A stretch of 64,000 nt of DNA, taken from NCBI GenBank assembly GCA_041389045.1, contig JAWKSQ010000002.1:23898-87897 (forward strand). Reading direction: 5' to 3'. Under the pieces are notes generated by a model. It worked only from the letters and a program-made list of their open reading frames with translations, had not been told where the DNA came from and did no database searches. This document shows positions 1 to 64,000 of this stretch, piece by piece; within the stretch, counting starts at the first letter, position 1, and each line of letters opens with the position of its first letter. This stretch comes from Minisyncoccota bacterium (lineage in GTDB: Bacteria > Patescibacteriota > Minisyncoccia > Phycocordibacterales > UBA918). The position numbers were made by a program, and so were the translations under genes.

Positions 1-389
1 CCGGCAGCCAATGCTTCAGTTAGAGTACGAGGTGTAATCTGCCACGACACTCCCCACTTGTCCTTACACCAGCCACACTCACTTTCTTCTCCCCCATTTT
101 GCACAATGGCGTTCCAATAGCGATCAGTTTCCTCCTGATCATCGGTAGCAATTTGAAATGAAAAGGCCTCACTTTGTTTGAAGACAGGACCGCCATTAAG
201 TCCCAGACACGGAACCCCGCAAACAGTGAACTCAACTGTTAAAACATCTCCTTTCTTTCCACCAGGAAAATCGCTTGGGGCATGGAAAATATTTGTTACT
301 TTGCTGTCCGGAAATGTCTCAGCATAAAACTGGGCTGCATTTTCTGCATCATTGGTAAACCAAAGACAGATGGTATTTTTTGCTATCAT
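1..389 (-). CDS. VOC/PhnB-like protein (3-demethylubiquinone-9 3-methyltransferase-domain type), C-terminus cut by window edge
   Basis: Hand translation from ATG at 389-387: MIAKNTICLWFTNDAENAAQFYAETFPDSKV...NGGEESECGWCKDKWGVSWQITP. The frame is open to position 1. It is absent from the ORF track because there is no stop inside the window. The motif CGWxKDKxGxSWQ is recalled from PhnB-type proteins. Confidence 0.65.
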   Translation of the reverse strand, partial: MIAKNTICLWFTNDAENAAQFYAETFPDSKVTNIFHAPSDFPGGKKGDVLTVEFTVCGVPCLGLNGGPVFKQSEAFSFQIATDDQEETDRYWNAIVQNGGEESECGWCKDKWGVSWQITPRTLTEALAA

Positions 390-511
390 AGTTTATTCAT
401 TTTATACCCCAGATAAATGATTGCAAACGCACAGTATGTGTCTGCGGACTTTTTACTTTAGTGAAAAAGCTTTTATCTAGCTAGTGTCCTGGACGATACC
501 AGCTTGGTCAG

Positions 512-1072
512 CTAATCATTACTAGCGAATTCATCTTCTGCTGGTCTTACCATCTCAATAACAGGTAGTGTTCCTTTATATGGTTCAATTTCTGTGTCTG
601 TTTTCTTAAAACCATATTTTTCATAGAAACCAATTGCGGAACTATTAAAACCAAAAGCTTCCAAGCGGGAATACTTATTCTTATCTGACCAAGCCAAAAA
701 TTCCTCCATCAGCTTACTACCAGTACCTGAACCTTTAGCTTCATTTAGTAAATATATTGCTTCTAGTTCATTATGACTTTCTTGTTTAGAGCCATGTAAA
801 AAACCTACTATATCTCCATTTTCATTCTTTACTACTCTATAAAGAACGTTTTCGGGATTACTTAATGCTTCCTGAATAATCTTTTTTCTAAAGTCAGTAT
901 TAGTTAACATTGAACCTTTCATTTCATCAACCATCTCATTAGTAAGCCCTGACTCGGGGACGACATATGTTTCTTTCCAGGCCTGTATATGCATGGTAGC
1001 TAAAGCCAGCTCCTCCCCTTCAGTAGGTAGCTCAATTCTGAACACAGGAGCCTTTTCTGCGTAATTTTCCAT
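512..1072 (-). CDS. GNAT family N-acetyltransferase
   Basis: 186-aa ORF with an acetyl-CoA binding-like segment (IYLLNEAKGSGTGSKLMEEF...FYEKYGFKK). Confidence 0.8.
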   Translation of the reverse strand: MENYAEKAPVFRIELPTEGEELALATMHIQAWKETYVVPESGLTNEMVDEMKGSMLTNTDFRKKIIQEALSNPENVLYRVVKNENGDIVGFLHGSKQESHNELEAIYLLNEAKGSGTGSKLMEEFLAWSDKNKYSRLEAFGFNSSAIGFYEKYGFKKTDTEIEPYKGTLPVIEMVRPAEDEFASND

Positions 1073-1171
1073 TGATTAATTATAGCAAAATTCTGCCGTC
1101 CCTGTTTTGTATATTTTTTGGTGTTGAAAATAAACTTCAAAACCATGAATGCCAGTTAAAAACGGAAACTT

Positions 1172-1501
1172 TTATTGTCTAATTTGCCTAAACCATTCTA
1201 ATAATTCTCTATCTTCTGAAGTTAAGCCAAGTTCTCCAATAAGAACACTTTTTTCTAATTCGTGTCCTTGCTTAATAAGATCGTCTGCTTTTAAAATATT
1301 TCTGTTCTTATTTTCCAAATAGTCTATAAGTTGGCCAATCAAAAAGTGCTTTTGTGAGTGTTGCTTATCAAAAATATTATTAATATGCATCTTAACTTCT
1401 CTACTAATATTATTTAAATCAAGTAGTAAACTTAAACCTACAACTTTAAGTTCATCTAAACTATTATCCATCACTTCATTACCTGGTGTTTTTTCATTCA
1501 T
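1172..1501 (-). CDS. hypothetical protein
   Basis: 109-aa ORF that is very AT-rich. No motif recognised. Confidence 0.5.
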   Translation of the reverse strand: MNEKTPGNEVMDNSLDELKVVGLSLLLDLNNISREVKMHINNIFDKQHSQKHFLIGQLIDYLENKNRNILKADDLIKQGHELEKSVLIGELGLTSEDRELLEWFRQIRQ

Positions 1502-1666
1502 AAAATAATTATAGCAAAAGTCCTGTTTGTAGTTATCAAAATCTTATCTAAATGACTTGCCCTCAGAACTTCTTGATTGAAACGACGATTTTAGCTTCTA
1601 GCAATATCTCACATTACGGATAACTGTTAGTTTCTTGATATATTCCACTTATTTGCTAGAGTAATA

Positions 1667-1927
1667 AAGGACAGGTTTCTAGGGCTCCGGATTGAGCACT
1701 TTGGCCAACCTTTCGAGGTTGATAAACGCTATGAACATTGGTTGCAACGGCAGTTGTGACAAACTAAGGGCTCTGAGCCTTGCAATGCATAGTATGTGAA
1801 CACAGTGTTTTAAGTTTGCGAGTCAGAGGTGTTGCAATACCAAAGACTTTGCTCGAAAGAGACGCTCCCCACTGCGACCTGTCCACGAATCCCGTGCCTT
1901 GCCAAGTTTTTGGCAAGGCACTTTTTT
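1667..1927 (+). ncRNA. candidate structured ncRNA of unknown class (about 260 nt)
   Basis: There is no plus-strand ORF here. A possible promoter is TTGATA(1635)-N16-TAGAGT. A closing stem pairs GGACAGGT (1670s) with ACCTGTCC (1880s). A UUCG-loop hairpin CAACCT-TTCG-AGGTTG lies near 1708-1723. A strong intrinsic terminator follows at 1894-1927. Confidence 0.3.
1894..1927 (+). terminator. rho-independent terminator
   Basis: GTGCCTTGCC-AAGTTTTT-GGCAAGGCAC followed by TTTTTT. Confidence 0.8.
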
Positions 1928-2039
1928 CTATATAAATATTGGTTGACTGTCTGGGACGATGTTCGAACTTTTTGATACAAAAACAGCCCGCCGAAACAAG
2001 TCATTAGACCGTTCTTGCGAGCTGTTGCTCAAGCTGTGC

Positions 2040-2390
2040 CTATGTCACAGCAATGGGTGGCGAGCAGTGCTTCTGCGACCACTCAAGCATCCCTAGGCAG
2101 ATGATCGTCCCGAGAATCAAGCCCAGGTTAATCAAAACCTGCCCCGTGAGACAGGCCGCTATGAAGTACACCACGATGAGGAACGTCGCCGGACCCTTGA
2201 ACATCTTCTTCGGCGGCCGACTGATTTGCGCGATCACCACGGCTATGCGGAGGAAGAGGCCTCCGAAGATAGACATGATGAACAACACAGCTACCCACTC
2301 GACTCCAAGGTTGAAGAAAGCCACTGCAAGATGCAGGATGATGATGGGGACACCGAGCCACAGGCTCAGAAGTTTCAAATAGCGCGGCAT
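2040..2390 (-). CDS. small multi-pass membrane protein, G+C-rich orphan
   Basis: 116 aa with about 4 hydrophobic helices. AAGGAGG lies 8 nt upstream of the ATG. A hand-counted line is about 57% G+C versus about 28-40% nearby. The overlapping ORFs 2053-2382, 2128-2361 and 2226-2462 are treated as shadows. Confidence 0.6.
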   Translation of the reverse strand: MPRYLKLLSLWLGVPIIILHLAVAFFNLGVEWVAVLFIMSIFGGLFLRIAVVIAQISRPPKKMFKGPATFLIVVYFIAACLTGQVLINLGLILGTIICLGMLEWSQKHCSPPIAVT

Positions 2391-2655
2391 AGTTGCGCCC
2401 TCCTTTCTATTTATATTATATCACAATCAATATTAAAAGTCAATATTTTACTTACAATCTAGGTCGATGTTCAAATTTTTACAAGTTAAAACTACTAAAA
2501 TAACCTCTTACCCTTGTGACTGATGAGTTCTAAACTTATTGACATATTGTCTAAAAATTGTATAGCAATATAGTTCTTCAAATTTGTTTCCCTTACTCAG
2601 GAGTCCGCTATGAACGCAACAGTCCCCCAGACTGTTGCTGATCTAGCTCTAAAGC

Positions 2656-2680
2656 AAAAATCCCCTATTCGGGGATTTTA
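2656..2680. terminator. bidirectional hairpin terminator (terminates tRNA-Gln on the minus strand)
   Basis: AAAAATCCCC-TATTC-GGGGATTTT, with T/A runs on both sides. Confidence 0.7.
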
Positions 2681-2690
2681 TGCTAGAAGG

Positions 2691-2760
2691 CTGCCGATCA
2701 AGACTCGAACCCCAATAGCTGGTACCAGAAACCAGAGTCCTACCATTAGACGAATCGGCA
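2691..2760 (-). tRNA. tRNA-Gln(CTG), T arm 1 nt short
   Basis: Minus strand reads TGCCGAT TC GTCT AATGGTA GGAC T CTGGT TTCTGGT ACCAG CTAT ..GGGGTTCGAGTCTTG ATCGGCA G. The acceptor, D and anticodon arms are canonical. The T arm is imperfect, which could reflect an indel error or degeneration. Confidence 0.55.
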
Positions 2761-2870
2761 ATATTGAATTTTAATTTTGAACGTATGGGTTCGGTCCCTT
2801 GGACTCAAATTCTGGATTCTGTACAGGTTGTCAGTACTTTATTTCCTTTCGTCATAAAATGCTAGACAAC

Positions 2871-2973
2871 CTTCTTCGGCAGTCTACCAGACTGTCGAAG
2901 CCCAATAACTGGTACTAGGTAAAAAGATATGGGATATCTTTTCACGGGTTCAACCATTAGACGAATCGGCAAT
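2871..2973 (-). pseudogene. degenerate tRNA-Gln-like copy (5' half plus inserted hairpin)
   Basis: A 21-nt exact repeat ACCATTAGACGAATCGGCAAT occurs at 2742-2762 and 2953-2973. The anticodon region is replaced by 38 nt containing the hairpin AAAAGATAT-CCC-ATATCTTTT. The T-arm region is diverged. Confidence 0.5.
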
Positions 2974-3134
2974 GTTTTACTCTATTTCACTCTTCAACAA
3001 CATTATGTTGTGGCAGTATATTGCCATATTCAGAGAAAGATGGGAAGTTCTTGCACACCAGATAACTAGATTGACTTCTTGTTTTCAGTCTATATATTTC
3101 TCACTGGCCGTACCCGTCAACCAACCAGGAGAAA

Positions 3135-3329
3135 GTGATGACGAAATCCAAAAACAGAATAAAGACTCAGGGGAAGAATAAGCCTTGGAATCAGATTTCC
3201 AATCCGAACAATCTGACTCCACCGGCCAATACACACAGGTCTGACTGCAACTGCGTCACCTGCCTGATTGCCAAGGGTGATCAAGAAAACCATCAACGCA
3301 AGGTCTACGGTACTCGGTTCTACCGCTGA
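3135..3329 (+). CDS. small basic hypothetical protein (64 aa, CxCxxC)
   Basis: A promoter-like TTGACT(3071)...TATATT is followed by AGGAGA 5 nt before ATG 3138 and a terminator 20 nt after the stop. The competing minus-strand ORF 3117-3353 would start inside the terminator hairpin. Confidence 0.4.
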   Translation: MMTKSKNRIKTQGKNKPWNQISNPNNLTPPANTHRSDCNCVTCLIAKGDQENHQRKVYGTRFYR

Positions 3330-3351
3330 GTTGGCAACCAGGACTTCTGGC

Positions 3352-3379
3352 AAGGCGACATCAGTCGCCTTTTCTTTTT
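3352..3379 (+). terminator. rho-independent terminator
   Basis: AAGGCGAC-ATCA-GTCGCCTT followed by TTCTTTTT. Confidence 0.75.
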
Positions 3380-3388
3380 ATAAAATAA

Positions 3389-3988
3389 CTACTTCACCCG
3401 GCTCCAGCCACAAATATTCTGGCCGGGGCTAAAATGAAGGTGGGTGATACCGGCATTGCGGATCATCAACATGCGAATGAAACTAAACGGCGCACTGAGA
3501 AACCGCATCTTCTCTTCTCGACAGAGATGGTCGATAAAAATATTAGTGAAGACAGCGTGAGACACGACCACCACTCTGGCATCAGACGGAAAAGACTCTA
3601 GGTATTCTCGAGCTCTTTTTACTCGAGCTAAAAAGTCAGCATATGACTCCCCACCGGGTAGTTCTTTTCTAAAGAACCACTCAAAGAGATAGCGGAGGGT
3701 AGTAAAACTTAAGTAACGACTGCCAATCAACCAGTCAGGACGCACTAACTCAGCAAAGTCCGCATTAGTGTCCGGGATCACAGCGTACTCGCTAGTGATG
3801 ATCCTGGTTGATTCGATTGCTCTTAGCTGGGTACTACTAATGAGATGAGTCGGTTTTAATCTAGCTATTTCCTTGGCAATTAAAGACACCTGGTGTTCCC
3901 CCACGAAATTAAGTGGCGTGTCAGGGTGCTGATGTCGTCTGGCCACATTACCGTTGGTTTGACCGTGTCTGACAAAATAAACTTCCAT
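3389..3988 (-). CDS. histidine phosphatase family protein (phosphoglycerate mutase-like)
   Basis: N-terminal RHG motif (MEVYFVRHGQTNGN) and a distal VSHAVF histidine. Confidence 0.8.
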   Translation of the reverse strand: MEVYFVRHGQTNGNVARRHQHPDTPLNFVGEHQVSLIAKEIARLKPTHLISSTQLRAIESTRIITSEYAVIPDTNADFAELVRPDWLIGSRYLSFTTLRYLFEWFFRKELPGGESYADFLARVKRAREYLESFPSDARVVVVSHAVFTNIFIDHLCREEKMRFLSAPFSFIRMLMIRNAGITHLHFSPGQNICGWSRVK

Positions 3989-3990
3989 AA

Positions 3991-5028
3991 CTACGCTTTA
4001 GTCGTTACCTCTACTACCGCAATCTCAAGTGGCAGATGTGGTAAGGGAGAGAAATTCACTTCTTGGGTAGCACTAAGGAAACGTAAAAGCATATGAGAAT
4101 TTACCGGTGAAGCTTTGGCAGTAGCAATTTCACCTAAAGCTTCCCTAGCCTTCTCAGAAAAAGCTGAAAGTATCTGTTCGGATTGACCTGGTTGATGTCG
4201 ACAAAGCATAACGGCGCGAAGATTTTCCAGAAGCAAGCGCGCAAATAATTTCATGTCGACATGAAGTTCTACGGCTGAGTTAATAGCACTAAGAGCTTTG
4301 TCGGTATCAAGGGTATGAAGGGCTTTAACTAAAGCCAGTAGCACTTCAGTTTTGGGGGCACCAATAATACTAGCTACTTCGTCAGCACTACCAATCTTGT
4401 CACCAGAGGCCAAGATGACTTTCTGGGTAATACCAAGAGCATCACGAAACGAACCGTTAGCGGCTACCGCCACCAAATCGGCGGCGTCAGGCTCGAGTGT
4501 AAAGCCTTCTTGCTTGGCCACATCCACCACCGTTTCTGCCAAAACGGCACGTGACGGGGAACGAAAACGAAAGACCTGACAGCGAGACAAAATAGTATCA
4601 AGAATTTTTTCTTCTTCAGTGGTAGCCAGAATAAAGATAACGTGCGCTGGGGGTTCTTCTAGAGTCTTGAGTAAAGCATTAAAAGCCTCCTTAGTTAGCA
4701 TGTGCACCTCATCCACTATATAGACCTTATATTTTGATTCGTAAGGGACAGTATGAACCGCCTCTTTCAGTTCACGAATATCATCAATGCCACGATTACT
4801 GGCGGCGTCGATTTCATAAAGGTCGACATTACTAGTACCAATTTCTTTAGCAAAGATTCTTGCCAAAGTAGTCTTACCAGTACCTCTACTACCAGAAAAA
4901 AGTAAGGCGTGTGGAATATCACCTTTTTTAATAGCTCCTTCGAGCACCTTTACCACTTGATCTTGGTCTCTTACTTCCGCAAACGTTAGCGGTCGATATT
5001 TTCGATATAAAGCTGCATGTTCTGTCAT
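3991..5028 (-). CDS. dnaX: DNA polymerase III subunit gamma/tau (short form)
   Basis: Walker A GSRGTGKTT, a DEVHML box, SRCQVFRF, and typical clamp-loader order. Confidence 0.9.
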   Translation of the reverse strand: MTEHAALYRKYRPLTFAEVRDQDQVVKVLEGAIKKGDIPHALLFSGSRGTGKTTLARIFAKEIGTSNVDLYEIDAASNRGIDDIRELKEAVHTVPYESKYKVYIVDEVHMLTKEAFNALLKTLEEPPAHVIFILATTEEEKILDTILSRCQVFRFRSPSRAVLAETVVDVAKQEGFTLEPDAADLVAVAANGSFRDALGITQKVILASGDKIGSADEVASIIGAPKTEVLLALVKALHTLDTDKALSAINSAVELHVDMKLFARLLLENLRAVMLCRHQPGQSEQILSAFSEKAREALGEIATAKASPVNSHMLLRFLSATQEVNFSPLPHLPLEIAVVEVTTKA

Positions 5029-5045
5029 AAGGTCAGTATACCAGA

Positions 5046-5903
5046 TTATTCAAAATGGACTGAATCACGAACAAAATCCCGCAAATTCGCTGTATCTGTC
5101 ACCAAGTCCTTACTACCAAGAATGATATAACCAATGACTTTTTCTTTTCCGTCAATTTCCTCCGAGAATAAAACGGCAGCTGTTTTGCCAGCGGCTTCTG
5201 TAAAGCCGTGTTTACCACCAAGATAATCGGCTTGCCAGACCGGACTATTGTTAGCCCAACCGACGTACTCACCCATCTTCTTAGACAGACGTGAAATATC
5301 AAAAATATGTGGCTCGTCTCTATTTAGATCAGAAACAATTTTAACCAAATCATTAGCTGTCGAAACATTACTGTCTGACAAACCCGAAGCATCGGCAAAA
5401 TGGGTGTTCTCCGCTCCCATGTCTGCCACTAGACGATTCATCAGTGTAACTACTTCACCACCAGTTCTCCGTTCGTAGACAGCCGCAGCGTCATTGGAAG
5501 ATTCTAGTAACAGTGGGAACAACAAATCATAATTGGTGTAAATATCTCCTACCTGCAATCGACCTGCTCGACCATAAGCATCTACATCCGACACACTAAC
5601 GGTGGCTTTTTCTTCTAGAGGTAGATTCCTTAACACAGCCGTTGCAGTGACAAGCTTGGTCACCGAGGCAATGGGCAAAACAGTCTCAGCCTCTTTAGAA
5701 ACCACTACCGCTCCCGAGGTAACATCAAAGATGGCGTAGGCCTTAGCAGACAGGGCCGGCAGTAACCCTTCGTAATATAAAGACACTGGTTTAGCTTCTG
5801 CTAATTCAATACTACTTTGATCGGTAGTAGAAAGAAAAACCGAAAAGACCAACAAAAATAAAACTCCGACAATGGCATGAACAGCAGATAAACGCATACC
5901 CAT
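5046..5903 (-). CDS. serine-type D-Ala-D-Ala carboxypeptidase (S11/PBP5-like)
   Basis: N-terminal TM segment, SxxK (ASVTK), SxN (SSN), and a KT(A/G)-like GKTA. Confidence 0.8.
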   Translation of the reverse strand: MGMRLSAVHAIVGVLFLLVFSVFLSTTDQSSIELAEAKPVSLYYEGLLPALSAKAYAIFDVTSGAVVVSKEAETVLPIASVTKLVTATAVLRNLPLEEKATVSVSDVDAYGRAGRLQVGDIYTNYDLLFPLLLESSNDAAAVYERRTGGEVVTLMNRLVADMGAENTHFADASGLSDSNVSTANDLVKIVSDLNRDEPHIFDISRLSKKMGEYVGWANNSPVWQADYLGGKHGFTEAAGKTAAVLFSEEIDGKEKVIGYIILGSKDLVTDTANLRDFVRDSVHFE

Positions 5904-5929
5904 TATAGTAACTCTTAATTGCAGTAGCT

Positions 5930-5971
5930 AAAACAAAAACCGTGGGGAGTACTCCCCACGGTTTTTGTTTT
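5930..5971. terminator. bidirectional hairpin terminator
   Basis: AAAACAAAAACCGTGGGGA-GTA-CTCCCCACGGTTTTTGTTTT. Confidence 0.8.
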
Positions 5972-5981
5972 GATATCTAGA

Positions 5982-6386
5982 TTACTTCTTAGCTACCTTC
6001 TTTACAGCTTTCTTAACTGCCTTTTTGGCGGCCTTTTTCTTTGGCGCAGCAGTTTTTACAATACCACCCCAATGATCTTTCATTTCCTTCTTGAAAGCTG
6101 AAAGTTCATTCTTAGAAGCACTTTTAGCTCCTTGGTAAGTTGTCACTACTGAATCGACTAACTGTTCATATTCTTCCTTAGTCATACCCTGGGCTTTTTC
6201 CAAACCTTCTAGCACTTCCGCTTTAGCCTTCAGAGCCCAACTCTTAACTAGCTTACGATTCTTAGCGGCATTCTTACTACCATACAAAAAATATCCTCCC
6301 GCCATAGCCGCTACTGCTGCCGTAATGCCGACCCCAAGACCAATTGCTTGTTTATTCGAAATCTCCACCTTCTTTTTTGCTGCCAT
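5982..6386 (-). CDS. membrane-anchored protein with lysine-rich tail
   Basis: The likely start is MAAKKK, the 24th codon of ORF 5982-6455. It has one TM segment (IGLGVGITAAVAAMAGGYFLY) and a C-terminal KKAAKKAVKKAVKKVAKK. Confidence 0.6.
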   Translation of the reverse strand: MAAKKKVEISNKQAIGLGVGITAAVAAMAGGYFLYGSKNAAKNRKLVKSWALKAKAEVLEGLEKAQGMTKEEYEQLVDSVVTTYQGAKSASKNELSAFKKEMKDHWGGIVKTAAPKKKAAKKAVKKAVKKVAKK

Positions 6387-6690
6387 ATAATTTATTTTTA
6401 CGATTAATAACTTTTTTTGATCGCTTTTGCTCGGCAAAAGGATTTGTTCCACCAAAGAAAAGACCTATGATTCGAGTAAAAATGCCTGCGCCATTTGCAA
6501 CCATTTCTCTCACATGCGCCAAATCTTCTGCCAAAACCTCACTCCCCTCTTCTAATTTAGTCAAAATAGCCCGAACTGATTTCATTGCTTTAATGAAATG
6601 ATAGAGAGCTATACAAACTAAAATCGAAAAACAAACGGTCGCAATGCTCGCAATGAAGAAAAATATATTCGCATGTAGAATCTCATTCAT
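6352..6690 (-). CDS. membrane-anchored hypothetical protein
   Basis: The likely start is MNEILHANIFFF. There is an N-terminal TM segment followed by a helical region. The 3' end overlaps the next gene by 35 nt, so a frameshift is possible. Confidence 0.5.
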   Translation of the reverse strand: MNEILHANIFFFIASIATVCFSILVCIALYHFIKAMKSVRAILTKLEEGSEVLAEDLAHVREMVANGAGIFTRIIGLFFGGTNPFAEQKRSKKVINRKNKLYGSKKEGGDFE

Positions 6691-6764
6691 CTGTATATAG
6701 TGTAACAACTATTTCATTTCATCCTAAAAACTTTGGTGGAAAACTAAATTATAAATCAAAGGTT

Positions 6765-7811
6765 CTAGCCATTAATACTACGTAGGAATTTTTCAGTTAC
6801 TGTTTCGATTTCAGCTGACGTGTTTTGCTCCATCAGCTCAGCTCGGAGTTCGTGTGCGCCAGAAAAATCTTTCACATACGCTTTATAGTGCTTTTTCATG
6901 ATGGAGAAATTCTTAAATGGTAGTAGCTCTTCAAAAAGTTTAGTGTGCTCAACCATCACTCTGAGCTTGTCCGTAAGCGGAATGGTCGCTACGTCTAACT
7001 CCGGATGAAACAACCAAGGATTACCGAAAATAGCTCGACCGAGCATAGCTCCGTCGGCGCCAGAGGCTAATACTTTCTCTTTGGCGTCTTTAAGTGACAG
7101 GACGTCACCGTTACCGAGAATACGCGTCTTAAGAATATCTTTGCCTTGCATTTCATTTCTTATCTCTACCGCTCTAGCCACCCTCTCCCACCGCGCTGGT
7201 ACTTTACTCATTTCCTTCCTAGTACGAGCATGGACCGTAATAGCCGCTGGTTCAGTCGCTAGTAAAGCTGGCAACCAAGTCTCCAGCTCATCACGATTGT
7301 AACCAAGTCTAGTTTTTACCGACACGGGAATACCGCCTATTTCTCCCATCTTGGCACCACGTTTGGCGGCCAAGATTATCTTAGTCGCTACTTCTGGATG
7401 TTTTATCATCGCTGAACCACAACCTTGCTTCTCAATTGACTTATCGGGACAACCCATATTGATATCCACCCCGTCAAAACCAAGTTCGAGACAAAGCCGA
7501 GAAGCTTGCTCCATATGTTCTTCGTTACTAGTGAAGAGTTGTGCCACTATCGGCCTTTCTTCTTCGGTATATTTTAGATCGGCCATGAGCTTCACTTTTC
7601 CTTCTGGAGTCGCCCGAACTAAACCGTCGGCTGAGACGAATTCAGTCCACATCACATCAGGACCACCAAAACTGCCATCACTCCTAATGTGAGCACTGTA
7701 CTTAGCAATCATTCGCCTAAATGGCGCGTCGGTCACATCTGCCATTGGAGCCAAGACGAAAAATGGGGCTGGAAGATTTTGCCAAAATGACATAGGGATT
7801 TGTTGTATCAC
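6765..7811 (-). CDS. dus: tRNA-dihydrouridine synthase
   Basis: Contains FVLAPMADVTDAPFRRM and NMGCPDK...GCGSAM, with a TIM-barrel Dus pattern. Confidence 0.9.
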   Translation of the reverse strand: MIQQIPMSFWQNLPAPFFVLAPMADVTDAPFRRMIAKYSAHIRSDGSFGGPDVMWTEFVSADGLVRATPEGKVKLMADLKYTEEERPIVAQLFTSNEEHMEQASRLCLELGFDGVDINMGCPDKSIEKQGCGSAMIKHPEVATKIILAAKRGAKMGEIGGIPVSVKTRLGYNRDELETWLPALLATEPAAITVHARTRKEMSKVPARWERVARAVEIRNEMQGKDILKTRILGNGDVLSLKDAKEKVLASGADGAMLGRAIFGNPWLFHPELDVATIPLTDKLRVMVEHTKLFEELLPFKNFSIMKKHYKAYVKDFSGAHELRAELMEQNTSAEIETVTEKFLRSING

Positions 7812-7831
7812 ACTTTAGGACGGGACAAAAG

Positions 7832-8737
7832 CTATTGCTGACTAGTCGAGGAAGCTACGTCAATATCTTCAACCATATCCGTACTAGTAGCTTGTTCATT
7901 TTCTACTACCTTAGGTTCAGAAATAGGTTCTTCATTAACAAAAACTTTGGTCCCAAACCGTAAATCAATATATTGAAAATTACCAGGCGCAAGGTGTTTA
8001 AACTCATCTGAATCTAAAAGTGTCTTCAGATATTTAAAAGTTTGCAGTGGTTCATCAGCCAAAGTTGCTTTCACTTCCCCGCCATCAGCTAAGGTATAAA
8101 AAACGTCACGAGCTGAATCAATTTCTACTTCACTCACATACCAATCCGAATCACTCAATAACTTTATAAAATCCCGGGTAGAAGTGTAATCAGTAGTTTC
8201 AAACGGACTGACGCCACGCTTGAGATCAGTGTCGAGTGCATAATATCTAAGCAAGCGATGACCAGACAACTTAGGAGCCGTCCCGAAAGCATACCCGTTT
8301 TCATCCAAGAATAAACAAGGTCCCTTTTCTGACTTGTCACACCACAGGGCATCGGGAAAATATTCATCAAAAGTAACCTGCATGGTCTGGTTACTCACCA
8401 TTTCGACTTGGACATTTTTTAGTCGTTCTAGTTCATACAGAGACTCAAGGATGTCTTCTTTTGGGTAAGTGAAAGAGAATCTCTTCGGTACTATACCTAA
8501 GTAAGTACCAGATAATTTATCGTTGATTTTACTATGGACAATTTCAGCACTAATGGTTTTACCACCCGAAACATTAATAGCACTAATGGTAAAGGTCTCA
8601 AGCCTAGTACCGTACCAAATACCAGTTAAAATCAAACCGACCACACAAAACAACAAAAAACCCATAATGAACTGTTTGACCAAAAGCACAGTCGCTGGGT
8701 TTACTTGTTTAAATCTTCGGTTGGGCCGGACTTTCAT
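7832..8737 (-). CDS. ftsQ: cell division protein FtsQ/DivIB-like
   Basis: N-terminal TM segment followed by a POTRA-like segment (ISAINVSGGKTISAEIV). The C-terminal tail is acidic. Confidence 0.55.
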   Translation of the reverse strand: MKVRPNRRFKQVNPATVLLVKQFIMGFLLFCVVGLILTGIWYGTRLETFTISAINVSGGKTISAEIVHSKINDKLSGTYLGIVPKRFSFTYPKEDILESLYELERLKNVQVEMVSNQTMQVTFDEYFPDALWCDKSEKGPCLFLDENGYAFGTAPKLSGHRLLRYYALDTDLKRGVSPFETTDYTSTRDFIKLLSDSDWYVSEVEIDSARDVFYTLADGGEVKATLADEPLQTFKYLKTLLDSDEFKHLAPGNFQYIDLRFGTKVFVNEEPISEPKVVENEQATSTDMVEDIDVASSTSQQ

Positions 8738-8775
8738 TTGTGAGTAATGTTACCACGCATTACCCACCAGAGAAA

Positions 8776-10041
8776 TTAACCAATCACCTCCTTACCCATA
8801 AATGGTCTAAGGGCTTCTGGTACTACAATCGTGCCGTCGGCTTGTTGGAAGTTTTCAATCAGTGATACCAAGATACGTGGCGTCGGAATAGCAGTACAGT
8901 TGAGTGAGTGAGCGTAACGCATCTTTCCTTCCGCATCGCGATAGCGAATATTGAAACGCCTAGCTTGGAAGTCGTGGAAGTATGAAGCAGAACTAATCTC
9001 ACGATAAGTCTGTTCACCTGGAACCCAAAGTTCGATGTCGTACTTCTTTACCTGTCCCTGACCAAGGTCACCACCACAATTAAGGACGGTTCGATACGGA
9101 ATACCGAGGGATTCAATAAACTCTTCCGTGTTACGGTTTATCCATTCGTGTTGCTTTACACTTTCTGCGTGTGAAGCTTCACAAAGTACTACTTGCTCCA
9201 GCTTGAAAAATTCATGCACCCGAATGAGACCCTTAGTGTCTTTACCGTGACTACCAGCTTCTCGACGGTAACAAGGAGAGAACGCCAAAAATTTAATTGG
9301 GAAATCTTTAGCGTCAAGAACTTCATCACTGAAGTAACCCATCGTAGACACTTCACTGGTACCAATCAGATAGTCATCATCTTGAGTTCGATAAACATCG
9401 TCGGCATCATTTGGTAGATGCCCAGTTCCATAAAGATTACTCTTTCGTACGATTGAAGGAACGAGGAGTGGTTCAAAACCTTTATCTAAGAAAAATTTAT
9501 TAGCGTAGTTCCAGATCGCCCAAGAGAGCCTGGCCCCATCACCGCGTAGATAGTAGCCACGAAAGCCGTGTACCTTCACCCCGCGTTCAAAGTCTGCCAA
9601 CTTATGTTTGGTCATAAGTTCGACATGGTCTTTGGCTTCAAAATCAAACTTAGTCTGGTCACCCCAGAGTTTGATTTCTAAGTTATCAGCATCACTCTTA
9701 CCGTCTGGTACCGACATATCAGGAATGTTTGGCACCTGAAGCATTATTTTTTGCCACTCTTCCATGACAGTCTTTAGACTTTCTTCTTCCCGTTGCATTT
9801 CAGTCTTTAGGGACTGCATTTCGATAATGAGCTTATCGCGCAAATTGGCGTCAGCGCCCGAGCGAGCGATTTCAGCTGACACACGGTTTTGTTCAGCTTT
9901 CTTAGTTTCAAGCGCAGTCATTTTGGCCCGTCTTTCGTCGTCCACCACCAAAAGCCTATCTATATCAACTAAAATCTTTTTCTTCTCCGCTGCTGACTTT
10001 ACAATATCGGCGTTTTCTCGAATAAATTTAATATCTAACAT
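8776..10041 (-). CDS. serS: seryl-tRNA synthetase
   Basis: MLDIKFIREN start, a coiled-coil arm, and class II motifs (FRGYYL, CYRREAGS, GGDLG). Confidence 0.95.
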   Translation of the reverse strand: MLDIKFIRENADIVKSAAEKKKILVDIDRLLVVDDERRAKMTALETKKAEQNRVSAEIARSGADANLRDKLIIEMQSLKTEMQREEESLKTVMEEWQKIMLQVPNIPDMSVPDGKSDADNLEIKLWGDQTKFDFEAKDHVELMTKHKLADFERGVKVHGFRGYYLRGDGARLSWAIWNYANKFFLDKGFEPLLVPSIVRKSNLYGTGHLPNDADDVYRTQDDDYLIGTSEVSTMGYFSDEVLDAKDFPIKFLAFSPCYRREAGSHGKDTKGLIRVHEFFKLEQVVLCEASHAESVKQHEWINRNTEEFIESLGIPYRTVLNCGGDLGQGQVKKYDIELWVPGEQTYREISSASYFHDFQARRFNIRYRDAEGKMRYAHSLNCTAIPTPRILVSLIENFQQADGTIVVPEALRPFMGKEVIG

Positions 10042-10210
10042 ACAAAACAATTATGTCACCGATTATACCCTAAATGTGCAAAAAAGTAGAAAGGTAACGA
10101 ATGTTTGACTAAGGAATATGAAAAAAATATACACTCACTTTGGGTCTAAAATAAGTAGTCAAAGTGTAATGTGTCCATTTATACGACAACATTGGGTGTA
10201 CAATAAAAAA

Positions 10211-11071
10211 ATGGATTATCCAATCACCTCCCTACCCCTTTCCGACTTTCCGCCACAGCTTCTAGAGATTCCTCAACCACCAAAGACACTCTGGTATCAA
10301 GGTAAGTTACCACCCAGAGAACTTAAGTTACTAGCTGTCGTTGGTTCACGAAAATACACCTCTTATGGACAGCAAGCCATAGAGACTTTAATTGGTGGTC
10401 TAGCAAACTATCCAATTGGGATTGTTTCTGGACTAGCAATTGGTATCGATTCCCTCGCCCACGAAGCCGCTCTAAAAAATAATCTCTACACCTTATCTGT
10501 CCCCGGTAGCGGTCTCGACCCGGCTGTCTTATATCCCGCGCGCAACAAAAGCCTGGCGGAAAGAATTTTACAACATGGTGGTGGACTGCTGTCTGAACTA
10601 AGCCCAATGACCAAGGCAACTACTTGGAGTTTTCCACAACGGAATCGGATTATGGCCGGACTTTGCCACGCTACTTTACTGATTGAAGCCGGGGCAAAGT
10701 CCGGCACCCTTATCACCGCTCGCATGGCAGTGGACTACAACCGCGAACTCTTAGCAGTGCCCGGTAGTATCTTTTCTAAAAACTCTTTTGGTACCCATCA
10801 GTTCTTAAAGCTCGGTGCCACTATGGTCACTACACCTGAAGATATTATCCTGGCTCTGGGACTTGAAGTAACTGAATCAGAGACTAAGTCTAAGCCAGAG
10901 CTATCTCCGGAGGAGACGTTGGTTATAGAGATACTCCACGAACCAACTGACCGCGACACACTCATTCGTAAACTAAATCTATCTGCTCCTGAAGCCAACA
11001 CCTTACTTATGAGCATGGAAATACAAGGTTACCTAAAATACAATCCCCCACATTACATATCCCTTATTTAA
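10211..11071 (+). CDS. dprA: DNA processing protein DprA/Smf
   Basis: Contains GLAIGIDSLAHEAAL and RNRIMAGL. The start is taken at MDYPITS, codon 32 of the ORF. Confidence 0.85.
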   Translation: MDYPITSLPLSDFPPQLLEIPQPPKTLWYQGKLPPRELKLLAVVGSRKYTSYGQQAIETLIGGLANYPIGIVSGLAIGIDSLAHEAALKNNLYTLSVPGSGLDPAVLYPARNKSLAERILQHGGGLLSELSPMTKATTWSFPQRNRIMAGLCHATLLIEAGAKSGTLITARMAVDYNRELLAVPGSIFSKNSFGTHQFLKLGATMVTTPEDIILALGLEVTESETKSKPELSPEETLVIEILHEPTDRDTLIRKLNLSAPEANTLLMSMEIQGYLKYNPPHYISLI

Positions 11072-11142
11072 GGCGGTTATTCTGAGTAAAGATTTGACAT
11101 ATATTATGAAGCCTAGTATTTGTTACTGAGTTCAATCTATAT

Positions 11143-13503
11143 ATGAGTAAATACAACCTAGTAATTGTTGAGTCCCCAGCGAAAGCAAAGACTATCGAGA
11201 AATATCTCGGTAGTGAATATCGTGTCCTGTCATCTATTGGCCACGTGCGTGACTTACCAAAGACAAACAAAGATGCGGTCGACATTGAAGCAGGTTTTGT
11301 CCCACGCTATATCGTCTCCCCTGGTAAAGAAAAAGTAATCGCTGGTCTTAAGAGTGCCGCCAAAAAAGCCAATGAAGTCTTACTGGCGTCTGACCCGGAC
11401 CGAGAGGGTGAAGCGATTGCCTGGCATATTGCTGAATTAGTTAAAGGTGATAATCCAAACCTCAAGCGAGTCGCTTTTAATGAAATTACTGAAACTGCCG
11501 TGAAAACGGCTATCGCCAAACCGCGCGACCTAGATATCAACCTTAAAGAAGCGCAGGAAGCCCGTCGTGTTCTTGACCGGCTCGTTGGTTATGACCTGTC
11601 TGGTTTAATTTGGAAAAAAGTTCGTTACGGTCTTTCAGCCGGACGAGTTCAGTCGCCTGCCTTGCGCATTATTATGGAGCGAGAGCGAGAGATTCGTGCT
11701 TTTATTCCCGATGACTACTACACCCTAACCGCCCACACCAAAGCTAACAAACTTGAAATTCCGTTTGTCTGTGTTACCGAACCAACTGAAAAGACTGAGG
11801 CGGAGCGAATCGAGAAAGTCGGTAGTGCTAGCTCATGGCAAATTACCGATCTTAAAGAAACTGAGACCAAGCGCTCGGCCCGAGCCCCCTTCACGACTTC
11901 CACTCTCCAACAAACTGCCTCGACCAGACTAGGCTTTTCACCTTCTCGTACCATGGGCGCAGCACAAAAACTTTACGAAGCAGGTTTTATTACCTACATG
12001 CGTACCGACAGCACCACCATCAGTAGTGAAGCGCAAAAACAAATCATCGCTCTCATCAGTAAAGATTATGGTAAAGAGTACCTAGCGCCAAAACAATTCA
12101 AAACCAAAAGCAAATCGGCTCAAGAAGCTCATGAAGCGGTCCGTCCCACCAACTTTGCCAAACATTCTGCTGGTACCACTGGCGACCAGAAAGCTCTCTA
12201 TGAGCTTATCTGGAAGCGAGCAGTAGCTTCGCAAATGGCTGATGCCACTATGAAGCGCGCCAAACTAATTGCCAACATTGTCGATAGCAAAGACACTATT
12301 CCTGATTTTGCCGTCACCGGATCACGAGTTATTTTCGACGGCTGGCTCAAAGTCGACAGCGCTGCTCGTGGTGAAGATACAGAGGTGCCAAAACTTAGCG
12401 TCGGCGACAAGCTAGAACTATTGAATATTGCAGTTGAAGCTAAGGAGACACAACCACCAAACCGTTACACTGAAGCTGGCCTCATTAAAGAACTGGAAAA
12501 ACGTGGTATCGGTCGTCCTTCGACCTACGCTTCAATTATGAAGACTATTATTGATAGAGGTTACGTACTCAAGGAGGGTCGAACCTTGCTCCCTACTGAC
12601 ACCGGAGATGTGGTTTCGTCCTTTTTGGAACAGCATTTTAGTGACTATATTAGTGACACCTTTACTAGTGAGATGGAAGATAAACTAGACGAAATTGCTG
12701 ACGGCAAACGAACCTACGTAAAAACCCTAACTGACTTCTACCTACCATTTCAGAAAGCTGTAGAGGCTAAAGAAAATATTGAAAAGCTAACCAATCTAGG
12801 ACCAGGACCAAAGCAGTTCCCTTGCCCAGAATGTGGCTCTGACATGATTATTAAACTTGGTCGAGCCGGAACTTTCTTATCTTGCGACCGCTTTCCAGAC
12901 TGTAATGGAGCCCGCCTCATTGACGGTAGTGAAATGAAGCCTGACGCACCTATTGGTCTCCACCCAGACACCAAAGAACCTATCTTCATCCTCAATGGTA
13001 AATTTGGTCCTTATGTACAAATTGGCGAGACTCCAGAAAAAGTTAAAGGTAAAAAGCAAGTCAAACCAAAGCGAGCCTCACTACCGGCCGGAGTAAAGGT
13101 GGAGGACGTGACCTTAGAAGATGCTGTAAAGTATCTGACTCTACCACGAGAGCTTGGACCACACCCAATAACTGGCGAACCAGTCGTGGCCAACACTGGG
13201 CAATACGGCCCTTACTTAGCTCACGCCGGAGACTTCCGTTCTCTAAAATTACCTGATGATCCTTACACCATCACGTACGAACGAGCGCTTGAGATATACA
13301 AAGAACCGAAGCAGACTCGCAAAGGTGAAAAACTGATTAAAGAACTCGGAGTTAACCCACTAACCAAAAAACTAGTTAACGTTTTTGAGTCAAAGTCTGG
13401 ACGCTATCTGAAGAAAGGTTTCAAACGTATCAGTATTCCCGACGAAGTATCGACTGACGACCTGAGTCTCGAGGTAGCGATCGAATTACTTAAACGCGGT
13501 TAG
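11143..13503 (+). CDS. topA: DNA topoisomerase I
   Basis: TOPRIM (VIVESPAKAKTI...DPDREGE), the catalytic region YITYMRTDS, and a C-terminal Zn ribbon CPECG...C..C. Confidence 0.95.
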   Translation: MSKYNLVIVESPAKAKTIEKYLGSEYRVLSSIGHVRDLPKTNKDAVDIEAGFVPRYIVSPGKEKVIAGLKSAAKKANEVLLASDPDREGEAIAWHIAELVKGDNPNLKRVAFNEITETAVKTAIAKPRDLDINLKEAQEARRVLDRLVGYDLSGLIWKKVRYGLSAGRVQSPALRIIMEREREIRAFIPDDYYTLTAHTKANKLEIPFVCVTEPTEKTEAERIEKVGSASSWQITDLKETETKRSARAPFTTSTLQQTASTRLGFSPSRTMGAAQKLYEAGFITYMRTDSTTISSEAQKQIIALISKDYGKEYLAPKQFKTKSKSAQEAHEAVRPTNFAKHSAGTTGDQKALYELIWKRAVASQMADATMKRAKLIANIVDSKDTIPDFAVTGSRVIFDGWLKVDSAARGEDTEVPKLSVGDKLELLNIAVEAKETQPPNRYTEAGLIKELEKRGIGRPSTYASIMKTIIDRGYVLKEGRTLLPTDTGDVVSSFLEQHFSDYISDTFTSEMEDKLDEIADGKRTYVKTLTDFYLPFQKAVEAKENIEKLTNLGPGPKQFPCPECGSDMIIKLGRAGTFLSCDRFPDCNGARLIDGSEMKPDAPIGLHPDTKEPIFILNGKFGPYVQIGETPEKVKGKKQVKPKRASLPAGVKVEDVTLEDAVKYLTLPRELGPHPITGEPVVANTGQYGPYLAHAGDFRSLKLPDDPYTITYERALEIYKEPKQTRKGEKLIKELGVNPLTKKLVNVFESKSGRYLKKGFKRISIPDEVSTDDLSLEVAIELLKRG

Positions 13504-13542
13504 GTGCTTGTCATTCAGCTCACTTCTGCCTACAATGATTAG

Positions 13543-14223
13543 ATGAATCTAAAAGACATCATTGTCAAACTAGACAACCCTAGTGAAGCAGACAAAGCCC
13601 TGATTACCGAAGCTTATGCTTTTGTCGAAAAAGCGCACGCGAACCACGTGCGCTATTCTGGTGAACCATACCTTAATCACCTCACTGTGGTTGGTGCCAA
13701 ACTAGCGGAAATGGGTATGGGTGCCCGCACTATCGCCGCCGGACTACTACACGACACTATCGAAGACACTGAAGCTACTTCAGAAGAGATTAAAAACCTC
13801 TTTGGTGAAGAAATACTTTTCTTAGTGGAAGGAGTGACTAAGCTTAGCTCGGTGCGTTATTACGGTACCGATAGACACAACGAGAGTCTGCGCAAACTCT
13901 TCGTCGCTACTAGCCAAGACATTCGTGTTCTCATCATCAAGCTCGTTGACCGTCTCCATAACATGCAGACGCTCGAGCATGTACCGAAAGAGAAACAACA
14001 GCGTATCGCCAGAGAAACTCTAGAAGTCTATGTACCGGTCGCCCACCGTCTAGGGATGGGTAAAATCCGTAAGGAGCTCGAGGATCTAGCCTTCCCCTAC
14101 GTCTACCCCCAAGAGTTTGAAAAAGTCACCAAACTCATGCAAACCAGAGCTGGTAAGTCCAATGACTTGCTAGAAAAGGAACGCAAAGTACTTCAAAAAG
14201 ATTGGCCGAAATCGGTCTGCTAG
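13543..14223 (+). CDS. rel: (p)ppGpp synthetase/hydrolase Rel, N-terminal HD-domain fragment (frameshift at 14195-14200)
   Basis: Carries the HD motif LLHDTIEDT. The reading frame continues in the +1 frame after the A5 run CAAAAAG. Confidence 0.85.
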   Translation: MNLKDIIVKLDNPSEADKALITEAYAFVEKAHANHVRYSGEPYLNHLTVVGAKLAEMGMGARTIAAGLLHDTIEDTEATSEEIKNLFGEEILFLVEGVTKLSSVRYYGTDRHNESLRKLFVATSQDIRVLIIKLVDRLHNMQTLEHVPKEKQQRIARETLEVYVPVAHRLGMGKIRKELEDLAFPYVYPQEFEKVTKLMQTRAGKSNDLLEKERKVLQKDWPKSVC

Positions 14224-15086
14224 ATTTCAATACTTCTTATCGAGTAAAGGGTCTCTTTAGCCTATACCACAAACTAAAGCGCAAAGAATGGGACATTAAT
14301 GCTGTCTACGACCTCTTAGCGATGCGCGTGGTCGTACCAGAAGTAGAGGACTGTTATCGCGCCCTTGGCATCATTCATAAACTATGGCGACCCTTACCCG
14401 GTAGAGTCAAAGATTACATCGCTTTTCCCAAACCAAACGGTTACCAGTCTCTCCATACCACTGTCACTACCCAAAATGGCACAATTTTGGAAATCCAGAT
14501 CCGCACTCGCAAAATGCACCACGAATCGGAATTTGGTATTGCTTCACACATTACTTATAAAGAACCGACAGTTTCTGGTGAAGAAGTAGAAAAAACTTCC
14601 AGATTTGCCAGTCTGATACCGCTCTTATTCAGACCTTTCTCAAAGAGACCAGTCGCTACTGAAGACATGAAAGGTGCAACTAAAACAGCCCATCGTGACA
14701 AAATTCCCCGTTGGATTTCTCAAATTGGGCAAACCCACGCTGGCGACAAATCTTCCACCGCTGACTTTATTGAAGATATGCGCAAGGACTTTTTCTCCAA
14801 TCGTATTTTCGTTTTTACCCCGGCTGGAGACGTGGTGGATTTACCAGTTGGCGCCACACCGATAGACTTTGCCTATGCTATTCACTCTGAAGTCGGTGAC
14901 CACACTTCTGGTGCAAAAGTAAATCGAAAACTAGTCCAACTCGACAGTGAGCTCAAAAATGGAGATATTGTTGAGATCGAAACTCGCAAGTCATCGCACC
15001 CAACCAAGAAATGGTTGGAATCAAGTAAGACTTCCTTAGCCAGACGACGCATCCGCACCGCGCTAGAAAAGGAAATGTTTTCTTAG
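14202..15086 (+). CDS. rel: Rel, synthetase plus TGS fragment
   Basis: Contains YDLLAMRVVV, GYQSLHTTV and EIQIRT, followed by a TGS region (IFVFTPAGDVVDLPVGATPIDFAY). The ORF begins at a TTG that overlaps the end of the upstream fragment. Confidence 0.85.
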   Translation: MAEIGLLDFNTSYRVKGLFSLYHKLKRKEWDINAVYDLLAMRVVVPEVEDCYRALGIIHKLWRPLPGRVKDYIAFPKPNGYQSLHTTVTTQNGTILEIQIRTRKMHHESEFGIASHITYKEPTVSGEEVEKTSRFASLIPLLFRPFSKRPVATEDMKGATKTAHRDKIPRWISQIGQTHAGDKSSTADFIEDMRKDFFSNRIFVFTPAGDVVDLPVGATPIDFAYAIHSEVGDHTSGAKVNRKLVQLDSELKNGDIVEIETRKSSHPTKKWLESSKTSLARRRIRTALEKEMFS

Positions 15087-15092
15087 TAATAA

Positions 15093-15129
15093 GCAAAAAG
15101 CCCCGCGACTACGTCGCGGGGCATTTTGC
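15093..15129. terminator. bidirectional terminator between rel and parB
   Basis: GCAAAAAGCCCCGCGAC-TAC-GTCGCGGGGCATTTTGC. Confidence 0.85.
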
Positions 15130-15138
15130 TTATCTAGA

Positions 15139-16479
15139 TTAAATCCCAAAATTACGAAGTGAGTAGAGGTCATTATCATCCTCATCAACTTTTTTCTCTG
15201 ACTCCGGCTTTTCCTCTGATTTTACTTCTTCTACAGGAGCTGGTACCTCTTCTATATTTACCTCCATCTCATTTGAGGCTGAGACATCTTCATTAGCTAA
15301 AGCCTGGGTCGGAACTTCTTCTACCACCACCTCTGATACGACTGTCTCTTCAGGAACATCGGCGCTCACAACCGGCATAGACTCAGGTAAAGACTCTGAG
15401 TTAACCGGATCTGTCTCAAGTACTCTTTCAGATACTACTGGCACATTATCTGCCTCAACAGCTACTGCTGTAGTAACTCCTTCCGTCACCAAATCCTTAT
15501 CGGTGGCGCTCATTAAAACATCAAACCTTCCCTCCTCTTTGTAAGGCTCTGACTCAAGTTCTTCCTTCGCTGACACTGACTCTGCTAGTGGAGTATTGGC
15601 TACTAAAGCCGCCAACTGAGCGTGTCTAGACGTTTCCACGGTCGGAGCCGTTTCCTCAGCTTTCATCCTAACCAACATCGCTTCCAAATCTTCCACTGAG
15701 AAGTAGTCAATAGTCAGTTTTCCACCGTAGTCAGTCTTCTGTATCTGCACTCTCGTACCAAGTGTTTCCATAAACTTCTTTTCCATTTCGATGAGCTCAG
15801 AATCAAATTCAGCCGGATCCTTTTTACGCACCTTGTCAGTCGCTATCTTGCGGACAATTCTTTCCACTTCACGCACCGATAACTTTTTGAGGAGAATCTC
15901 CCGGAAGACCACATCCTGTTCCTCAGGACGGTCATTGAGCATAAGCAGTGTTCGTGCATGACCTTCAGTCATTTCTCCTAGGCGTAGAGAATTCTGCATA
16001 TAGTCAGGCAGACCGAGAAGGCGGATGGAGTTAGAAACATACTCACGACTTCGTCCCACCTTTCGTGCTACCTGAACATGTGAAAGTCCAAATACATCTG
16101 CCAATTGCCGGAAAGCTAGGGCTCGATCAACCGCATTGAGATCTTCACGCTGCAGGTTTTCAATGATGGCTAGTTCTAGTTTTTCTTGTTCGCTATCTTC
16201 ACCTTCACGAATAATCACCGGGACCTGATTCAGTCCCGCCAATTTACTAGCCCTTAGTCTTCGTTCACCCGCAATAAGTTCATATTCAGTATAAAAAGTC
16301 CCATCTTCGCGTTGTATTTCCTTCCTAGTTACCGTCAGTGGTTGCAAAATACCGTACATTCGTACCGACTCCGACAACTCTTTTAGCTTTTGCTCGTCAA
16401 ACTCCCGCCGTGGTTGAAACGGATTAGGAACAATTTTTTCTACTTCTACCCAGTATATTGAATCACCCTGAAATGCCAT
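15139..16479 (-). CDS. parB: ParB/Spo0J partition protein with a long acidic C-terminal extension
   Basis: Contains PNPFQPRREF, LIAGERRLRA and an HTH region. The last ~170 aa are rich in E, V, S and P. The start is taken at MAFQGDS. Confidence 0.9.
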   Translation of the reverse strand: MAFQGDSIYWVEVEKIVPNPFQPRREFDEQKLKELSESVRMYGILQPLTVTRKEIQREDGTFYTEYELIAGERRLRASKLAGLNQVPVIIREGEDSEQEKLELAIIENLQREDLNAVDRALAFRQLADVFGLSHVQVARKVGRSREYVSNSIRLLGLPDYMQNSLRLGEMTEGHARTLLMLNDRPEEQDVVFREILLKKLSVREVERIVRKIATDKVRKKDPAEFDSELIEMEKKFMETLGTRVQIQKTDYGGKLTIDYFSVEDLEAMLVRMKAEETAPTVETSRHAQLAALVANTPLAESVSAKEELESEPYKEEGRFDVLMSATDKDLVTEGVTTAVAVEADNVPVVSERVLETDPVNSESLPESMPVVSADVPEETVVSEVVVEEVPTQALANEDVSASNEMEVNIEEVPAPVEEVKSEEKPESEKKVDEDDNDLYSLRNFGI

Positions 16480-16721
16480 ACAAACAAAATAAATATAATT
16501 ACCCCCGCAAGTACCCAAACTTGCTTGATTTAACTATTCTAACACATTTAGAATCGCCTCCCTGTTTATAACTTTCCAGTTTTCTGCTAGACTGTCACAC
16601 ACCGCCGCGGTGACAGTATAAAAGTAAACTGCTTTACTTTTATACGTTTCGCCAAGGCAACAGTGGACGATACGAACCTAGCGAGTCAGTTCACAAAAAA
16701 TCAAATTTTTGTTTTCAAAGT

Positions 16722-16831
16722 GCCGGAGTGGTGGAATGGTATAACGGTTCGATAGTCTCCCAGACTATCTCACCTCAAAAATCGTGTGCCGCAAGGCTTG
16801 AGGGCTAAAATAGTCTGGGAGACTATTTTAG
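16722..16831 (+). pseudogene. degenerate tRNA-Leu-like copy with paired CCC/GGG-loop hairpins
   Basis: It shares GTTTTCAAAGTGC(C/T)GGAGTGGTGGAATGGTATA and TGCCGCAAGGCTTGAGGG with tRNA-Leu(CAA). It carries ATAGTCT-CCC-AGACTAT (16752-16768) and CTAAAATAGTCT-GGG-AGACTATTTTAG (16805-16831) in place of a proper anticodon stem and T arm. Confidence 0.55.
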
Positions 16832-16932
16832 AAGGTTGCCAGCAAATTTATGACAAAAAGGAATAAATTGGTGACAACCTGAACAGAATTCGTAGAATTC
16901 AAGTCCCTTATAATATAGTTCGTTTTCAAAGT

Positions 16933-17013
16933 GCTGGAGTGGTGGAATGGTATACACGTGCGACTCAAAATCGCATGCCGCAAGGCTTGAGGGTTCAAGT
17001 CCCTCCTCCAGCA
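16933..17013 (+). tRNA. tRNA-Leu(CAA)
   Basis: GCTGGAG...TGCGA CTCAAAA TCGCA, a long variable arm, GAGGG TTCAAGT CCCTC, CTCCAGC A. No CCA is encoded. Confidence 0.9.
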
Positions 17014-17042
17014 CTTTGAACGAGAACATATCCAATAATATT

Positions 17043-17945
17043 GTGAAAGAAACAAAGCCTAAAATCGTCGCCATCGTAGGGGCAACTGCTTCCGGTAAGA
17101 CTTCCCTTTCTATCGACCTGGCGAAGGAGTTTTCTGGTGAGATTATCTCCGCTGATTCTAGGCAGGTCTATAAAGAACTAGACATTGGCACAGCTAAAGT
17201 AACTCAAGAAGAAATGTCGGGCGTACCACATCACCTTATAGATGTAGTTAATGTAGACACTGTCTTCACTGCTCATGATTTCAAAACCCTAGCCAACCAA
17301 GCTATAACTGACATTCAATCTCGAAACAAACTACCGATCATAGTTGGTGGCACCTTCTTTTACCTTGACCAACTCCGTGGTACGTCGGGTGTCGCAGACG
17401 TAGAACCAAATCCAGAACTACGAGCAGAGCTAGAACAACTATCTCTAGAAGAACTACGAACCAGAGTCGCCACTTTCGACCGTACCCTACTCGAAACTTT
17501 GGAAATTGAAAACCCGCGCCGACTCATGCGAGCTATTGAGATACTTGAAGCCCTTGGTCACATCCCAAAACCCACAGTAGTGGAAAGTCCCTATGATTGG
17601 CTGATAATTGGATTAAGTGTAGAAAAAGAAGAGTTACGATCCCGCTACCGTACACGAGCCACTTCCTGGCTTGAGGTCGGTTTTTTGGACGAAATATCGA
17701 CACTTTTAAAGAAAGGCGTTAGTGAAGCCAGGTTACAAGAAATTGGTTTTGAATATACGTTAGGTCTTAGTCTTCTCAAAGGTGAAATTACTGAAACTGA
17801 ATTTATCGACAAGTTTGAACAAAAAAACTGGCAATACGCCAAACGACAACTACTTTGGCTTAAACGCGACAGTGACATAAAATGGTTCAAACCAGAACAA
17901 AGAACTGACATATTCACTACCGTAGAATCATTTTTACACAATTGA
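17043..17945 (+). CDS. miaA: tRNA dimethylallyltransferase
   Basis: P-loop GATASGKTS, DSRQVYKELDIGTAK. The upstream part of the ORF overlaps the tRNA, so the start is taken at the in-frame GTG 17043. Confidence 0.85.
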   Translation: MKETKPKIVAIVGATASGKTSLSIDLAKEFSGEIISADSRQVYKELDIGTAKVTQEEMSGVPHHLIDVVNVDTVFTAHDFKTLANQAITDIQSRNKLPIIVGGTFFYLDQLRGTSGVADVEPNPELRAELEQLSLEELRTRVATFDRTLLETLEIENPRRLMRAIEILEALGHIPKPTVVESPYDWLIIGLSVEKEELRSRYRTRATSWLEVGFLDEISTLLKKGVSEARLQEIGFEYTLGLSLLKGEITETEFIDKFEQKNWQYAKRQLLWLKRDSDIKWFKPEQRTDIFTTVESFLHN

Positions 17946-18011
17946 TTTTATTACTCTTTTCACCTACTATGTATCCACCTTGCGTAAATCAACGCTAGGC
18001 AAAATAACGAA

Positions 18012-18081
18012 GGGCCTATAGTTCAGTGGTAGAATCCGGTTTCCAAAACCGTTGACCGGGGTTCGAATCCTCGTGGGCCCG
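18012..18081 (+). tRNA. tRNA-Trp(CCA)
   Basis: GGGCCTA TA GTTC AGTGGTA GAAT CCGGT TTCCAAA ACCGT TGAC CGGGG TTCGAAT CCTCG TGGGCCC G. It is 70 nt (position 26 missing, variable loop of 4 nt). No CCA is encoded. Confidence 0.8.
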
Positions 18082-18130
18082 CTCGAGTAAAACGAAAACA
18101 CTTTGACACTGTCAAAGTGTTTTCGTGTTA

Positions 18131-18262
18131 GAAAGCAAATAGTTTTGCTTTCGTGCTCGAGCGGGAGACGGAGACATGTCGCTTTTCGACAGTCGAGTCG
18201 GGGTCGAGAACACTTAGTAGATTTAGAGCGAAGCGAATAAATATACTTAGTGATTCGTGACC
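18131..18262 (+). repeat. tRNA-linked mosaic structured repeat, unit A
   Basis: Conserved hairpin GAAAGCAAATAGTTTTGCTTTC, then CTCGAGCGGG (18156-18165), which is the reverse complement of the tRNA-Trp end CCCGCTCGAG (18077-18086). The core is GGGGTCGAGAACACTTAGTAGATTTAGAGCGAAGCGAATAAATATACTTAGTGATTCGTGACC. Confidence 0.8.
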
Positions 18263-18425
18263 GCAAAAAAGTGGACACAATGTATCCCGTTCCTGTAAGG
18301 AAAGAATCCTCGTGACCGCAAGAAAGTGGCCACAAGGTGTACTGGTCGTGTAACGACCGAAATTCTTCGTTAGTACTTAGTAGAATTAGAGCGAAGCGAA
18401 GAATTATACTTAGTAATTTGTGACC
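18263..18425 (+). repeat. mosaic repeat, unit B (beta segment plus second core)
   Basis: GTTCCTGTAAGGAAAGAATCCTCGTGACCGC, followed by GTACTTAGTAGAATTAGAGCGAAGCGAAGAATTATACTTAGTAATTTGTGACC. Confidence 0.75.
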
Positions 18426-18452
18426 ACAAAAGAAACTACACCAGATACCGGA

Positions 18453-19310
18453 CTACCTCATATCCGCATGAACATGCTTAGCCTCAATGAGTACGTAGTG
18501 GAAGCCAGCATCCCTAGCTAACTGTGCTACTTGAGCCAGTGTTATACCATTAATAGGTTGAAAATCGATCGCGGTGCCTTTGTAATGTTGACTATTTGCA
18601 CTGTGTCCCACTCCTTCGGTATAAGCAGCGGTAACTTGGAACGGTTGCTTACCATATTTCTTCAAACCTTCTTCCTGCATTTTCTTGGCCGCAGCTGCAG
18701 CGTCGACGTTTGCCTTATCTGTCCTACCTGGTCCATTGGTACCATGCCATGAGGCAACATTAAGTCCCATAGCACTTAGACTTGTCATACCGGAAGGATC
18801 GACAGGTGCACTGGGCACACCTGGCACCGGGACTACTGGCTCAGCTTTTTCATTTTTTAAATCTTCTGGTAAAATAGTCACTGTCTGTACCATACACTTC
18901 ACCTCTGACCAGGGACCCCAACCAGAAATCTCACCTACCGGCTGACCGGTATCACCACCTCCGACTAAACCTCTCATGATCGTGTCGACGATGAGCCAAG
19001 CTGACATCATGATTAAAAGACCAATCATGGCATTAGTAAACTTTGACTTAGCGGCTTGCAAAGCAGAAGTATTACCACCGGAAGTAACCAAACCAAAGCC
19101 AGCCACCACCATCAAAACAGCAAAAATCATAAAGACGATACCAAACAACCACACTATCACTTCATTCACCAGACTAGCTAAGCTACAAGCACTACAATCT
19201 GTACCGCTACAAGTCACAAAACGACTCTGCGCCATAGTAAGTGTCGGTAACAACCAAATACCTAAAAACAATGTTAGCGGGACCACCAAATGAAACATAT
19301 TTAGTATCAT
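18453..19310 (-). CDS. fusion protein: TrbC/VirB2-like (CPR T4SS-pilin-like) membrane domain plus M15-type peptidoglycan peptidase domain
   Basis: The N-terminus has a signal/TM segment, a Cys cluster (CSGTDCSACS), two TM helices and LIVDTIM, like the neighbouring 129-aa paralog. The C-terminus has GHSANSQHYKGTAIDF...HVHADM, which fits the SxHxxGxAxD...H zinc D,D-peptidase signature as I recall it. Confidence 0.65.
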   Translation of the reverse strand: MILNMFHLVVPLTLFLGIWLLPTLTMAQSRFVTCSGTDCSACSLASLVNEVIVWLFGIVFMIFAVLMVVAGFGLVTSGGNTSALQAAKSKFTNAMIGLLIMMSAWLIVDTIMRGLVGGGDTGQPVGEISGWGPWSEVKCMVQTVTILPEDLKNEKAEPVVPVPGVPSAPVDPSGMTSLSAMGLNVASWHGTNGPGRTDKANVDAAAAAKKMQEEGLKKYGKQPFQVTAAYTEGVGHSANSQHYKGTAIDFQPINGITLAQVAQLARDAGFHYVLIEAKHVHADMR

Positions 19311-19377
19311 AAAATTTATTATTACTTATATTTAAACACAGAAATGTCAAAAGGTGACCTGACTTTAAGCACAGTTA

Positions 19378-19767
19378 TTATGAGCACATTAAAGCATTCC
19401 AAACGCCATATTCAGAACCAGGAATAATTAACTTAAGAAAAGTATCAACAATCATCCAAGAAGCCAGTAAAATCATATACCCCACAATAGCGGTAGAAAT
19501 TATTTTTCTAGCCCCAGTCTTGGCTGACACATTACCGACTGCAGTACCCATCCATAGTCCAGCCACCACAATAGTCAAAACCACAAAAACACCTGACACC
19601 AGCACAAACCAATCAAAACCATTTTTTATTAGTTGTCCAAACTCGCAAAAACCACATTCATTAACCATTTTTCCGTCTACCACCTTTGGGTCACAAGGTA
19701 CAATCCCGGCCGCCAAACTAAGGGCTGGAAAAACCAATAAGACAAAGAAAAAAATTACTTTTGCCAT
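19378..19767 (-). CDS. TrbC/VirB2-like pilin-like small membrane protein
   Basis: Signal peptide, a CxxC-containing loop (CGFCEF), two TM helices and WMIVDTFLKL. Confidence 0.65.
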   Translation of the reverse strand: MAKVIFFFVLLVFPALSLAAGIVPCDPKVVDGKMVNECGFCEFGQLIKNGFDWFVLVSGVFVVLTIVVAGLWMGTAVGNVSAKTGARKIISTAIVGYMILLASWMIVDTFLKLIIPGSEYGVWNALMCS

Positions 19768-19863
19768 GTTATCCTAATAGTATCACCTCCCTGGTTTGAA
19801 AACTGCAGAGAGTGTGGTAATTTATACCTTACTTACGGCTAGTAAGTGATGAAATGAATAATT

Positions 19864-20020
19864 GCGTCGGTACGGAAGCGGAAAGCGGGGGCAAACTGTA
19901 AGACTTGCACTTTGCGCACCGGGAAGTCTTTCTGACAGCGTTGTTTCCCACCGGAAACACAGTTTAAAGTCGCTACACGCGACAAGTCAGTAAATCTTTT
20001 CGATTCCCAGTCTTCTTTGG
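19864..20020 (+). pseudogene. degenerate tRNA-Tyr-like copy
   Basis: GCGTCGGTACGGAAGCGG...GGCAAACTGTAAGACTTGC parallels the tRNA-Tyr 5' half and its GTA loop. About 90 nt of hairpin-rich insert follows (GTTTCC-CACC-GGAAAC), then a T-loop remnant TTCGATTCCC. No acceptor 3' strand is present. Confidence 0.45.
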
Positions 20021-20057
20021 TTATTCAAAAGTTGTGAAGTGATACAATTAAATAAAT

Positions 20058-20140
20058 GCGTCGGTACTCAAGCGGTCAACGAGGGCAGACTGTAAATCTG
20101 CTGGCATCAGCCTACGAAGGTTCGAATCCCTCCCGGCGCA
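20058..20140 (+). tRNA. tRNA-Tyr(GTA)
   Basis: GCGTCGG...GCAGA CTGTAAA TCTGC, a long variable arm, GGTTCGAATCC, CCGGCGC A. No CCA is encoded. Confidence 0.9.
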
Positions 20141-20172
20141 CATTAGAAGATAAGGCACCTTTAGGTGCTTTT

Positions 20173-20334
20173 TCTAATGTGCGCCGGAGCAAGCAAATAG
20201 TTTTGCTTGCTTGAGGGATTCAAAAGCGCAGCGATGCCGAAGGCGAGCGAGCTGGGGTCGAGAGTACTTAGTAGAATTAGAGCGTAGCGAATAATTATAC
20301 TTAGTAACTCGTGACCGAATCCTTTCCTCCCGGC
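20173..20334 (+). repeat. tRNA-linked mosaic structured repeat, unit C (archetype)
   Basis: TGCGCCGG (20180-87) and GAGGGATTC (20213-21) are the reverse complement of the tRNA-Tyr 3' strands. They are split by AGCAAGCAAATAGTTTTGCTTGCT. The core ends in CTCGTGACC (20316). GAATCCTTTCCTCCCGGC (20317-34) follows. Confidence 0.85.
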
Positions 20335-20481
20335 TTAGATAGAAATATTATCTTTTAATATAGCCACATTTTATAAGAAAATGTTTGCAAACACTTGACA
20401 TTTTGAATAAATAATTGATTATATCTGCAGACAGGGAGTCGAGGATCTCAATAAAACCTCATCATTGAAAAAGGTTACGAA

Positions 20482-20982
20482 ATGAAAAAAGCTCTTGGTT
20501 TTATTCTCATCATTCCGTTTCTGATCTGGGGCGGTGTTCGGATGTGGCAAGCTGAGATCTCATTCAACGTTCAAGCGGGCGGACACATGCAGAACGCAGC
20601 AAACGCTAACTCTGTCGAATTGGCCACGAAAGAGATGGAAAATGTTGTGAAATACTTCGAAGATCGGCACTTACAACCAGGTTTCACTTCCATTTTCTAC
20701 AACACTCCAGAGGAAAATGTAGGTTTCTGGATGGCTAACATGCGAGCTTCACTTGATGAACTCAAACAAGTCAAGTCAGACGCAACAAGTCTCGAGAAGA
20801 GCAATGTACTTATGAAGCTACGGGAAACACTTACGGATAAGTCTAAGAGTGGCTCGGAGATTAGCATCCCTCAAGGAATCAGCATTTACCCGCACAACTT
20901 CATCTACATGTTGGTCGGCGTCCTTTCGACCATCCTTGCCGTTGTTGGCGTCATGCTCTTTTTGGTTGGCATGGACGAATAG
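20482..20982 (+). CDS. hypothetical membrane protein (TM segments at the N- and C-termini), G+C-rich orphan
   Basis: 166-aa ORF with its own TTGACA promoter-like box near 20393. No motif recognised. Confidence 0.6.
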   Translation: MKKALGFILIIPFLIWGGVRMWQAEISFNVQAGGHMQNAANANSVELATKEMENVVKYFEDRHLQPGFTSIFYNTPEENVGFWMANMRASLDELKQVKSDATSLEKSNVLMKLRETLTDKSKSGSEISIPQGISIYPHNFIYMLVGVLSTILAVVGVMLFLVGMDE

Positions 20983-21090
20983 ATCCAGCTTCAGTCGAAA
21001 CCGCCACACCAGGCGTAAGGAAGGACAATCGTCCCAACTTCCCCTTCGGTGCGGCGGTTCTTTCTTTTTATACTAAACCACACAAAATTG

Positions 21091-21144
21091 TCGAACCACC
21101 TCCAGTTCAGAGCACGCGTTAAGAATAACCCTAATTTGTAGGGG
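21091..21144. repeat. repeated terminator module, copy 1
   Basis: TCGAACCACCTCCAGTTCAGAGCACGCGTTAAGAATAACCCTAATTTGTAGGGG is similar to the copy at 22234-22290. Confidence 0.6.
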
Positions 21145-21167
21145 CCGGGAGAGAGTTCGACACTTTT

Positions 21168-21557
21168 CTAGAAAGTGGCAAAGATCTTTCTGTTGCCTGA
21201 ATCAATTCGAACCATACCACCATACGGCATTGGGATCTGCGGTTCTGTGTGACCAAAATCCATATTCTGAACAATAGGTATTTCTTTGTTGTAGGCACGA
21301 ACAATTTTTACAATTGTATCTTGCTGTTCCTTTCTGTACGCAACTCGTTCTTCAAGACTTCGCATGTTATCAAATTCACGTGCTTTAGCTCGTCCTACGC
21401 AAATACCCTTTACTCGCGAAAGTACACCTCGTTCCCCTAATGCACGGAAGAATCTCATAACATAATCAGAAGATGGTATCTCTTCTGAAGTTTCCATCAT
21501 AAGTACGATATCTTCAAATTGCTCTAGAGACGGGCTATCAACTCCGTGTCGCAACAT
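21168..21557 (-). CDS. LD-carboxypeptidase (S66/MccF-like), C-terminal fragment
   Basis: Contains MDFGHTEPQIPMPYGG. It continues from 21640-22203 after a 1-nt frameshift near 21643-21650. Confidence 0.75.
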   Translation of the reverse strand: MLRHGVDSPSLEQFEDIVLMMETSEEIPSSDYVMRFFRALGERGVLSRVKGICVGRAKAREFDNMRSLEERVAYRKEQQDTIVKIVRAYNKEIPIVQNMDFGHTEPQIPMPYGGMVRIDSGNRKIFATF

Positions 21558-21639
21558 CTCATCAATTGATTCTAGGCAACCACCCCAAAGAAGTCCCTCT
21601 GCACTTTTACTTCCATCCCACGACCAGCCTTCATTTGGT

Positions 21640-22203
21640 TCATACTCTCTCCTTATTCAGCTGTTCAACATCACCCCAATCTAATCCAATATCATTAAAA
21701 GACTTACTTGACATAAGTTCAAACTCTCCCTCATCAAACAAAGCGTGTCTGATGTACTCTACTGTATATGGATTCATTTCTTTCTGATGTGCAAACTGGG
21801 TGAATAGCGCGGCTCCGTAGAATGACGGTATTCCATTTAAAAACAGAAAGTTACAAAAATGTGAGTTATCACTGTATCCAAAAAATGGTTTTGTATTATC
21901 TACAAACGGTTTACTGAGAAGATTTTTGATATACGTTACTTGTATATCACCGCCAAGAGTTGATATAACTGCTTTAATTTCTGGATCAGAAAATGCAGCA
22001 ATGATATCATTAGCTTTTTCCTCAAGAGTAGCGTCGAGTATAGCTGTAGTTGGATACATTACAGGTTCAAGTTCAAATACTTCACGAAGGCGCTTAAGTC
22101 CCAAATCATGAACGTGTGGCCACACAGCTGACGCGGCAAAACTCGGTGACACAATTGCAACCTTATCCCCTTTCTTTAATTTGGGTATTTTTTTCATTTT
22201 CAT
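21640..22203 (-). CDS. LD-carboxypeptidase (S66/MccF-like), N-terminal fragment
   Basis: Contains KGDKVAIVSPS and the GYSDNSH nucleophile motif. The linking segment YEPNEGWSWDGSKSAEGLLWGGCLESIDEMLRHG is readable in another frame. Confidence 0.75.
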   Translation of the reverse strand: MKMKKIPKLKKGDKVAIVSPSFAASAVWPHVHDLGLKRLREVFELEPVMYPTTAILDATLEEKANDIIAAFSDPEIKAVISTLGGDIQVTYIKNLLSKPFVDNTKPFFGYSDNSHFCNFLFLNGIPSFYGAALFTQFAHQKEMNPYTVEYIRHALFDEGEFELMSSKSFNDIGLDWGDVEQLNKERV

Positions 22204-22233
22204 TACTACTTCAGTTTAACATAAGCAAAGTTT

Positions 22234-22290
22234 TCGAACCGCCTCCAGCTCGGCGCAAGTTTTTAAAAATAACCCTAATTTATTGGGTTA
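22234..22290. repeat. repeated terminator module, copy 2
   Basis: TCGAACCGCCTCCAGCTCGGCGCAAGTTTTTAAAAATAACCCTAATTTATTGGGTTA, including the hairpin AATAACCC-TAATTTA-TTGGGTTATT. Confidence 0.6.
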
Positions 22291-22352
22291 TTTTTATAGA
22301 GATAAATGATGACTTAACACTTATATTTTTAAACGACTTATGAATTATATTA

Positions 22353-23072
22353 CTAAAAGGAAAGGTCGATTATAGAGACTTTCGGCTTTGGTAAACTACT
22401 CCTTGAATCATGTAAACCATCTCCTACACCAACTAAGAGGTATTCATTTGTTGCACAATCAAAAGCACAGACCTTATCATATATTTTTACAAGTCTTTCA
22501 TTTAAATCTACATTTATAGTAACTAATGGAGCACATAAATGTTTGGAGCAATCAGGAAAATCACCAGTTACTCCCTCAATCTGAATTTCATCTTGATTCC
22601 ATGTTTTAATAGACAAAAAATCTAACTGACGCACATCCCACGCATTAAAGTGTTGTTCATAGACACAAAGCATTTCCTCTTTCCAACAACGCAACATTAC
22701 ATCTGTAACACTCTCTAATGAACCCGAGATTTCTACTGAAATAGGTGCCAATTCTCCCTGTACAAACAACTGTCCACTAGAAGTTGAATAGGCTTTAAAA
22801 GTGTATTCTGAAAATAACATTTCCTTACTTATAGGACTACTTCCAGTAGATAAATTTTGATTAATATTCAAACTTTCGTTAGGTACTATGTTTTGTACAA
22901 CAAACCTATCAACTATCTTCTCCGGCGCATACATATACCCAATCCAACCCCCGATAAACGGCATTGCCAGGAAAAGAAACATTGCCAAGTACTTTGATAA
23001 CGGAGTTACTTTCTTGAGATTAGTAAATTTATCTTCTTGTATAGATGTTTGTGAGGTGACATCTGGTTCCAT
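22353..23072 (-). CDS. hypothetical membrane-anchored protein
   Basis: 239 aa with one TM segment (YLAMFLFLAMPFIGGWIGYMY). AT-rich. Confidence 0.6.
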   Translation of the reverse strand: MEPDVTSQTSIQEDKFTNLKKVTPLSKYLAMFLFLAMPFIGGWIGYMYAPEKIVDRFVVQNIVPNESLNINQNLSTGSSPISKEMLFSEYTFKAYSTSSGQLFVQGELAPISVEISGSLESVTDVMLRCWKEEMLCVYEQHFNAWDVRQLDFLSIKTWNQDEIQIEGVTGDFPDCSKHLCAPLVTINVDLNERLVKIYDKVCAFDCATNEYLLVGVGDGLHDSRSSLPKPKVSIIDLSF

Positions 23073-23128
23073 ATCTAATAATCATATCACGCAGTATGTA
23101 TTATCTATCAAGTTCAATGAGCAAAACA

Positions 23129-23164
23129 AATACCACAATTAATTACGTAATTAATTCTGGTATT
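23129..23164. promoter_or_regulatory. 36-bp palindrome, copy 1 (35/36 identical to copy 2)
   Basis: AATACCACAATTAATTACGTAATTAATTCTGGTATT. It lies just upstream of the promoter region of the minus-strand gene 22353-23072. Confidence 0.6.
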
Positions 23165-23179
23165 CCATTTTTTAAGACA

Positions 23180-24313
23180 CTAACTCTGAAAATACTTTTT
23201 TCCTTTAAGTTTATCCGGCAGGAGAGATTCACCTTTCTCTGGATACATTTCATAACCTTCTCCATATCCCTCTTCTTTCATTAATTTAGTCGAAGCATTT
23301 CGTAAAGACAGCGGAATTGGCAGATTGCCGAAATTCTTTATATCTCTTTGCACCGCCCGAAGAGCATCGTAAGCACGCCGATCTTTCTTAGCTGTCGCTA
23401 GGTATACCACCCCGTGAGCTAAATTGATAGCGCATTCCGGATAGCCAATAGTTTCGGTGGTGCGAAAGACTTCGTTTGCTACCACGAGCGCCGTGGGCAG
23501 AGCCATCCCTATATCCTCACTAGCAAATATAACCATGCGTCTAGCAATAAACTTGGGATCTTCCCCACTTTCTATCATGCGAGCTAGGTAATAAAGCGCG
23601 GCGTCAGGGTCAGAGGCACGCATACTTTTTATAAAAGCACTAATGGTATTGTAGTGTTCTTCACCTTGTTTATCATAACGAAGAAAAGTACTCTGGAGCG
23701 CCTCAGACATAGTGTCAACCGTCACTTTACCGTAAAGTGATTTGGTCTCTTCGAGTAGAGTTAGCATCTGTCTAGCGTCACCATTAGCCACCCGAATTAG
23801 CCATTCCCGGGAATTTTTATCAAGCTTAATTTTAGTCGACTTTATAATCGCCTCCATATTTTCTGGAGTAAGTTCATGCAAAGTAAAAACCCGGCAACGA
23901 GAAAGTAAAGCTGAAATAACTTCAAAACTTGGATTTTCGGTCGTAGCGCCAATCAATGTCAGCGCCCCACTTTCTACAAAAGGTAGCAGGTAATCCTGCT
24001 GGGCTTTATTAAAGCGATGGATTTCATCTAAGAAAAGAACTTTGGATTCTTCCGTTTCTTCATCGATAATCTTCTTAATATCGGCCTTACCAGCACTAAC
24101 AGCCGACAGCTCGTAAAAGCGTACTCCGAGAGCCTGCGCGTAGATGCGTGCCAAGGTAGTCTTTCCTACCCCAGGTGGTCCCCAGAGAATAAAAGAAAAC
24201 AAATGTTTCTTATCAATTGCTTCCCGCAAAGGCTTACCTGGGCCCACCAAGTGTTCTTGCCCAATGAGACTATCAAGGGTAGTTGGTCTAAGTCGTGAAG
24301 CCAGTGGTTCCAT
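23180..24313 (-). CDS. rarA: replication-associated recombination protein A (AAA+)
   Basis: Contains RPTTLDSLIGQEHL, GPPGVGKTT, DEIHRFNK, and a MgsA C-terminal region. Confidence 0.9.
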   Translation of the reverse strand: MEPLASRLRPTTLDSLIGQEHLVGPGKPLREAIDKKHLFSFILWGPPGVGKTTLARIYAQALGVRFYELSAVSAGKADIKKIIDEETEESKVLFLDEIHRFNKAQQDYLLPFVESGALTLIGATTENPSFEVISALLSRCRVFTLHELTPENMEAIIKSTKIKLDKNSREWLIRVANGDARQMLTLLEETKSLYGKVTVDTMSEALQSTFLRYDKQGEEHYNTISAFIKSMRASDPDAALYYLARMIESGEDPKFIARRMVIFASEDIGMALPTALVVANEVFRTTETIGYPECAINLAHGVVYLATAKKDRRAYDALRAVQRDIKNFGNLPIPLSLRNASTKLMKEEGYGEGYEMYPEKGESLLPDKLKGKKYFQS

Positions 24314-24439
24314 TTCCCTATGCTACCTCTCTTAGCAACAGAAGAAAAGTCTGTCATTTATAGCTAATAGTTGTTAAATAACTAAAATCTTGTACGATAG
24401 ATTTCGGCAATCCCATCAACGACTACAGGAGGAGCTGAC

Positions 24440-25063
24440 ATGGCTACGACACGCGTCTTGATTTCCTGGTTCCTTTTGATCCTTGCTAGCGGTCTCATGC
24501 CGGCCCTGGCCGACACAGTCCCAAAGCCACTGAACTATGAGCTACCTGCTGATGAAGTTGAAGGGACTACGAGCTATTTGATTAATACGCTACCCAGCAC
24601 AGCACCGAAAGAGCCACTGTGCCATGCGGTCTCGACTACAGTCTTCATCGGCTCACATCATCACGGAAAGAGTAACCATGGTCGTCTCAACGAAGATAAC
24701 CATGGGTTGTCCGGAACCTGTTACTTCGATGAAGAAAGAAATCTCTACAGCATCATTGGCGGGCTCGAAAACAGTCAGTTCGGTACAACCGTATTTGCTG
24801 GCCCCGGTATACGAGTGAGGACAGCGGAATTGGCTCGAGTTTCTCTTGAAGTGGGACTTGAGCTACCACTGATCTACTACCGTGCACCAGGACTGAACAA
24901 AGAAAGATTTGGTATCCTACCCATTCTCTATCTTGGCCTGAGCTATCGCTTACCCAACAATTGGGGCTATATCGAAGTCTCGCAACGTCGACTCGGAATA
25001 CTGGGTGTAGCTAACAAGAAAGTTGACCTTTACTCAATTGCATGGACACATAAGTTCAAGTGA
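24440..25063 (+). CDS. secreted hypothetical protein, G+C-rich orphan
   Basis: Signal peptide (LILASGLMPALA). The C-terminal half has alternating beta-like strands and ends WTHKFK. The function was not recognised. Confidence 0.6.
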   Translation: MATTRVLISWFLLILASGLMPALADTVPKPLNYELPADEVEGTTSYLINTLPSTAPKEPLCHAVSTTVFIGSHHHGKSNHGRLNEDNHGLSGTCYFDEERNLYSIIGGLENSQFGTTVFAGPGIRVRTAELARVSLEVGLELPLIYYRAPGLNKERFGILPILYLGLSYRLPNNWGYIEVSQRRLGILGVANKKVDLYSIAWTHKFK

Positions 25064-25084
25064 CTGTCCACCAAAATGAATCAT

Positions 25085-25119
25085 CGCCCTAGCACACTTA
25101 GTGCTGGGGCGATTTTCTT
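25085..25119 (+). terminator. rho-independent terminator
   Basis: CGCCCTAGCAC-ACTTA-GTGCTGGGGCG followed by ATTTTCTT. Confidence 0.8.
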
Positions 25120-25254
25120 ATATTTAATTTAAAGCTGAAATTTGACTTTTATTTCTCTTACTTGTTAACTGTCACACATGCTCAGTAGATCCTGGGTGCT
25201 CTTTGAGGAAAAACCATGGTCATCAAATAACAGGACGTCATCCGTCAATACTAT

Positions 25255-25575
25255 GTGGAGGCATTGACAGATGCCACAAACGAGCAAGTGACTCTTTGTC
25301 TGGACGAAGCCGGTGAATCAACCCCTACTAACACCAAACAAACAATTCGTGTTGGTAAGAGAACTATTTACGGCGTCTACTTTGTTCCTGAAGAGATTTT
25401 GAGGAAACTTCTCAAATCAGAACATAGGAACAATATCAATGTTTATGCACAAGGAAGTGACGGCGAAATACTTCCCTTTACGGATACTTCAAAAATCCTA
25501 AAGACCGCTTCTTTATGTGGCGCCATTAAGTCAAAAAGCAACGCCGTAAAGGCATTGCGACGAAAAAGAGGCTGA
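25255..25575 (+). CDS. hypothetical protein (weak)
   Basis: 106-aa ORF from a GTG with no clear RBS. A terminator lies at 25610-25642. Confidence 0.35.
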   Translation: MEALTDATNEQVTLCLDEAGESTPTNTKQTIRVGKRTIYGVYFVPEEILRKLLKSEHRNNINVYAQGSDGEILPFTDTSKILKTASLCGAIKSKSNAVKALRRKRG

Positions 25576-25609
25576 TTAGCAAAACCACAACTTGACCGGC
25601 AACCAAAGC

Positions 25610-25642
25610 AACTCCAGCCTTCCAGCTGGAGTTTCTTCTTTC
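25610..25642 (+). terminator. rho-independent terminator
   Basis: AACTCCAGC-CTTCC-AGCTGGAGTT followed by TCTTCTTTC. Confidence 0.75.
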
Positions 25643-25651
25643 GAAATCATA

Positions 25652-25687
25652 AATACCACAATTAATTACGTAATTAATTGTGGTATT
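25652..25687. promoter_or_regulatory. 36-bp perfect palindrome, copy 2 (candidate operator/activator site)
   Basis: AATACCACAATTAATTAC|GTAATTAATTGTGGTATT. It ends 2 nt before the TTGACA at 25690. Confidence 0.6.
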
Positions 25688-25689
25688 GA

Positions 25690-25718
25690 TTGACATTTCA
25701 TTTCAGAAAGCGCTAAAT
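25690..25718 (+). promoter_or_regulatory. sigma70-like promoter
   Basis: TTGACA-N17-CTAAAT. Confidence 0.5.
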
Positions 25719-25777
25719 ACTATTATGTCTCAGCACAATGGGTGTCTGAGTTGTTCTTAACCAAGTGGAGAAAAACC

Positions 25778-26236
25778 ATGCAACCTCTTGACCCTGAAAT
25801 TTTGGAAAAAATCGCCAATATGACTGGCTGTCCAATCTGGAAAATCCAGATTGACTTGGGTAAAGCACCCACAGTGACTTGCCCCGCCGTCAATCAAAGA
25901 GAAGCTATGCTTTCTTACCACCGGGCAGTGAGTGGCAGTGAAAAAGCCTATGTCGCCCTGAAAAAATGGGACGAGTTTTCCATACAAGCCATCGAATCGG
26001 CCCAAACGGTACTCGCGGTCTACGTCGCTATCAACTTCTCATCCCAATCAACTGAATTGCGAATGGCTGCTGACAAAAAAATTGACGCGATCTTGAGAGA
26101 ATTAATCAAGTCTGCTGAAACGGTGGAAGAACTGATGGAAATTTACCCATCTTGCCCACCAGATAGCCAAGTTCATAGCTCGCTGGCTCAGAAGCTATAC
26201 AACATGATGATGATGTCAGTACCAACACGCAAATGA
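25778..26236 (+). CDS. hypothetical protein, G+C-rich orphan
   Basis: GGAG lies 8 nt upstream of ATG 25778 (MQPLDPEIL...). A terminator follows at 26251-26283. Confidence 0.55.
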   Translation: MQPLDPEILEKIANMTGCPIWKIQIDLGKAPTVTCPAVNQREAMLSYHRAVSGSEKAYVALKKWDEFSIQAIESAQTVLAVYVAINFSSQSTELRMAADKKIDAILRELIKSAETVEELMEIYPSCPPDSQVHSSLAQKLYNMMMMSVPTRK

Positions 26237-26250
26237 ACATGTTCCATCTC

Positions 26251-26283
26251 GTGTCCCAGCCAAGGCTGGGACACTTTCATTTG
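26251..26283 (+). terminator. rho-independent terminator
   Basis: GTGTCCCAGCC-AA-GGCTGGGACAC followed by TTTCATTT. Confidence 0.7.
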
Positions 26284-26469
26284 ACTTCACCTGAACTGAC
26301 GTGCTACATTTTCACGTATGACCACCCGAAGTTTTGTTTACTTTTTCTTCTTTAGTACGCGAGAGCGGGCGGTCTAATTCTGTTTTAGAGATTCGAATTA
26401 CATCCGCCTCCTGGCGGCTTTTTTAATCTCTTTGTTCTTTTTGTTCTTTACAACAACACCGGAGGTCAC

Positions 26470-26940
26470 ATGCTGATGAAAGCAACGAGTTTGATTCTGG
26501 AGAATGTCACCATACCCGCCATTTCCATTGCGAACATGGTCAAAGACCATCAAGCTTTTTTTCAAGATGGTCAACTTATGTTCTTGGGTGACGGTTACCA
26601 TAAGGAACTGGGAGTGGCCGGTAGGTATGTAGTCACCCAAGCCAATAACCTTCTGGCGGAAAGTCTGAAAGGAAACTGGCGTCTTTGTACAGCCCGTGAA
26701 ATAGTTTGGTTGTATATCACATCACAACTGGAAGAGCTGGATACTCTGTATAGTGGAGCCAAAATCCCCACTGACAGCCATGTATATTGGTCAAATCATA
26801 GGTCAAATAGCTTCCGAGCGGTGTTAGTTTTCCTGCGGGACGGACTTATCGATTTCGAAACTTATGACCCAGACTCCTTAGACGACAGGCATAATGCTCT
26901 CTGGATTCAGAGACTGCCCGAGAAAAATGTTCGCGCCTAG
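26470..26940 (+). CDS. hypothetical protein, G+C-rich orphan
   Basis: A GGAGG RBS lies 5 nt before the ATG. 156 aa. A terminator follows at 26952-26986. Confidence 0.6.
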   Translation: MLMKATSLILENVTIPAISIANMVKDHQAFFQDGQLMFLGDGYHKELGVAGRYVVTQANNLLAESLKGNWRLCTAREIVWLYITSQLEELDTLYSGAKIPTDSHVYWSNHRSNSFRAVLVFLRDGLIDFETYDPDSLDDRHNALWIQRLPEKNVRA

Positions 26941-26951
26941 CGCAGAAGCGA

Positions 26952-26986
26952 TCGGCCGTCACACTTGTGTGACGGCCGACTTTTTT
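26952..26986 (+). terminator. rho-independent terminator
   Basis: TCGGCCGTCACAC-TTG-TGTGACGGCCGA followed by CTTTTTT. Confidence 0.85.
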
Positions 26987-27043
26987 GTACTTATCCAAAA
27001 ACTTTTTATATTAAGTTAATGAGTAGCGTATAATGAAATAATC

Positions 27044-27976
27044 ATGAATAAGATCATGCCGTCCCTTGCTGTATCTTTGACGCTGTTTGCTTTTGCTTTT
27101 TTACTCTATTCCATTTCTCTATGGGACACCGCTTGGGCTAGTCCACAACTTACTTACACTTTTCTTATTTTAGGTAGTACCCATTTAGTTTTTAGGGTGT
27201 TGGTCTATTCCCTACTACTCAGACACATTCAATCTGGTCGAGTCAGATATAGTTTAAGCAAAACCCTAACCCTACTGCACTTATTTATTGCTTCACTATT
27301 TATTCTGCGTATCTGGCTCCCTGACTCGACAACTTTATTGGCTGCCTACGGATTTGTCGCTGCCGCGGTCGCTTTTTCAATTCAAGATTTATTCAAAAAC
27401 TTTATTGGTGGAGCGGTTATTTTAGTACGTAGTTTATATAAGGTTGGTGATCGTATCCAGATCGGTGAAACTTACGGTGATATTATCGACATTGGTGTAC
27501 TCTATACCACTCTACTAGAAATCCGTGCCTGGGTCGCCGGCGACCAATCAACTGGTCGCATCATCCGAGTCCCTAACGGAAAAGTCATTACCAGTGACGT
27601 TATCAACTATACGGCTGACCATTCATTTATCTGGGACGAATTACATATACCTGTCACTCACGAAAGTGACTGGCGTAGAGCCGAACAGATCCTTACCGAT
27701 ATCATAAATGAGCTCACTAACGAATTGAACGCTTCCGCCATGGAAGAAATCCGCCATTTGCAATCCAAGTATTTCCTGACTAATGAAAATGTCGATCCGC
27801 ATGTTTACATGGTTATTACCGACAACTGGATTAGTCTCTACGCTCGCTATATCGTGAGTGCTCGTGAGCGCAGAAACGTACAAGACAAAATTATGCGCCA
27901 GATCAAAGACCGCTTCGATAACGAACCTGGAATTATTATTGCTTCCGAAACAACTACTATCACGGTTTCAAAATAA
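27044..27976 (+). CDS. mscS: mechanosensitive ion channel (MscS family)
   Basis: TM helices followed by FSIQDLFKNFIGGAVILVRSLYKVGDRIQIGETYGDIIDIG. Confidence 0.85.
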   Translation: MNKIMPSLAVSLTLFAFAFLLYSISLWDTAWASPQLTYTFLILGSTHLVFRVLVYSLLLRHIQSGRVRYSLSKTLTLLHLFIASLFILRIWLPDSTTLLAAYGFVAAAVAFSIQDLFKNFIGGAVILVRSLYKVGDRIQIGETYGDIIDIGVLYTTLLEIRAWVAGDQSTGRIIRVPNGKVITSDVINYTADHSFIWDELHIPVTHESDWRRAEQILTDIINELTNELNASAMEEIRHLQSKYFLTNENVDPHVYMVITDNWISLYARYIVSARERRNVQDKIMRQIKDRFDNEPGIIIASETTTITVSK

Positions 27977-27978
27977 TT

Positions 27979-29358
27979 ATGTCAAAAGATATCTCACCAT
28001 TTTTTCGTAAACTATTTAATCTTCGTGAAGGAGCCGAAGATAAAGCCACTATTATCGAAAACGTAAAAGACGATGCGGATTTTAGTAGTGCCCGTTTTTG
28101 GACACTGGTCTGTGCCATTGTTGTAGCTTCAGTTGGGCTGAACATCAACTCTGTCCCGGTTGTTATTGGTGCCATGCTTATTTCCCCGCTAACGGGACCA
28201 ATCGTTAGCCTCGGCCTAGCTCTTTCTATTAACGATTGGGGACTAATGCGCAGATCATTACGTAACCTACTCACCTTAATTACTATCAGTATAGTAATCT
28301 CCACCCTCTACTTCGCCCTGTCACCCATTGATAACGCGCAGTCAGAACTACTAGCCCGTATAAAACCAACTATTTTTGACGTCCTTATTGCTATCTTTGG
28401 TGGTGTAGCTGGCTTTATTGGTATCAGTCGCGCCAGACACAGCAACATCATTCCTGGTGTAGCTATTGCCACCGCTATCATGCCACCACTTTGTACAGTT
28501 GGTTATGGTATTGGTACTCTGCAACCACAATTCATTTTTGGTGCTTTTTATCTTTTCTTAATTAACTGTATCTTTATTTGTCTATCTGCTTTAGTGGTCG
28601 CTTCATACATGAAACTACCCAAGCGTGACTACCCTGAACCCGAAAAGAAGTTACGCGTGAAAAGAATTATCACCTTAATTATATTAGTGATTGTTAGTCC
28701 AGCGATTTACTTGGCCTTTACTTTCGTCGACCAGAATAATTTTTACTTAAACGCCGAAAACTTTCTACAAACCACTTTTACCAATAACGGTCACGTCATT
28801 ATCTACCAAAATCTCAAGTATGAGTCGAACCAAAACACTATCGAAGTAGCATTTTTGTCTGACCATTTTTCCGACAGTGAAATTGCTGACTTTGAAGCCA
28901 GATTACCAAATTTTAATCTCAAGAAAACCAAACTTATTATTCGCCAAAACGGTTATTCTTTGACTGAAGAAGATTGGCAAGAGGCTCTAAGTAACATCAG
29001 AAGTACCACAGAAGCTACTAAAGTCTTTGACGCCAAACTAGCCTCAGAACTAGAGAAGAAACGTAACCCTAACCAACTACTCACAGAACTACAGGCTTTA
29101 AATCCAAACATTGCTAGCGTCTCAATCGGTACACTTGAAACTAGCGAATCTAACCCAGGTGATAACAAAAAAACTACTAACATCATCTTCGTCTACACCG
29201 GAGAAAAAAGTAAAGTCCTAGGAAAAGATGAAGCTGGACGGATTAGTGACTGGCTAAGAGTGAGGCTAGAAGATCCGTCTCTTATCGTACACTTCAACCC
29301 CTTAACCCAAAGAGAAATGCTGGGCGGGTCAGGAGAAATACTTAAGGTGCGAGAATAA
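27979..29358 (+). CDS. DUF389-type integral membrane protein
   Basis: Contains GAMLISPLTGPI and repeated hydrophobic blocks. The C-terminal domain is soluble. Confidence 0.65.
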   Translation: MSKDISPFFRKLFNLREGAEDKATIIENVKDDADFSSARFWTLVCAIVVASVGLNINSVPVVIGAMLISPLTGPIVSLGLALSINDWGLMRRSLRNLLTLITISIVISTLYFALSPIDNAQSELLARIKPTIFDVLIAIFGGVAGFIGISRARHSNIIPGVAIATAIMPPLCTVGYGIGTLQPQFIFGAFYLFLINCIFICLSALVVASYMKLPKRDYPEPEKKLRVKRIITLIILVIVSPAIYLAFTFVDQNNFYLNAENFLQTTFTNNGHVIIYQNLKYESNQNTIEVAFLSDHFSDSEIADFEARLPNFNLKKTKLIIRQNGYSLTEEDWQEALSNIRSTTEATKVFDAKLASELEKKRNPNQLLTELQALNPNIASVSIGTLETSESNPGDNKKTTNIIFVYTGEKSKVLGKDEAGRISDWLRVRLEDPSLIVHFNPLTQREMLGGSGEILKVRE

Positions 29359-29397
29359 CAAAAGCCGGACGACTCGTAGAGTCGTCCGGCTTTTGTT
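29357..29397. terminator. bidirectional terminator
   Basis: AACAAAAGCCGGACGACTC-GTA-GAGTCGTCCGGCTTTTGTT. Confidence 0.85.
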
Positions 29398-29408
29398 ATT
29401 TAGTGATC

Positions 29409-32099
29409 TTATGCAGCTACCGCCACTTTCTCTTTCCTAACTCCCTTGGCTTTACCTTTATTTTGCTTTTTCACGTCAAAGACTAATTCGCCTTTCTTGA
29501 GTGAAACTGACACCGAGCCTTTTTGTAACATACCTTCTCCAACCATCATGTTAGCGACCGGTGTAAGTATCTTACTTTGAATCAGTCGCTTGAGTGGTCT
29601 AGCGCCAAACTTCGGATCATAGCCTTCACGAGCCAGATAAGCATGAACCTCATCCGAAACAGTGAGCGCAATATCCTTCTTTTCTAAGCGCTTGCGTACA
29701 TCCTCTAACTGAATTTGTACGATACTACTAATCGTTTCTGGAGAAAGAATATCGAAGATGATAATTTCATCGAGGCGATTGATAAATTCTGGGCGGAAAA
29801 ATAACTTAAGACTTTCCATCACTTTATCCTTTGCCTGCACATACTGTGCCACCACACCCTTATCTGCCGTAAAACCAAAGTTGGACATACGGTCGATGTG
29901 TTCAGCACCGATGTTGGAAGTAAGGATAATAACTGTGTTACGGAAATTTACCTTGCGACCCTTGGCGTCAGTCAGATGCCCAGAGTCTAGGACTTGGAGA
30001 AGGATATTAAAGACTTCTGGATGAGCCTTTTCGATTTCATCGAGCAAGATGACTGAGTATGGGCGATGACGAACTCGTTCAGTAATTGAACCACCTTCTT
30101 CATGTCCAACATATCCTGGTGGCGAACCGATTATTTTTGAAACGGAATGCTTCTCCATAAACTCAGACATATCAATTCGCAAAAGCGCGTCCGGATCATT
30201 GAACATAAACTCCGCTAAGGCCTTTGAGAGCTCAGTCTTACCTACACCAGTTGGCCCCAGAAACAGGAACGACCCTATTGGTCGATTAGGATCGGCAATC
30301 CCAGCTCTAGAACGCTTAATGGCGTCAGAAATAAGTTTAATGGCGTGATTTTGACCAATGACTTTTTCTTGTAGCTTTTCTTCCATACGAGCCAACTTCA
30401 TTGCCTCAGCTTCCAGCATGCGCGACACGGGAATACCAGTCCAACGAGAAACTACGCTAGCAATATCTTCTTCTGTCACCTCTTCTTTAAGTAGTCTCCT
30501 ACTGCGCTGAAGTTTCTTTAGTCGCTTCATTTTGTCGTCCAAATTCTTTTGTGTGGCCGGAATGAGGTCGTAGCGAATCTCTGCGGCTCTAGTCAAATCC
30601 GCCATCGCCTCAGCCGTTTCGGCTTCGACTCTAAGTTCTTCAAGCTCTTTCTTTAACTTACTGATTTCCCCCAGAGCCGATTTTTCGTTTATCCATTTTG
30701 TTTCAATGGCCGAAGTGGTTTCCTTCAGTTCACCAATCTCTGCCTCAATCTCTTTAATACGATCACGAATCTTTTTCTTATTGTCTGAGACCTCTACTTC
30801 TTTACGTAGAGCTTCTCGTTCAATTTCTAGCCGGCGTACTTTACGATCTGACATGACTAACTCTTCTGGTTTATTCTCTAGCGAAATCCGTAGAGCCGAC
30901 GCTGCCTCGTCGATTAAGTCCACCGCCTTGTCAGGCAAGAAACGATCAGAAATATAGCGAGAAGATAAATTCACTGCTGACACAATCGCATCATCGGTGA
31001 TACGCACCCCGTGAAATAGCTCGTACTTTTCTGATAGTCCGCGCAAAATAGCTACCGTATCTTCTGGGGACGGCTCATTTACAAACACTGGTTGGAAACG
31101 CCTAGTTAGAGCTGGGTCACGTTCAATATGCTTTTGGTATTCTTTGAGGGTCGTAGCGCCAATCACCCGAATTTCTCCACGCGCTAGAGCTGGTTTCAGC
31201 ATATTTGAAGCGTCCATTGAGCCTTCTGCTTGTCCAGCCCCGACAATGGTGTGTAGTTCATCGATAAACAAAATAATGTTCCCAGCTGAGCTTTCAACCT
31301 CTTTCATGACTGCCTTTAGTCTCTCTTCAAATTCACCACGGAACTTAGTACCAGCTACTAACAGCCCTAAATCAAGTGACAGGATTTCTTTTTCCTTCAC
31401 TGACTCGGGAACTTGACCAAGCACAATTTGCTGGGCCAAGCCTTCGGCAATCGCTGTCTTTCCCACCCCTGCTTCACCGATTAGGACTGGATTGTTCTTG
31501 GTCCGACGAGACAATATCTGGATGACTCTTTGAATCTCCACATCTCGTCCAATCACTGGATCTAGTTTATTGTCCTGAGCTAACTTAGTGAGGTTTCTAG
31601 TGTACTTAGTGAGTGCACGATACTTCTTAGGTGACTGAGCGTCAGTAATATTGTGTTCACGAATCTCCTTAATAGTTGACTCGACTTTTTCTTTATTAAC
31701 TGTCATGCGCTTAATGACATCAGCAGCTGGTCCAGGATGTTCCAAGACCGCCACAAACAAGTGTTCCACCCCCACATAGGCGTCACCCATTTGTTCAGCA
31801 AAACGTCCAGAGTACTCAAGAGCCTTAGCTAGTTCTGGTGTGAGGTAAAGCTGGTACGAAGGCGAAATGGTTGTTTGCATCTCCTCCACCTCAAGCGCTT
31901 CTAGTAGTAAGTCTGTAAAGGCGATGACATCAATATCCAATCTATCCAAAATAGATATAACAGTACTCTCATCTTGCATCGACAAAGCAGTCAACAGGTG
32001 TACTGGATTGACATGATTTTGACCACGTTCTATTGCTAGTTCATGGGCTTTTCGGATCGCTTCCTTGGCTTTCGATGTAAAATTTTGAAAATTAGGCAT
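29409..32099 (-). CDS. clpB: ATP-dependent chaperone ClpB
   Basis: Clp N-domain, two AAA modules (GEAGVGKTA and GPTGVGKTE), and a long coiled-coil middle domain. Confidence 0.95.
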
Positions 32100-32210
32100 A
32101 GGTAAAATCAATTATACGTGAACGAGACCACTCAGTCATAAACAGCATGTGGTAAAGATTAATTCAGGCAGTAATGTCCGTCTCGCATTTGCTATATTGC
32201 AACGAAAAAC

Positions 32211-32756
32211 TTATCGAGTCAATGTTTTCATTTTCTGACAGAAGTCAGTCAGCACAACCACGACTTTTTGAAGATCTTTTTTACTGGTTTTTTCACTAAG
32301 AGATAAGCGGATAGTTGCAGTAGCTCGTTGCTTATCCTTGGTCATGACTGCTACTACATGACTCAGTCCCCCTCCCGCTCCGGCACAAGCACTCTTGGTA
32401 CTAGCGGAGATGTCGTGTGAATCCAAAAAGACTACCGCGTATTCAGTGTCAAAGCCAGGCAGAGAAATATTTATATTATTTGCTAGTCGCTCTGTCCCTA
32501 CTGGACCATTAAGGACCGCTCCTGGCACCTGACTTAAAATATTTGCCATGGCTTCATCTCTCACTTTCTGCACCTTCAGAGCTCGCTTCTCGTAGGAAGC
32601 TTGGGCTAAAGATAAAGCCACAGCCGTACCAACTATTCCAGGCACATTCTCGGTCCCTGGTCTAAGTCCCCCTTCCTGTCCACCACCATAAGTAATCGGT
32701 GCAAAATCACTCAGTCTGCGAGAAGCTAATATCCCTATCCTTTTGGACCATGACAC
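32211..32756 (-). CDS. cysteine desulfurase (NifS/IscS-like), C-terminal fragment
   Basis: Contains GGGQEGGLRPGTENV and STKSACAG. It is joined to the middle fragment by a 1-nt indel near 32736-32746 (HGPKG|IGILA). Confidence 0.8.
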   Translation of the reverse strand: MSWSKRIGILASRRLSDFAPITYGGGQEGGLRPGTENVPGIVGTAVALSLAQASYEKRALKVQKVRDEAMANILSQVPGAVLNGPVGTERLANNINISLPGFDTEYAVVFLDSHDISASTKSACAGAGGGLSHVVAVMTKDKQRATATIRLSLSEKTSKKDLQKVVVVLTDFCQKMKTLTR

Positions 32757-33046
32757 TTACCAGCATCTAGCGCCATACTGTCGACACCGAGTTTGGCAAA
32801 AGCACAAGGAAGCCAGAGCGGAGCCTGCGCAGCATCTAGGTGAACTGAAATAGTTACTGAGTTTTTCTGGGCAAAATTTCTAATTACCCTCGTGAGTCGC
32901 GAGACGGGTTGCACTGTACCAACTTCACTATTGGCATAAGCCAATACCACCAGCACAGTTCGTGATGACAAGACTTTTTCCAAAGCTGGTATCGTAATAA
33001 GACCCACCTCATCCACCGCGACAAACTTTATTTTTACACCGAGCAT
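32735..33046 (-). CDS. cysteine desulfurase, middle fragment
   Basis: Contains LAYANSEVGTVQP and DAAQA...ALDAGKCHGPKG, which is the PLP-lysine region. Confidence 0.8.
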   Translation of the reverse strand: MLGVKIKFVAVDEVGLITIPALEKVLSSRTVLVVLAYANSEVGTVQPVSRLTRVIRNFAQKNSVTISVHLDAAQAPLWLPCAFAKLGVDSMALDAGKCHGPKG

Positions 33047-33414
33047 TTTAGCTTTGGCAAAAGTGACAAAATAGAAGGATGTTCAATTTCCGTTGTCACA
33101 ATCTCCATCTCTGTATACTTTTTCCCTGACGCTTTTAATTTTTCTATATAACCAAGTATGGCCAAATTGTTACTTTCAGTTCCACTACCGGTAAAAATCA
33201 CTCCGCTACTTTTAATCCCTAGTACAGTCGCCACTTCTTGCCTTGCCTCTTCCACCGCCAGGCGAGCTACCTGACCTTCTTTATGTATCGCACTTGGATT
33301 ACCAAAATTACTGGTGAAGTAAGGTTTCATCTTTGACAAAACCTTCGGATCAACTGGTGTAGCGGCAGCATTATCGAGGTAAATTCGCTTTTTTGGCTCG
33401 AGTTTTTTAGACAT
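33034..33414 (-). CDS. cysteine desulfurase, N-terminal fragment
   Basis: Contains IYLDNAAATPVDPKV, FGNPSAIH and TGSGTESNN. A frameshift lies at the T4/A4 run 33046-33049. Confidence 0.8.
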   Translation of the reverse strand: MSKKLEPKKRIYLDNAAATPVDPKVLSKMKPYFTSNFGNPSAIHKEGQVARLAVEEARQEVATVLGIKSSGVIFTGSGTESNNLAILGYIEKLKASGKKYTEMEIVTTEIEHPSILSLLPKLKCSV

Positions 33415-33519
33415 GACAAAAATCATGACATAGCGTGTCAAATATGTAAATCTCTGCTATACTCGCAGTACTTTTAATTATCAGCGCGCCTGAGTAGGCG
33501 TTTTTACGTATTACTACTT

Positions 33520-35019
33520 ATGAAAAAAGCAAAACCCGTCAAATCAAACATCATCAAGCGTCCACCGGTCGTCGTGGTTATGGGTCATATTGACCATGGC
33601 AAATCCTCTCTCCTGGACTATATACGCAAAAGTAATAGTGTCGCTGGCGAAGCTGGTGGCATTACTCAACACCTCTCTGCCTATGTCGCTAGCCATACTA
33701 CTAAGGAAGGTCAGAAAGAAACTATCACTTTCCTAGACACCCCTGGTCATGCCGCCTTCCAAAAGATGCGCCTACGTGGCGCTGACGTCGCTGACGTGGC
33801 TATTTTAGTAGTTTCAGCCGAAGACGGCGTGAAGCCACAGACTCTGGAGGCTTTAGAGTCTATCAAGCAAGCAAATATTCCGATGATTGTGGCTATCAAC
33901 AAAATCGACAAACCCGCTGCTGATATTCCTCGTACCCAATCTAGTCTCATCGAAAACGAAATCTACATTGAAGGGATGGGCGGAGACATTCCGTGGGCAC
34001 CAATCTCAGCCAAAACTGGCGAGGGTATAGACGACTTACTAGACTTAGTTGTCCTAACGGCCGACCTAGCGGAACTTAAAGGTGACGAATCAGCTCCAGC
34101 GGTTGGGCAGATTATTGAAGGTAAACTCGACGCCAAGCGTGGTAATACCGCCACCCTACTGATTACTGACGGGACTCTGCGAAGTGGCATGTTTATTGTT
34201 TCTGGCACAGCTTTTGCTCCCGTCCGGATTATGGAGGATTTCCTTGGCAAACCACTCAAGGAAGCTAGCCTATCTACTCCAGTAGGAATTGTTGGTTTTA
34301 ATGAAATCCCTAAAGTGGGCGCCAAGTTCCATACTGTCACTAGCAAGAAAGAGGCTGAGTCAGCGGTCGCTGAAGCCTCTCTAGCTATCGTGGCACCAGA
34401 ACGAGTCAAGTCTACCTTGCCAACTATCCCAATTCTGATTAAAGCGGACGTACTTGGTACTATCGAAGCAATTGAACATGAACTACAGAAGTTCACTTCT
34501 GAGCGAATTGCGGTTCGCGTGATTGGTAAAGGGGTTGGTGACATCACTTCCAATGATATTCAGAATGTTAGTGCGACCAAAGACTCGATTGTGGTTGGTT
34601 TTAATGTGAAAGTGGAAAGACAAGCCGCTGAATTAGCCGAAAGACTAGGTGTTGAGATTGATACTTTTTCGATTATCTACGAACTATCTGACTGGCTAAA
34701 TACCGCTCTCAAGAATCGCACCCCGAAAATTGAAGAGATGGTTAAAACCGGTAAGGTTAAAATCATCCGACACTTTAGTACCCAAAAGTACACCCACGTA
34801 CTTGGTGGACGAGTAGAAGAAGGTCACATCATGATGAATCAACGAGTTAAAATCTTCCGTCGTGATATTGAGATTGGTAAAGGCGTGATCAAGAACCTGC
34901 AACAACAAAAATCTGACGTCCAAAAAATTGACGAGGGTGAATTTGGTATGCAACTAGAAACCAAAACGGAAATCGCTCCTGGTGATTACTTAGAACCATA
35001 CGACTTAACTATTACCTAG
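33520..35019 (+). CDS. infB: translation initiation factor IF-2 (short form)
   Basis: Contains PPVVVVMGHIDHGKSSLLD, DTPGH and NKID, followed by the IF-2 C-terminal domains. Confidence 0.95.
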   Translation: MKKAKPVKSNIIKRPPVVVVMGHIDHGKSSLLDYIRKSNSVAGEAGGITQHLSAYVASHTTKEGQKETITFLDTPGHAAFQKMRLRGADVADVAILVVSAEDGVKPQTLEALESIKQANIPMIVAINKIDKPAADIPRTQSSLIENEIYIEGMGGDIPWAPISAKTGEGIDDLLDLVVLTADLAELKGDESAPAVGQIIEGKLDAKRGNTATLLITDGTLRSGMFIVSGTAFAPVRIMEDFLGKPLKEASLSTPVGIVGFNEIPKVGAKFHTVTSKKEAESAVAEASLAIVAPERVKSTLPTIPILIKADVLGTIEAIEHELQKFTSERIAVRVIGKGVGDITSNDIQNVSATKDSIVVGFNVKVERQAAELAERLGVEIDTFSIIYELSDWLNTALKNRTPKIEEMVKTGKVKIIRHFSTQKYTHVLGGRVEEGHIMMNQRVKIFRRDIEIGKGVIKNLQQQKSDVQKIDEGEFGMQLETKTEIAPGDYLEPYDLTIT

Positions 35020-35025
35020 TCACTT

Positions 35026-35361
35026 ATGTCAGACAGACACATTAGAGTTGAATCCTTACTGCGCGAACTAATTGCTGCTTTTGTACAGCAGGAAGCCAAC
35101 GCTGACCCCATGATCACTATTACCAGGACTGCCTCTGCCCCTGACTATCGTCGCGTCACGGTCTTTTTCACTACCATTCCTGATGGTCGTGAAATTGACG
35201 CCTTAAACTTTCTTAAGCGCACCGGTAGTGAACTGCGAGGTTATATCAAGAAAAAAAGTAATCTAAAGATTATTCCCTTTTTAGAATTTAGTGTGGACTA
35301 TGGTGAAAAACACCGTCAACACATTGATGAAATAGCTAAAGAGATTGACGATACAAAATAG
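35026..35361 (+). CDS. rbfA: ribosome-binding factor A
   Basis: 111 aa located immediately after infB, with an RbfA-like pattern (RVESLLRELIA...ITITRTASAPDYRRVTVFF). Confidence 0.8.
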   Translation: MSDRHIRVESLLRELIAAFVQQEANADPMITITRTASAPDYRRVTVFFTTIPDGREIDALNFLKRTGSELRGYIKKKSNLKIIPFLEFSVDYGEKHRQHIDEIAKEIDDTK

Positions 35362-35425
35362 TTTGTACTAAGTGGGTTTTGTTTTAAGGGTCTAAAGATG
35401 GTAAAGTAGTGCGTACAGAAATTAA

Positions 35426-35497
35426 GTCCTGGTGGCGAAGTGGTTAACGCTCGCGGTTTGCAAAACCGCCACACGTGGGTTCGACTCACTCAGGACT
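35426..35497 (+). tRNA. tRNA-Cys(GCA), T arm non-canonical
   Basis: GTCCTGG...GCGGT TTGCAAA ACCGC...GTGGGTTCGACTCAC TCAGGAC T. The T loop appears 2 nt short. Confidence 0.6.
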
Positions 35498-35526
35498 CAC
35501 GAAATAGAAGCCTTGGCTTTTATTTC

Positions 35527-35699
35527 GTGAGTCCTGGAGCAATGCGCCTGCGCGCATTGCGGGTGGGAGTCGAACAGCGGAGTCATGTTGGGGCTTTTCA
35601 TTAAGCCTCAACAGACGAGCTGCGTCCAGCGTACTTATGAGCGTAAGCGAATTAGTAAAAGCGGGACGACTCCAAGTGACCGACTCCCATTAGGGACAG
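35527..35699 (+). repeat. tRNA-linked mosaic structured repeat, unit D (divergent core)
   Basis: GTGAGTCCTG (35527-36) is the reverse complement of the tRNA-Cys end CAGGACTCAC. The hairpin GCAATGCGC-CTG-CGCGCATTGC follows, then GGGAGTCGAAC. The core is GCGGAGTCATGTT[GGGGCTT..AAGCCTC]...GTACTTATGAGCGTAAGCGAATTAGTAAAAGCGGGACGACTCCAAGTGACC. Confidence 0.7.
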
Positions 35700-35721
35700 G
35701 GTTAGCTTATAGCCTACCCAT

Positions 35722-35804
35722 GCCCAGATGGTGTAATTGGTAGCCACGCAAGACTTAAAATTTTGTGTCACAAGGCCGTGCGGGTTCAATTCCCGCTCTG
35801 GGCA
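35722..35804 (+). tRNA. tRNA-Leu(TAA)
   Basis: GCCCAGA...CAAGA CTTAAAA TTTTG, a long variable arm, GCGGG TTCAATT CCCGC, TCTGGGC A. Confidence 0.9.
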
Positions 35805-35847
35805 CCTATAGAAGTAAACAACCACCGGACTTAGGTCCGGTGGCTTT

Positions 35848-36450
35848 GGTTCATCCTAGTCGGATGAACCATCTGCCGGCTTAAGCCGGCTGATCTGTAG
35901 TTGCTAGGAGATTAGTTTGTTAAATAGTGATGGTTGATCAACTTGATTATGATGATCTTGATGCTTCACGTACCGACGGATAATCATTTCATCTAGACCG
36001 ATCGTAGAGACGAAATAACCTCTGGCCCAGAGTGATTCTTTTTCATAGAGACCATGAGCACGTTTTATTTTCTTCTTCATCCAAGCTGAGCTTTTACCTT
36101 TAATTATTTGCATCAGGTACGAGACTGAATCCCTCGGAGAAGCACTCAGTATTAAGTGGATATGATCATCTTGGATGTTTAGTTCGATTATTTCCCAGTG
36201 TCTGTATTTAGTGATTGATTCAAAAGTACGTCTCAATTCATCTTTAACCTTTTGTGGTCCTAGTACCTTGCCTCGGTATTTTGGAGTCCAGACGAGATGG
36301 TATTTCATCTCGTAGTAACAATGTGCTAGTGTTTTAATGGTAGGTTTGCGCATACGTATTTAGTTATTACTAAAGCCAGTTGGGCGTCACCGGCTTTAGT
36401 ATATCTGTTGCCTTCAACGTACTCTCTGGCTGAAGCCGGAGGTTTTTAGA
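35848..36450 (-). mobile_element. IS200-type insertion sequence (approximate ends)
   Basis: A single Y1 transposase gene is flanked by subterminal hairpins of related sequence: GCCGGCTTAAGCCGGC (35875-35890) and GGCTGAAGCCGG (36431-36442). Further hairpins are GGTTCATCC..GGATGAACC and TACTAAAGCC..GGCTTTAGTA. The exact ends were not determined. Confidence 0.6.
35904..36353 (-). CDS. tnpA: IS200/IS605 family Y1 (HUH) transposase TnpA
   Basis: Contains YHLVWTPKYRGKVL, HUH (DHIHLIL) and the catalytic-Tyr region WARGYFVSTIG. Confidence 0.95.
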   Translation of the reverse strand: MRKPTIKTLAHCYYEMKYHLVWTPKYRGKVLGPQKVKDELRRTFESITKYRHWEIIELNIQDDHIHLILSASPRDSVSYLMQIIKGKSSAWMKKKIKRAHGLYEKESLWARGYFVSTIGLDEMIIRRYVKHQDHHNQVDQPSLFNKLIS

Positions 36451-36489
36451 TAATAAAACAACCAGCTAAAAGCTGGTTGTTTTATTTCA

Positions 36490-36619
36490 GGTGCCCAGAG
36501 CGGGAATTGAAAGGCGGAGCGATGTGAGCTTGCGAACCAGCGAGCCGGGGTCGAGAACACTTAGTTGATTTGGAGTCGAAGACGAACAAATCTACTTAGT
36601 GATTCGTGACCAATTCCCG
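36490..36619 (+). repeat. tRNA-linked mosaic structured repeat, unit E
   Basis: GGTGCCCAGAGCGGGAATTGAA (36490-36511) is the perfect 22-nt reverse complement of the tRNA-Leu(TAA) end (35785-35806). The core is GCGGAGCGATGTGAGCTTGCGAACCAGCGAGCCGGGGTCGAGAACACTTAGTTGATTTGGAGTCGAAGACGAACAAATCTACTTAGTGATTCGTGACC, followed by AATTCCCG. Confidence 0.85.
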
Positions 36620-36630
36620 TGTATTGCTAG

Positions 36631-36724
36631 CGGGAATTGAAGAGGTTAGTCAGATACCTTAGGAACACTTGGACTAAAGTATCGACAACCTGTACTGAAC
36701 TCGTAGAGTTCAATTCCCTACCAC
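36631..36724 (+). repeat. degenerate second unit E2
   Basis: CGGGAATTGAA ... GAACACTTGGACTAAAGTATCGACAACCTGTACTGAACTCGTAGAG ... TTCAATTCCCTACCAC. The E+E2 block is bracketed by the 19-nt exact direct repeat AGCTGGTTGTTTTATTTCA (36471-36489 and 36730-36748). Confidence 0.6.
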
Positions 36725-36878
36725 TGCATAGCTGGTTGTTTTATTTCATATACATAGAATGAGGGGATAAAACTCTATTGGGCTTTTTTATAAAGAACCC
36801 ATAAATCCTTGACACACCCCTAACATTCCCATAGTCTAAGTTTTGGCCTAGTTTTTTGTAACCAACTGGAGACATGTC

Positions 36879-37286
36879 ATGACACAATTAACATACTTTG
36901 TTGTAGAAGGTATATATGGCAGGTGCAAATCATTGACAATAGACCAGGTAAACAAGGAAATTTCCTTATGCAGACCTGGCCAATTGCTACTTTCCAACAA
37001 AGTGAAAGACCCAAACAATCTTGTCCGTAAAATGAAAGATGAGGAGAGGATTCTTTTACCATTCGACAATTCCATCCTGCGGGTGATCTCAAAAAATGAT
37101 TACGAGGGAATGGAAGACTGGGAATTATTTTACGGTACGTACTCAAAACAACAAAGGTTTAGGGTCCCAAATCCGAAATGGGAGCATGTAAGGGTTATCT
37201 CAGACGGTGCTTGTGACACCATAATCCTTTCGCAGAAGGAAGTCTTTCCAGGCTCTTTTACCCCAATAGCGACGACAGTTTCATGA
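36879..37286 (+). CDS. hypothetical protein
   Basis: 135 aa with GGAGA 8 nt upstream of the ATG. No motif recognised. Confidence 0.55.
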   Translation: MTQLTYFVVEGIYGRCKSLTIDQVNKEISLCRPGQLLLSNKVKDPNNLVRKMKDEERILLPFDNSILRVISKNDYEGMEDWELFYGTYSKQQRFRVPNPKWEHVRVISDGACDTIILSQKEVFPGSFTPIATTVS

Positions 37287-37395
37287 GAACTATACTCATC
37301 ACCGATAGCTCACCTCCTTGGTGGGCTGTCATTAATTTAGACATATCGAATCTGGCCTTGTTTTAACAAAATATTTATTGTACACTTCTTCGCAC

Positions 37396-37468
37396 GCGCC
37401 TTTAGCTCAGTTGGTAGAGCAGCTCCCTCTTGGAGACGGTCCAAGGTTCGAGCCTTGAAGGCGCACCA
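37396..37468 (+). tRNA. tRNA-like gene (Lys-CTT-like) with encoded CCA and non-canonical anticodon and T loops
   Basis: GCGCCTT TA GCTC AGTTGGTA GAGC A GCTCC CTCTT GGAGA CGGTC CAAGG TTCGAG CCTTG AAGGCGC A CCA. It has a 5-nt anticodon loop and a 6-nt T loop. Function is doubtful, or indel errors are present. Confidence 0.4.
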
Positions 37469-37960
37469 AGGTGAATACAAAAACACTGGTTTTTTAAACC
37501 AGTGTTTTTGTATTCAGGAAGCAAACTGCTTTGCTTTCGTACCTTGGTGCGAGTCGGAGACATATTTCTTTTCTTGCCTAGAAAAGAAATAGTCGAGACC
37601 GGGGTGAGAAAGTGTCTAAACACTTTCGCAAGACCTTTTGAGAAATTTATTTCCAAAAGGTGTATCGCTTCTGTAAGAAGAAAGTTCTTATGAGCGTAGC
37701 GAATTAGAAACTTGACCCCGCAAAAAACTGCCACCCGGCAGTTTTTTAATATGTGCGCCTTCAAGGTGTAGCTTTTCGTTAAGAAAAGCGTTACACGGCT
37801 CGAAAAGCTTTTGCGATAGATTCGACTGAAAGGAGAATATATCCAAAAGGTGTACAGTTCCTGTAAGGAAAGAGCCATTGTTTTTATGTATTGTGTAGAA
37901 ATAATTATATTAAGTAACTCGTGACCACAAAGCGTTACACGGCTCGACATAAAGAAACCC
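37469..37960 (+). repeat. composite mosaic repeat region F
   Basis: A 17-bp perfect hairpin is followed by GAAGCAAACTGCTTTGCTTTC. CCTTGGTGCG (37542-51) and GTGCGCCTTCAAGG (37753-66) are both reverse complements of the tRNA-like 3' end. The short core variant is GGGGTGAGAAAGTGTCTAAACACTTTCGCAAGACC. Beta segments AAAAGGTGTA...CTGTAAG(G/A)AA(A/G)A occur twice. The terminal sequence is TAAGTAACTCGTGACC. Confidence 0.7.
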
Positions 37961-38017
37961 TTTCTGACTCATAAACGAGAATGGTCCAGAAATAAATTTT
38001 CTGGACCAACCGATTTG

Positions 38018-38099
38018 TGCGCGGGAGAGGACTTGAACCTCCACAGATTGCTCTATTAGTTCCTAAGACTAACGCGTCTACCAATTTCGCCACCCGCGC
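38018..38099 (-). tRNA. tRNA-Leu(TAG)
   Basis: Minus strand reads GCGCGGG TG GCGA AATTGGTAG ACGC G TTAGT CTTAGGA ACTAA, a long variable arm, GGAGG TTCAAGT CCTCT, CCCGCGC A. Confidence 0.9.
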
Positions 38100-38153
38100 A
38101 GGTGGATGTGCGCAAGAGTATAGCATATTATTATAAGTTTGCGAGAGTTTACC

Positions 38154-39191
38154 TTAACTCGTTGCTCGCAACCTTGCTTTCTTAAATTGCCTTGGTCTAA
38201 GGAATTTATTGTAATATCTAGCAAACTTTTTCTTAAAGCCAGCTGGAGCTTTGTCGGTGAGCTGACACCAAGTAGAACAATAACCACCCCGCTTCTCTAT
38301 ACAGTCATCACAACCAAGAAAAAGCACGTGGGCAGATCTGATTTTTGCAGTGATAGTGCGTGTCACTTTTAGCTTCATGACATAAATGGCAGTGAGAAAT
38401 AATTTCTTCCCAATTGTCTCACCCAACCTTTCATCAAACACAAAATTCTTGCCTTTAAATTTGTTAGGCAAGCCTTCACGTTCTACTTGGTGCTTATAGT
38501 CAATCACTCCACCCTTAAGGTGCTTCACATTAGTATAGCCTTGATGTTTAAGCCAGGCACTTGCCTTCTCACAACGAATACCACCAGTACAGTAAAGGGC
38601 GATCTTTTTATTCTTATGGACAGTTAGCATCTTGGGTACCATTTGTAGTTCTTCCCGGAAAGTGTCAACGTCAGGTGTGATTGCTCCTTCAAAGTGTCCG
38701 ATCTCACTTTCGTAGGCATTTCGCATATCTATCACCACGGCCTCAGGATCTTCTAGATAAGCATTCATTTCCGAGGCCGTCAGATACTCGCCAGTATTAC
38801 TAGGATCAAAACTACTATCATCGAGTCCATCAGCCACAATTTTCTTTCTGACTTTAATCGTTAGTTTATAGAATGATGGTGCGTCCCCTTCCTCTACAGC
38901 AATCTTGTATGGTACTCCTTTTAACTCCGGTAGACTTTGCACAAAGTTATCAAACTTATCCCAGTTTTCTTTCGGAACATTCATCTGAGCATTAATTCCT
39001 TCATGAGCGACGTAGATACGCCCAAGACAATCCATCTCAGTCCAAGCCATATATAACTTTTCTCTAAAAGCATCCGGATCGGCAATCTTTACGTAGCGAT
39101 AAAAAGACAAGGTGGTACGTGGGCGAGTATCAGCCAAAGTGGCTTGTTTTTTCTCCGCCCGCGAACGCATGTCTTTTGTAATAGTTGGCAT
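38154..39191 (-). CDS. trhO: rhodanese-domain tRNA uridine(34) hydroxylase TrhO (UPF0176/YceA family)
   Basis: Contains LSFYRYVKIADP, CTGGIRCEKASAWLK and a C-terminal Cys cluster. The start is taken at MPTITKD. Confidence 0.8.
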   Translation of the reverse strand: MPTITKDMRSRAEKKQATLADTRPRTTLSFYRYVKIADPDAFREKLYMAWTEMDCLGRIYVAHEGINAQMNVPKENWDKFDNFVQSLPELKGVPYKIAVEEGDAPSFYKLTIKVRKKIVADGLDDSSFDPSNTGEYLTASEMNAYLEDPEAVVIDMRNAYESEIGHFEGAITPDVDTFREELQMVPKMLTVHKNKKIALYCTGGIRCEKASAWLKHQGYTNVKHLKGGVIDYKHQVEREGLPNKFKGKNFVFDERLGETIGKKLFLTAIYVMKLKVTRTITAKIRSAHVLFLGCDDCIEKRGGYCSTWCQLTDKAPAGFKKKFARYYNKFLRPRQFKKARLRATS

Positions 39192-39458
39192 AAATAAATA
39201 GAAGTTAGGTGAGACAAAAATGGTACCAGAGTAGGTGTCAGTAAGCAAATGATGGAACTAAATTAATGGTGCAAAGTGATACTCCCAATAAATGACAGAG
39301 GAGTGCCCTTTGTATTTTAATCTTATGAAGACAGGGCGAAAGCTTCGCTTTCGCCCTGTCTATCTACCAATTAACCCTACAAACTCCTCCCTACACCCAA
39401 AATACCTATCTAAACTCAAAATAACCTTATTTATAAACCTAGAATGTATGCTTAAAGC

Positions 39459-39487
39459 TTGACTTTTACATCAAACTATGATATACT
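39459..39487 (+). promoter_or_regulatory. strong sigma70-like promoter followed by a ~160-nt structured leader
   Basis: TTGACT-N17-TATACT. The leader contains the stem TGAGCAAAAGG...CCTTTGCTCA, which encloses GTTTAA..TTAAAC, and the hairpin GCGGT-TAAA-ACCGC just before the RBS. Confidence 0.6.
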
Positions 39488-39675
39488 AAAGGTTGGGTGA
39501 GCAAAAGGCAGTTTAAACGCAAAAACGATTAAACTTCCCTTTGCTCATAGAACTTTGACAATCAAATAGCGCGGAAGAGGAACAAGAAAACCTCAACCGT
39601 AAAAATTCAATTCAACGCGGTTAAAACCGCAGAAGGAGAAAGAAATGGACTTTCCGAAACTACTCAGAAGCATGG

Positions 39676-40566
39676 TTGCCTGGCTTCCGGATGTCGTCGT
39701 ACTACGCTGGAATGTTGAGGCGTGCTACCGGAGGACCTGGTGGCGAAGGGACATCAGCCACCCCCACCTCCCCCTCAGCTGCTCCGACACCGAAAATCAA
39801 GGGTTTTTCAGGACCTTGGGGCACAGGTGACGAAAAAAGGATGGTCGTCAACTTGGGCAAGTTTGAAAAACGGCAGCCTGGTGGAGCCCTGATGATTTCA
39901 GATTTCGAGGGATGGCACTTCCATACTCGAGAACTCAAACTCGGAGGGAAGGTGTACGTATGGGCCATTCAGAACATGTTCAGAAGCAGGATTTCAGATC
40001 TTGGTTCTTCCGAAGGAACCAAGATCGGTAGCAAGGAAACAGTCTTTACTGTTCCCTCTCCCTCTTCTGACCCTTCTACAACCACACCCCAACAGGGTCA
40101 AAAAGTAGCGAAGCCACCGCCAGTCCGGGATATCTTCAAGCAGACAATCACCGAGGAAATCTACGCTAACGGCACCAACAATTCAGTTGACCTGCTGGCG
40201 ATGATGTACAAGATCATCACAGACACAATGGCTGCTACAGGTGGAGACAAGACTAAAGGCTTCGAAGCCTGCTTGACCTACCTGAAGAACCAGGGAATAC
40301 CGACAGTTGATCGCGAGTTGGCCAGGAAGATTGACAGGGTTGTATCGGCGACCGGTGATAATCTATCGGCCGTCATACCTAAGGTCATATCCATTATCCG
40401 CGCAAGCGGTACCATGACTGAGGCAGGCCTTACAGCCTTCGTACCTTGGTTTGAAAGTCAAGTCAACGCCCGCGGGCAAGATCTCGCTATGCGCCGTGCG
40501 CAACCACCAACCAAGTCGCAAAGCGCTTTTGCTATCTGGCATAAAGCGATGAAGCGAATTTTTTGA
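39676..40566 (+). CDS. hypothetical protein, G+C-rich orphan (5' end uncertain)
   Basis: 296-aa ORF from TTG 39676. A good RBS (AAGGAGAAAGAA) serves ATG 39645 in the -1 frame, so a frameshifted N-terminus (MDFPKLLRSMV|LPGFR) is possible. The N-terminal third is rich in P, S and T. Confidence 0.55.
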   Translation: MPGFRMSSYYAGMLRRATGGPGGEGTSATPTSPSAAPTPKIKGFSGPWGTGDEKRMVVNLGKFEKRQPGGALMISDFEGWHFHTRELKLGGKVYVWAIQNMFRSRISDLGSSEGTKIGSKETVFTVPSPSSDPSTTTPQQGQKVAKPPPVRDIFKQTITEEIYANGTNNSVDLLAMMYKIITDTMAATGGDKTKGFEACLTYLKNQGIPTVDRELARKIDRVVSATGDNLSAVIPKVISIIRASGTMTEAGLTAFVPWFESQVNARGQDLAMRRAQPPTKSQSAFAIWHKAMKRIF

Positions 40567-40584
40567 ACACAGGAGTAACCAAAA

Positions 40585-41565
40585 ATGATCAATCAAGCAC
40601 GTCAGATCACGGCCACAGCAGTCAGAGCGGTCACACAAGAGTATGACTCGGACTGGCCACGAAAGGCGCACAGTACCTTGATGGCAATCATTGCCACTCT
40701 TTTCATCACTCTCGTAGCGATGTGGGTATTGAACATCACTGGAGCCAAGGGGGTCAACGGGTTTTTCTTCTGGGGAGGAGTTTTCTTCCTTGTCGGGAAA
40801 TCACTCCTGCCGTCCGTCATCGGTACAGTAGGATTCCTCGGGTTCTTCTTTGCATGGCTCAATGACAGCGACAAAAGCCGAGGCATACTCAAAGGACTTT
40901 CGGTTTGGGCACAGATAGTGGAAGGCATGATTTTTGTGTGGATGTCTGCCGCATTTGTGCTGTGGACATTCTCATACGAAGATGCACCACTTGGAAACTT
41001 CTGGCTACATTTGGCTGGAGCTTCGCTTTTGACCCTTGTTGCCAGAAAAATGGGCTTTGGTGGCAAGACAGGAACATTTATCTTGGGTTGCTACATCGTA
41101 GCTGTCCTAGGCATGAACCTGTGGAACGACCATATTCCAGCCAACTTGAAGGGTGACAGCGACTCAGAGTCGACGAAACCCCTTACTGCAAAGGAGCAGA
41201 AGGACCGGCTGGCTCGAGAGATCCAAGAAGCCGAGCTGGCTCGGGTACGGGCTGTAGCGAGCGAGGCAACTCGTCAGGCGACAGAAAGAGCACGGGCCGA
41301 ATCTGTGACTGACGCTAAAGCAGGAACCTGCCTGCGCCGGTACACAGAGCAAAAAAACTGCGTGACAGTCGTATTCGGTCACAACACCAAATACGACCGT
41401 GAGGGGATTGCTGGACACTGTATTGTCTCCGACCCAGTCAGTGCGCTCACTCGCACTGACCTAGGAGGCGGACAATATCGGTACGTCGGCAAAGCCGGGT
41501 TAACAGCCCAGTTCTTTGACCTACCGGTCGGTCAATCGATCGGAACCTTCAAGTGCGGGGGCTAA
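40585..41565 (+). CDS. hypothetical polytopic membrane protein with C-terminal soluble domain, G+C-rich orphan
   Basis: AGGAG RBS, about 5-6 TM helices, a charged coiled segment (KEQKDRLAREIQEAELARVRA), and a Cys-containing C-terminus. Confidence 0.65.
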   Translation: MINQARQITATAVRAVTQEYDSDWPRKAHSTLMAIIATLFITLVAMWVLNITGAKGVNGFFFWGGVFFLVGKSLLPSVIGTVGFLGFFFAWLNDSDKSRGILKGLSVWAQIVEGMIFVWMSAAFVLWTFSYEDAPLGNFWLHLAGASLLTLVARKMGFGGKTGTFILGCYIVAVLGMNLWNDHIPANLKGDSDSESTKPLTAKEQKDRLAREIQEAELARVRAVASEATRQATERARAESVTDAKAGTCLRRYTEQKNCVTVVFGHNTKYDREGIAGHCIVSDPVSALTRTDLGGGQYRYVGKAGLTAQFFDLPVGQSIGTFKCGG

Positions 41566-41587
41566 AGTAACCCCCCTTTGAACAACA

Positions 41588-41624
41588 GTGGCCCGGGCGC
41601 TTTATGCGACCGGGTCACTTTTTT
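41588..41624 (+). terminator. rho-independent terminator
   Basis: GTGGCCCGG-loop-CCGGGTCAC followed by TTTTTT. Confidence 0.8.
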
Positions 41625-41649
41625 ATTCAAATAACTGATTATTAAGAGT

Positions 41650-42096
41650 TTAAGGTGTGCCTGGATTAGGACCTCCTACAGGTGGAGTACCACCGGGATT
41701 AGGACCTCCTACAGGTGGAGTGCCACCGGGATTAGGACCTCCTACAGGTGGAGTGCCACCGGGATTAGGTAATCTGAATACTTCGTTACAGCCGGACGCC
41801 GATGGATTTTGAGCGCAGTCTAGCTCTTGATTAAGACCAAAAGTTCCCGCTGCGATACTTAAAATAGCAAAAGCTGAGGCCATTACGACCAAACCAATAA
41901 TACCAAAGGTGATATGTTTCTTCCCTTCTGCGCGAGCAGATTCATTATCAGCATTCATGATGTAGAGCGCACAACCATAAATAAAAACTAAAAAAGCAAT
42001 ACCCGAGAGCAGTGAGATGGTAGGAAAAAGAATCGCCGTGTTTAGTCTATCAACTAGTTTTCCAGCCTCAATCGTAGCGGATTCTTGTGGTGACAT
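41650..42096 (-). CDS. TrbC/VirB2-like pilin-like membrane protein with C-terminal PGGTPPVGGPN repeats
   Basis: Two TM helices flank NADNESARAEGKK. The tail has three 30-bp tandem repeats (41668-41765) encoding NPGGTPPVGG. Confidence 0.65.
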   Translation of the reverse strand: MSPQESATIEAGKLVDRLNTAILFPTISLLSGIAFLVFIYGCALYIMNADNESARAEGKKHITFGIIGLVVMASAFAILSIAAGTFGLNQELDCAQNPSASGCNEVFRLPNPGGTPPVGGPNPGGTPPVGGPNPGGTPPVGGPNPGTP

Positions 42097-42191
42097 ATTG
42101 CTACTATATTAGCATGACCACCCGAGTCCGACACCTCTAATACACAAAAGACCCCGAAGGGTCTTTTGTGTATTAGAGGTGTAAACTAAAA

Positions 42192-42584
42192 CTAAGGTGT
42201 AATCTTAACTTGCGGTAAAGTACCTTCAATTGAAGGGTCCTTTAATCCAGTTGTGTTTACAAGGAAGTTTACTACTCCCCAGAAAACAATGATAATGACG
42301 AACGCTAGAGTAGCGTAGATCATCAAACTCTTTCCCTTTTCCTTGGCCTCATCGTTAGATCCACCGACAATGAAGAATTGGAACATTCCCCAAACGAATA
42401 CTAGGAAACCAATACCAATAATAAATGGGATGAGAACACTATTAGTAAAAATAAGGATGTTCTTTAGCAAGTCTCCAAAAGGACCACCAGAACCATTATC
42501 TGCTAGACCACCCTGCGCAAACACCATCGCTACTGGCAGAGCATATAGGGCTGTAGAACCAATAAGAAATTTTAAACGTCGCAT
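42192..42584 (-). CDS. TrbC/VirB2-like pilin-like membrane protein
   Basis: Signal peptide and two TM helices flanking GGSNDEAKEKGK. Confidence 0.6.
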   Translation of the reverse strand: MRRLKFLIGSTALYALPVAMVFAQGGLADNGSGGPFGDLLKNILIFTNSVLIPFIIGIGFLVFVWGMFQFFIVGGSNDEAKEKGKSLMIYATLAFVIIIVFWGVVNFLVNTTGLKDPSIEGTLPQVKITP

Positions 42585-42688
42585 ACGACAAATCAATTAA
42601 TATTATTAATAACTTAACTACCAACTATAATTATACACCAAAATCATGGATTTCGAGTATTTTCAATCACAACTGTGCATAAAGAAAA

Positions 42689-42943
42689 TTAGCCAAAGAT
42701 GGAGTTTTTTATCAAAGCTACAATCCCCCAAATCACCACTACCACCACCATGACAATAACACCAGTTATAGCGTACTGCCTTCCCTCCTCCTGCTTTTTT
42801 TCATCATCTGCATGAACCACCCAGGCGTCAAAAATCTTAAAAGCTAACACGACAAAAACCACACCGATGATGACAGGCACGAGCAAGTTGATCAAATTAA
42901 GTAGGCTGTTAACTAATTCAGTATAAGTAGTGGGGGTAGACAT
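42689..42943 (-). CDS. TrbC/VirB2-like pilin-like small membrane protein
   Basis: 84 aa with two TM helices flanking HADDEKKQEEGRQ. Confidence 0.6.
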   Translation of the reverse strand: MSTPTTYTELVNSLLNLINLLVPVIIGVVFVVLAFKIFDAWVVHADDEKKQEEGRQYAITGVIVMVVVVVIWGIVALIKNSIFG

Positions 42944-42948
42944 AGAAA

Positions 42949-43344
42949 TTAAAAATTAGTCACTAAGTTTTTCACAATCGTAGCAATGGCTACCGCCCCA
43001 AGAATGATCACACCACCAATCACGGCGTAAGTCAGGGCCGTAGTAGCTTGCTTGACTTGTTCGGCGTTGCCACGAGCAGTGACATAAAGGAACCCAGAAT
43101 AAATAATGAAGAAAACAATAATCGGTACTGCCAGTACCATAACAATGGCTAAAATAGCTTCCAGTAGACCTTCAATACTATCGATCTTTAATGGGTTTTT
43201 AATCGGAATTGACGTACTTCTGTCATTAGGCACAGTCTGTGCCAGTGCAGACATAGTAAATAAATTTTCCACCAAAAAACAGCCCCCTAAGTAAAGATAA
43301 AGTCGACTTGATACCAACCAGTTAAAAATTTGTCGTTTTTTCAT
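42949..43344 (-). CDS. TrbC/VirB2-like pilin-like membrane protein
   Basis: Signal peptide and two TM helices flanking ARGNAEQVKQATT. Confidence 0.6.
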   Translation of the reverse strand: MKKRQIFNWLVSSRLYLYLGGCFLVENLFTMSALAQTVPNDRSTSIPIKNPLKIDSIEGLLEAILAIVMVLAVPIIVFFIIYSGFLYVTARGNAEQVKQATTALTYAVIGGVIILGAVAIATIVKNLVTNF

Positions 43345-43359
43345 AGATAATAATTAAAA

Positions 43360-44664
43360 TTAATAGGCCAACTCGAAGCGTTTAATGGCATCAAATGAAG
43401 CGGTCGACAACTCACTGCGATTGGCACTAACGTCGTCGAGCAACTTCACAATAATATCATCTACCTTTTCCATCGCGGGATTAAGCCAGCCACGAGCGCT
43501 TGGGGCGGACGTATAAGCGACTTGTCCATAAACGTCACGACTACCTGCTAGTAGTGACGCGCGGTACACTGGGGCTAAGTTGTAGGAATCAGCGATCTTT
43601 TTGGTGTTTATCTGACTACCAAGCTCCTGCATGACGGCATAAGCACCCACTTTATTGGAAGCAGAGCGAGGTGGTACTAGAGTATAGAATTTACCATAAG
43701 TACGTTTAACAGTGGCGCCAGCACCTTGCGGTACTTCGGCAATATCAAAGTTGAGATTTGGGTTCTTAGCTTCGATATCTCTAGCTTCACTAGCAAAACC
43801 AAAATACATCGCCAACTCTTCTCGCAAAAACATGTCCTTGTCGTTAGCTAACGACCGATTCCAAGAATAAAGAGTATTAGAAACGGAACTAAAGTTGGTA
43901 AAGAAAGTCATAGCCGTAGTGAAAGGCTTACCTTGAGGAGAACCAAGCATTTCGTTCAGTCTAACTTTATAAAAAGAGGATTCTTCCGTCACTAAAGTAC
44001 TACCGCCCTGAAGCAATAGCATAGAAATTACTGGAAATGCGTTGGTAATATTGCGATAAGTTCCCATCGCTAAAGCCGAGGTTTTGATACTACGATTGGC
44101 GTCTCTCACAGTCAGGGCCGGCGCCACTTCCCCCACCACCGCTTCCCAAGTAGATGGTGCTACTAGAAGGTTTTTGTTAGCAAACATGTCACGATTCCAG
44201 TAGAGGACCAGAGGATCAACCGCTATTGGAAAACCATAGATACCGTCATTACGGGCAAAGATTTCTGCACCATCAATATAAGCTGAGCGAAAATCTCTAA
44301 TCGGTGCTGACTCATAAGGAAAAGCCTCAAGTTTGGAGCGATTTTTTACTAACAACTCATGGGGTATAAGCACCAAGTCAGGGCCCTTACCATCGGCCAA
44401 GGCGTTTACAAAGACCTGGTCGAAGTCCGACTGCGAAATATAACGGTAAGTTACTCGATCATAGGCTTTGTTGGTAACAGCTATTTCAGTAATCAAAGCG
44501 TCAATGGACTCGGCTGGTAGAGTACCCCAAATAGACACTGCGCCGTTTAAAGCCACTTCTCCATCACCTTCTTTTGGCTCCACTCCACTAAGAATAATCA
44601 AAGCCAAAACTATCAAAACAGAGAAGATAACCACTAAAGTTAATTCAAAGGGTCTTAATTTCAT
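43360..44664 (-). CDS. membrane-anchored extracellular solute-binding protein (ABC type, family 1-like)
   Basis: N-terminal TM anchor. Contains GKGPDLVLIPHE and PIAVDPLVLYWNRDMF, a pattern typical of periplasmic binding proteins. Confidence 0.6.
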   Translation of the reverse strand: MKLRPFELTLVVIFSVLIVLALIILSGVEPKEGDGEVALNGAVSIWGTLPAESIDALITEIAVTNKAYDRVTYRYISQSDFDQVFVNALADGKGPDLVLIPHELLVKNRSKLEAFPYESAPIRDFRSAYIDGAEIFARNDGIYGFPIAVDPLVLYWNRDMFANKNLLVAPSTWEAVVGEVAPALTVRDANRSIKTSALAMGTYRNITNAFPVISMLLLQGGSTLVTEESSFYKVRLNEMLGSPQGKPFTTAMTFFTNFSSVSNTLYSWNRSLANDKDMFLREELAMYFGFASEARDIEAKNPNLNFDIAEVPQGAGATVKRTYGKFYTLVPPRSASNKVGAYAVMQELGSQINTKKIADSYNLAPVYRASLLAGSRDVYGQVAYTSAPSARGWLNPAMEKVDDIIVKLLDDVSANRSELSTASFDAIKRFELAY

Positions 44665-45209
44665 ATTTTACGCACGGCAAAACCGTAATGATGATCTCCG
44701 GTCGGATACTCACGTTCGAGATTAAAGCGATTAGCTTCACAGAGTGCCACCGCCTCATCTCTAGTAACAACATCTTTTGGCTGTGGACCCAGACCACCAA
44801 AAGACTCAGACCAATCAATTACATGTAGTACACCACCAGGACGCAAGACTCGGTTGATCTCCGCCAAAGCGACGGACTTTTGTTCAAATTGAAAGAGGGT
44901 GTTTATCAAAAGTCCAGCATCGAGAGTATTGTCAGCCAACTTAATACCTTTCATTTCTTCTAAGTCACACCAAAGTGGTACGACATTCAATAAACCATTT
45001 AGTCTGGCAAAGTCACCAAGTTTATCAACCAACTGCTTTTGGATTTCACAAGCATAAACCTTACCGGTCTGACCAACTGCCTCAGATAAAATCTTGAGAT
45101 AAAAACCACTACCAGCACCAAAGTCTGCCACCTTGTCACCTTCATTTAACAGAAAGTGCGTAGACACCACTTCCGGTACCACAAATTTTCCTGGCATTGC
45201 GAAATTCAT
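44661..45209 (-). CDS. class I SAM-dependent methyltransferase
   Basis: Contains VADFGAGSGFY and LRPGGVLHVIDW. Its TGA stop overlaps the ATG of the next gene. The start is set downstream of the gyrA terminator hairpin (45222-45250). Confidence 0.75.
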   Translation of the reverse strand: MNFAMPGKFVVPEVVSTHFLLNEGDKVADFGAGSGFYLKILSEAVGQTGKVYACEIQKQLVDKLGDFARLNGLLNVVPLWCDLEEMKGIKLADNTLDAGLLINTLFQFEQKSVALAEINRVLRPGGVLHVIDWSESFGGLGPQPKDVVTRDEAVALCEANRFNLEREYPTGDHHYGFAVRKI

Positions 45210-45276
45210 ACTAGTTATTATACACAATAAGCGCTCGCGCGCTTATTGTGACTGTGCAGACTTTATAAGGATAACT

Positions 45277-47739
45277 CTAGACGAACACTACACTAGCGAT
45301 AGCATCCCCTTCACGCATTTTCATGACCCGTACCCCTTGAGTCTGACGTCCAAGAGTTGGCACATCTTTAAGTGGAAGTTTAATCACCTGTCCTTTCTTA
45401 CTCATGATGACTAACTCCCTTCAGTACGCTCATCCTCCTTGAGGACAATACCGCAAACAATCGTACCAGTCTTACTAGTCACCTTAGCTGTCTTAATACC
45501 TGAACCGCCACGCTTTTGGACTTTATATTCTTTGGTTGGAGTGGTTTTACCGTAACCGTGCTGTGTCACTATCAAGATTTCATTATTCTTATCACCTTTA
45601 GTAATAACGTCAGCCGAAACCACCACATCATTCTTACCTAGACGTACCGCCGCTACTCCGCCGGCTGTACGACCCATTTGTCTAACATCGCTTTCTTTAA
45701 AGCGAATCGCTTGACCATTTAGCGTCACCAGTGACACCTCATCGCCTTTGCCAACAAAACGAGCCGAAATGAGTGAATCCTCTGGCTTAAGCGTGATAGC
45801 AATAAGCCCACTGCGCCTAACATCCTTAAAGGCTTCAGCGTCACATTTCTTAGCTACACCATTTTTGGTAATCATCATCAGGCTCCAGTCGCCGGCGTTA
45901 GCGTCTTTTCGTACTGCCAACACTGAAGTAATACTTTCCTCACTAGTGAGTGACAAAAAGTTCATGATTGATTTACCTTTGGTGGCACGACGGCCCTCAG
46001 GGATTTCAAACATCTTGCTCTGGTAGACCTTGCCCCGATTAGTGAAGAAGAGTAAGTCACTATGAGTAGATGTCGTTAGTAGAGTGGTGACTACGTCTTC
46101 TTCTTTGGTATTGAGGTCAATAACGCCAACCCCACCGCGTTTTTGTGTACGGTATTCACTTGGATTAGTTCGTTTGACGTATCCACCTTGAGTCAACACT
46201 AAAACACTCTCTTCATCTGGTACCAGGTCTTCCTGTGAAAGTTGCTTTACGCCACCCTTGACTATCTTGGTGCGACGATCGTCACCATACTTCTCAGCTA
46301 CTTCTAGCAGGTCGTCCTTAACGATCTTCATCATCTTCGCTTTACTCTTGAGAATGGCTTCTAGTTCACCAATGAGTTTCTTTAGTTCAGCCAGTTCGTC
46401 CTCAATCTTCTTGCGCTCTAGTCCAGCCAACTTCTGCAGACGCATATCCAAAATCGCCTGCGCTTGTAAAGCTGAGAATTTAAATTCTTTCATCAAAGAT
46501 GCGTGTGCGGTCGGCACGTCTTTCGCGGCCCGAATAAGCTTGATTATCTTATCGATATGATCGAGCGCCTTCTTGAGACCAAGCAAAATATGCTCACGGT
46601 CTTTAGCTTTACCGAGATCATACTCCGTGCGACGACGGATCACTTCCGCTCGGTGCTTAACGTATTCTTGCAGGATTACCTTAAGCGAAAGAGTTTGTGG
46701 TACACCATCTACCAAAGCCACCATGTTGTAGTGGAAAGTATCTTCAAGTGGTGTGTGCTTGTACAATTTATTTAAAACTGTCTGTGGTTGTGCACCAGCC
46801 TTCAGCTCGATAACAATCCGAATATCAGAAGTCGACTCGTCGCGCATGTCGCGGATACCCTCAATCTTCTTGTCACGAACTAAGTCAGCGATTTTTACTT
46901 GTAGCTCAGCCTTATTAACCCGATATGGAATCGAAGTAATAATAATGGCAAAGGCCCCTTTCTTATCTTCAACAATCTCGGCTTCCCCGCGCACTACTAC
47001 ACCACCTTTACCATTAGCATAGGCATGAGCAATGTCTTTTTGATTGAAAGCAATGGCACCAGTTGGAAAATCTGGACCCTTAACGAATTTTAGTAGATCA
47101 TCGGTTGAAGCATCAGGATTATCGACCAAGTGAGCTGTCGTTCAATTTCACCGCAAGTTGTGTGGAGGAATATTGGTGGCCATTCCTACCGCAATACCAA
47201 GTGAACCCATCATTAGTAAGTTGGGTACTGCTGAAGGAAGAACTACTGGTTCTTTTTGGTACCATCGAAGTTTGGTCGCCAGTCGACGTGTCTTTCTCTA
47301 AATCACGAAGCATTTCTTCGGCCAACTTCCGACATTTTTGCTTCAGTGTATCGATAAGCGCTGAGTCACCGTCAATCGAACAAAGTTTCCTTGCCCAAGT
47401 ACCAGCGGATAACGAGTTGAGAAGTCTTGCGCCAACTTAACCATCGCTTCGTAGACCGAAAGTCACCGTGCGGGTGCAAGCTACCAAGCACGTCTCCCAC
47501 TACCGTCGCTGACTTTTTTGAACTTAGCAGTTGAAGTTGATCATTTAACCTCATCGAATAGAAATACGACGATGTACTGGCTTCAAACCATCACGCACGT
47601 CAGGTAGCGCGCGAGCAGTAATAACCGACATAGCGTAATTTAGATACGCTGTCTCCATTTCATTGGTTATATCCTGAGCCACAACCCCACGATGTGGTGG
47701 CATTTCTGGTGTATCAGCAACAATTGTCTTTTTCGGCAT
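45277..47739 (-). pseudogene. gyrA: DNA gyrase subunit A, full span, interrupted by about 9 or more single-nt indels
   Basis: GyrA sequence is readable across frames: MPKKT...[99 protein letters not shown], then the intact 572-aa ORF. The last blade (VIMSKKGQVIKLPLKDVPTLGRQTQGVRVMKM) follows a GGG-run frameshift at 45417-19. Confidence 0.85.
45411..47129 (-). CDS. gyrA: DNA gyrase subunit A, largest intact ORF (C-terminal two-thirds)
   Basis: 572-aa ORF covering the tower/coiled-coil region and beta-pinwheel blades. Confidence 0.9.
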   Translation of the reverse strand: MVDNPDASTDDLLKFVKGPDFPTGAIAFNQKDIAHAYANGKGGVVVRGEAEIVEDKKGAFAIIITSIPYRVNKAELQVKIADLVRDKKIEGIRDMRDESTSDIRIVIELKAGAQPQTVLNKLYKHTPLEDTFHYNMVALVDGVPQTLSLKVILQEYVKHRAEVIRRRTEYDLGKAKDREHILLGLKKALDHIDKIIKLIRAAKDVPTAHASLMKEFKFSALQAQAILDMRLQKLAGLERKKIEDELAELKKLIGELEAILKSKAKMMKIVKDDLLEVAEKYGDDRRTKIVKGGVKQLSQEDLVPDEESVLVLTQGGYVKRTNPSEYRTQKRGGVGVIDLNTKEEDVVTTLLTTSTHSDLLFFTNRGKVYQSKMFEIPEGRRATKGKSIMNFLSLTSEESITSVLAVRKDANAGDWSLMMITKNGVAKKCDAEAFKDVRRSGLIAITLKPEDSLISARFVGKGDEVSLVTLNGQAIRFKESDVRQMGRTAGGVAAVRLGKNDVVVSADVITKGDKNNEILIVTQHGYGKTTPTKEYKVQKRGGSGIKTAKVTSKTGTIVCGIVLKEDERTEGS

Positions 47740-47829
47740 AGATTACGTTTTGCGCTGACTGTTAAATAATGGCGATTATAGCATAAAATATCCACAAATA
47801 ACACCTGGCTTGGCTGACATTATTCTGTA

Positions 47830-48280
47830 TCAGCTGTTTCTTCGACTACCTGGCGACTGGAGGTAGTAGCAATTTGTACTTCGATTTCTTCCGAAGGAGT
47901 TACCCTTTGTGTCTTCTCCCCTTCCACTGACTGTTGTAGTACTACTTGATTTACCCGCTTGGTCACTGATAGTTTCTTCAGTAAGGATGAAGTTGCGACT
48001 ATCTGGTAAAGTTTCGCTGGTAGTAGTGGCGGGAATTTCTTCTTTTATCGCTTCGGTAGCTGCCGCCCATTGTTCTTTGGTTTGCTTGATCAAATTAGAA
48101 AACGGTAGACTTTTTTCAGTTTCTGGGGCCGAAGATATCAAACCACCTTCTGGTGTTAAAAAACTAGTGTACAGCCAAACTACACCGATGCAGGCGGTAA
48201 AAAACCAGCCAAGGCCAAAGCGTACTGATTACGAACAGCTTGGACTGTCTTCTGACGTGACGGATAAAGGTAATAAGCAT
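47830..48280 (-). CDS. hypothetical membrane-anchored Ser/Thr-rich protein (frameshift near 48215)
   Basis: ATG at 48280 (MLITFIRHVRRQSK). The TM segment RFGLGWFFTACIGVVWLY is in the frame of ORF 47830-48141. Confidence 0.45.
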
Positions 48281-48383
48281 ATCAATTACATTGTACTACA
48301 GCGTCACTCTTAGGACCTAAAGCTTAAACCGTGAGCACCCTTACCTCTCCTTTCCATTTCCGACACATCTTTCTTCTTTAAAG

Positions 48384-48942
48384 TCAGTTTGTCATCGCTT
48401 TTTGGTCGTCGGAGCCGGTTTCTTTGAGGAAGGCCTTGAGCGCATTAGCGTCATAGTGCATTGGAATAATTAGCTTGGCCTCTAGCTTAACCGCCAACTT
48501 CGAAGCTTGTGGTACATCGAGCACATCTCCGCCACCAACTGGCACAAACAAAATTCGACATCACCAAATTCGCCTAAGATTTTTGGATCAATCTCAGCAC
48601 TACTAAGTGCGCAAGAAAGATCATATTAATGTCTTCCATACGCACCTGGTAAATAGTGTTATATCGCTCTACCTTGTCGTAGATAGTTTTGACGCCATAA
48701 CCCCGGGCCGTAACATTGCCGAACTCATATTCGCCTGGACCCCACACTTCAAACGGAGCCTTGCTACCATGAGTCACTTGTTCAACACCATTAAAATTTT
48801 CATGATTAAGTGAAATAAAGACAATGTCAGCCCCAAACTTAGCTGAGTCTAATTTTGATTTCTTTGCAATCGGATCAAATGCGATAGTGGTATCGCCAAA
48901 AGTAACTTTAAAAAACTGCCCGCCGTGATGTGTGATTACCAT
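48384..48942 (-). pseudogene. MBL-fold metal-dependent hydrolase (UPF0173-like) with 2 frameshifts
   Basis: MVITHHGGQFFKVTFGDTTIAFDP... matches the family. The C-terminal sequence ALSSAEIDPKILGEFGDVE / ILFVPVGGGDVLDVPQASKLAVKLEAKLIIPMHYD is readable only after frame changes near 48612 and 48556. Confidence 0.65.
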
Positions 48943-49060
48943 AATGCGAGTAGTATACGATATTCTTTAAAGAACAGGAAACCTTGACAAGAGTTTACAA
49001 AGTCATAATTCTAATGTACTTTGCTTGAGGATTTCATTCAACAACTTGAAGGAGTACGAA

Positions 49061-50005
49061 ATGACAAAACTCAGGGTTTATGCACCAAAAGAATCTTTGG
49101 ACCACAAAGGGTTTCCCTATTTTTCGGAAAGACCGGCTCGTTTCGAGGAATTACTGCAACTGTTTAAAGATTTGGAAATAGAGATTTCTACTTCCTCTAG
49201 CAGACAGGTCCGAGAAAATGTAGAACTGGCGCACTCCCGACCCTACGTAGACTTCGTTCAAAAAGTAAGTCAAATGGATCTCGTGCGGGCGACTTTTACA
49301 AACTGGACCAACAAATTTGTCCAATGTTATACGCGCATCTCCCCAGGCTCATACAACGCAGCCCTGAGTGCTACCGGTGCAGTCTGTCAGGCCGTAGATG
49401 ATGTTTTGACAGACAAAGCCAAACGTGGTTTTTGTGCCGTACGTCCTCCGGGTCACCATGCCGGACCTGTCCGAGGTGAAGGTTTCTGTATCTTCAACAA
49501 TGTGGCTATAGGAGCCCTATACGCACTTAAGCAGGGTCTCAAGCGGGTAGCAATCATCGACTTTGACAGACACCATGGCAACGGGACTGAGGATATAGTC
49601 TTATTTGAAGGTAAAGAAAAAGTGTTTTTTGTGTCTTCATTCCAGGAGGGGTGCAAGTACGCTTCACTAGGTCCTTTGGATGAAGTTTTCAGCCTTAGAG
49701 TACCCATACCGCAAAAAAGTGACTTTGCAGTAGTGCGTGAACTTTACCTGCAAAAAGTTGTTCCAGCTCTTGAACAGTTCAAGCCAGAACTACTACTCCT
49801 TTCCGCCGGATTTGATATGCATGTCGCTGACCCACTTACTAATCTTCGACTTGAAGCAAGTGATTACGGGGCACTGACGGACATTCTTGTCTCTATAGCT
49901 GACAAACACTGCAACGGGCGGATTGTGTCAGTACTAGAAGGAGGATATGAACTGGCCGCCTTAAGGGAATGTGTAAAGGAGCACTTGCAAGCACTGGCCC
50001 AATAA
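49061..50005 (+). CDS. histone deacetylase-family (acetoin utilization / acetylpolyamine amidohydrolase-like) protein
   Basis: Contains RPPGHHAG, GFCIFNNVAI, DFDRHHGNGTEDI and EGGY. A GAAGGAG RBS precedes ATG 49061. Confidence 0.85.
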   Translation: MTKLRVYAPKESLDHKGFPYFSERPARFEELLQLFKDLEIEISTSSSRQVRENVELAHSRPYVDFVQKVSQMDLVRATFTNWTNKFVQCYTRISPGSYNAALSATGAVCQAVDDVLTDKAKRGFCAVRPPGHHAGPVRGEGFCIFNNVAIGALYALKQGLKRVAIIDFDRHHGNGTEDIVLFEGKEKVFFVSSFQEGCKYASLGPLDEVFSLRVPIPQKSDFAVVRELYLQKVVPALEQFKPELLLLSAGFDMHVADPLTNLRLEASDYGALTDILVSIADKHCNGRIVSVLEGGYELAALRECVKEHLQALAQ

Positions 50006-50006
50006 T

Positions 50007-50060
50007 CAGCCCCAGTAACGAGAACACTCCAGTGTTCTCGTTACTGGGGCTGTTTTCTTC
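50007..50060 (+). terminator. rho-independent terminator (22-bp stem)
   Basis: CAGCCCCAGTAACGAGAACACT-CC-AGTGTTCTCGTTACTGGGGCTG followed by TTTTCTTC. Confidence 0.85.
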
Positions 50061-50232
50061 TTTACTCCATGTACTATAAAACTCTGGACAGTCACCATAT
50101 ATGTGCTATATTTTCCTCACCTTCAAAGGTATTTATTAGTTCCTAGCGACACACGTTAACCCTGTACTGAAGCACACGGCCACGAGACACGGCAGTACAG
50201 ACGCGCGTCGTCGGAATAACCAGACAAATTAT

Positions 50233-51357
50233 ATGTCAGAAAGCACTGTCGTTGCTGAAAGCAACACAAATGACACCGGAAACGGCGTCATGTCGTCATT
50301 TATTAATAACACTCCAGCGGCTCCGAAAGAGGGTCAGTTGATTGAGGGTACTGTCTCAGCTGTTGGCCGAGCACGCGTTTTTGTAGACCTACCACCTTTT
50401 GGTACAGGTCTTATTTATGGTCGTGAGTATATGAATGCTCGCGATATTTTGCGAAAAGTCTCTGTCGGCGACACTATCGCAGCTAAGGTAGTAATGCCAG
50501 AAAACGAAGATGGCTACATTGAACTTTCACTCAAGGAAGCTCGCCAAGCTCTAATTTGGGCTGACGCTGAAGAAGCGGTCAAGCGTGGTACTGTACTTAG
50601 TCTACAAGTTAAGGAAGCTAACAAGGGTGGACTTATCATCGAATGGCAAGGTATCCGAGGCTTCCTACCAGCTTCCCAACTTTCAGCTGACAACTACCCT
50701 CGAGTAGCTGATGGTGACAAGGATAAGATCCTGGTTGCTCTCAATGAACTCATTGGCAAAAACCTTAGTGTTGTGATGATCACCGCTGATCAAAAAGAAC
50801 ACAAGCTAATCTTCTCTGAAAAGGGTCTCCAGGAAAAGGAAGAGAAAGAAGAGAAAGTTGGTAAGTACGAAGTAGGTGATGTACTGACTGGAGAAGTGAC
50901 TGGTGCCGTGGACTTTGGTATTTTCGTGAAGGTTGAACAAGGTCTTGAAGGTCTAGTACACATTTCTGAACTAGACTGGGGCCTAGTAGAAGACACTCGG
51001 TCTCTATATAAGGTTGGTGATAAGGTAAAAGTTAAAGTTATCGAAGTGAAGGATGACCAAATCTCACTCTCTATCAAGCAACTAAAGGAAAACCCATGGG
51101 TAGAAGCTAGTCGCAAGTTTAAGAAGGACCAAATCGTCGAAGCGGTAGTCATCAAGTACAACCGTCACGGTGCCCTAGCCTCTATCGAGGAAGGTGTAGC
51201 TGGTTTGGTTCATATCTCAGAATTTGAGAAGGAAGAACAACTAAAGACCACTCTATCACTTGGTAATGTCTACAAGTTCAAGATCACTCTCTTTGAACCA
51301 AACGAACAAAAGATGACACTCTCATACAAAGCTGCTAACGAGGAAGCAACTGCGTAA
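50233..51357 (+). CDS. rpsA: 30S ribosomal protein S1 (four S1 domains)
   Basis: Repeated S1 OB-fold motifs (G.V..V....vFVDL, GFLPASQL, GLVHISEL, GLVHISEF). Confidence 0.85.
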   Translation: MSESTVVAESNTNDTGNGVMSSFINNTPAAPKEGQLIEGTVSAVGRARVFVDLPPFGTGLIYGREYMNARDILRKVSVGDTIAAKVVMPENEDGYIELSLKEARQALIWADAEEAVKRGTVLSLQVKEANKGGLIIEWQGIRGFLPASQLSADNYPRVADGDKDKILVALNELIGKNLSVVMITADQKEHKLIFSEKGLQEKEEKEEKVGKYEVGDVLTGEVTGAVDFGIFVKVEQGLEGLVHISELDWGLVEDTRSLYKVGDKVKVKVIEVKDDQISLSIKQLKENPWVEASRKFKKDQIVEAVVIKYNRHGALASIEEGVAGLVHISEFEKEEQLKTTLSLGNVYKFKITLFEPNEQKMTLSYKAANEEATA

Positions 51358-51375
51358 GTAAAGGTAACGATAAAC

Positions 51376-51412
51376 AATAAAGGCCCGAGCTTTGCTCGGG
51401 CCTTTATTGTTT
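51376..51412. terminator. bidirectional terminator between rpsA and pth
   Basis: AATAAAGGCCCGAGC-TTT-GCTCGGGCCTTTATT. Confidence 0.85.
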
Positions 51413-51432
51413 CCTGCCAAAACCTACCTAAA

Positions 51433-52017
51433 CTAATTAAACTTATTCATCGCCATAGGTAAACCGTGTTTCACCCAAACCTCTAAGGCTGAGGATACTT
51501 GTAGACCTATCTCCCCGACCACCTTTTCTTCTTTAGAGGTAAATTTACCAAGAACAAACTTAGGTAACTTCTCTCCCTGAGGACGCTTAATCTTTCCAGT
51601 AAAAAAACTAGTTGGGGAAATACCAATCCGCATCCGAGCAAAATCTTTAGTGCCTAAATGCTCGACAATTGAACGAATACCATTATGACCACCGTGCCCA
51701 CGTCCAGAGGAAAGCTTTATTTCACCAAGTGGTAAATCCACCTCATCTTGAAGCACTATTAGCTCTGCGGACGGATTTTGCAGACCCAGCTTCTTTGTTA
51801 CCACCCCAGAATGATTCATATAGGTGTCTGGATAAAGAATCATGACAGACTCACCAGCGATTTCCCCACTACTAATACGGGCTTGGTATTTAGCATTAAA
51901 AACCAGCTCTGAAAAACCTAATTTAGCAATTAAGATGTCTGCACACAGCCAACCAACGTTGTGTCTGGTTTTGGCGTATTCGGGACCAGGGTTACCAAGC
52001 GCTACGACGTACTTCAT
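51433..52017 (-). CDS. pth: peptidyl-tRNA hydrolase
   Basis: Contains LGNPGPEYAKTRHNVGW and GHGGHNGIRS. Confidence 0.95.
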   Translation of the reverse strand: MKYVVALGNPGPEYAKTRHNVGWLCADILIAKLGFSELVFNAKYQARISSGEIAGESVMILYPDTYMNHSGVVTKKLGLQNPSAELIVLQDEVDLPLGEIKLSSGRGHGGHNGIRSIVEHLGTKDFARMRIGISPTSFFTGKIKRPQGEKLPKFVLGKFTSKEEKVVGEIGLQVSSALEVWVKHGLPMAMNKFN

Positions 52018-52228
52018 GTGTTATGTATTGTACATGAGAAATATAAATTATGTTGTAGTTAGTGAAATTTTTTCAAATTGAAAAAAATTTCACCTAACTA
52101 GACCATTTAACGTCTCCGAATAAACATTTTTTGAAAAATTTGTTTTTCATTTTTATTCACGTATAATACTCACAACGTAGTGTTATGAACATGTTCTCTA
52201 GAAAACAAAATCTGCAGAAGAAGACCCT

Positions 52229-52843
52229 TTGGTATTACCGGAGATTAGTGAAGCAGAAACCCCTACTCCAGAGCCGGTTCAAAAAGAAAACACTTTAGTT
52301 GAAATTTTCCGTTTTTCAATTATCGCTCTACTAATAGTCATCCCAATCCGGACATTTATTGCCCAACCATTCATCGTGTCTGGCGCTTCGATGGCCGAAA
52401 CTTTTCATACTGGTGAGTATTTAATCGTTGACCAGGTTAGTTATCATCTAAACGACCCTAAACGTGGCGACGTAATCATATTTCGATACCCTAAGGACCC
52501 TTCTAAGTTCTTTATCAAGCGTATTATCGGCTTACCAGGAGACACTATCCAAATCGAAGACACCACCGTCACTATTACTAACGAAGCTCACCCAGAAGGG
52601 TTCGTTCTAAATGAACCTTACGTTCATTCCATGCGCTCCAATAGCTATTTAGAGGAAACTTTAGGCGACCGCGAGTACTTCGTGATGGGCGATAACCGTG
52701 ACGAAAGTTCCGACTCTAGAATGTGGGGAGTCTTGCAAGAAGAACGCATTATCGGTCGCGCTTTCCTGCGACTCTTTCCACCCAGCGTAGCCGAGATTTT
52801 GCCTGGAGCAGTCGACATTGACGTTATCAGCGAAGTTAAATAA
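52229..52843 (+). CDS. lepB: signal peptidase I
   Basis: Contains SGASMAETF (the Ser box), GDVIIFRYP, IKRIIGLPGD and GDNRDESSDSR. The true start may be ATG 52185, with a 1-nt indel near 52220-52225. Confidence 0.9.
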   Translation: MVLPEISEAETPTPEPVQKENTLVEIFRFSIIALLIVIPIRTFIAQPFIVSGASMAETFHTGEYLIVDQVSYHLNDPKRGDVIIFRYPKDPSKFFIKRIIGLPGDTIQIEDTTVTITNEAHPEGFVLNEPYVHSMRSNSYLEETLGDREYFVMGDNRDESSDSRMWGVLQEERIIGRAFLRLFPPSVAEILPGAVDIDVISEVK

Positions 52844-52859
52844 CCACACGGTAAAAGCT

Positions 52860-54035
52860 ATGAAATACTCAACCACCGATTTTCTAAAAGTAGCCACCAA
52901 CACCGCTGAGCATTTTGGTTTCCGAACTGCTGATAAACTAAAAAAAGACCCCGCTTGTCGCAATTGCGAAGTGGGACTATCTCATTCCATTGGTCTTGAA
53001 GACACCAAACTCGATCTACATGGTGGTATCTGGCCGAATTCCGTCGCTACCTTCTGTGACCAAAATCTTCACGCCCTAAACGCTCCTGTCCTCCTCTATT
53101 CTCTAGAACCTATCGAAGGTACTGGCGACACTGCTTTAACGCTCAATATTTTTAATGTCCAAAAAAGCATCGCCGAAGCGATTCTCATCCAAGCTTGTCG
53201 TTCATTACTAACCGAACTCGGTCACGAGGATCATTTGGTTCGCATCAACTCTCTTGGCGACAGCGAATCTAGTGTCCGTTATGCCAGAGAACTGACAACC
53301 TTCTTACGTAAGCGCCTAGAAGTCATGCCGTCTTCCTCTCGCGAACTCATGAAGCAACATCCCTTACTAGCGTTAATGGACCTAGTTGCGCAAGAACACG
53401 AACTGGCACACAAAAGCCCTAATCCACTGGAATTTTTAAGTGACCAAAGCCGTAAGCACTTCCGTGAAATCGTAGAGTACCTAGACATGAGTGAAGCACC
53501 ATACGAAATTGACCCAAAGATGATTGGTCATCATGAATATTATTCTGACGCCCTTTTCTCTATCGAGAACCTCACTCCAACCGAAGATGAAGCAAATAGC
53601 ATCATGGCGCGCGGTGGCCGATTTGATGAATTTTTCTACCGCAAAACTAAAAGCAAGACTCCAGCCGTCGGTGCTGTTGTCACCCTGAAAAATAACAAAC
53701 CAGTGGCTCGCATGCCTAAATCAAAATACTCACCTTCTTCTGTTTATGTCGTGCAGTTAGGTTTTGGACCAAAGATGCGTAGCCTCATGATCATAGACGA
53801 GCTCAGAAGAGCTGGAATCGCTGTAGAACATGACTTAGCGAGTGATTCGCTCTCTGCGCAATTACGTGAAGCTGAAGCTCGTGGCGCCCGCTATACAGTC
53901 ATTATTGGCCAAAAGGAATTTGTTGAACAGAGTGTCATCCTGCGTGACATGAAAGAGCGTAACCAAGAACAAATTAGTATCGACAATATGGTCAAAAAGC
54001 TAAAACGCCAACAAACTTCATCTTTGCGAGTTTAA
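52860..54035 (+). CDS. histidyl-tRNA synthetase paralog with divergent catalytic N-terminus (HisZ-like?)
   Basis: The HisRS-like core INSLGD, GGRFDEF (for GGRYD) and a C-terminal anticodon-binding-like domain are recognisable. I could not find the motif-2 RYERPQ-type sequence. Confidence 0.6.
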   Translation: MKYSTTDFLKVATNTAEHFGFRTADKLKKDPACRNCEVGLSHSIGLEDTKLDLHGGIWPNSVATFCDQNLHALNAPVLLYSLEPIEGTGDTALTLNIFNVQKSIAEAILIQACRSLLTELGHEDHLVRINSLGDSESSVRYARELTTFLRKRLEVMPSSSRELMKQHPLLALMDLVAQEHELAHKSPNPLEFLSDQSRKHFREIVEYLDMSEAPYEIDPKMIGHHEYYSDALFSIENLTPTEDEANSIMARGGRFDEFFYRKTKSKTPAVGAVVTLKNNKPVARMPKSKYSPSSVYVVQLGFGPKMRSLMIIDELRRAGIAVEHDLASDSLSAQLREAEARGARYTVIIGQKEFVEQSVILRDMKERNQEQISIDNMVKKLKRQQTSSLRV

Positions 54036-54077
54036 GCTTGCACACTTCCGCCCTTAATGCTATGCTCTTGGCCACAT

Positions 54078-54323
54078 ATGGCAATAAACGTTCAAGTCGA
54101 AAAGAACACTAACGAAAGTAGCGCAAACGTTATTAGACGCTTTACTAAGCGTGTTCAGGGCGCTGGTATCATCCAGAAAGTTCGCGGAAGTCGTTACTAC
54201 AGTCGCACCAAGAGTGGTAACGTGAAGCGGGCTGCAAAGCTAAAAAAGTTAGTTAAGAAAGTTACTTACGAGAAACTTCTCAAACTCGGAAAGATCAAAG
54301 AACAAAAATCCTTCCGTCGCTAA
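54078..54323 (+). CDS. rpsU: 30S ribosomal protein S21
   Basis: Contains MAINVQVEKN...IRRFTKRVQGAGIIQKVRGSRYYSRTKS..KRAAKLKK. Confidence 0.75.
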   Translation: MAINVQVEKNTNESSANVIRRFTKRVQGAGIIQKVRGSRYYSRTKSGNVKRAAKLKKLVKKVTYEKLLKLGKIKEQKSFRR

Positions 54324-54388
54324 CAAGCAACAAAACTTCTCTACTTCGAGGAGTTTTGTTTTTTATAGCCGTGTGTCATACTGAGAAA

Positions 54389-54775
54389 ATGCACGAACCG
54401 GCTTTTATCTTGTCTAGTACTATTAAATCGTATCCGAAGTTTCCCTATGAGGAAATGAAAGACGCCGTACTAGGTAAAAAATACCAACTTTCACTCAACT
54501 TCATCGGTACTAAACGTGCCCAAACTCTCAACCAAGCCTACCGCCAAAAAACCTACATACCTGATGTGCTCTCTTTTCCTTTATCAGACTCTCAGGGTGA
54601 AATTTATCTTTGTCCACAAATAACTTTTAAGGAAGCTCACAAATATCATCTCTCCAAAGACGGCTTTATCGCTTTTCTGTTTATCCACGGTTTATTACAT
54701 TTGAAAGGACACGACCATGGCGCTACAATGGAGTCACTAGAAAGACGTTTCGTTAAACGTTTTAATATTACGTAG
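54389..54775 (+). CDS. ybeY: rRNA maturation RNase YbeY
   Basis: Zinc motif HGLLHLKGHDH. Confidence 0.9.
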   Translation: MHEPAFILSSTIKSYPKFPYEEMKDAVLGKKYQLSLNFIGTKRAQTLNQAYRQKTYIPDVLSFPLSDSQGEIYLCPQITFKEAHKYHLSKDGFIAFLFIHGLLHLKGHDHGATMESLERRFVKRFNIT

Positions 54776-54783
54776 TAGCAATT

Positions 54784-55953
54784 ATGGCAGATCACATTAT
54801 TACAGGTATAGATGTCGGCACCTATCAAGTGAAGGTGGCTATTGCGCGAGTCCAAAGACGCAAGGGTGAACGAGTCATTCCTGAAATAATCGGTACTGGT
54901 TATGCTGAAAGTCGTGGTCTTAAAAGTGGTTTCATCATGCAGGAAGCTGACGTAGCGAGAAGTATTAAAAGCGCTATCGCTCAAGCGGAAAAAAGTGCTG
55001 GTGTTTTGGTCAAAAAGGCTCATATCGCTATTGGTAGTATTGGCTTAGAAGAGACCTATTCCCGAGGGGAAATTATCCCAACTAGAGCTGACTCCGAAAT
55101 TACTATCGCCGACTTGGAGAAAGTAATGCAGGACAGTGAAGACCGTATCATTGACCACATTCCCAATCGAAAAATCCTTCATAGTATTCCTCTACGCTAC
55201 ACCGTCGACGGTACCGAAGTTCTCGGTCGACCACAAGGCATGCGAGGTACTAAACTTGAAGTTGACTCCCTCTTCATCACTACCTACGAACAACATGTCA
55301 ACGATTTGATTGCTACGATTGAAAGTATCGGCGTGTATGTCGAAGATGTTATCGCTTCCCCACTAGCAGCTAGTTTCGTCATGTTAAGTAAGGTACAAAA
55401 GAGCTGGTTGTATCCTAGCCAACGTCGGTGCCGAAAAACCACCTCCATCGTCGTCTTCGAAGACTCAACTCCTATTTCACTACGCATCTATCCTGTTGGC
55501 TCCAATGACATCACAAACGACATTGCCCTTGGTCTAAAGGTCCCTTCGAGGAAGCGGAAAAATCAAGCGTGGTGGTATGACCAGTGCCACCTTCTCCAAG
55601 AAGCGTTTGGACGAAATCATCAACAATCGCCTAACTGCTATTTTTACTCTGATTGATACCCAACTAAAGAAGATTAAGCGTGACGGACTATTACCGGCCG
55701 GTATCATTCTTACTGGTGGTGGATCGAACATTCACTCTATAACTGAAATTGCCAAAACTACTCTTTTCCTTACCAGCTAGAACCGCCACTCTCGAAATCG
55801 GCAAAAATTACCAAAGTAAAAGACGCCTCTTGGGCGGTCGCCTACGGCCTCTGTATGTGGGGAGCCAGTGATACTGAAGAGTCATCTACCATCGGTGCCG
55901 TCAAGCAAACTAAGCACGGAATCTTGTCTTGGCTTAACCAGTTTTTGCCTTAA
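54784..55953 (+). pseudogene. ftsA: cell division protein FtsA, interrupted by about 4 or more indels
   Basis: The N-terminus is intact to about 55390. After that KVQK|ELGCILANVGAE|TTSIVVFED, MTSATFSKKRLDEIINNRL...GIILTGGGSNI and KVKDASWAVAYGLCMWG are readable in different frames. The first compensating pair lies at the A-runs 55393 and 55433. Confidence 0.85.
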
Positions 55954-56086
55954 TTCTTATATAGTGTCAAGCACACAAAGACGCATGTGTCAATATCGTG
56001 ACATATGTATAAGTTACCTGTATGATTACAGAGCTTATTAATTACGGTACTCAGGGGTGGGTACGAAGGTTGTTTAATACGAATTT

Positions 56087-56524
56087 ATGGAACAAATAAA
56101 ATCAGACGTTGAATCCTTTGCACGTATTCGTGTAGTTGGTGTTGGTGGTTCTGGAAAGAACGCCGTTAACCACATGGTATCCCGTAAAGTTAAGGGAGTG
56201 GAGTTTATTGCTATCAATAGTGACTCACAAGACCTACATCACTCATTTGCTAAAAAGAAAATTCACATTGGTAAGAATCTAACTCGTGGTCTTGGTGCCG
56301 GTGGTAATCCTGACATGGGTCGTCGTGCTGCTGAAGAGACGCGTGAAGAAATTGCTAACGCGATCAAGGGCTCTGACAGATCTTCATCACTGGTGGTATG
56401 GGTGGTGGCACTGGTACCGGATCAGCTCCGGTTGTCGCCAAGATTGCTCGAGGAAAGTGGAGCACTGACTGCTGGTGTCGTGACTAAGCCTTTCCTATTT
56501 GAAGGACAGAACGTATGCGACTAG
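56087..56524 (+). CDS. ftsZ: FtsZ, N-terminal fragment (contains an internal compensated frameshift pair)
   Basis: [10 protein letters not shown] is present. The tubulin signature [23 protein letters not shown] is readable only in the alternative frame between about 56375 and 56452. Confidence 0.85.
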
Positions 56525-57330
56525 CTCTCCAAGGTATCGAAGAGCTAAAAAAAGAAGTGGACGCCCTCATCACCATCCCTAACGACCGACTCCTAGCTAT
56601 CGTGGATCGCGAAACTACTGTTCGCAACGCCTTTGAACAATGTGACAATGTCCTCAAGCAAGCGGTTGAGGGTATTTCCGACCTCATCACTATGCCTGGT
56701 ATTATCAACGTCGACTTCGCTGACATTCGTAGCGTGATGGAAAATGCCGGCTCTGCTCTCATGGGTGTCGGTATTTCGTCTGGCGAAAAGCGGGCTGAAG
56801 AAGCTGCTCAAGCGGCTATCAATTCCCCACTCCTTGAAGTATCCATCACTGGAGCCAAGGGTGTCCTCTTCGCTATCGCTGGCGGAGACGACCTAGCGAT
56901 GCTCGAAATCCAAGACGCTGCCCGAGTTATTACTGAGTCTATCGATCCTCACGCTAAGGTGATCTTCGGAGCCATCAAGGACGACAAACTTAAGAAAAAT
57001 GAAATCAAGGTAACTGTCATCGCTACTGGCTTCCCAGAGGAACACGCTAATCCGCAAAACTCTATCTCGAGAAGAGCTCCTGCAGCTATCACTCGTCCAG
57101 AACCAGAAGATGAGGTAGTGGCGCCAGAGTCTAAGGGTAGAATCTTCAATTCCCTTTCCATGCCAAAGAAGACTGAACAGGAACCAACTCCAGAACCAGT
57201 TGTAAACAACTCTGTACGCCATAACGACATGCCTAAGCGTGATCCAAAGCCAGTTGATCCGATTGATGAAGATGATGATGGAGACTGGGGTGCGGTTCCA
57301 GCATTTTTGCGTAGGTCAAAGCTTAAATAA
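56515..57330 (+). CDS. ftsZ: FtsZ, C-terminal fragment
   Basis: [28 protein letters not shown]... with a C-terminal DWGAVPAFLRR peptide. It joins the upstream fragment at the A-run near 56508. Confidence 0.9.
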   Translation: MRLALQGIEELKKEVDALITIPNDRLLAIVDRETTVRNAFEQCDNVLKQAVEGISDLITMPGIINVDFADIRSVMENAGSALMGVGISSGEKRAEEAAQAAINSPLLEVSITGAKGVLFAIAGGDDLAMLEIQDAARVITESIDPHAKVIFGAIKDDKLKKNEIKVTVIATGFPEEHANPQNSISRRAPAAITRPEPEDEVVAPESKGRIFNSLSMPKKTEQEPTPEPVVNNSVRHNDMPKRDPKPVDPIDEDDDGDWGAVPAFLRRSKLK

Positions 57331-57340
57331 GCTTTGACTA

Positions 57341-57492
57341 GCAAAAATGCGAACCGCAAAGCGGAGCGATGTGAGTCGCCTCTTCCCAGGACGACGAACC
57401 AGCGAGCTGGGGTCGAGAACACTTAGTAGATTTCGCACGTAGTGCAGAAATATACTTAGTGATTCGTGACCGGTTCCTACTTTTGCGTTTGC
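57341..57492 (+). repeat. mosaic structured repeat, unit H1 (no tRNA nearby)
   Basis: The outer arms GCAAAAATGCGAACCG and CGGTTCCTACTTTTGCGTTTGC are complementary. The core is GCGGAGCGATGTGA[GTCG..CGAC]GAACCAGCGAGCTGGGGTCGAGAACACTTAGTAGATTTCGCACGTAGTGCAGAAATATACTTAGTGATTCGTGACC. Confidence 0.85.
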
Positions 57493-57518
57493 ATAATTAA
57501 AATAATTTAGCTTCCAAA

Positions 57519-57651
57519 AAAGCGGTGCCGACGGGCGTAGCGATGTGAACCGCCCCATCTTAGGGCGGTGAACCAGCGAGCCGAGTCGACAAGTACTTAG
57601 TTTTTTATGAACGTAGAGATATAAAAAGCTTAGTAACTTGTGACCGGTTCC
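57519..57651 (+). repeat. mosaic structured repeat, unit H2
   Basis: GCGTAGCGATGTGA[ACCGCCC-CATCTTA-GGGCGGT]GAACCAGCGAGCCGAGTCGACAAGTACTTAGTTTTTTATGAACGTAGAGATATAAAAAGCTTAGTAACTTGTGACCGGTTCC. Confidence 0.8.
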
Positions 57652-57682
57652 AGCCTGCTAAATAAATCTATTTAAATTCCAG

Positions 57683-57726
57683 CCAAAACAAACCCCAACA
57701 CCTCAGTGTTGGGGTTTGTTTTGTGG
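57683..57726 (+). terminator. terminator after the ftsZ-repeat block
   Basis: CCAAAACAAACCCCAACAC-CTC-AGTGTTGGGGTTTGTTTTGTGG. Confidence 0.75.
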
Positions 57727-57785
57727 GAATTACCGCCATAAGGTACAATAACAGCTCTAAGAAAATAATATTGAATTTGTAAGAT

Positions 57786-58709
57786 ATGTTTGAACTCGCA
57801 ATTATAGGTGGCGGACCAGCTGGAGTAGCAGCCGGGGTATATGCATCACGAAAGAAATTGGAAACTTTATTTATTACTAAGGAATGGGGTGGCCAGAGTA
57901 CAGTTTCAACTGAAATCCAAAACTGGATTGGTACCCCAGCTATCAGCGGAACCAAACTAGCAGACGATCTAAAACTTCATCTTACTACTTATGCTAGTGA
58001 CGTAGTTACTATTAAAGAAAATGTTACGGTAACAAAGATTGAAAAAGTTGGCGATATTTTTTCTATCACTTTAAGTTCTGGTGAGACCCACAAAGCCAAA
58101 GCCATCCTAATTGCTAGTGGCTCAAAGCGCCGACAACTACCAGCCATTAATGCTGATATTTTTGAACATAAAGGCCTCACCTACTGTGCCAGTTGTGACG
58201 GACCCATTTTTAGTGGACAATCGGTAGCAGTCATTGGTGGAGGTAACGCCGCTCTCGAAACTGCCGCCCAGCTACTAGCCTACGCCAAAGACGTCACCAT
58301 CATACAACGCAGTGGCTCATACAAAGCTGACCCAGTCACAGTCGACAAAGTCTTTTCTCACCCCAACATGAAAGGAATCCTTAACGCCGAGGTTAAAGAA
58401 ATTAAAGGTGACAAGTTTGTGTCTGGCTTAGTGTACTTAGACAAAACTACTGGCGAAGAAAAGACTCTTGATGTCACTGGTATTTTCGTCGAAATCGGTA
58501 TGCTTCCAAACACCGATTACTTGGCAAGTGTGGTACCACTTGATGAATATGGACGAGTAGTCATCAACCCTTGGACTCAGAAGACAGAAACCCCTGGTAT
58601 CTGGGCAGCTGGCGACTGTACCAATGTTCTCTATCATCAAAACAACATCGCGGCTGGTGATGCCGTTAGAGCACTAGAAGATATCTACGTTACCTTGCGA
58701 GCCAGATAG
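57786..58709 (+). CDS. trxB: thioredoxin-disulfide reductase
   Basis: Contains IIGGGPAGVAAGVYA, the redox motif CASCDG and GGGNAALE. Confidence 0.9.
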   Translation: MFELAIIGGGPAGVAAGVYASRKKLETLFITKEWGGQSTVSTEIQNWIGTPAISGTKLADDLKLHLTTYASDVVTIKENVTVTKIEKVGDIFSITLSSGETHKAKAILIASGSKRRQLPAINADIFEHKGLTYCASCDGPIFSGQSVAVIGGGNAALETAAQLLAYAKDVTIIQRSGSYKADPVTVDKVFSHPNMKGILNAEVKEIKGDKFVSGLVYLDKTTGEEKTLDVTGIFVEIGMLPNTDYLASVVPLDEYGRVVINPWTQKTETPGIWAAGDCTNVLYHQNNIAAGDAVRALEDIYVTLRAR

Positions 58710-58724
58710 TTTCTTACCTAAACC

Positions 58725-58761
58725 AAAAGCAAAAAGCGCCGAGAAGGCGCTTTTTGCTTTT
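58725..58761 (+). terminator. rho-independent terminator
   Basis: AAAAGCAAAAAGCGCC-GAGAA-GGCGCTTTTTGCTTTT. Confidence 0.85.
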
Positions 58762-59316
58762 GTACAACGTAGAGTTTGGTCTGCACGCTTTGCTCATAGC
58801 CTGAGCGTTGTATGGAGATACTTCACCACCGTGCAAACCTATAACTAGCATCTCATACTCATAACTAGTGTCAACGAAAGTCTAAAATCCTTATTTTTCA
58901 ACCTTCTGTGTATAAACCTGTGTAAAAGTACTGGAAAAGTATGTATAAAACCCTGGTCATAACTTATGTAAAAGTCTGTCGATAGTCACTTGACGTCCTT
59001 TAGTAGAAAAGTCACCAAATTTAGCTTAGTTGCATAACTTTAGCCATAAAAACTTACTACACAATTATAGTATAACAAGCACTTAGTAGACCTAGAATTT
59101 CCTGACATTTCTGGTACTATGTGGCGGACTAAATAGCAGATTTAAAAATTGCTACTTTAGTAAAAAGTAAGTACAGGAAAGGAGTGGTTTTTGGCATGAG
59201 GATGGCACGGAGCCGAGAATATCTCCCAGACCAAGTTGGAGGCAGACGAGTATAAGTTGGAAGTGGTTTTTGGCAAGAGTATTGCACTCAACCAAAAATG
59301 TCTCCCAGACATTTTT

Positions 59317-59388
59317 GGCCCTATCGTATAACGGCTAGTACACTTGGTTCTCATCCAAGAAATCGGAGTTCGATTCTCCGTAGGCACG
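59317..59388 (+). tRNA. tRNA-Glu(CTC) with a defective acceptor 3' strand
   Basis: GGCCCTA TC GTAT AACGGCTA GTAC A CTTGG TTCTCAT CCAAG AAAT CGGAG TTCGATT CTCCG TAGGCAC. The last 7 nt give 2 mismatches with GGCCCTA. The displaced copies read TAGGGTCAC, which would pair fully. Confidence 0.6.
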
Positions 59389-59426
59389 CGTACAAAAACG
59401 AGCATCTCGAAAGAGGTGCCGTTTTT
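59385..59426 (+). repeat. 42-bp direct repeat, left copy (tRNA-Glu end plus terminator)
   Basis: CACGCGTACAAAAACGAGCATCTCGAAAGAGGTGCCGTTTTT is identical to 61011-61052. Confidence 0.9.
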
Positions 59427-59430
59427 GTTG

Positions 59431-59568
59431 CGTGAGACTACGAGTAAACCTGCCAGTGGCAGGCTTACGTGAGAATCGAAGCTGTTGCCTGCTAGATTAA
59501 AAGCGGAGCGAATTAATCTAGCGACAACGGGTACTGAAACTGTAAGTTTCGATTCTCCGTAGGGTCAC
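59431..59568 (+). repeat. tRNA-linked mosaic repeat, unit G (short core variant)
   Basis: GCGTGAGACTACG is followed by the hairpin GTAAACCTGCC-AGT-GGCAGGCTTAC. GAGAATCGAA (59471-80) is the reverse complement of the T loop/stem. The core is CTAGATTAAAAGCGGAGCGAATTAATCTAG. A perfect tRNA-Glu 3' end GTTTCGATTCTCCGTAGGGTCAC follows at 59546-68. Confidence 0.7.
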
Positions 59569-59572
59569 ATAG

Positions 59573-59601
59573 TTGACATTTATTATTATTTATGTTATCA
59601 T
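59573..59601 (+). promoter_or_regulatory. sigma70-like promoter
   Basis: TTGACA-N17-TATCAT. Confidence 0.65.
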
Positions 59602-59648
59602 ATTGCCTGGTAGCAAATTTCACAACCCAACAAACGAAAGGGGGGCTA

Positions 59649-59954
59649 ATGGCCACACATAAATACATCTACTGGCGTCCCGATATGCAACCCAACGAGA
59701 AAGGTGAGACGTATGCCAACGTCCATCTCCTCGTTGGATACAACCAGGCATCCATCACCGATTTTCGGAAGATGGCTGACGAACTTCGCGAGACGTTCCC
59801 ACAGGCGACCGATGACGACATCTGCGGAGGAAAGGTTTTCAAATCCTCCTACGTCAATGGACACACCATCATCACCTGGGGCGCGCACATCCCGAAGGGC
59901 GAATACCCTGGCTGGCACCAGAAGGACGACGGTCGCATGGAGTATTGTTGTTAA
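59649..59954 (+). CDS. hypothetical protein (101 aa), G+C-rich orphan
   Basis: A G-rich RBS (AAAGGGGGG) precedes ATG 59649, and a terminator follows directly. No motif recognised. Confidence 0.6.
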   Translation: MATHKYIYWRPDMQPNEKGETYANVHLLVGYNQASITDFRKMADELRETFPQATDDDICGGKVFKSSYVNGHTIITWGAHIPKGEYPGWHQKDDGRMEYCC

Positions 59955-59957
59955 CCA

Positions 59958-60010
59958 ACCCACTACTTCGAAGCAGAAACTCACTGCTTCGGTGGTGGGT
60001 TTTCTGTTTT
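59958..60010 (+). terminator. rho-independent terminator
   Basis: ACCCACTACTTCGAAGCAG-loop-CTGCTTCGGTGGTGGGT followed by TTTCTGTTTT. Confidence 0.8.
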
Positions 60011-60237
60011 ATACTGATTCTAATACCCTTAGGGAGTTACTTTATAAACTTAATTTGTTTAATTTCAACATATTTCAGCGTTAACTAGATCCTTTCCGAG
60101 CAAATGCCAAGCAGATAGCTCGCTGATTAATTGGTTCCAATTTTATCCCACTTGGGTTACAACGACATAAAAATAATAAAATTAGAAAACCCGCGATATA
60201 CCTTGCGGGTTTTCGCGGGCTACTGCTACTGGGAAGC

Positions 60238-60837
60238 TTAAGCGATCAGGAACTTAGGAGGATTCCAGTCTCGTTCTTCCGTTTCCGGTCGCATGGTTCC
60301 ACATGCCGAGTACCTGATCCCACGAAACGTCGGGACCGGATACGCCGAGATGTAGTAGTACTGGCGAAACCACAGTTCAATGTCAGCCAGATGCCACATT
60401 CCCGAGAGACCGCGTGCAACGACCTTCGCAATGATGAGTTGCGGGGCGTTATCAAGCGAGTCTCCTGCAAGCATGAGCATGCCTCGAAAGAACACGGTCT
60501 TGACTTCGAAGTCGTCACGATTCCTCGCCAAGTATGCAAGGGATCCGAGGTTATAAACCTCATCACGTTGTTTTTTGGAGAGTGAGTCCCAGTGACGTCT
60601 TGCAATGTCTTCCAGAAGATCGGCCTGAAGCATGTGGCCGTCAGCATCGAACTCAAGACCCGGCCGATGCTTCTTGTTCGGGACGATGATCTCACGATGA
60701 CGGAGAACAGCCTGTTCACCGAAACGCAACTTCAAAGCCTCACGGAAAACCTCCTCCGCATAGGTGAGGCCAGCACTGAGTTGCAGTGCATCCAAAAACT
60801 GACACCCCTCAACAGGGCGAGATTGCAAACCTGACAT
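60238..60837 (-). CDS. hypothetical protein (199 aa), G+C-rich orphan
   Basis: This is the longest ORF here; the overlapping ORFs are treated as shadows. A terminator hairpin AAAACCCGC..GCGGGTTTT lies at 60188-60216. No motif recognised. Confidence 0.6.
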   Translation of the reverse strand: MSGLQSRPVEGCQFLDALQLSAGLTYAEEVFREALKLRFGEQAVLRHREIIVPNKKHRPGLEFDADGHMLQADLLEDIARRHWDSLSKKQRDEVYNLGSLAYLARNRDDFEVKTVFFRGMLMLAGDSLDNAPQLIIAKVVARGLSGMWHLADIELWFRQYYYISAYPVPTFRGIRYSACGTMRPETEERDWNPPKFLIA

Positions 60838-61010
60838 GAACTTCTCCTCTATGGAGTCTTTCAGGGCGACATGCCACGAAAGGTAACCACTTTGATTACT
60901 AGATTATTATAACACAGTTTTAACTAATTTGCAATACATACTACGCTGAATTTTAGTCTAAATTGCTTTATTTCTTTAAGAACCTGGTTCCAATTCGTAC
61001 TACTTAGGGT

Positions 61011-61052
61011 CACGCGTACAAAAACGAGCATCTCGAAAGAGGTGCCGTTTTT
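61011..61052 (+). repeat. 42-bp direct repeat, right copy
   Basis: Identical to 59385-59426. It is preceded by TTAGGGT, a remnant of the tRNA-Glu acceptor 3' strand. Confidence 0.9.
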
Positions 61053-61058
61053 AATTAC

Positions 61059-61102
61059 ACAGGTCTTTCCTGTGTATTTTACAGGTCTTTCCTGTGTATT
61101 TT
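61059..61102. repeat. 22-bp tandem repeat x2 plus degenerate tail
   Basis: ACAGGTCTTTCCTGTGTATTTT occurs twice, followed by ATTTTAGTGTATTTTAGTATTTTGG. Each unit holds the hairpin ACAGG-TCTTTC-CTGT. Confidence 0.8.
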
Positions 61103-61129
61103 ATTTTAGTGTATTTTAGTATTTTGGTA

Positions 61130-61166
61130 AAAAAAGCCCACGCGGATTGTGGTCCGCATGGGCTTT
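61130..61166. terminator. bidirectional terminator (serves the minus-strand gene 61185-62246)
   Basis: AAAAAAGCCCACGCGGA-TTGTGG-TCCGCATGGGCTTTT. Confidence 0.8.
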
Positions 61167-61184
61167 TGAAAGTGGTCAGTCTAT

Positions 61185-62246
61185 TCAGTTGTGGGAGCGC
61201 GTGATGATTACCACGTTTACGAGACAGCCGACGCGACGCCAGATTACCAAGGCATCTTTTGGGTCTGGTAGAGCTACCGTTTCCGGATACAAAACTGCTG
61301 CCATAGCACCATCGTCATCATCGAAAGCAAGATATCGGTCCAGGAATGCACTGAGGTAGAAATCTTCGGTAACTCCCATGTCGAGTCGACTCGATTCAAC
61401 AAAACAAATGTTCCAATCCACATATGCAAACCGACGCATTGTTTTGTTGAAACTTTCATCGAAACGAAGCACCCATAAGTTACCCTCATCACCCCCTTCA
61501 AAGATATCTTCGTCGCACTCATCATTAAGATAGTTCTTGATTTGCATTCTGGTTTTTGACCATACAGCAGACTCCAAACCATCTCGAACGGAAACAAATT
61601 TAGCGACAGAATCCGAATCCATACGCCTCCAACGACTATCCAAAAGCCCAGTTTCGGAAAGTGCGCTTTTAGCACACAAAAACGCTTCTCCCCAGAAGTT
61701 TTTGGGAAACTCTTCATCCACACTTGGACTTGGAACACGTGGTGGCGGCTTGGTTGTTTCCTTCTTCAAGAACGCGTCAAGCCAATTCCGTACCGGGTCT
61801 GCTAATGGGCCAGAAATTCCAACCTCTTTCGAGTACAGGAGTGCTTGGAGTTCTTGTGGAACTTGCCTGCGATCCTGTGTCCACAGAAGACACAGAAGCG
61901 CATAAGCACGATCACCGTCTTCTTCGGCACCCCGCATCCGAGTGATTTGTTCCAACATTGTTGCAAGCGTGTGCACTTGGTCGGTAGTAGACGAAGCCTT
62001 GAGGAAGTACTCGAAGATACGCTCAATGATGTCCGCAATCGTACAGCACACACTGCGAGCTACCGAGGGCGGCACAAGGTCGGAAATCTCATGGTCTGCT
62101 AATGTCCTGATGAATGACACAAGCTTCTCAACTTGAACAATTGTTTGGTCTTGCGAAGCTTCCTTCACATCAAGAAGTTTGCTGCGAAACACAGCAAACA
62201 TCCTCAGTGATGATGACACAACCGTTTCCATCTTCATTCCTTTCAA
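61185..62246 (-). CDS. hypothetical protein (353 aa), G+C-rich orphan
   Basis: A long ORF with many shadow ORFs. Acidic patches are present (DECDEDIFEGGDEG, FDDDDG). No motif recognised. Confidence 0.65.
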   Translation of the reverse strand: MKGMKMETVVSSSLRMFAVFRSKLLDVKEASQDQTIVQVEKLVSFIRTLADHEISDLVPPSVARSVCCTIADIIERIFEYFLKASSTTDQVHTLATMLEQITRMRGAEEDGDRAYALLCLLWTQDRRQVPQELQALLYSKEVGISGPLADPVRNWLDAFLKKETTKPPPRVPSPSVDEEFPKNFWGEAFLCAKSALSETGLLDSRWRRMDSDSVAKFVSVRDGLESAVWSKTRMQIKNYLNDECDEDIFEGGDEGNLWVLRFDESFNKTMRRFAYVDWNICFVESSRLDMGVTEDFYLSAFLDRYLAFDDDDGAMAAVLYPETVALPDPKDALVIWRRVGCLVNVVIITRSHN

Positions 62247-62416
62247 AGATCAAGTATCTATTTCTTTGTAGTAAAACTTCACTACAAAGACGTAATCAAT
62301 TTACCAAGTAAAAAACTCAGGAAAAAGACATGAACTTATTGTATAGTATAATTGCTATTTTGTCAATATTGTGTCAAAATAACTGTATTTTCTTAGACAA
62401 ATCTTTCCTGGGAAAT

Positions 62417-62457
62417 GGAGTCAGAAAATGGAAAGCGGAGTCAGAAAATGGGGTCAG
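62417..62457. repeat. 15-bp direct repeats in a divergent promoter region
   Basis: GGAGTCAGAAAATGG at 62417-31 and 62437-51, plus a partial GGTCAG. Confidence 0.7.
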
Positions 62458-62564
62458 CCACCATTTTTCGAGATAAATGAAAATGGGTGTCTATTGGTAT
62501 TAACAACCCATTATCCCTCATCATCTTCACCAAAACCTAGTCAAACAGTATACTGACAGATAAC

Positions 62565-63401
62565 ATGTCGACACGACCACCAACAAAGTCACATCCGATA
62601 ACTTCTCTTATCCTGAAATTGACCGGGAAAGACAAAATCCCCCCTTCCCACGAGCGAGACTGGGCGCCCGATCAACAAATACTGCCGTACGCAAAATTCC
62701 ACCCGGACCAAGATACGATAGATATTTTTAATATCCGCAACTGTTCCTATCAAACAGTCACAAACTACACCGTCGCGCACTATGATAAAACCTATAAACT
62801 ATCTGAATTAACCTCACTGGACTTTGTCCTCGAACCATTCGGACACATCGGTGCCGCCCACTTACTAGTTACTTTTGGCTTTAAAAATGATACGTACTTA
62901 GCCATCTCCATCGAAATTCGCAAACGCCGAAATACTAAATTTTCACACTATAAAGTATTCACCGAACCACATGAACTGATGTATGTGATTGCTGATGAAA
63001 GTGATGTCATAAAACTCCGTACCAACTACCGTAAAGATACGGTCTACTTATACCCGGTCGAGACCACTGTCGAACATATGCAAAAACTATTTATCCATCT
63101 CCTCACTCGGGCCAATGCTATTAAGGAAGCACCGGAGTTCTATAATCCTATTACCAACAATTGCACCACCCATCTCGTAGATTATGTGCACGACGTGACC
63201 GACAAAAATGTTTATACTGACTACCGCCTATTTTTTACTCGTTTTTCTGATACTTTAGCCAAAGAACTAGGACTCATAGCTAGTGACATGACCATTAAAG
63301 AAGCTAGGAAACGTTATCGAATTACCGAAATCGCTCAACAGTCTGACGACAGCAAAAACTTTTCTAAGCAAATACGCCCTCACTTGTATACAGCTGAGTA
63401 A
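62565..63401 (+). CDS. DUF4105 (Lnb N-terminal-like) domain protein
   Basis: The pattern W.P....P.A......I.I.NIRN..Y, AH...TFGF, EIRKRR..KFS, LRTNYRKDTVYLYP and NNCTTH is recalled from the DUF4105 family. Confidence 0.65.
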   Translation: MSTRPPTKSHPITSLILKLTGKDKIPPSHERDWAPDQQILPYAKFHPDQDTIDIFNIRNCSYQTVTNYTVAHYDKTYKLSELTSLDFVLEPFGHIGAAHLLVTFGFKNDTYLAISIEIRKRRNTKFSHYKVFTEPHELMYVIADESDVIKLRTNYRKDTVYLYPVETTVEHMQKLFIHLLTRANAIKEAPEFYNPITNNCTTHLVDYVHDVTDKNVYTDYRLFFTRFSDTLAKELGLIASDMTIKEARKRYRITEIAQQSDDSKNFSKQIRPHLYTAE

Positions 63402-63416
63402 ATTTATTTGACCTGC

Positions 63417-64000
63417 TTACCTTCTAGCCCCCAAACTCTTTAAGAATCTCCTTTTCGTTTTCTGCGTCAAGAGATTTTTTAAACCGAGCACCCTTAGTAC
63501 CCTGGCTTCACATTCTGGCCAAGTTTGGTGAATTTGAATCACGCCGTCCACCTTACTAATATAAGAATAGGCCTTCTGCGCTTGCCTGGCGCGAGCGTCA
63601 CTCCGGTCTTTGGCTTTACTTTCATCATAAGAGGTATCATTAATAGCAAAACCGTACTTGGCTAGCGGTCCTTGATATAAATCAAACTTTCCTTTCTCAG
63701 CAAAATCTGAAGCAATCGCATCGGCTCGTTCATTACCAACGATACCCACATGACCAGGGACCTTATGCCAGTCGATTTCTATCTGACCTAAAAGTGGAAG
63801 TAATTTCTGCTACAGGTCTTTATTTAACACATCGGTCTTAGCTTTAGTCTGCCAACCATTTTTCGCCCAACCAAATACCCAACCAGTAGCACCCTCAACA
63901 ACATACTTAGAGTCAGTATAAATAGCTACTGATTGACTCTGACCAACCATAGCCCGGAGCGCCTCTACCACTGCCTTAAGCTCCATTTCGTTGTTGGTAG
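63417..64000 (-). pseudogene. rnhA: RNase HI with C-terminal dsRNA/hybrid-binding (Cauli_VI-like) domain; internal TAG and one frameshift; 5' end outside window
   Basis: Contains NNEMELKAV...IYTDSKYV, NKDL*QKLL (TAG at 63810-12 where W is expected), HKVPGHVGIVGNERADAIA, and KAYSYISKVDGVIQIHQTWPECEARV. After a frameshift near 63500, GTKGARFKKSLDAENEKEILKEFGG* ends at 63424. Confidence 0.75.

Follow-up and report, generated by a model that had tools for sequence, protein, structure and literature searches.

The window, by which we mean the whole 64-kb stretch of DNA analysed, contains two neighbouring genes on the minus strand: gene A (18453–19310), which encodes a 285-residue fusion protein, and gene B (19378–19767), which encodes a 129-residue headless pilin-like partner. 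Both open reading frames lie where the first-pass annotation had placed them. The product of gene A exceeds the Pfam cut-offs of three families, T4SS_pilin (PF18895), Peptidase_M15_3 (PF08291) and HH_signal (PF01085), which confirms the earlier proposal that a pilin-like domain is fused to a peptidase, and it is identical to an NCBI protein from a Paceibacterota MAG. That annotation had also supposed the architecture to be uncharacterised, and a literature search found no paper describing it; JGI and NCBI carry automatic annotation of the domains.

The cassette formed by the two genes is bounded by tRNA genes. The downstream boundary is a tRNA-Trp gene (18012–18082, plus strand), found in the same position in the related loci L001 and L003–L006 and present in 44 of the 62 evaluable species-level loci, and the upstream boundary is a tRNA-Tyr gene (20058–20141, plus strand), which has the same position in L001 and L003–L005 and is seen in 56 of 78 loci. 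A third anchor of the synteny is miaA (16947–17945, plus strand), which is convergent with gene A and, in 47 of the 62 loci that could be evaluated, lies no more than 2.5 kb away on the downstream side. Together these positions strongly indicate that the Paceibacteria cassette occupies a conserved chromosomal slot, in the order tRNA-Tyr, cassette, tRNA-Trp, miaA. A conserved repeat of about 70 nt is present in two copies (18194–18263 and 18357–18426, plus strand) between the gene A stop codon and tRNA-Trp, and in a third copy (20248–20317, plus strand) on the far side of tRNA-Tyr; these three matches compare with none expected by chance in the 64-kb window, and copies occur in the equivalent place in L001–L004. 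An Rfam search with the flanking repeats returned no family. The interval between the gene A stop and tRNA-Trp holds the repeats only, with no open reading frame and no orphan head cassette, and scans for promoters and terminators gave sites no more numerous than in shuffled sequence.

The wider neighbourhood is of a housekeeping kind (topA, relA, parB, miaA and clpB). The window reading frames that were scanned (all of at least 400 aa and most of 270–370 aa) are housekeeping genes or have no Pfam family, and none encodes VirB4, VirB6 or VirD4, which are likewise absent within 10 kb in L001–L006. No immunity-like gene is found beside the head in the window, or in L001 or L003–L006.

The pilin-like module and its partner gene

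The gene A product can be divided into four parts. Residues 1–27 (19230–19310) are a predicted Sec signal peptide, recognised from a hydrophobic window over these residues and an A-x-A-like site, and are probably removed by cleavage after TMA, ahead of QS. Residues 28–139 (18894–19229) make up the mature pilin-like N-module, delimited by the Pfam match, the AlphaFold helices and the invariant residues, and are followed by a flexible Pro/Val-rich linker (residues 140–171, 18798–18893), delimited by pLDDT and composition. The head (residues 172–285, 18456–18797) is predicted from Pfam, an alignment with Shh, AlphaFold and Foldseek to be a LAS-fold zinc peptidase of the Hedgehog-N/M15A-like type; all four parts are on the minus strand. 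The AlphaFold model, which the first-pass annotation had proposed as a guide to domain boundaries, has a mean pLDDT of 82 and resolves a two-helix N-module, a linker in which residues 142–163 fall below 50, and a well-modelled head (90–98). The linker, about 30 residues long and 19% proline, differs in length and content between homologs, some of which have a 6-Cys insert, and the whole enzyme-bearing extension beyond the N-module measures 146 residues.

A sequencing or assembly indel that merged two neighbouring genes, which the first-pass annotation had named as a way in which the fusion could be false, was considered and rejected, and has practically no chance of being the explanation. Proteins with this architecture number in the hundreds and come from independent assemblies, and the kind of survey that the annotation had suggested places it in 78 species-representative genomes; the reading frame of gene A is also unbroken across a conserved junction motif. 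The sole artefact-related observation is the opposite case of a head split by a frameshift (protein P0017 of locus L007), which does not favour a fusion artefact.

Both proteins belong to the T4SS_pilin family, as the first-pass annotation had proposed to check: relative to the gathering cut-off of 26.6 bits the gene A product scores 33.9 bits (residues 44–111) and the gene B product 27.9 bits. The two are 34% identical over 86 residues (E 5e-13), such that the description of the 129-residue neighbour as a pilin-like paralog holds. They have in common an N-terminal hydrophobic signal segment, a Cys-rich loop (C34, C39 and C42 in A; C25, C38 and C41 in B), two long hydrophobic helices, and an extra cysteine past the second helix (C139 in A, C128 in B). 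The shared build had been noticed earlier from a (L/W)(I/M)IVDT(I/F) motif, and this hairpin motif reads AWLIVDTIM in A and SWMIVDTFL in B. In the AlphaFold model the N-module of gene A comprises the Cys loop with C34, C39 and C42, helices at residues 41–76 and 81–116, and a beta-hairpin at 126–139; the basic loop between the helices, SGGNTSALQAAKSKF, includes K88. Eight residues are invariant across 115 proteins (C34, C39, C42, C139, G71, G79, K88 and G97), and the four cysteines very probably clamp together the two ends of the hairpin, both of which are external to the membrane. The junction GWGPWSEVKC closes the N-module at C139.

Several traits of the gene A module are VirB2-like by prediction, namely a cleavable signal peptide, two hydrophobic helices, a short basic loop, and both termini outside. 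The earlier label of TrbC/VirB2-type draws its support from the PF18895 match and from sub-threshold TrbC hits in relatives; neither protein matches the TrbC/VirB2 family PF04956 at E ≤ 1, and there is no significant fold or profile match to solved conjugative pilins. There are precomputed PF04956 matches in four homologs. A Foldseek search with the N-module model gave as its best match the Aeropyrum pernix conjugation pilus 8dfu (E 8.2, TM 0.52), and we attribute the want of a significant fold match to a two-helix hairpin being too simple for Foldseek statistics; a profile search of PDB sequences with the N-module found no pilin.

The T4SS_pilin proteins of Patescibacteria, including the essential T4SS array of Southlakia epibionticum (PMC10633639, PMC12102498), are of the same Pfam family as A and B, and likewise have a signal peptide, two hydrophobic helices and a short basic loop. 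A and B differ from them in the addition of an external knob clamped by the four invariant cysteines and, in A, of the enzyme extension, and, unlike the Southlakia pilin array, they are not adjacent to virB4. A-type N-modules are also far more alike, with 51–81% identity among relatives compared to an average of about 25% within Patescibacteria pilin arrays (PMC10633639, PMC12102498). Pilin–enzyme fusions go unmentioned in both papers.

In a comparison with related loci the N-module is conserved at the level of ParB and above that of MiaA, which argues for a constraint beyond the needs of a plain membrane anchor. This bears on the suggestion that the protein is a housekeeping autolysin, with a pilin-derived hairpin serving as a mere anchor, no link to a T4SS, and an enzyme that remodels the cell's own wall in growth or division. 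The housekeeping neighbours and conserved chromosomal position accord with such a role, as does the absence of T4SS genes nearby, but we think it unlikely: eight invariant residues, four of them cysteines, and the high identity are more than an anchor calls for; the non-orthologous head replacement between close relatives described below is unusual for a core growth enzyme; headless variants occur in the same slot; and the ordinary S11 DD-carboxypeptidase and S66 carboxypeptidase of this genome carry no pilin scaffold.

The partner genes of L001, L004 and L005 share 33–38% identity with gene B, and SLT-type heads are present in two of the three; judged by this homology gene B is the ortholog of the pilin–SLT and pilin–lysozyme-like fusions of related genomes. 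A homolog search with gene B returned four proteins, on contigs bearing A-type fusions with other heads, and its close homologs lie directly upstream of such fusions. Pfam finds no lytic transglycosylase or lysozyme-type domain in A or B.

The predicted zinc peptidase head

The head contains the motif G235-HSANSQHYKGTAIDF-250, then H279-V-H281-ADM, which corresponds to the signature S240-x-H242-x-x-G245-x-A247-x-D249 ... H279-x-H281. The first-pass annotation had read this as the mark of an M15-like zinc peptidase, to be doubted if an M15/VanY-type match were wanting or the metal ligands were lost in alignments. The reading is well supported, as Peptidase_M15_3 is matched at 25.5 bits (cut-off 23.2; residues 206–283, profile positions 27–108 of 108), and H242, D249 and H281, the predicted zinc ligands, are present in all 37 aligned sequences, with H279 in 35 of the 37. 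HH_signal is matched at 24.8 bits (cut-off 22.1) over profile positions 98–160 of 161 only; the database E-values of the Pfam matches, 1e-5 to 1e-8, show that they are not due to chance. E276 and H236 are retained in all window-type heads and with H279 are the candidate catalytic residues, and the catalytic site made up of these three and the zinc ligands is strongly predicted to be intact. H242, D249, H281 and E276 align with H141, D148, H183 and E177 of Shh (numbering as in PMC6027127), in an alignment that covers only residues 223–284 of the gene A product.

The structural comparisons point in the same direction. The top 38 Foldseek matches of the head in the PDB are all Hedgehog N-domain chains (E 3e-5 to 5e-3, TM 0.6–0.65), with 20–24% identity in the structural alignments; weaker fold matches are to models of phage M15A/MepK-like peptidases (E 6e-4 to 1e-2), and a profile search of PDB sequences also matches 1lbu, the Streptomyces Zn DD-carboxypeptidase (E 0.007). 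The head thus shares the H-x6-D ... H-x-H zinc site with Hedgehog N-domains, bacHh proteins and M15A LAS peptidases (PMC6027127; MepK; phage M15A endolysins), and it has equivalents of E177 and H135 and a LAS fold similar to those of Shh, Ihh and Dhh. However, it matches the catalytic half of the Hedgehog N-domain only, and the full-length domain of bacHh is not present. The bacHh proteins are about 50% identical to ShhN, N-terminal half included (PMC6027127); a true bacHh, P0143, scores 143 bits with PF01085 compared to 24.8 bits for the head, and true bacHh proteins match the head weakly (E 1e-4 to 1e-10). Because the Hh-N match is partial and both the identity and the PF01085 score are low, we place the head as Hh-like within the LAS group and not as bacHh; modelling strongly predicts a LAS-fold zinc peptidase, and presumptively a peptidoglycan cutter. 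Bacterial Hh domains are noted to lie at the C-terminal ends of larger proteins, some of which are anchored in the membrane (Roelink, PMC6027127).

Window-type heads form a small separate clade, with 38 representatives among 1.84 billion entries searched by exhaustive phmmer, which was used in place of a word-indexed search with the head alone that gave three proteins owing to its prefilter limit. Judged by structure, this clade is the nearest relative that the Hedgehog catalytic core has among bacterial symbionts, and it is of interest for enzyme discovery and for the evolutionary history of the Hedgehog and DD-peptidase fold. It could be asked whether the head is a non-catalytic adhesin that binds host peptidoglycan or another glycopolymer and attaches without cleaving, given that among solved structures it most resembles the Hedgehog signalling domains, whose role is that of a ligand, and that the HH_signal profile is matched over its C-terminal 60 positions only. 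We regard this as extremely unlikely, since no window-type head has lost the zinc triad or the catalytic Glu/His equivalents, whereas Drosophila Hh lost its peptidase function along with these residues (PMC6027127), and the sister alleles belong to the bona fide peptidase families VanY, Peptidase_M15_4 and NLPC_P60.

Exchange of heads between related loci

Sequence comparison with related genomes identifies gene A as one allele of a polymorphic two-gene cassette locus. The junction motif [WYF]GPW[SA][EQ][VI]xCxxQ is found in more than 100 of 109 proteins, and beyond this conserved junction, GPW..V.C in short form, at least ten unrelated or distantly related peptidase domains take the place of the head. 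The loci L004, L005 and L006 are especially informative: their TopA proteins are 79–83% identical to that of the window (ClpB, compared for L004 and L005 and not for L006, is 88% identical) and their N-modules 61–65% identical, with heads whose similarity to the window head is undetectable or at motif level only. At the DNA level the window and L004 are homologous up to the C139 codon and no further. The closest N-modules (75–81% identical) bear other heads, and the best same-head protein has an N-module that is only 66% identical; by these comparisons N-module relatedness is incongruent with head class, and exchange of the peptidase heads by recombination at the GPW..V.C junction is strongly indicated.

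Head classes were defined by coverage-filtered clustering with Pfam searches of the representatives, and the 78 species-representative loci yield 14 tail clusters in total. The A slot accounts for at least ten of these clusters, including Peptidase_M15_4, VanY, NLPC_P60, M15_3/Hh-like and unannotated LAS-like heads, and many classes are termed LAS-like on motifs alone, with no match in Pfam; such unannotated families are of interest for enzyme discovery. The partner slot holds almost only SLT (39 bits) or SLT_3-like heads, the individual partner-gene scores being 28–39 bits for SLT and 26.4 bits, just under the cut-off of 27, for SLT_3. The partner is headless in this genome and in several others, with headless variants filling the same slot. 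Every annotatable head is of a peptidoglycan hydrolase family, with no nuclease or lipase heads seen. The window-type head accounts for 27 of the top 120 matches, a share inflated by the use of a full-length query, and for one species-level locus in the genome survey based on the N-module. Median identities of N-modules are affected by the same selection, although the individual pairs quoted above hold. In two independent loci a head of the CHAP/NlpC-like class is followed by a conserved, tightly coupled gene for a membrane-anchored protein of about 140 aa (34% identity between the two, E 7e-22), which is a candidate immunity gene for that head class only.

The general plan recalls that of polymorphic toxins (CdiA, Rhs, LXG, MafB), with a constant N-module, a junction motif, interchangeable C-terminal enzymes, and a head class incongruent with the phylogeny of the N-module. 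A strict interbacterial toxin would be a contact-dependent weapon acting via or on a T4SS pilus, with siblings protected by immunity proteins, and the break in DNA homology at the conserved junction and the conserved gene that accompanies the CHAP/NlpC-like heads are in keeping with this. We nevertheless consider it very unlikely, as neither the window's head nor any other Zn-peptidase head is followed by an immunity-like gene, orphan head cassettes are absent downstream, and the annotatable heads are all wall hydrolases and not the typical nucleases, deaminases or pore-formers. The constant module also differs, being a pilin-like membrane hairpin and not a secreted filament, an Rhs shell or an XVIPCD signal. 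The bacteria-killing T4SS of Xanthomonas has effectors that include peptidoglycan hydrolases, a payload type like that of the cassette heads.

Possible roles of the cassette

The means by which Patescibacteria (CPR) attach to a host, breach its wall and feed have so far been largely obscure. VirB2-like pilins and T4SSs are widespread in the group and are essential for epibiotic growth in a Saccharibacterium, although the essentiality comes from one tested species, and these systems have unusual VirB2-like pilins and mostly no recognisable VirB1 wall hydrolase (PMC10633639, PMC12102498). Two genes adjoining virB4 are essential in S. epibionticum, one for a peptidase and the other for a homologue of lysozyme (PMC12102498, PMC10633639). 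The present locus offers candidates for the missing wall-breaching function, in the form of hydrolases built onto a pilin-like scaffold.

Our preferred reading, which we hold tentatively and short of even confidence, is that gene A encodes a pilin-scaffolded peptide-cutter that works from a T4SS or pilus and cuts the wall of a host or neighbour, as a breaching tool matched to host range. Within the two-gene cassette, gene A is strongly predicted to supply the peptide cutter, and the pilin-like partner usually has an SLT or lysozyme-like glycan-cutting head. The conserved pilin module would dock the enzyme onto the type IV secretion or pilus apparatus of the Paceibacteria cell, or insert it there, and the tethered head would then cleave peptidoglycan stem peptides or cross-links to make a hole at the contact site. 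The most likely target would be the wall of a host or neighbour to which the cell is attached, since close relatives keep much the same glycan cutters but differ greatly in their peptide cutters, and the peptide chemistry of that wall varies between hosts. The cassette lies outside a T4SS cluster in every locus examined, and its connection to a T4SS is indirect.

To our knowledge these organisms have not been observed to bear a T4SS pilus. Further counterpoints to the host-wall reading are the want of a significant match between the hairpin and solved conjugative pilins, the absence of an immunity-like gene from the loci with Zn-peptidase heads, the window included, and the many head classes that are called LAS-like from motifs while Pfam does not recognise them.

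A possible, if somewhat doubtful, alternative is that the protein is an analogue of VirB1, in which the pilin-like module would bring the peptidase, and in relatives the SLT partner, to the site of T4SS or pilus assembly, where the enzyme would open the producer's own peptidoglycan to let the channel or filament through. The pairing of a glycan-cutter with a peptide-cutter mirrors the two-domain SLT + CHAP hydrolases of Gram-positive T4SSs (TraG of pIP501 and PrgK of pCF10; summarised in PMC12102498), which are likewise membrane-tethered, extracytoplasmic cutters of both glycan and peptide. The likeness comes from the relatives' cassette, in which pilin–SLT and pilin–peptidase fusions are paired and the partner heads are SLT or SLT_3-like. 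There are also differences: VirB1-type hydrolases are single proteins with a simple transmembrane segment and a CHAP peptidase, whereas the cassette encodes two proteins, each on a pilin-like hairpin, and in most alleles a Zn LAS enzyme, polymorphic and encoded outside T4SS clusters. As the enzyme is predicted to be tethered to the producer's membrane and to face its own wall, action on the producer itself is no less simple an explanation, and it fits the lack of an immunity gene adjoining the Zn-peptidase heads; head swapping would then be near-neutral because any wall hydrolase can make a hole. Set against this, the cassette is outside a T4SS cluster in every locus examined, the partner is headless in this genome and several others, and a purely self-directed role does not predict frequent replacement of the peptidase head at about 80% TopA identity beside a conservative glycosidase slot.

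Should head class follow the wall chemistry of the host, metagenomes could be used to deduce host range. The conserved tRNA-bounded slot, with a stable glycan-cutter and a repeatedly replaced peptidase head, provides a simple comparative handle, and a constant stalk whose heads are exchanged at the same spot suggests a toolkit for wall breaching at cell–cell contacts. A broader version, which we find rather doubtful, is that the T4SS pili or pilus tips of Paceibacteria are built from modular VirB2-like pilins with interchangeable peptidoglycan-cutting heads, one pilin bearing a conserved glycan cutter and the other a peptidase swapped by recombination to suit the stem-peptide chemistry of the present host's wall; the head allele at the tRNA-Tyr/tRNA-Trp slot would then be a genomic read-out of host range in uncultured episymbionts. 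The concept of a functional domain on the C-terminus of a pilin module is the same as in the modular type IV pilins PilB and PilC of Streptococcus sanguinis, where grafted C-terminal modules are displayed by the filament. Type IV pilins, however, have class III signal peptides and belong to a superfamily unrelated to VirB2-like hairpins, and their known grafted modules are adhesive, not wall-hydrolytic.

The T4SS_pilin genes of Patescibacteria tend to occur in arrays, and one such array is present elsewhere in the window (41650–43344, minus strand), composed of four short PF18895 pilin-like genes (41650–42096, 42192–42596, 42689–42943 and 42949–43344) without the cysteine clamp. Their products score 31–37 bits with PF18895, and that of 42949–43344 also scores 25.0 bits with TrbC (PF04956; cut-off 27.9). 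These four genes are candidates for the ordinary pilins of the same genome.

The pilin-like stalk and the zinc peptidase head

The pilin–peptidase fusion gene (gene A; 18453–19310, 285 aa) and the adjoining pilin-like gene (gene B; 19378–19767, 129 aa) are both on the minus strand, and their products have the common pilin-like start that the first-pass annotation ascribed to them. Each begins with a hydrophobic signal segment followed by a cysteine-rich loop (C34, C39 and C42 in A; C25, C38 and C41 in B), and they share two long hydrophobic helices, the motif (A/S)W(L/M)IVDT(I/F), and one extra cysteine past the second helix (C139 in A, C128 in B). The two are 34% identical over 86 residues (E 5e-13), and both exceed the Pfam cut-off of 26.6 bits for T4SS_pilin (PF18895), at 33.9 bits for A and 27.9 bits for B; it is Pfam alone that suggests kinship of this N-terminal module with VirB2. 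In the AlphaFold model of A (mean pLDDT 82) there is a helical hairpin of helices 41–76 and 81–116, a small beta-hairpin (126–139), a disordered linker (142–163), and a compact C-terminal enzyme domain, the head (residues 172–285), with pLDDT of 90–98. Across 115 aligned N-terminal modules (the window protein and 114 homologs), C34, C39, C42, C139, G71, G79, K88 and G97 are invariant. A is strongly predicted to be exported by its signal peptide and to form an N-out/C-out hairpin whose basic loop is cytoplasmic, with the four invariant cysteines clamping an external knob (as two disulfides or a Cys4 site) and a flexible linker joining this stalk to an intact zinc peptidase outside the membrane.

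The same annotation had read a SxHxxGxAxD...H zinc-peptidase signature in A (S240-x-H242-x-x-G245-x-A247-x-D249 ... H279-x-H281), and this reading holds. The C-terminus matches Peptidase_M15_3 (25.5 bits; cut-off 23.2) and HH_signal (24.8 bits; cut-off 22.1), and in a 37-sequence alignment that took in proteins with window-type or classical M15 heads, S240, H242, G245, A247, D249 and H281 are invariant, as is C139 of the stalk; H279 is kept in 35 of the 37, and E276 and H236 are kept throughout heads of the window's own type. The best sequence match of A among solved structures is Sonic hedgehog, with H242, D249 and H281 aligning with its zinc ligands H141, D148 and H183, and E276 with its catalytic E177 (numbering per PMC6027127). 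All 38 PDB matches of the model found with Foldseek are Hedgehog N-domains (E 3e-5 to 5e-3, with E ≤ 0.001 for 36), the best having TM 0.6–0.65 and an rmsd of ~2.6 Å over ~116 residues, and nothing else in the PDB rose above noise; predicted phage M15A/MepK-like peptidases are a weaker structural match. On these structural matches the head is predicted to belong to the Hedgehog/M15A branch of LAS-fold zinc peptidases and seems to be an active enzyme; a binding-only adhesin, in which the head would attach and not cleave, is very unlikely. A true 'bacterial Hedgehog' (bacHh) identity was rejected, since the Hh profile matched in the catalytic half only and real bacHh proteins are weak matches.

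Stalks and heads among the homologs

The fusion is real, with 328 database proteins matching A, and its product is identical to a protein encoded on a 237-kb contig of a MAG that NCBI lists as 'Candidatus Paceibacterota', where it has the automatic name 'D-Ala-D-Ala carboxypeptidase family metallohydrolase'; an artefact is scarcely conceivable. What is chiefly new is that one constant stalk bears interchangeable heads. Among the matches listed, all 119 other homologs have the N-terminal module, with a median identity of 61% to A residues 1–142, and it ends at a near-invariant junction, [WYF]GPW[SA][EQ][VI]xCxxQ, past which the sequences split into unrelated or merely motif-related head classes. 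These are the Hh-like head of the window, VanY-like heads, classical M15A and M15_3 heads, NlpC/P60- or CHAP-like heads, and LAS-II to LAS-V, several H..G...D / H-type heads defined by motifs only and not recognized by Pfam. The nearest N-terminal modules among the matches listed (75–81% identical; P0017, P0024, P0026 and P0058) bear other heads and the best same-head protein has a module just 66% identical to the window's, the list being biased in that foreign-head matches entered it only with a strong N-terminal score.

The window-type head is rare and almost confined to pilin-like scaffolds. An exhaustive phmmer search with residues 172–285 against 1.84 billion representatives yielded 38 proteins at E ≤ 1e-3 (24 at E ≤ 1e-10), and in nearly all 38 the head is the extreme C-terminus of a protein of 270–520 aa; some sit on a more divergent hairpin with a weak, mostly sub-cut-off match to PF18895. 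Two homologs (P0131 and P0137) are double-headed, with a VanY domain (110–134 bits) at the N-terminal end of the hairpin (PF18895 17–20 bits, below cut-off) and an Hh/M15_3-like head at the C-terminal end, and thus have a wall peptidase on both external ends. The long window-type homologs P0004–P0006, P0013, P0015 and P0122 contain an insert of ~60–70 aa between junction and head with six conserved cysteines (C..GL.P..L...GC.F..C.T..C...C), which looks like an extra small disulfide-rich domain.

The chromosomal slot and the partner gene

The pair of genes, or cassette, occupies a conserved site. Six related loci have the backbone order serS-dprA-topA-relA-parB-miaA-[cassette]...clpB, identical to that of the window, with the fusion convergent to miaA, and tRNA-Tyr and tRNA-Trp flank the cassette in every one that reaches far enough. 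Identity to the window is 76–83% for TopA, 81–88% for ClpB, 64–83% for ParB, about 50% for MiaA, and 51–65% for the N-terminal module. The heads of L001 and L003 are of the window's class and 51–63% identical to it; that of L005 has motif-level similarity only (E 0.002), that of L006 a non-significant 12-residue match (E 0.27), and that of L004 no match, the DNA homology between the window and L004 ending at the C139 codon. When species-representative genomes were scanned, 112 relatives turned up and 78 loci were retained; practically all of these bear the label Paceibacteria, Parcubacteria, Kaiserbacteria, Nomurabacteria or 'Patescibacteria', besides a few evidently mis-binned contigs. tRNA-Tyr is upstream in 56 of the 78, and tRNA-Trp and miaA are downstream in 44 and 47, respectively, of 62 evaluable loci; the syntenic slot holds at least nine head clusters in this survey, as well as headless forms lacking an enzyme domain. 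The MAG labels Archaeoglobaceae, Bacilli or Saccharibacteria on some cassette contigs (L047, L052, and many 'Saccharibacteria'-labelled loci) probably reflect mis-binning or loose naming and not true taxonomic spread.

A ~70-nt direct repeat (consensus CGAG.CGGGGTCGAGAGTACTTAGTAGAATTAGAGCGAAGCGAA..TATACTTAGTAA.TCGTGACCGC) is present in three plus-strand copies (18194–18263, 18357–18426 and 20248–20317), confined within the window to the cassette flanks, with none expected by chance. After each flanking tRNA comes a hairpin, with the repeat next to it; the repeat is at the equivalent place in L001–L004 and matched no family in an Rfam search. It could act as a terminator or promoter, or be the site where cassettes are exchanged by recombination. 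In L003, an HTH gene and, after it, a gene for a 318-aa reverse transcriptase (RVT_1) occupy 8227–9487, directly upstream of the cassette and inside the tRNA-Tyr side of the slot; this could be a retron or diversity-generating retroelement. A LAGLIDADG endonuclease gene lies between miaA and parB in L001 and L003.

B is 33–38% identical to the upstream partners in L001, L004 and L005, of which the L005 partner is a pilin::SLT fusion (PF01464) and the L001 partner has an SLT_3-like head; an SLT fusion also adjoins the peptidase fusion in L003 and L010. The 78 loci contain 103 pilin-like genes with tails of at least 90 aa, and these tails form 14 clusters. Two of the clusters, both of glycan cutters, account for nearly everything in the partner slot: an SLT_3-like one with 31 members (26.4 bits; cut-off 27) and an SLT one with 11 (39 bits). 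In the A slot there are 10 clusters or more, among them VanY at 54 bits, Peptidase_M15_4 at 57 bits and NLPC_P60 at 33 bits, with the window-type head seen once (L017); the annotatable heads are all peptidoglycan hydrolases. The nearest homologs of B (63–86% identical) are headless, and the A-type genes directly downstream of them have LAS-V (frameshifted), CHAP/NlpC-like and VanY-like heads. The SLT-type heads in the partner slot and the peptidase heads in the A slot suggest that the cassette pairs a glycan cutter, sometimes headless, with a peptide cutter, both of them borne on pilin-like hairpins.

Possible targets and the wider genome

The strongly constrained N-terminal module would dock at, or polymerize with, a T4SS/pilus apparatus, and the head would then cleave stem peptides or cross-links. 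Peptidoglycan has a universal glycan backbone, and the slot for the glycan cutter is conservative; bacteria differ in wall peptide chemistry, and the slot for the peptide cutter is hypervariable even where genomes have ~80% identical TopA. For these reasons we tentatively favor the wall of a host or neighbor cell as the target. The main rival, VirB1-like action on the producer's own wall, is possible if somewhat doubtful, and agrees with the tethering and with the lack of immunity genes. A resembles VirB1-type wall hydrolases in its working and polymorphic effectors in its organization, but it falls outside strict membership of either because it has no SLT domain in the gene, lies outside a T4SS cluster, and has no immunity gene. 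Patescibacterial T4SSs are widespread, usually without a recognizable VirB1, and essential in S. epibionticum, in which a peptidase and a lysozyme homologue adjoining virB4 are both essential (PMC10633639, PMC12102498).

A strict polymorphic toxin is improbable. Effector logic does find some support in a gene for a ~140-aa membrane-anchored protein directly after CHAP/NlpC-like pilin fusions (L008 2845–3267; L010 6949–7374) and after no other head class; the proteins of these two independent loci are 34% identical (E 7e-22), match no Pfam family, and are candidate inhibitors or immunity partners. A housekeeping autolysin is also unlikely, if less so than a toxin, and the ordinary wall enzymes of the genome (an S11 DD-carboxypeptidase and an S66 LD-carboxypeptidase) have no pilin scaffold.

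The component parts are known, namely VirB2-like pilins of Patescibacteria, M15/LAS and NlpC/P60 peptidases, and SLT. The earlier view that the architecture is uncharacterized stands in so far as our literature search found no paper on pilin–hydrolase fusions, the conserved slot or head polymorphism, none of which is mentioned in the most relevant survey (PF18895 in 3,035 Patescibacteria genomes); however, JGI auto-annotates the domain pairing, as 'Type IV secretion system pilin/Peptidase M15'.

VirB4, VirB6 and VirD4 were not found among the window's ORFs of at least 400 aa and most mid-sized ones, which are housekeeping or without a Pfam family. A separate array of four short pilin-like genes of family PF18895, none with the cysteine clamp, lies in tandem at 41650–43344 (minus strand), downstream of a solute-binding protein gene, and its last gene also matches TrbC/VirB2, just below the Pfam cut-off. 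Directly adjoining this array is a GC-rich stretch (39676–41565, plus strand; GC 0.51 versus about 0.43) with two ORFs without a Pfam family (296 aa and 326 aa, the latter with several hydrophobic segments), which could be foreign DNA or unrecognized T4SS components. The LD-carboxypeptidase (Peptidase_S66) is seemingly split into consecutive minus-strand ORFs (21168–21557 and 21640–22203, the latter with the N-terminal domain), and this could reflect a frameshift, a pseudogene or a sequencing error. A tRNA at 37396–37468 (plus strand; Rfam tRNA 53 bits) is reported by ARAGORN as 'tRNA-???', with an undetermined two-base anticodon. The gyrA-like ORF at 45411–47129 (minus strand) matches the DNA_topoisoIV profile from position 167 onward, with ~165 N-terminal residues missing, and the gene may be split, interrupted or mis-started.

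Follow-up and report, generated by a model that had tools for sequence, protein, structure and literature searches.

A structured repeat family with antisense and sense copies of upstream gene ends behind tRNA genes and ftsZ in ultra-small Patescibacteria

The intergenic DNA behind the tRNA-Tyr gene of a Minisyncoccota bacterium carries segments complementary to the 3' end of that tRNA, a conserved folded centre and a further copy of the same 3' end. This arrangement raised the question of what such a unit is, whether it acts as RNA or as DNA, and how it relates to the gene that it follows. The analysis started from 64,000 nucleotides of contig JAWKSQ010000002.1, referred to as the window. An earlier sequence-only reading of this DNA had proposed an unrecognised, tRNA-linked structured repeat family lying in the orientation of the upstream gene, and had offered a co-transcribed RNA, a mobile element and a primer-binding site as explanations.

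Anatomy and covariation of the unit

The units share one order of parts: X (the 3' end of the upstream gene), a terminator hairpin, the antisense of X, the core, and X', a sense copy of X. Every feature quoted earlier from the tRNA-Tyr unit, the archetype, was recovered in place:

20058-20140, + strand: tRNA-Tyr (GTA) without encoded CCA (ARAGORN; Rfam tRNA model, 49 bits; sequence)
20123-20140, + strand: segment X of tRNA-Tyr, from T-loop C56 to A73
20141-20179, + strand: terminator-like hairpin T1, GGCACC-TTTA-GGTGC, followed by a T run (sequence, fold)
20180-20187, + strand: antisense X part 1, TGCGCCGG (k-mer match)
20188-20211, + strand: conserved hairpin HP at the acceptor/T boundary (sequence, fold)
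20213-20221, + strand: antisense X part 2, GAGGGATTC (k-mer match, fold)
20225-20253, + strand: P2 arm of the core (fold, covariation of P2a and P2b)
20256-20316, + strand: P3 arm of the core (repeat search, fold, covariation)
20316-20334, + strand: X', decayed sense copy of the tRNA-Tyr 3' end (sequence, k-mer match)

The trailer arms flanking T1, CATTAGAA and TTCTAATG, pair with each other. The T1 hairpins were described from sequence and folds because a simple terminator scanner was too strict and missed most of them on the + strand. The segment TGCGCCGG matches the reverse complement of the acceptor 3' strand and A73 at every position, and is the perfect-antisense version and not the tRNA's own 5' strand; upstream of it stands the complement of the genomic trailer (ATG, not TGG). 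The loop of HP is usually AACUGCUU in relatives. The second part, GAGGGATTC, is the reverse complement of the T-stem 3' strand and part of the T loop, and forms the 5' strand of the closing helix P1 in the fold. Two 9-mers confirmed the antisense copy by exact k-mer matching. The P2 arm is composed of P2a (AGC/GCU), an internal loop (GNA/GA) and P2b, and is capped by a variable hairpin whose triloop is GAA. The P3 arm forms a long stem. Its base, GGUCGAGA / CUCGUGACC, is near-invariant and includes a conserved G.U pair; two ACUUAGU boxes follow, which probably form U.U and A.G mismatches as read by eye from the alignment, and then a variable apex. The core runs to 20316 and ends in GTGACC; X' starts at the position of T-loop C56 and provides the 3' strand of P1.

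The core was modelled as a three-way junction of P1, P2 and P3. In the alignment of type-1 copies, 97% of the cells were paired and compensatory (double) changes occurred at 24 of the 25 core pairs, with both P2a and P2b covarying. The covariation score of 0.512 collapsed to 0.03-0.06 in slid controls and was reached by none of 500 shuffles, demonstrating that the hairpins covary between copies as had been claimed. Single units folded with z-scores of -4.2 to -6.1. On the reverse strand of the window the covariance model gave 22 bits or less, compared with approximately 110 bits on the + strand, and the core structure is therefore strand-specific. One G.U pair in the core is near-invariant; overall, G.U made up about 2.4% of the stem cells and was 1.8 times as common as A.C. 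C-GNA-G triloops accounted for 35 of 111 apex loops and GNRA loops were absent, while upstream of the cores the CUGC tetraloop was commonest (43 of 145 units). As DNA, the GCGAAGC minihairpin is well known for its stability.

Three structural ideas were examined and set aside. Pairing of the HP loop with the GCA/GGA triplet of the core was not accompanied by covariation in the copies compared by eye, the strand order was unsuitable for a hammerhead-like junction, and a kink-turn in the internal loop of P2 could not be established.

Census in the window and spread among genomes

Repeat search and the covariance model located five strong, one partial and two divergent copies of the type-1 core (about 120 nt) in the window, all on the + strand:

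18153-18274, + strand: core copy, 111 bits
20211-20328, + strand: core copy, 110 bits
57346-57483, + strand: core copy, 108 bits
36499-36623, + strand: core copy, 105 bits
57520-57657, + strand: core copy, 74 bits
18367-18423, + strand: core copy with the long stem only, 49 bits
35562-35680, + strand: core copy, 34 bits
37539-37641, + strand: core copy, 22 bits

The earlier count of at least six clear cores plus four to five divergent or partial ones was right in recognising a repeat family, but it had lumped in a second core type. The modules at 59453-59564 (tRNA-Glu), 36614-36725 and 16803-16914 carry a core that differs from type 1 and also covaries (type 2), and the tRNA-Glu unit accordingly leaves the single family in which it had been placed. 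Besides the tRNA-Tyr unit, the following units and fragments were assigned:

2790-2990, - strand: pseudo-tRNA-Gln whose T loop contains a type-2 module; the real tRNA-Gln lies downstream
16620-16690, + strand: truncated type-1 fragment upstream of the real tRNA-Leu(CAA)
16722-16914, + strand: pseudo-tRNA-Leu whose T loop contains a type-2 module; the real tRNA-Leu(CAA) lies downstream
18083-18425, + strand: tRNA-Trp unit (sequence, covariance model)
35499-35699, + strand: tRNA-Cys unit with the divergent core at 35562-35680 (34 bits)
36490-36728, + strand: tRNA-Leu(TAA) unit (k-mer match, covariance model)
37469-37930, + strand: unit behind an odd Lys-like tRNA
57292-57657, + strand: two tandem ftsZ units (sequence, covariance model, fold)
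59390-59568, + strand: tRNA-Glu unit, type 2

Exact k-mer matching reproduced the antisense or sense copies previously noted at tRNA-Leu(TAA), the Lys-like tRNA, tRNA-Tyr, tRNA-Glu, tRNA-Cys and tRNA-Trp. The tRNA-Trp unit contains T1, HP (18130-18153), antisense X CTCGAGCGGG (18156-18165) and the full core at 18153-18274, then linker modules and the second copy reduced to its long stem (18367-18423), with an 11-mer sense copy; orthologous units were present in the loci L044, L046, L060, L088 and L008. Behind tRNA-Cys, a 9-mer was matched and a 16-nt antisense of the tRNA 3' end and trailer lies at 35521-35536. The tRNA-Leu(TAA) unit, separated from its tRNA by an IS200-type insertion, begins with a 22-nt perfect antisense X (36490-36511) and continues with the type-1 core at 36499-36623 and the type-2 module at 36614-36725. 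In the Lys-like unit, T1 and HP (37516-37539) precede antisense X (37541-37551). Its core is a long variant that includes extra domains, and further downstream lie another antisense X, matched as a 14-mer (37753-37766), and a remnant of the 3' strand of the long stem (37898-37926). In the tRNA-Glu unit, T1 and a hairpin are followed by antisense X GAGAATCGAA (59471-59480, a 10-mer), the type-2 core and an X' perfect over 16 nt (59548-59563).

The pseudo-tRNA-Gln module was the only minus-strand module found in the window and follows the orientation of its minus-strand tRNA gene, although GC skew is uniform across the window. The pseudo-tRNA versions repeat the sequence directly 5' of their tRNA, which may include the promoter. 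ARAGORN and the Rfam tRNA model called only the 9 true tRNAs in the window and none of the units, and the T-loop copy within the units was fully base-paired in the folds. The idea that a unit mimics the acceptor/T minihelix was borne out only in the long-P1 subtype; other segments are used in the tRNA-Trp, Lys-like and ftsZ copies.

The family is no local artefact, as its loci are known from other genomes. The core pattern matched at least 118 genome stretches covering several class-level groups, and among the matches listed all but one bore a Patescibacteria/CPR or unclassified label. Within 100 of these at least 118 loci, the covariance model detected 156 copies. The upstream neighbour of the best 150 copies was a same-strand tRNA in 90 cases, another copy in 19 and ftsZ in 7, and every copy adjoining a tRNA or ftsZ was co-oriented with that gene, in agreement with the linkage and orientation noticed in the window. 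The targets comprised 33 tRNA anticodon types and ftsZ, the subtype was constant for each tRNA type across genomes, and about 30 nt of the core were invariant and common to the class-level groups. Units measured 150-250 bp.

Neither annotation nor literature gave the family a name. With Rfam 15 at the gathering threshold, only the 9 tRNAs were matched in the whole window, and at E<=10 the regions 16500-20500 and 35300-38200 gave no core match, with weak chance hits of miRNA type on terminator hairpins only. No match to T-box, HEARO/omega-RNA, ROOL, GOLLD, drum or self-cleaving ribozyme families arose in these scans. No description of the element was found in the literature searched, in which papers on TIGR-Tas and on a patescibacterial epibiont proved irrelevant. 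Among 2.9 million viral contigs none matched the same core pattern, no element was returned by blastn searches of plasmids and phages, and metagenome scans with the tRNA-Tyr end plus trailer and with the L093/L109 flank yielded no match and a chance match only, respectively. These results suggest an unannotated, undescribed structured family of ultra-small Patescibacteria, and uphold the initial impression of an unrecognised one. The phylum-wide spread, the second core type and the competition for tRNA pairing described below had not been mentioned in the sequence-only reading.

Pairing of the three strands and candidate functions

The three strands co-evolve. X' scored 10 or higher against its own tRNA in 36% of the loci and against other tRNAs in 0.3%, and antisense X was present for the own tRNA in 45% as compared to 3% for other tRNAs. 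The energy of P1 was -12.9 kcal/mol versus -8.6 for mismatched flanks (p=8e-11). The outer pairing had been assumed to join the antisense segment to the downstream copy; at 62 of 73 loci, antisense X formed a stronger pairing with X than with X', so that the upstream tRNA is the better partner. For tRNA-Tyr, the state with the long helix P0 between antisense X and X was predicted at -126.4 kcal/mol, and the folded tRNA with P1 at -109.1. In these predicted folds antisense X has two mutually exclusive pairings, one with X, which would unfold the tRNA, and one with X', which would close the core. Where the perfect antisense version and the tRNA 5' strand differ, the former was found at 8 loci and the latter at 1.

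The same rule applies behind ftsZ. There, X is formed by the last ftsZ codons (57292-57317), and the stop codon (57328-30) lies in a hairpin loop. Unit 1 consists of antisense X (57336-57357), the core (57346-57483) and X' (57471-57489), and unit 2 of the core at 57520-57657 with its own X'. Orthologous copies were present behind ftsZ in 9 loci, with FtsZ identities of 67-86%, and antisense X follows the synonymous third-position differences of ftsZ between genomes; judged from these sequences, it is a true antisense copy of the upstream gene end. In L056 and L104, the ftsZ 3'-end copies downstream of the core differ mostly synonymously. The orthology of the ftsZ copies and their origin in the last ftsZ codons had been missed earlier.

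Two simpler origins were rejected. A degenerate tandem tRNA copy, in which the tRNA's 5' strands would make up antisense X, does not agree with the 8-to-1 preference for perfect antisense or with ftsZ units that obey the same rule. An intron model, in which X' would be the real 3' exon, was discarded because X' is often decayed (20316-20334; L003, L020).

Among the functions initially proposed, a structured non-coding RNA co-transcribed with the tRNAs is best supported, on the basis of covariation, co-orientation and three-strand pairing. We tentatively prefer, at somewhat less than even confidence, a cis-acting RNA module that would work by three-strand exchange on read-through transcripts. 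We would place it, with equal reserve, in the 3' trailer of tRNA genes and the 3' UTR of ftsZ in Paceibacteria-type Patescibacteria. We infer that the folded strand is RNA; the placement of HP at the acceptor/T boundary in the long-P1 copies read by eye yields an RNA-like three-way design. The scanned cores had no promoter-like site between terminator and core, so that transcription would occur only via terminator read-through: the tRNA module would be made only when RNA polymerase passes T1, and the ftsZ module would be part of every ftsZ mRNA. As a strong terminator usually lies 5' of the unit, RNA levels may be low. The antisense arm directly continues the descending arm of the terminator hairpin, and its pairing with the trailer would therefore act as a toehold, from which the arm would zip into X to form P0. 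This helix would unfold the acceptor and T arms of the tRNA, or bury the last ftsZ codons and the stop codon. X', transcribed last, would then retake the antisense arm into P1, close the three-way-junction core (P2, P3) and free X. A factor, whether protein, ligand or nuclease, would presumably bind the core and set or read this balance; whether read-through tRNA and ftsZ transcripts are destroyed, processed or released would be coupled to this factor. Since the predicted ground state of the read-through transcript is a disrupted tRNA, only a clean-up or regulatory role would make sense.

A bolder extension, which we consider unlikely, would make the units a phylum-wide class of 3'-located RNA switches, with a three-way-junction sensor behind about half of the tRNA genes here and behind ftsZ. 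In that improbable case, the toehold arm would unfold or bury the upstream 3' end unless the decoy copy closes the sensor. Such an RNA-only device, hardly less speculative, would enable genome-reduced episymbionts to link both the supply of tRNAs and cell division to a single signal.

The strongest alternative, possible although we lean against it, is a strand-specific folded ssDNA repeat or mini-cassette in the manner of REPINs, attC sites or the CTX-phage attP. It would insert at or duplicate tRNA and ftsZ 3' ends, bringing X and T1 while the original end becomes X', and would spread by tandem duplication and strain exchange with the core as a cis site for a trans-acting enzyme. Direct repeats of the target 3' end indeed bracket the unit, always from T-loop C56 in the long-P1 subtype, and downstream of the last X' the sequence returns to the conserved native flank. 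The mostly synonymous ftsZ end copies of L056 and L104 resemble phage insertions at icd, which replace the end of that gene. Units form divergent islands (about 75% identity) between genomes otherwise 96-100% identical and are unalignable between genomes of 90-95% identity. Tandem arrays have perfect direct repeats of 48-67 nt, and copies of the tRNA-Glu 3' end enclose islets with cargo genes. The dominance of C-GNA-G triloops and the low use of G.U also point to DNA, and templated DNA synthesis would account for the perfect Watson-Crick complementarity of the antisense copies no less than selection would. Modules inside the T loop of pseudo-tRNAs and an IS200-type Y1 transposase gene in the window (Y1_Tnp, 35904-36353, adjoining a unit) are on the same side. 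Against this stands the lack of a travelling enzyme: near the at least 118 loci no recombinase or transposase was enriched and only housekeeping synteny was seen, the Y1 transposase had a homologue in only 1 of these loci, and no recombinase, reverse transcriptase or RNA-guided nuclease was found in the 20 of 29 large window ORFs tested. The lack of copies in the 2.9 million viral contigs, phage records and plasmids also speaks against mobility. The invariant core nucleotides extend across class-level groups at orthologous positions long retained, and to our knowledge REP and attC sequences are not conserved to this degree. Moreover, 33 anticodon types and ftsZ would demand 34 target specificities. 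HP and the core, both conserved, are split by a target-derived segment, for which simple insertion gives no explanation, and the window units, on the leading-strand template as suggested by GC skew, take their orientation from the gene. The proposal of a BIME/REP-like or tRNA-targeting mobile element therefore stands as regards tandem arrays, rapid replacement and DNA-like loop and pair statistics, and is opposed by the lack of a transposase or integrase travelling along and by the persistence of orthologous copies across deep divergence.

It is doubtful that the unit releases a trans-acting, stable tRNA-like sRNA that rides on tRNA transcription units like plant dicistronic tRNA-snoRNA genes. 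P1 of the long-P1 subtype would mimic the acceptor/T minihelix, and the mature product would have its function at another site, perhaps as a decoy or protein sponge, which we regard as similarly doubtful. So is the maturation that this calls for, in which RNase P would cleave where antisense X begins and X' would be completed by RNase Z and the CCA-adding enzyme. HP is located at the acceptor/T boundary in the long-P1 copies read by eye; in this subtype in relatives X' always starts at C56, and in the copies read X' carries the discriminator base, the trailer and, where present, the gene-encoded CCA. The core is conserved independently of the locus, and tRNA-snoRNA genes, whose products are freed by RNase Z, are a known precedent. 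Minihelix geometry is absent from the tRNA-Trp, Lys-like and ftsZ subtypes, however, X' is often decayed (for example, at 20316-20334), and the tRNA-Ala units of L045 and L116 have A3-U70 and not the identity pair G3.U70. An sRNA also gives no reason for an antisense arm that matches the trailer or tracks ftsZ codons.

It is quite unlikely that the unit, like an omega-RNA, a bridge RNA or TIGR, supplies the guide RNA of a protein whose gene lies elsewhere. In such a system the core would serve as scaffold, and antisense X, X' or both would direct homing or repression at the neighbouring tRNA gene, a role to which we give as little credence. A conserved scaffold flanked by locus-specific 16-22 nt segments matching adjacent DNA, an X' that adjoins the native flank as an omega-RNA guide does, and the existence of RNA-guided systems in CPR genomes would fit. 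However, no TnpB, IscB, IS110 or Tas-like protein was found among 20 large ORFs of a window with 8 units, no RNA-guided nuclease gene was enriched in the at least 118 loci, and the Rfam scans gave no HEARO or other omega-RNA-like match. The long-P1 guide-like arm is broken by a hairpin, and the sense and antisense arms overlap fully and pair with each other. Lastly, the primer-binding site for a retroelement primed by the tRNA 3' end is scarcely credible and was abandoned: its 17-22 nt of complementarity to the tRNA 3' end, into the T loop, resembles a retroviral primer-binding site but runs into the genomic trailer and not the mature-tRNA CCA in the copies read, the same design uses the codons of the protein gene ftsZ, and no reverse transcriptase was found near the loci or in the tested window ORFs.

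If the unit is an RNA device, it would be among the most abundant structured RNA classes in a phylum with a large share of bacterial diversity, and would offer a testable lead on the control of tRNA output and FtsZ in ultra-small, regulator-poor bacteria. If it is a DNA element, it would be a new target-copying miniature element that colonises tRNA T loops without a linked recombinase. Either way, CPR genomes owe to the units much of their "empty" intergenic DNA, as well as apparent tRNA pseudogenes and hypervariable islands, and the units should be masked or annotated in MAG analyses.

Comparison with known systems

Like REP, BIME and REPIN-RAYT systems, the units are multi-copy extragenic hairpin elements at the 3' ends of transcription units in which vertical persistence is possible. 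REPs are species-specific palindromes, 20-40 nt long and without sequence from their neighbours, that stand singly or as inverted pairs in either orientation between genes, whereas the present element is an approximately 120-nt three-way junction with class-level conservation, neighbour-derived arms and co-orientation with the upstream gene. A RAYT gene is typically flanked by its repeats; the IS200-like Y1 gene of the window lies beside a unit but, judged by its homologue in only 1 of the at least 118 loci, does not appear to be linked to the units. Rickettsia palindromic elements are ancient palindromic repeats at orthologous sites, including RNA genes and the ends of protein genes, but have no target-derived arms, tRNA preference or conserved three-way junction. 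With attC and the CTX-phage attP, the units share strand-specific folds, two inverted arms around a variable centre, unit arrays and paired arms that mimic a duplex target site. All cassettes share identical short core sites as their attC arms, and an integrase gene adjoins the array. Here, in contrast, the arms are locus-specific copies of the neighbouring gene, the conserved part is the centre and no integrase is nearby; R''/R' core sites (RYYYAAC / GTTRRRY) common to all units were not seen, as the arms differ per locus, and no intI integrase occurred in the neighbour clusters or the tested window ORFs.

Genomic islands at tRNA 3' ends, and e14 or phage 21 in icd, likewise show direct repeats of the target 3' end, supply a replacement end that differs mostly synonymously, and leave the displaced original end beside the native flank; in the window, such repeats of the tRNA 3' end lie at 59548-63 and 60990-61052. 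The units differ in their size, the lack of an integrase, the range of 33 anticodon types plus ftsZ and the internal antisense copy, and we know of no integrative element with matching internal antisense copies. Structured non-coding RNAs beside tRNA genes are represented by tRNA-snoRNA genes, mascRNA, ROOL and GOLLD, some of which use tRNA promoters or tRNA-processing enzymes. None of these, as far as we know, contains antisense sequence of the tRNA beside it. ROOL and GOLLD greatly exceed the units in size and gave no match in the Rfam scans.

The resemblance to riboswitches and T-boxes includes a conserved multi-helix junction, a closing P1 that shares a strand with an alternative helix (P0), many copies per genome, tandem arrangements and the link to tRNA. 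The element differs in lying downstream of the gene with which it pairs, and shows no evident ligand, specifier or T-box sequence. It has no consistent downstream gene, and some units face convergent genes. The "expression platform" would, owing to this downstream position, be the 3' end of the upstream RNA itself, a regulatory or quality-control layout acting on the preceding gene's 3' end for which we know of no described precedent. The antisense and sense end copies together suggest an undescribed handling of transcript 3' ends, or DNA copying at these sites.

Occurrence and core structure of the element

The pattern CTTAGT-N15-45-CTTAGTRAYTYGTGACC was scanned against 185,579 species genomes, and at least 118 stretches carrying it were detected (designated here by L numbers). 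Among the matches listed, all but one were labelled Patescibacteria/CPR or unclassified, the labels including Kaiser-, Yonath-, Nomura- and Campbellbacteria, Paceibacteria, Minisyncoccia and MAGs called 'Saccharibacteria'. The sole exception, L008 (JBLHQB010000003.1), was labelled as the flavobacterium 'Patiriisocius sp.'; its content was CPR-like, with four units, tRNA-Trp and a MiaA-like gene as in CPR loci, and it was probably mis-binned or mislabelled. A covariance model, R1, was derived from a 76-sequence alignment (A1) and detected 156 copies in the foreign loci, spread over 100 of the at least 118. In the window, searched with filters off, eight copies were detected, all on the + strand. 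The family noticed in the sequence-only reading was also recovered by a repeat search of the window, and single units folded far better than shuffled sequence (z-scores -4.2 to -6.1).

Core copies detected by R1 in the window
18153-18274, +, core copy, 111 bits
20211-20328, +, core copy, 110 bits
57346-57483, +, core copy, 108 bits
36499-36623, +, core copy, 105 bits
57520-57657, +, core copy, 74 bits
18367-18423, +, core copy, long stem only, 49 bits
35562-35680, +, core copy, 34 bits
37539-37641, +, core copy, 22 bits

The main core (type 1) was a three-way junction of helices P1, P2 and P3. P1 was a variable helix built from the flanks, while P2 was composed of helix P2a, a GNA/GA internal loop, helix P2b and a variable hairpin. 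P3, a long stem, had an almost invariable base, GGUCGAGA / CUCGUGACC, in which a G.U pair was conserved; the stem also comprised two ACUUAGU boxes and a variable apex, and by our own reading of the alignment it appears to hold A.G and U.U mismatches. In 150 aligned copies, 97% of cells were paired and 24 of 25 pairs had changed on both sides, in agreement with the hairpin covariation claimed earlier. The covariation score was 0.512, compared with 0.03-0.06 when the partners were slid, and was reached by none of 500 shuffles. A separate test indicated specificity of P1 for its own flanks (-12.9 kcal/mol vs -8.6 kcal/mol for mismatched flanks, p=8e-11). Of 145 units, 43 had a CUGC-tetraloop hairpin ahead of the core, which made this loop by far the most frequent one at that position; ACTGCT occurred 25 times against 3.6 expected, and its complement GCAG was not enriched.

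A second, different core (type 2), not separated from the first in the sequence-only reading, was found at tRNA-Glu, downstream of the Leu-TAA unit and within pseudo-tRNAs. Its order was a stem, an apical hairpin, GUACUGAAC and a small GUA hairpin whose 3' strand was the start of the T-loop copy, and 20 of its 23 pairs had changed on both sides (19 sequences). Both modules were combined in long variants, such as window 37539-37930 and loci L010, L085 and L101.

Linkage to upstream genes and copies of their 3' ends

The tRNA linkage and co-orientation described earlier were borne out by the upstream neighbours of the best 150 of the 156 R1 copies: 90 followed a same-strand tRNA, 19 another unit in tandem, 11 an ORF (ftsZ in seven cases) and 9 a locus edge, the neighbour of 21 being not assignable. 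Among the pattern matches listed, 80 of 122 had a same-strand tRNA whose end was 43-383 nt upstream of the long stem, with 33 anticodon types represented. The subtype was constant for each tRNA type across genomes, Trp units always having a short P1 (CGGGAG...GACCGC) and Gly-TCC and Phe units a long P1. Genes next to the units were ordinary housekeeping genes. The ftsZ-linked copies were orthologous, a unit directly following the ftsZ end in L080, L109, L093, L006 (two tandem units, as in the window), L056, L018/L092, L104 and L029. FtsZ identity to the window was 67-86% in the genomes with this unit, with 86% for the Saccharibacteria-labelled MAG L029 and 85% for the Kaiserbacteria MAG L080, and the unit was absent from the more distant genome L031. 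The window ftsZ (56057-57330) was spread over two frames (56057-56509 in frame 2, 56365-57327 in frame 1, with intact L080 FtsZ as reference), an apparent frameshift or sequencing error.

The order of a unit was X (the 3' end of the upstream gene), a terminator hairpin (T1), antisense X, the core and X' (a sense copy). The sequence of 20058-20334 matched the architecture described for the tRNA-Tyr locus.

The tRNA-Tyr unit, in order
first part of 20058-20334, +, tRNA-Tyr
terminator-like hairpin, trailer arms CATTAGAA / TTCTAATG mutually paired
20180-87, TGCGCCGG
24-nt hairpin
20213-21, GAGGGATTC
core, with its GTGACC end at 20316
decayed tRNA 3'-end copy

Exact k-mer matching likewise detected local tRNA-end copies, antisense and/or sense, behind Leu-TAA, Lys-like, Tyr, Glu, Cys and Trp, with a 22-mer in the Leu-TAA unit and a 14-mer in that of the odd Lys-like tRNA. 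In the long-P1 subtype X extended from T-loop C56 to the discriminator base and often into trailer sequence; that of the short-P1 subtype comprised the final tRNA bases and trailer, and that at ftsZ the codons for A-V-P-A-F-L. X' scored 10 or more against its own tRNA in 36% and against other tRNAs in 0.3%, and antisense X matched its own tRNA in 45% and others in 3%. The long-P1 sense copy always started at C56 (GTGAC, then CGAATCC), perfect 18-nt sense copies were present in eight of the compared loci, and X' behind ftsZ covered the last codons up to the stop, intact or decayed. The repeats in L002 (67 nt) and L102 (48 nt) included the terminator and were thus tandem repeats of the whole unit.

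Antisense X is a genuine antisense copy. Its origin as the tRNA's own 5' strand was rejected: among acceptor stems with a G.U pair or mismatch, 8 loci carried it as a perfect complement to the 3' strand and 1 matched the 5' strand. The tRNA-Ala units of L045 and L116 had A3 instead of G3. Behind ftsZ, antisense X tracked synonymous third-position differences (13/13 in L080, 13/13 in L093, 10/10 in L092).

Other features in the window

The 'tRNA-???' at 37396-37468 was the tRNA-Lys(CTT) ortholog of a conserved Cys / Leu-TAA / Lys-CTT / Leu-TAG cluster. Its anticodon loop lacked two bases (AA) relative to L082 and L075, leaving a 5-nt loop CUCUU, and CCA was encoded. The gene may be a pseudogene or encode an unusual tRNA, or its sequence may reflect an assembly error. 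An IS200-type insertion with hairpins at both ends (35807-36489) lay precisely between the tRNA-Leu(TAA) gene and its unit. The first 19 nt of the insertion (AGCTGGTTGTTTTATTTCA) recurred at 36729-36747, just past the unit, and 36421-36488 gave a sub-threshold match to Rfam STnc370.

Further features in the window
35904-36353, -, Y1 transposase ORF within the IS200-type insertion (Pfam Y1_Tnp, 6.9e-33)
2790-2990, -, tRNA-like pseudogene, Gln
16722-16914, +, tRNA-like pseudogene, Leu-CAA
19862-20020, +, tRNA-like pseudogene, Tyr, identified by eye
16754-16766, 16812-16824, 2621-2633, 2881-2893; also 59221-31 and 59300-10, palindromic motif AGTCTCCCAGACT / AGTCTGGGAGACT

Each pseudogene preceded the real tRNA of its type by about 200 nt and had the immediate upstream sequence in common with it; in those of Gln and Leu the T loop contained a type-2 module and the anticodon arm had additional hairpins. 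Both orientations of the palindromic motif were seen around pseudo-tRNAs and ahead of tRNA-Glu (4 matches vs 0.23 expected), and in some of the foreign units, e.g. L069, the motif formed the hairpin before the core. Just upstream of tRNA-Glu (59170-59310) were two 62-nt direct repeats, 76% identical and 79 nt apart, both ending in GTCTCCCAGAC.

A tRNA 3' end was also the site of a small variable islet (59592-60990 and 61011-61052). About 1.4 kb (59592-60990) with two ORFs (59592-59954, +; 60238-60837, -), neither of which had a Pfam match, was bracketed by the tRNA-Glu unit and by a tRNA-Glu-end remnant with an exact 42-nt terminator copy (61011-61052); in L029 this position was occupied by another cargo gene, SPFH/Band 7. 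Elsewhere, a 37-nt near-perfect palindromic repeat AAATACCACAATTAATTACGTAATTAATTCTGGTATT occurred at 23128-23164 and 25651-25687, 2.5 kb apart, and three tandem 33-nt repeats, 95% identical (41660-41769), adjoined ORF 40585-41565, which had no Pfam match. T4SS-pilin-domain ORFs (18453-19310, -, with an additional Peptidase_M15 / Hedgehog-like C-terminal part; 19378-19767, -) lay between the tRNA-Trp and tRNA-Tyr units.

Exclusive pairings and possible modes of action

Antisense X can pair either with X, forming a helix P0 around T1 that continues directly into the trailer arms, or with X', forming P1 and closing the core. Of 73 loci, 62 had an antisense X more complementary to X than to X' (means 14.2 vs 8.6, p=5e-11). 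The predicted minimum of the tRNA-Tyr read-through RNA was the P0 state with the tRNA unfolded (-126.4 kcal/mol), compared with a predicted -109.1 kcal/mol for the folded tRNA with a P1-closed unit. Trailer pairing beside the terminator would provide a toehold for acceptor-stem invasion, a step that we infer, and exchange between P0 and P1 would be the working principle of the module, the conserved junction being the point at which a factor could set the outcome. We tentatively prefer this reading, an RNA module that is part of read-through tRNA transcripts and ftsZ mRNAs and acts in cis.

An RNA was favored by about 30 invariant positions common to class-level groups, by the retention of orthologous copies, and by the conserved hairpin at the acceptor/T boundary in the long-P1 copies inspected. 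Unit orientation was always that of the upstream gene, and a minus-strand module accompanied the minus-strand tRNA-Gln despite uniformly negative GC skew along the window, in which, on the usual reading of that skew, the + strand units are on the leading-strand template. Pseudo-tRNA versions also duplicated the sequence directly upstream of their tRNA, which may include the tRNA promoter. Of the 29 large ORFs in the 64-kb window with its eight units, 20 were tested and none encoded a recombinase, a reverse transcriptase or an RNA-guided nuclease; none of these was enriched in the at least 118 loci either, and the element was not found in the viral contigs, phage records or plasmids searched. 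Against an RNA, the terminator was usually upstream of the unit, and no promoter-like site was found between the terminator and the core.

A strand-specific folded-DNA repeat, or a cassette that copies its target, is the main alternative and somewhat less likely. DNA-level dynamics were suggested by apex loops that were mostly C-GNA-G triloops, including GCGAAGC, with no GNRA loops, and with G.U in only about 2.4% of stem cells vs 1.3% for A.C. Between L093 and L109, ftsZ and the downstream region were 96-100% identical, and the stretch that runs from X across the core as far as the beginning of X' was only about 75% identical, all changes there being structure-preserving. L029 and L080 (90-95% identical) lost alignability exactly at the units, the shared native flank resumed past the last X', and 1-1.6 kb of unrelated cargo lay in L029 and the window between X' and a further tRNA-Glu-end remnant. 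Such divergent islands are no proof of site-specific mobility, as the conserved core boxes could act as recombination anchors.

A hitch-hiking tRNA-like small RNA appears improbable, a guide RNA for an unlinked protein still more so, and a primer-binding site is essentially excluded. The element is real, widespread and structurally conserved and, judged by Rfam 15 and the literature that could be searched, undescribed.

Follow-up and report, generated by a model that had tools for sequence, protein, structure and literature searches.

A perfect 36-bp palindrome in a Patescibacteria contig is probably an operator, with a small AbrB/MazE-fold protein as its likeliest ligand

The 36-bp palindrome that occurs twice in the analysed window (the whole stretch of DNA, 64 kb in length) is probably a two-fold-symmetric operator, and its likeliest ligand, judging from comparison of sequences, would be a 58-aa orphan regulator of the AbrB/MazE/SpoVT fold that is widespread in CPR/Patescibacteria. 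The initial annotation had described the palindrome as typical of dimeric regulator sites or recombination sites, and the comparative evidence strongly supports the first of these: the sites are intergenic and low-copy, at a syntenic position where the flanks are unalignable they are identical at 36/36 positions, and they are linked to a gene for a DNA-binding fold, all homologues of which have a covarying palindrome of their own. We found nothing relevant on this palindrome or its regulator in the literature.

A sequence search confirmed both the perfect palindrome and the 35/36 copy that had been described earlier (Table 1). The full 36-mer of copy 2 is AATACCACAATTAATTACGTAATTAATTGTGGTATT, and copy 1 departs from it by a single G-to-C change at position 29, on the arm facing the 3' end of rarA. 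With up to 3 mismatches allowed, these two are the only matches to the 36-mer in the 64 kb, and 100 dinucleotide-preserving shuffles gave none. The copies are 2.5 kb apart and share a unit of 37 nt, beyond which the flanks are unrelated. Copy 1 follows the stop codon of rarA at 15 nt and precedes the ATG of the minus-strand gene 22353-23072 by 56 nt, and copy 2 ends 2 nt before the hexamer TTGACA. Of the pairs in the stem only 3 are G-C, and the sequence at the centre is itself palindromic. Rfam has no match at the palindromes in the window or in 18 loci.

Table 1 Features around the two palindrome copies, with coordinates in the window
Feature	Coordinates	Strand	Remarks
ParB gene	15139-16518		6.6 kb from palindrome
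Predicted membrane protein gene, 239 aa	22353..23072	-	35% GC; no Pfam family; putative target
Extended -10-like TGaTATGAT	23081..23089	-	candidate element, read from sequence
Palindrome copy 1, 35/36	23129..23164	.	putative operator
rarA/mgsA, context gene between copies	23180..24313	-	100% identical to MEZ4195275.1 (Candidatus Paceibacterota MAG)
G+C-rich canonical terminator of orf 25255-25575	25610..25633	+	directly before copy 2
Palindrome copy 2, perfect 18+18	25652..25687	.	arms AATACCACAATTAATTAC and GTAATTAATTGTGGTATT; putative operator
Candidate promoter region of 25778-26236	25690..25726	+	putative, read from sequence
Hypothetical gene, 152 aa, 3' of copy 2	25778..26236	+	GGAG Shine-Dalgarno; no Pfam family; putative target

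The 36-mer or near-identical variants recur elsewhere among CPR contigs. Their contexts number about 15, all intergenic and unrelated to one another, and a genome carries 1-2 copies (a single one in the GTDB representatives for L027 and L029); the sequence is identical in L027, L029/L057, L051/L062, L052, L054 and L056/L058. In the dnaG-...-rpoC spacer, which is syntenic in L027 and L058, the palindrome is 36/36 identical and the flanks are unalignable. Nearly all long gap-0 palindromes in 732 kb of fetched DNA belong to this family or are similar and operator-like. Conservation does not extend to the neighbourhood of rarA: four relatives whose rarA is 83-87% identical have no palindrome beside it, and none was found at the orthologous rarA loci L071-L077, of which L076/L077 carry a partial homologue of 22353-23072 (56% over 62 aa). 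Because the palindrome is missing beside rarA in the four relatives, the two window sites are not ancient.

What recurs at these sites is one gene family. In six of the roughly 15 contexts, a 58-aa AbrB/MazE/SpoVT-fold gene follows 2-22 nt (once 195 nt) downstream of the 36-mer: in L029/L057 and L046 the palindrome and the start of this PF04014 (MazE/SpoVT-AbrB) gene are 9-10 nt apart, the distance is 22 nt in L020, where the gene is frameshifted and the site has 2 mismatches, and it is 195 nt in L051/L062. Counted over the homologues, gene and palindrome are 2-61 nt apart at 10 loci; at the remaining one they are 195 nt apart. The Pfam match of the 58-aa protein to PF04014 represents a marginal similarity (E = 5.8e-6), and no NCBIfam or PDB match was obtained by sequence. 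Its AF2 model has a pLDDT of 89.7, and the top Foldseek matches are MazE (1ub4, 1mvf), VapB-DNA (3zvk, 5l6l), AbrB-N on DNA (2k1n) and SpoVT, with 2mru, also a DNA complex, among the fold matches. On this predicted structure, the likely regulator has an AbrB/MazE swapped-hairpin fold and not the HTH that the initial annotation had suggested looking for. No AbrB-family gene was detected in the 64-kb window by tblastn (E <= 10), and the genome presumably carries the regulator gene outside this stretch. The family comprises 2227 matches in 521 clusters at 50% identity, with labels such as Kaiser-, Parcu-, Paceibacteria and similar.

The palindromes follow the family even where their sequence differs. 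At all 11 independent homologue loci, the ATG is preceded by a palindrome of 36-40 bp, which is perfect in 8, asymmetric in the central 4 nt (GTGT) alone in 2 (L064 and L069), and has 2 mismatches in 1, where the gene is decayed. At the loci fetched via the protein, the palindrome lies 2-61 nt before the ATG, and it is a gap-0 palindrome of 36-40 bp in L063, L065, L067, L070 and L078. Its sequence varies by lineage, with both arms changing together, and tracks the lineage of the adjacent protein: 16/18 pairs change on both sides, 98% of cells pair, one-sided or wobble changes between the arms are almost absent, and this level of covariation was reached by 0/500 shuffles. The set was composed of the best palindrome upstream of each gene and thus carries a selection bias, although the perfection of these palindromes is in itself what was observed. 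The centres other than those of L064/L069 are the palindromic tetranucleotides ACGT, CTAG, CCGG and CATG, which the loop of an RNA hairpin would not need, and therefore they point to two-fold recognition of DNA rather than to an RNA hairpin.

In front of the AbrB-fold genes, -10-like hexamers (TATTCT, TATTAT, TATAAT; T at position 6) straddle the palindrome edge, and the ATG stands 6-8 nt beyond the hexamer. Where the palindrome stands before the gene of the regulator itself, its outer ends (TGTGGTATT) together with 2 flanking bases may form an extended -10, with a putatively leaderless ATG about 7 nt after it, so that a bound protein would occlude RNA polymerase and autorepress. The inner part, ATTAAyTnn/nnArTTAAT, may be the shared recognition core, with probably one dimer per arm and thus two dimers or a tetramer per 36 bp. 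We infer the binding, its stoichiometry, the promoter positions, the leaderless starts and the direction of regulation. Two points sit against an operator: perfect conservation at all 36 positions exceeds what operators typically need, and a single 58-aa dimer is too small to cover 36 bp.

It is unlikely that the palindrome is the operator of another regulator, for which the AbrB-fold gene would be only the commonest target, or a symmetric divergent promoter that has no dedicated repressor. In both directions, the outer ends look like extended -10 elements, and in L060 a TrpR-family gene likewise has its own perfect 36-bp palindromes, at the start codon and downstream; the architecture is therefore general in these genomes. 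However, a plain promoter does not need the symmetry of the inner arms, and the palindrome sequence shifts along with the lineage of the adjacent protein. For AbrB, MazE and VapB, autoregulation via an operator at their own promoter is the norm, and the DNA complexes 3zvk, 5l6l, 2k1n and 2mru among the fold matches fit this mode.

If the palindrome is an operator of the AbrB-fold regulator, the two window copies would play a different part from those at the regulator's own gene. They are without the -10 (TATTnT) of the autoregulatory sites and abut only -35-like hexamers, at which the consensus scan called no promoter. As read from the sequence, they appear to overlap no convincing core promoter, and because of this their regulatory effect is a conjecture. 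We read them as secondary regulon sites, since they lack the -10 and lie just upstream of two putative promoters: they would adjoin, at the -35 or the upstream region, the promoter of 22353-23072 (-) and that of 25778-26236 (+). When occupied, they would modulate both genes with either sign, and read-through from rarA and orf106 might be blocked as well. On the plus strand, the initial annotation had placed a TTGACA-N17-CTAAAT promoter (25690-95 and 25713-18) after copy 2; the spacing holds and the -35 is plausible, but CTAAAT is a poor -10 (3/6 consensus, position 2 not A) and the consensus promoter scan did not list the combination. A better alternative -10 for 25778-26236 is TATTAT at 25721-26. 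On the minus strand, copy 1 ends 42 nt upstream of TGaTATGAT, which stands 8 nt before the ATG of 22353-23072 in a leaderless-type geometry. The style of this candidate promoter matches the style at the AbrB-linked sites.

A further possibility, to which we assign little likelihood, is that of a bidirectional intrinsic terminator or insulator. The transcribed palindrome would fold into a 16-bp AU-rich hairpin and end the transcripts of rarA (copy 1) and of its neighbours. Copy 1 follows shortly after the rarA stop and is succeeded on that strand by UGUUUUG, the hairpin energies are better than those of shuffles, copy 2 is called by a terminator scan (on the minus strand only), A-runs to the left and T-runs to the right flank several homologous sites, and some sites lie between convergent genes (L054, L055). 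But the terminator-like features are not conserved across homologous sites, and in these genomes the bona fide terminators are rich in G+C, form loops of 3-4 nt and differ from one another. One such terminator immediately precedes copy 2, and for this reason copy 2 is dispensable as a terminator. Termination also leaves unexplained the 36/36 identity across genomes, the palindromic centre, the absence of G-U-type changes and the fixed site before AbrB-fold genes, upstream of the inferred transcription start.

We consider it quite improbable that the palindrome marks a mobile element, as its footprint or end-pair, or serves in site-specific recombination (MITE/TIR, Xer/dif-like, integrase), with copies that bracket a mobilisable 2.5-kb segment. 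Some features would suit such an element: the identical sequence stands in many unrelated contexts, rearranged or duplicated variants exist in L008 and L061 and split half-sites about 70 nt apart in L022, gene order on either side of rarA departs from that of relatives, with variable genes downstream of it and a stretch of about 4.3 kb separating orf207 from ClpB, and an IS200-type transposase is encoded 10 kb away. However, no recombinase or transposase adjoins any copy, there are no target-site duplications, the common sequence ends at 37 nt, and the fully symmetric core gives no directionality; for want of a recombinase and target duplications, and with its symmetric core, the recombination site of the initial annotation was not borne out. 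The segment between the copies is also not cargo, because rarA and orf207 are a conserved syntenic core in relatives. It had been described as containing two G+C-rich orphans besides rarA, of which orf 24440-25063 is indeed G+C-rich (48.9% vs 43.6% for the window) but has homologues that are syntenic with rarA in relatives, and orf 25255-25575, with 42.7% GC, is not G+C-rich. The GC skew does not switch here. The palindrome was not found in viral contigs or phage records, where only chance half-site matches appeared, and the only match among plasmid records was due to chance and not palindromic, a Vibrio plasmid region containing direct AATTACG repeats. Covarying, lineage-specific versions tied to one gene family at fixed spacing likewise speak against mobility.

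More specific candidates of this kind were rejected. Terminal inverted repeats of an IS or MITE do not fit sites with no target-site duplication, 1-2 copies per genome and no adjacent transposase, and a Xer/dif site does not fit two copies 2.5 kb apart with a fully symmetric core and a skew that is monotonic across the window. A protelomerase (tel) site or hairpin telomere was dismissed, as the sites lie inside contigs of 30-260 kb that bear housekeeping genes and have no viral or phage match. An 84-nt fold-back at the contig start of L045 suggested a hairpin end, which was rejected because the other copies are internal; it is best explained as an assembly artefact at the palindrome.

Least probable, and in our view very much so, is a parS-like centromere or nucleoid-organising site for the ParB encoded in the window or for another nucleoid protein. 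parS sites are highly conserved, cluster near parB and take the form of perfect palindromes centred on CACGTG. The window does encode a bona fide ParB, and no canonical parS was found in its 64 kb or in any of the loci. However, the palindrome matches only 8/16 positions of the parS consensus TGTTNCACGTGAAACA. ParB is missing from all other palindrome loci, the one exception being L046, where a ParB-like gene of 24% identity lies at a distance of 5 kb, and parS does not diverge by lineage and would not follow the start codon of an AbrB-fold gene.

More tentatively, it is possible that CPR/Patescibacteria hold a phylum-wide, hitherto undescribed group of orphan 58-60-aa AbrB-fold regulators, whose perfect 36-40-bp operators double as symmetric, divergent, leaderless promoters with arms that evolve in concert, either by strict two-dimer readout or by hairpin-templated homogenisation. 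If this is true, each lineage would have a private operator "code" and a small regulon, and the system would perhaps rank among the few switches dedicated to transcription that these reduced genomes possess. Recognisable regulators are scarce in the tiny genomes of CPR bacteria, and hardly any of their regulons have been defined by experiment. A mini-regulator with a lineage-specific 36-40-bp operator would make a regulon computable in thousands of uncultured genomes and would lend itself to a direct test with a synthetic peptide and an oligonucleotide. The concerted change of the arms and their strict perfection would also offer clean natural data on the co-evolution of protein-DNA specificity. 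For the window, the operator would give a probable function to two anonymous intergenic elements and place two hypothetical genes under common control.

The proposed regulator can be compared with several known systems. It shares the predicted fold with the N-terminal domain of AbrB, Abh and SpoVT (Bacillus transition-state regulators; PF04014 swapped-hairpin barrel), and it resembles them as a small, basic DNA-binding domain that forms a dimer or tetramer and in autoregulation at its own promoter with extra regulon sites, which are putative here. The 58-aa protein is without a C-terminal multimerisation domain, and its putative sites are long perfect palindromes, whereas the sites of AbrB follow no strict consensus. 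MazE and VapB (AbrB-type) antitoxins are the best structural matches (1ub4, 1mvf, 3zvk, 5l6l); they bind inverted repeats overlapping their own promoter, with two dimers per operator in the VapBC-DNA structures. A type II toxin-antitoxin (MazEF/VapBC) operator was nevertheless rejected: no conserved toxin partner stands beside the 58-aa gene in the 11 loci, the genes downstream of it are different at each locus and in several cases convergent, the protein lacks a toxin-binding tail at its C-terminus, and, unlike MazE/VapB operators, this one has extra, putative copies at unrelated genes. C68 and C56 of the Sulfolobus plasmids pSSVx and pSSVi (3o27, 7xi6) are likewise stand-alone AbrB folds of about 56-68 aa with no partner, but they are archaeal-plasmid proteins and their TM-scores are lower (0.40-0.44); we know of no comparable palindromic operator for them. 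The operators of Arc/Mnt and TrpR share the two-fold symmetry and the proposed -10 overlap and autoregulatory role, but they are 18-21 bp long and usually imperfect, whereas the palindromes described here are 36-40 bp long and perfect to the central base pair.

The initial annotation had described a pair of 36-bp palindromes, abutting promoters in the window, as dimeric regulator or recombination sites, and the regulator-site interpretation is now supported by the conservation of the palindrome, the covariation of its arms and its linkage to the gene of a 58-aa AbrB-fold protein, of which it is the putative operator, with the binding predicted from sequence. We found no literature on protein binding to this palindrome. 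As annotated, copy 2 is perfect (arms AATACCACAATTAATTAC and GTAATTAATTGTGGTATT) and copy 1 has one mismatch (G to C, position 29); the unit common to both is 37 nt long, and their flanks are unrelated. The full site, 18-bp core and half-site had no additional copies in 64 kb with ≤3 mismatches allowed (0-0.16 matches in shuffled sequence). Searches of GTDB representative genomes (query: 18-nt half-site) and JGI metagenomes (query: 22-nt core) found the identical 36-mer perfectly conserved in L027/L052, L029/L057, L051/L062, L054 and L056/L058 (L numbers are loci on other CPR contigs), a symmetric double-change variant (AATAACAC...GTGTTATT) in L045, L046, L055 and L060, a hybrid in L048, and decayed or rearranged versions in L002/L049/L053, L008, L020, L047/L050, L059 and L061. 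All sites outside the window are intergenic, with different flanks in each independent context, and in both GTDB representative genomes with a perfect site a single copy was found; the palindrome is a low-copy element rather than a generic repeat. Its position is syntenic in L027 and L058 (order dnaG, small ORF, site, rpoC), and there it is identical at 36/36 positions amid a spacer that cannot be aligned, a sign of strong purifying selection across the full 36 positions.

The gene of the 58-aa protein starts 9-10 nt from the palindrome in L029/L057 and L046, 195 nt away in L051/L062, and 22 nt away in L020, whose gene has a frameshift and whose site has 2 mismatches. The protein (consensus MARRxLxERNVRKLxKxxGG..LVSLPxExVxxLxWRxxQKVVVxKxGxxLIIEDWK) matches Pfam PF04014 (MazE/SpoVT-AbrB), and its AlphaFold model (pLDDT 89.7) resembles MazE, AbrB-type VapB in DNA complexes, DNA-bound AbrB-N and SpoVT; sequence searches gave neither an NCBIfam model nor a solved structure for it. 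A profile search returned 2227 homologues of 57-61 aa. They fall into 521 clusters at 50% identity, of which 196 have E <= 1e-10, and carry labels such as Kaiserbacteria, Parcubacteria, Paceibacterota and Vogelbacteria; no toxin or other conserved partner gene was found beside the regulator in homologue loci. In seven more homologue loci, fetched via the protein and not via the DNA, a palindrome lay immediately 5' of the ATG in 7/7. A look for a co-occurring HTH regulator had been proposed, but the likely ligand is this AbrB-fold protein, and no family member is encoded within the 64-kb window.

Across 11 distinct sites aligned on their centre, 98% of cells are Watson-Crick symmetric and 16/18 positions change on both arms, a score reached by 0/500 shuffles or slid controls, while one-sided changes are nearly absent. 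The arms have the inner motif ATTAAyTnn, running up to the centre, in common, and the outer parts vary between lineages. The tetranucleotide at the centre is itself a palindrome (ACGT, CTAG, CCGG, CATG) in all but L064/L069 (GTGT). An RNA hairpin loop would not need this, which suggests that a two-fold-symmetric ligand reads the symmetry on DNA. A terminator is an unlikely alternative: the stability of the hairpin and the position of copy 1 would fit, but genuine terminators of these genomes are G+C-rich and diverse, and neither the conservation nor the gene linkage would be explained. Long gap-0 palindromes in the fetched DNA (732 kb) were nearly all sites of this family; the few exceptions were G+C-rich terminators and similar operator-like sites. 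That the palindrome is a site of another regulator has a low probability in our view; it draws on the Trp-repressor-family gene of L060, which has its own pair of perfect 36-bp palindromes, one abutting its start codon and the other between its stop, which is close by, and the next ORF, to which it is upstream. TGaTAAGAT is present in both, and the whole arrangement lies 14 nt from the AbrB-type palindrome. Perfect palindromes at small regulator genes are thus a general architecture in these genomes.

Location of the palindromes and associated genes (window coordinates unless a locus is named)
Feature	Position	Strand	Arms or core	Placement
Copy 1	23129-23164			15 nt past rarA stop; 56 nt upstream of ATG of 22353-23072
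239-aa membrane-protein gene	22353-23072	-		downstream of copy 1
rarA	23180-24313	-		adjoins copy 1
Copy 2	25652-25687			76 nt past orf106 (25255-25575); 90 nt upstream of ATG of 25778-26236
G+C-rich terminator of orf106	25610-33			
152-aa gene (orf152)	25778-26236			downstream of copy 2
ParB gene	15139-16518	-		
L063 palindrome			AATACCGTAATAAATGAC / GTCATTTATTACGGTATT	8 nt to ATG
L064 palindrome			AATACCACAATTAATTgtgtAATTAATTGTGGTATT	9 nt to ATG
L069 palindrome			core as L064, arms extend to 22 nt	2 nt to ATG
L065/66 palindrome			AACTCTTGAATTAACTCT / AGAGTTAATTCAAGAGTT	25 nt to ATG
L078 palindrome			TAACTCTTGGATTAACTCC / GGAGTTAATCCAAGAGTTA	12 nt to ATG
L067/68 palindrome			TATTTCAGTAATTAATTCA / TGAATTAATTACTGAAATA	61 nt to ATG
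L070 palindrome			CCTGCTCTAGAGCTAACTCT / AGAGTTAGCTCTAGAGCAGG	20 nt to ATG
L060 second palindrome type, two copies	563-598 and 1025-1060		..AAATCTTATCATA / TATGATAAGATTT..	
L060 Trp-repressor-family gene (PF01371)	608-1024	-		

For the AbrB-fold protein as ligand, the geometry at the regulator genes suggests a mechanism. There, the last four palindrome bases (TATT) are completed by two flanking bases to a -10 hexamer whose sixth base is T (TATTCT, TATTAT or TATTGT; TATAAT in L078), often with TGn in front, and the ATG follows 6-8 nt beyond. The gene would thus be leaderless, with an extended -10 promoter inside the operator, and protein bound there would repress its own gene. Because the element is symmetric, it could also serve divergent genes, which are a glyoxalase gene (L046/L051), an LtrA-like gene (L063) and a membrane-protein gene (L020). 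Since a dimer of 58-aa chains could not span 36 bp, we infer two dimers, one on each arm, by analogy with VapB-DNA structures. The likely ligand is a CPR-wide mini-regulator, so far uncharacterised, whose putative operators are perfect palindromes of unusual length that co-evolve.

The edge hexamers of the window copies (TATTTG, TATTCC, TATTGA, TATTTA) all lack T at position 6, and these copies are therefore not promoters themselves. A -35-like hexamer abuts each on the gene-facing side: TTGACA lies 2 nt from copy 2, and TTGTTT overlaps the edge of copy 1, followed 42 nt on by TGaTATGAT, from which 8 nt remain to the ATG; the geometry upstream is similar at the Kaiserbacteria site in L067. The TTGACA-N17-CTAAAT promoter previously assigned to 25778-26236 is present as sequence, although its -10 is weak and absent from the consensus promoter scan calls. 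We therefore read both copies as putative secondary regulon sites for 22353-23072 and 25778-26236, with either sign of regulation. The single mismatch of copy 1 is on the arm toward the rarA 3' end, where no gene starts.

The palindrome is absent in four relatives with rarA at 83-87% identity, which have the order IF2, aminotransferase, ClpB, orf207 (24440-25063) and rarA in common with the window. Between orf207 and ClpB, which are adjacent in three related genomes, the window has an additional stretch of about 4.3 kb (25100-29400: orf106, copy 2, orf152, orf156, MscS-like, DUF389), and both sites are thus recent acquisitions. A mobile or recombination element is quite improbable, and the recombination-site interpretation was not upheld: there is no recombinase and no target duplication, the palindrome core is symmetric, rarA (product 100% identical to MEZ4195275.1, 'Candidatus Paceibacterota bacterium') and orf207 are conserved core and not cargo, no viral or phage match was found, and the sole plasmid match is non-palindromic and due to chance. 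A parS function is very improbable. The window encodes a complete ParB (N-terminal, HTH and dimerisation domains), yet no parS-like site with ≤2 mismatches was found anywhere in the 64 kb; however, the palindrome matches parS at 8/16, and ParB is absent from the other palindrome loci except for a 24%-identical ParB-like gene 5 kb away in L046.

Several palindrome loci have further features. In the dnaG-rpoC spacer, another palindrome, perfect over 32 bp (TCTAAACATACCTGTT and AACAGGTATGTTTAGA), lies 15 nt past the main one (L058:684-715, also L056:2515-2546). In the region L027:5963-6214 (also L052), a related palindrome (AATACCCATTTAAATTG and CAATTTAAATGGGTATT, 6181-6214) is 218 nt away from the main palindrome, and the intervening sequence has an unusually strong RNA fold (z = -6.25) with several perfect hairpins and no Rfam family match, and could be a small RNA gene. 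An asparagine synthase gene in L063 has upstream of it the 28-bp perfect palindrome TAAATAACACAATTAATTGTGTTATTTA (15281-15308), which equals the AATAACAC variant shortened at its centre by 12 bp, one helical turn; the AbrB gene of that genome has a different palindrome. At L022:1139-1241, the half-sites ACCACAACTAATTAC and GTAATTAATTGTGGTATTT are about 70 nt apart, resembling an insertion at the palindrome centre. The contig of L045 starts with a perfect palindrome of 84 nt (1-84) that has the site at its centre and the flanks folded back, most likely an artefact of de Bruijn assembly at such long palindromes, and several further contigs terminate <400 nt from a site.

Elsewhere in the window, a repeat family (18186-18432, 20240-20323, 36533-36611, 37898-37926, 57395-57652; ≤78 nt, 5-7 copies, 65-95% identical) has an internal inverted motif (CACTTAGTAGATTT...ATATACTTAGTG), with several copies near tRNA genes. 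An IS200-type Y1 transposase gene (35904-36353, minus strand; PF01797, E = 7e-33) lies between the arms of a perfect 23-nt inverted repeat (35785-35807 and 36489-36511), and one of these arms is the 3' end of tRNA-Leu(taa). ARAGORN called a tRNA with undetermined anticodon ('ct') at 37396-37468 (plus strand; Rfam tRNA score 53 bits). The N- and C-terminal domains of an LD-carboxypeptidase (Peptidase_S66) are in separate ORFs (21168-21557 and 21640-22203, minus strand), which could reflect a frameshift, a pseudogene or an assembly error. Between ClpB and IF-2, relatives have a single class-V aminotransferase gene (399-410 aa); in its place the window has three short overlapping ORFs (32211-33441, minus strand), so that the gene is probably frameshifted here.
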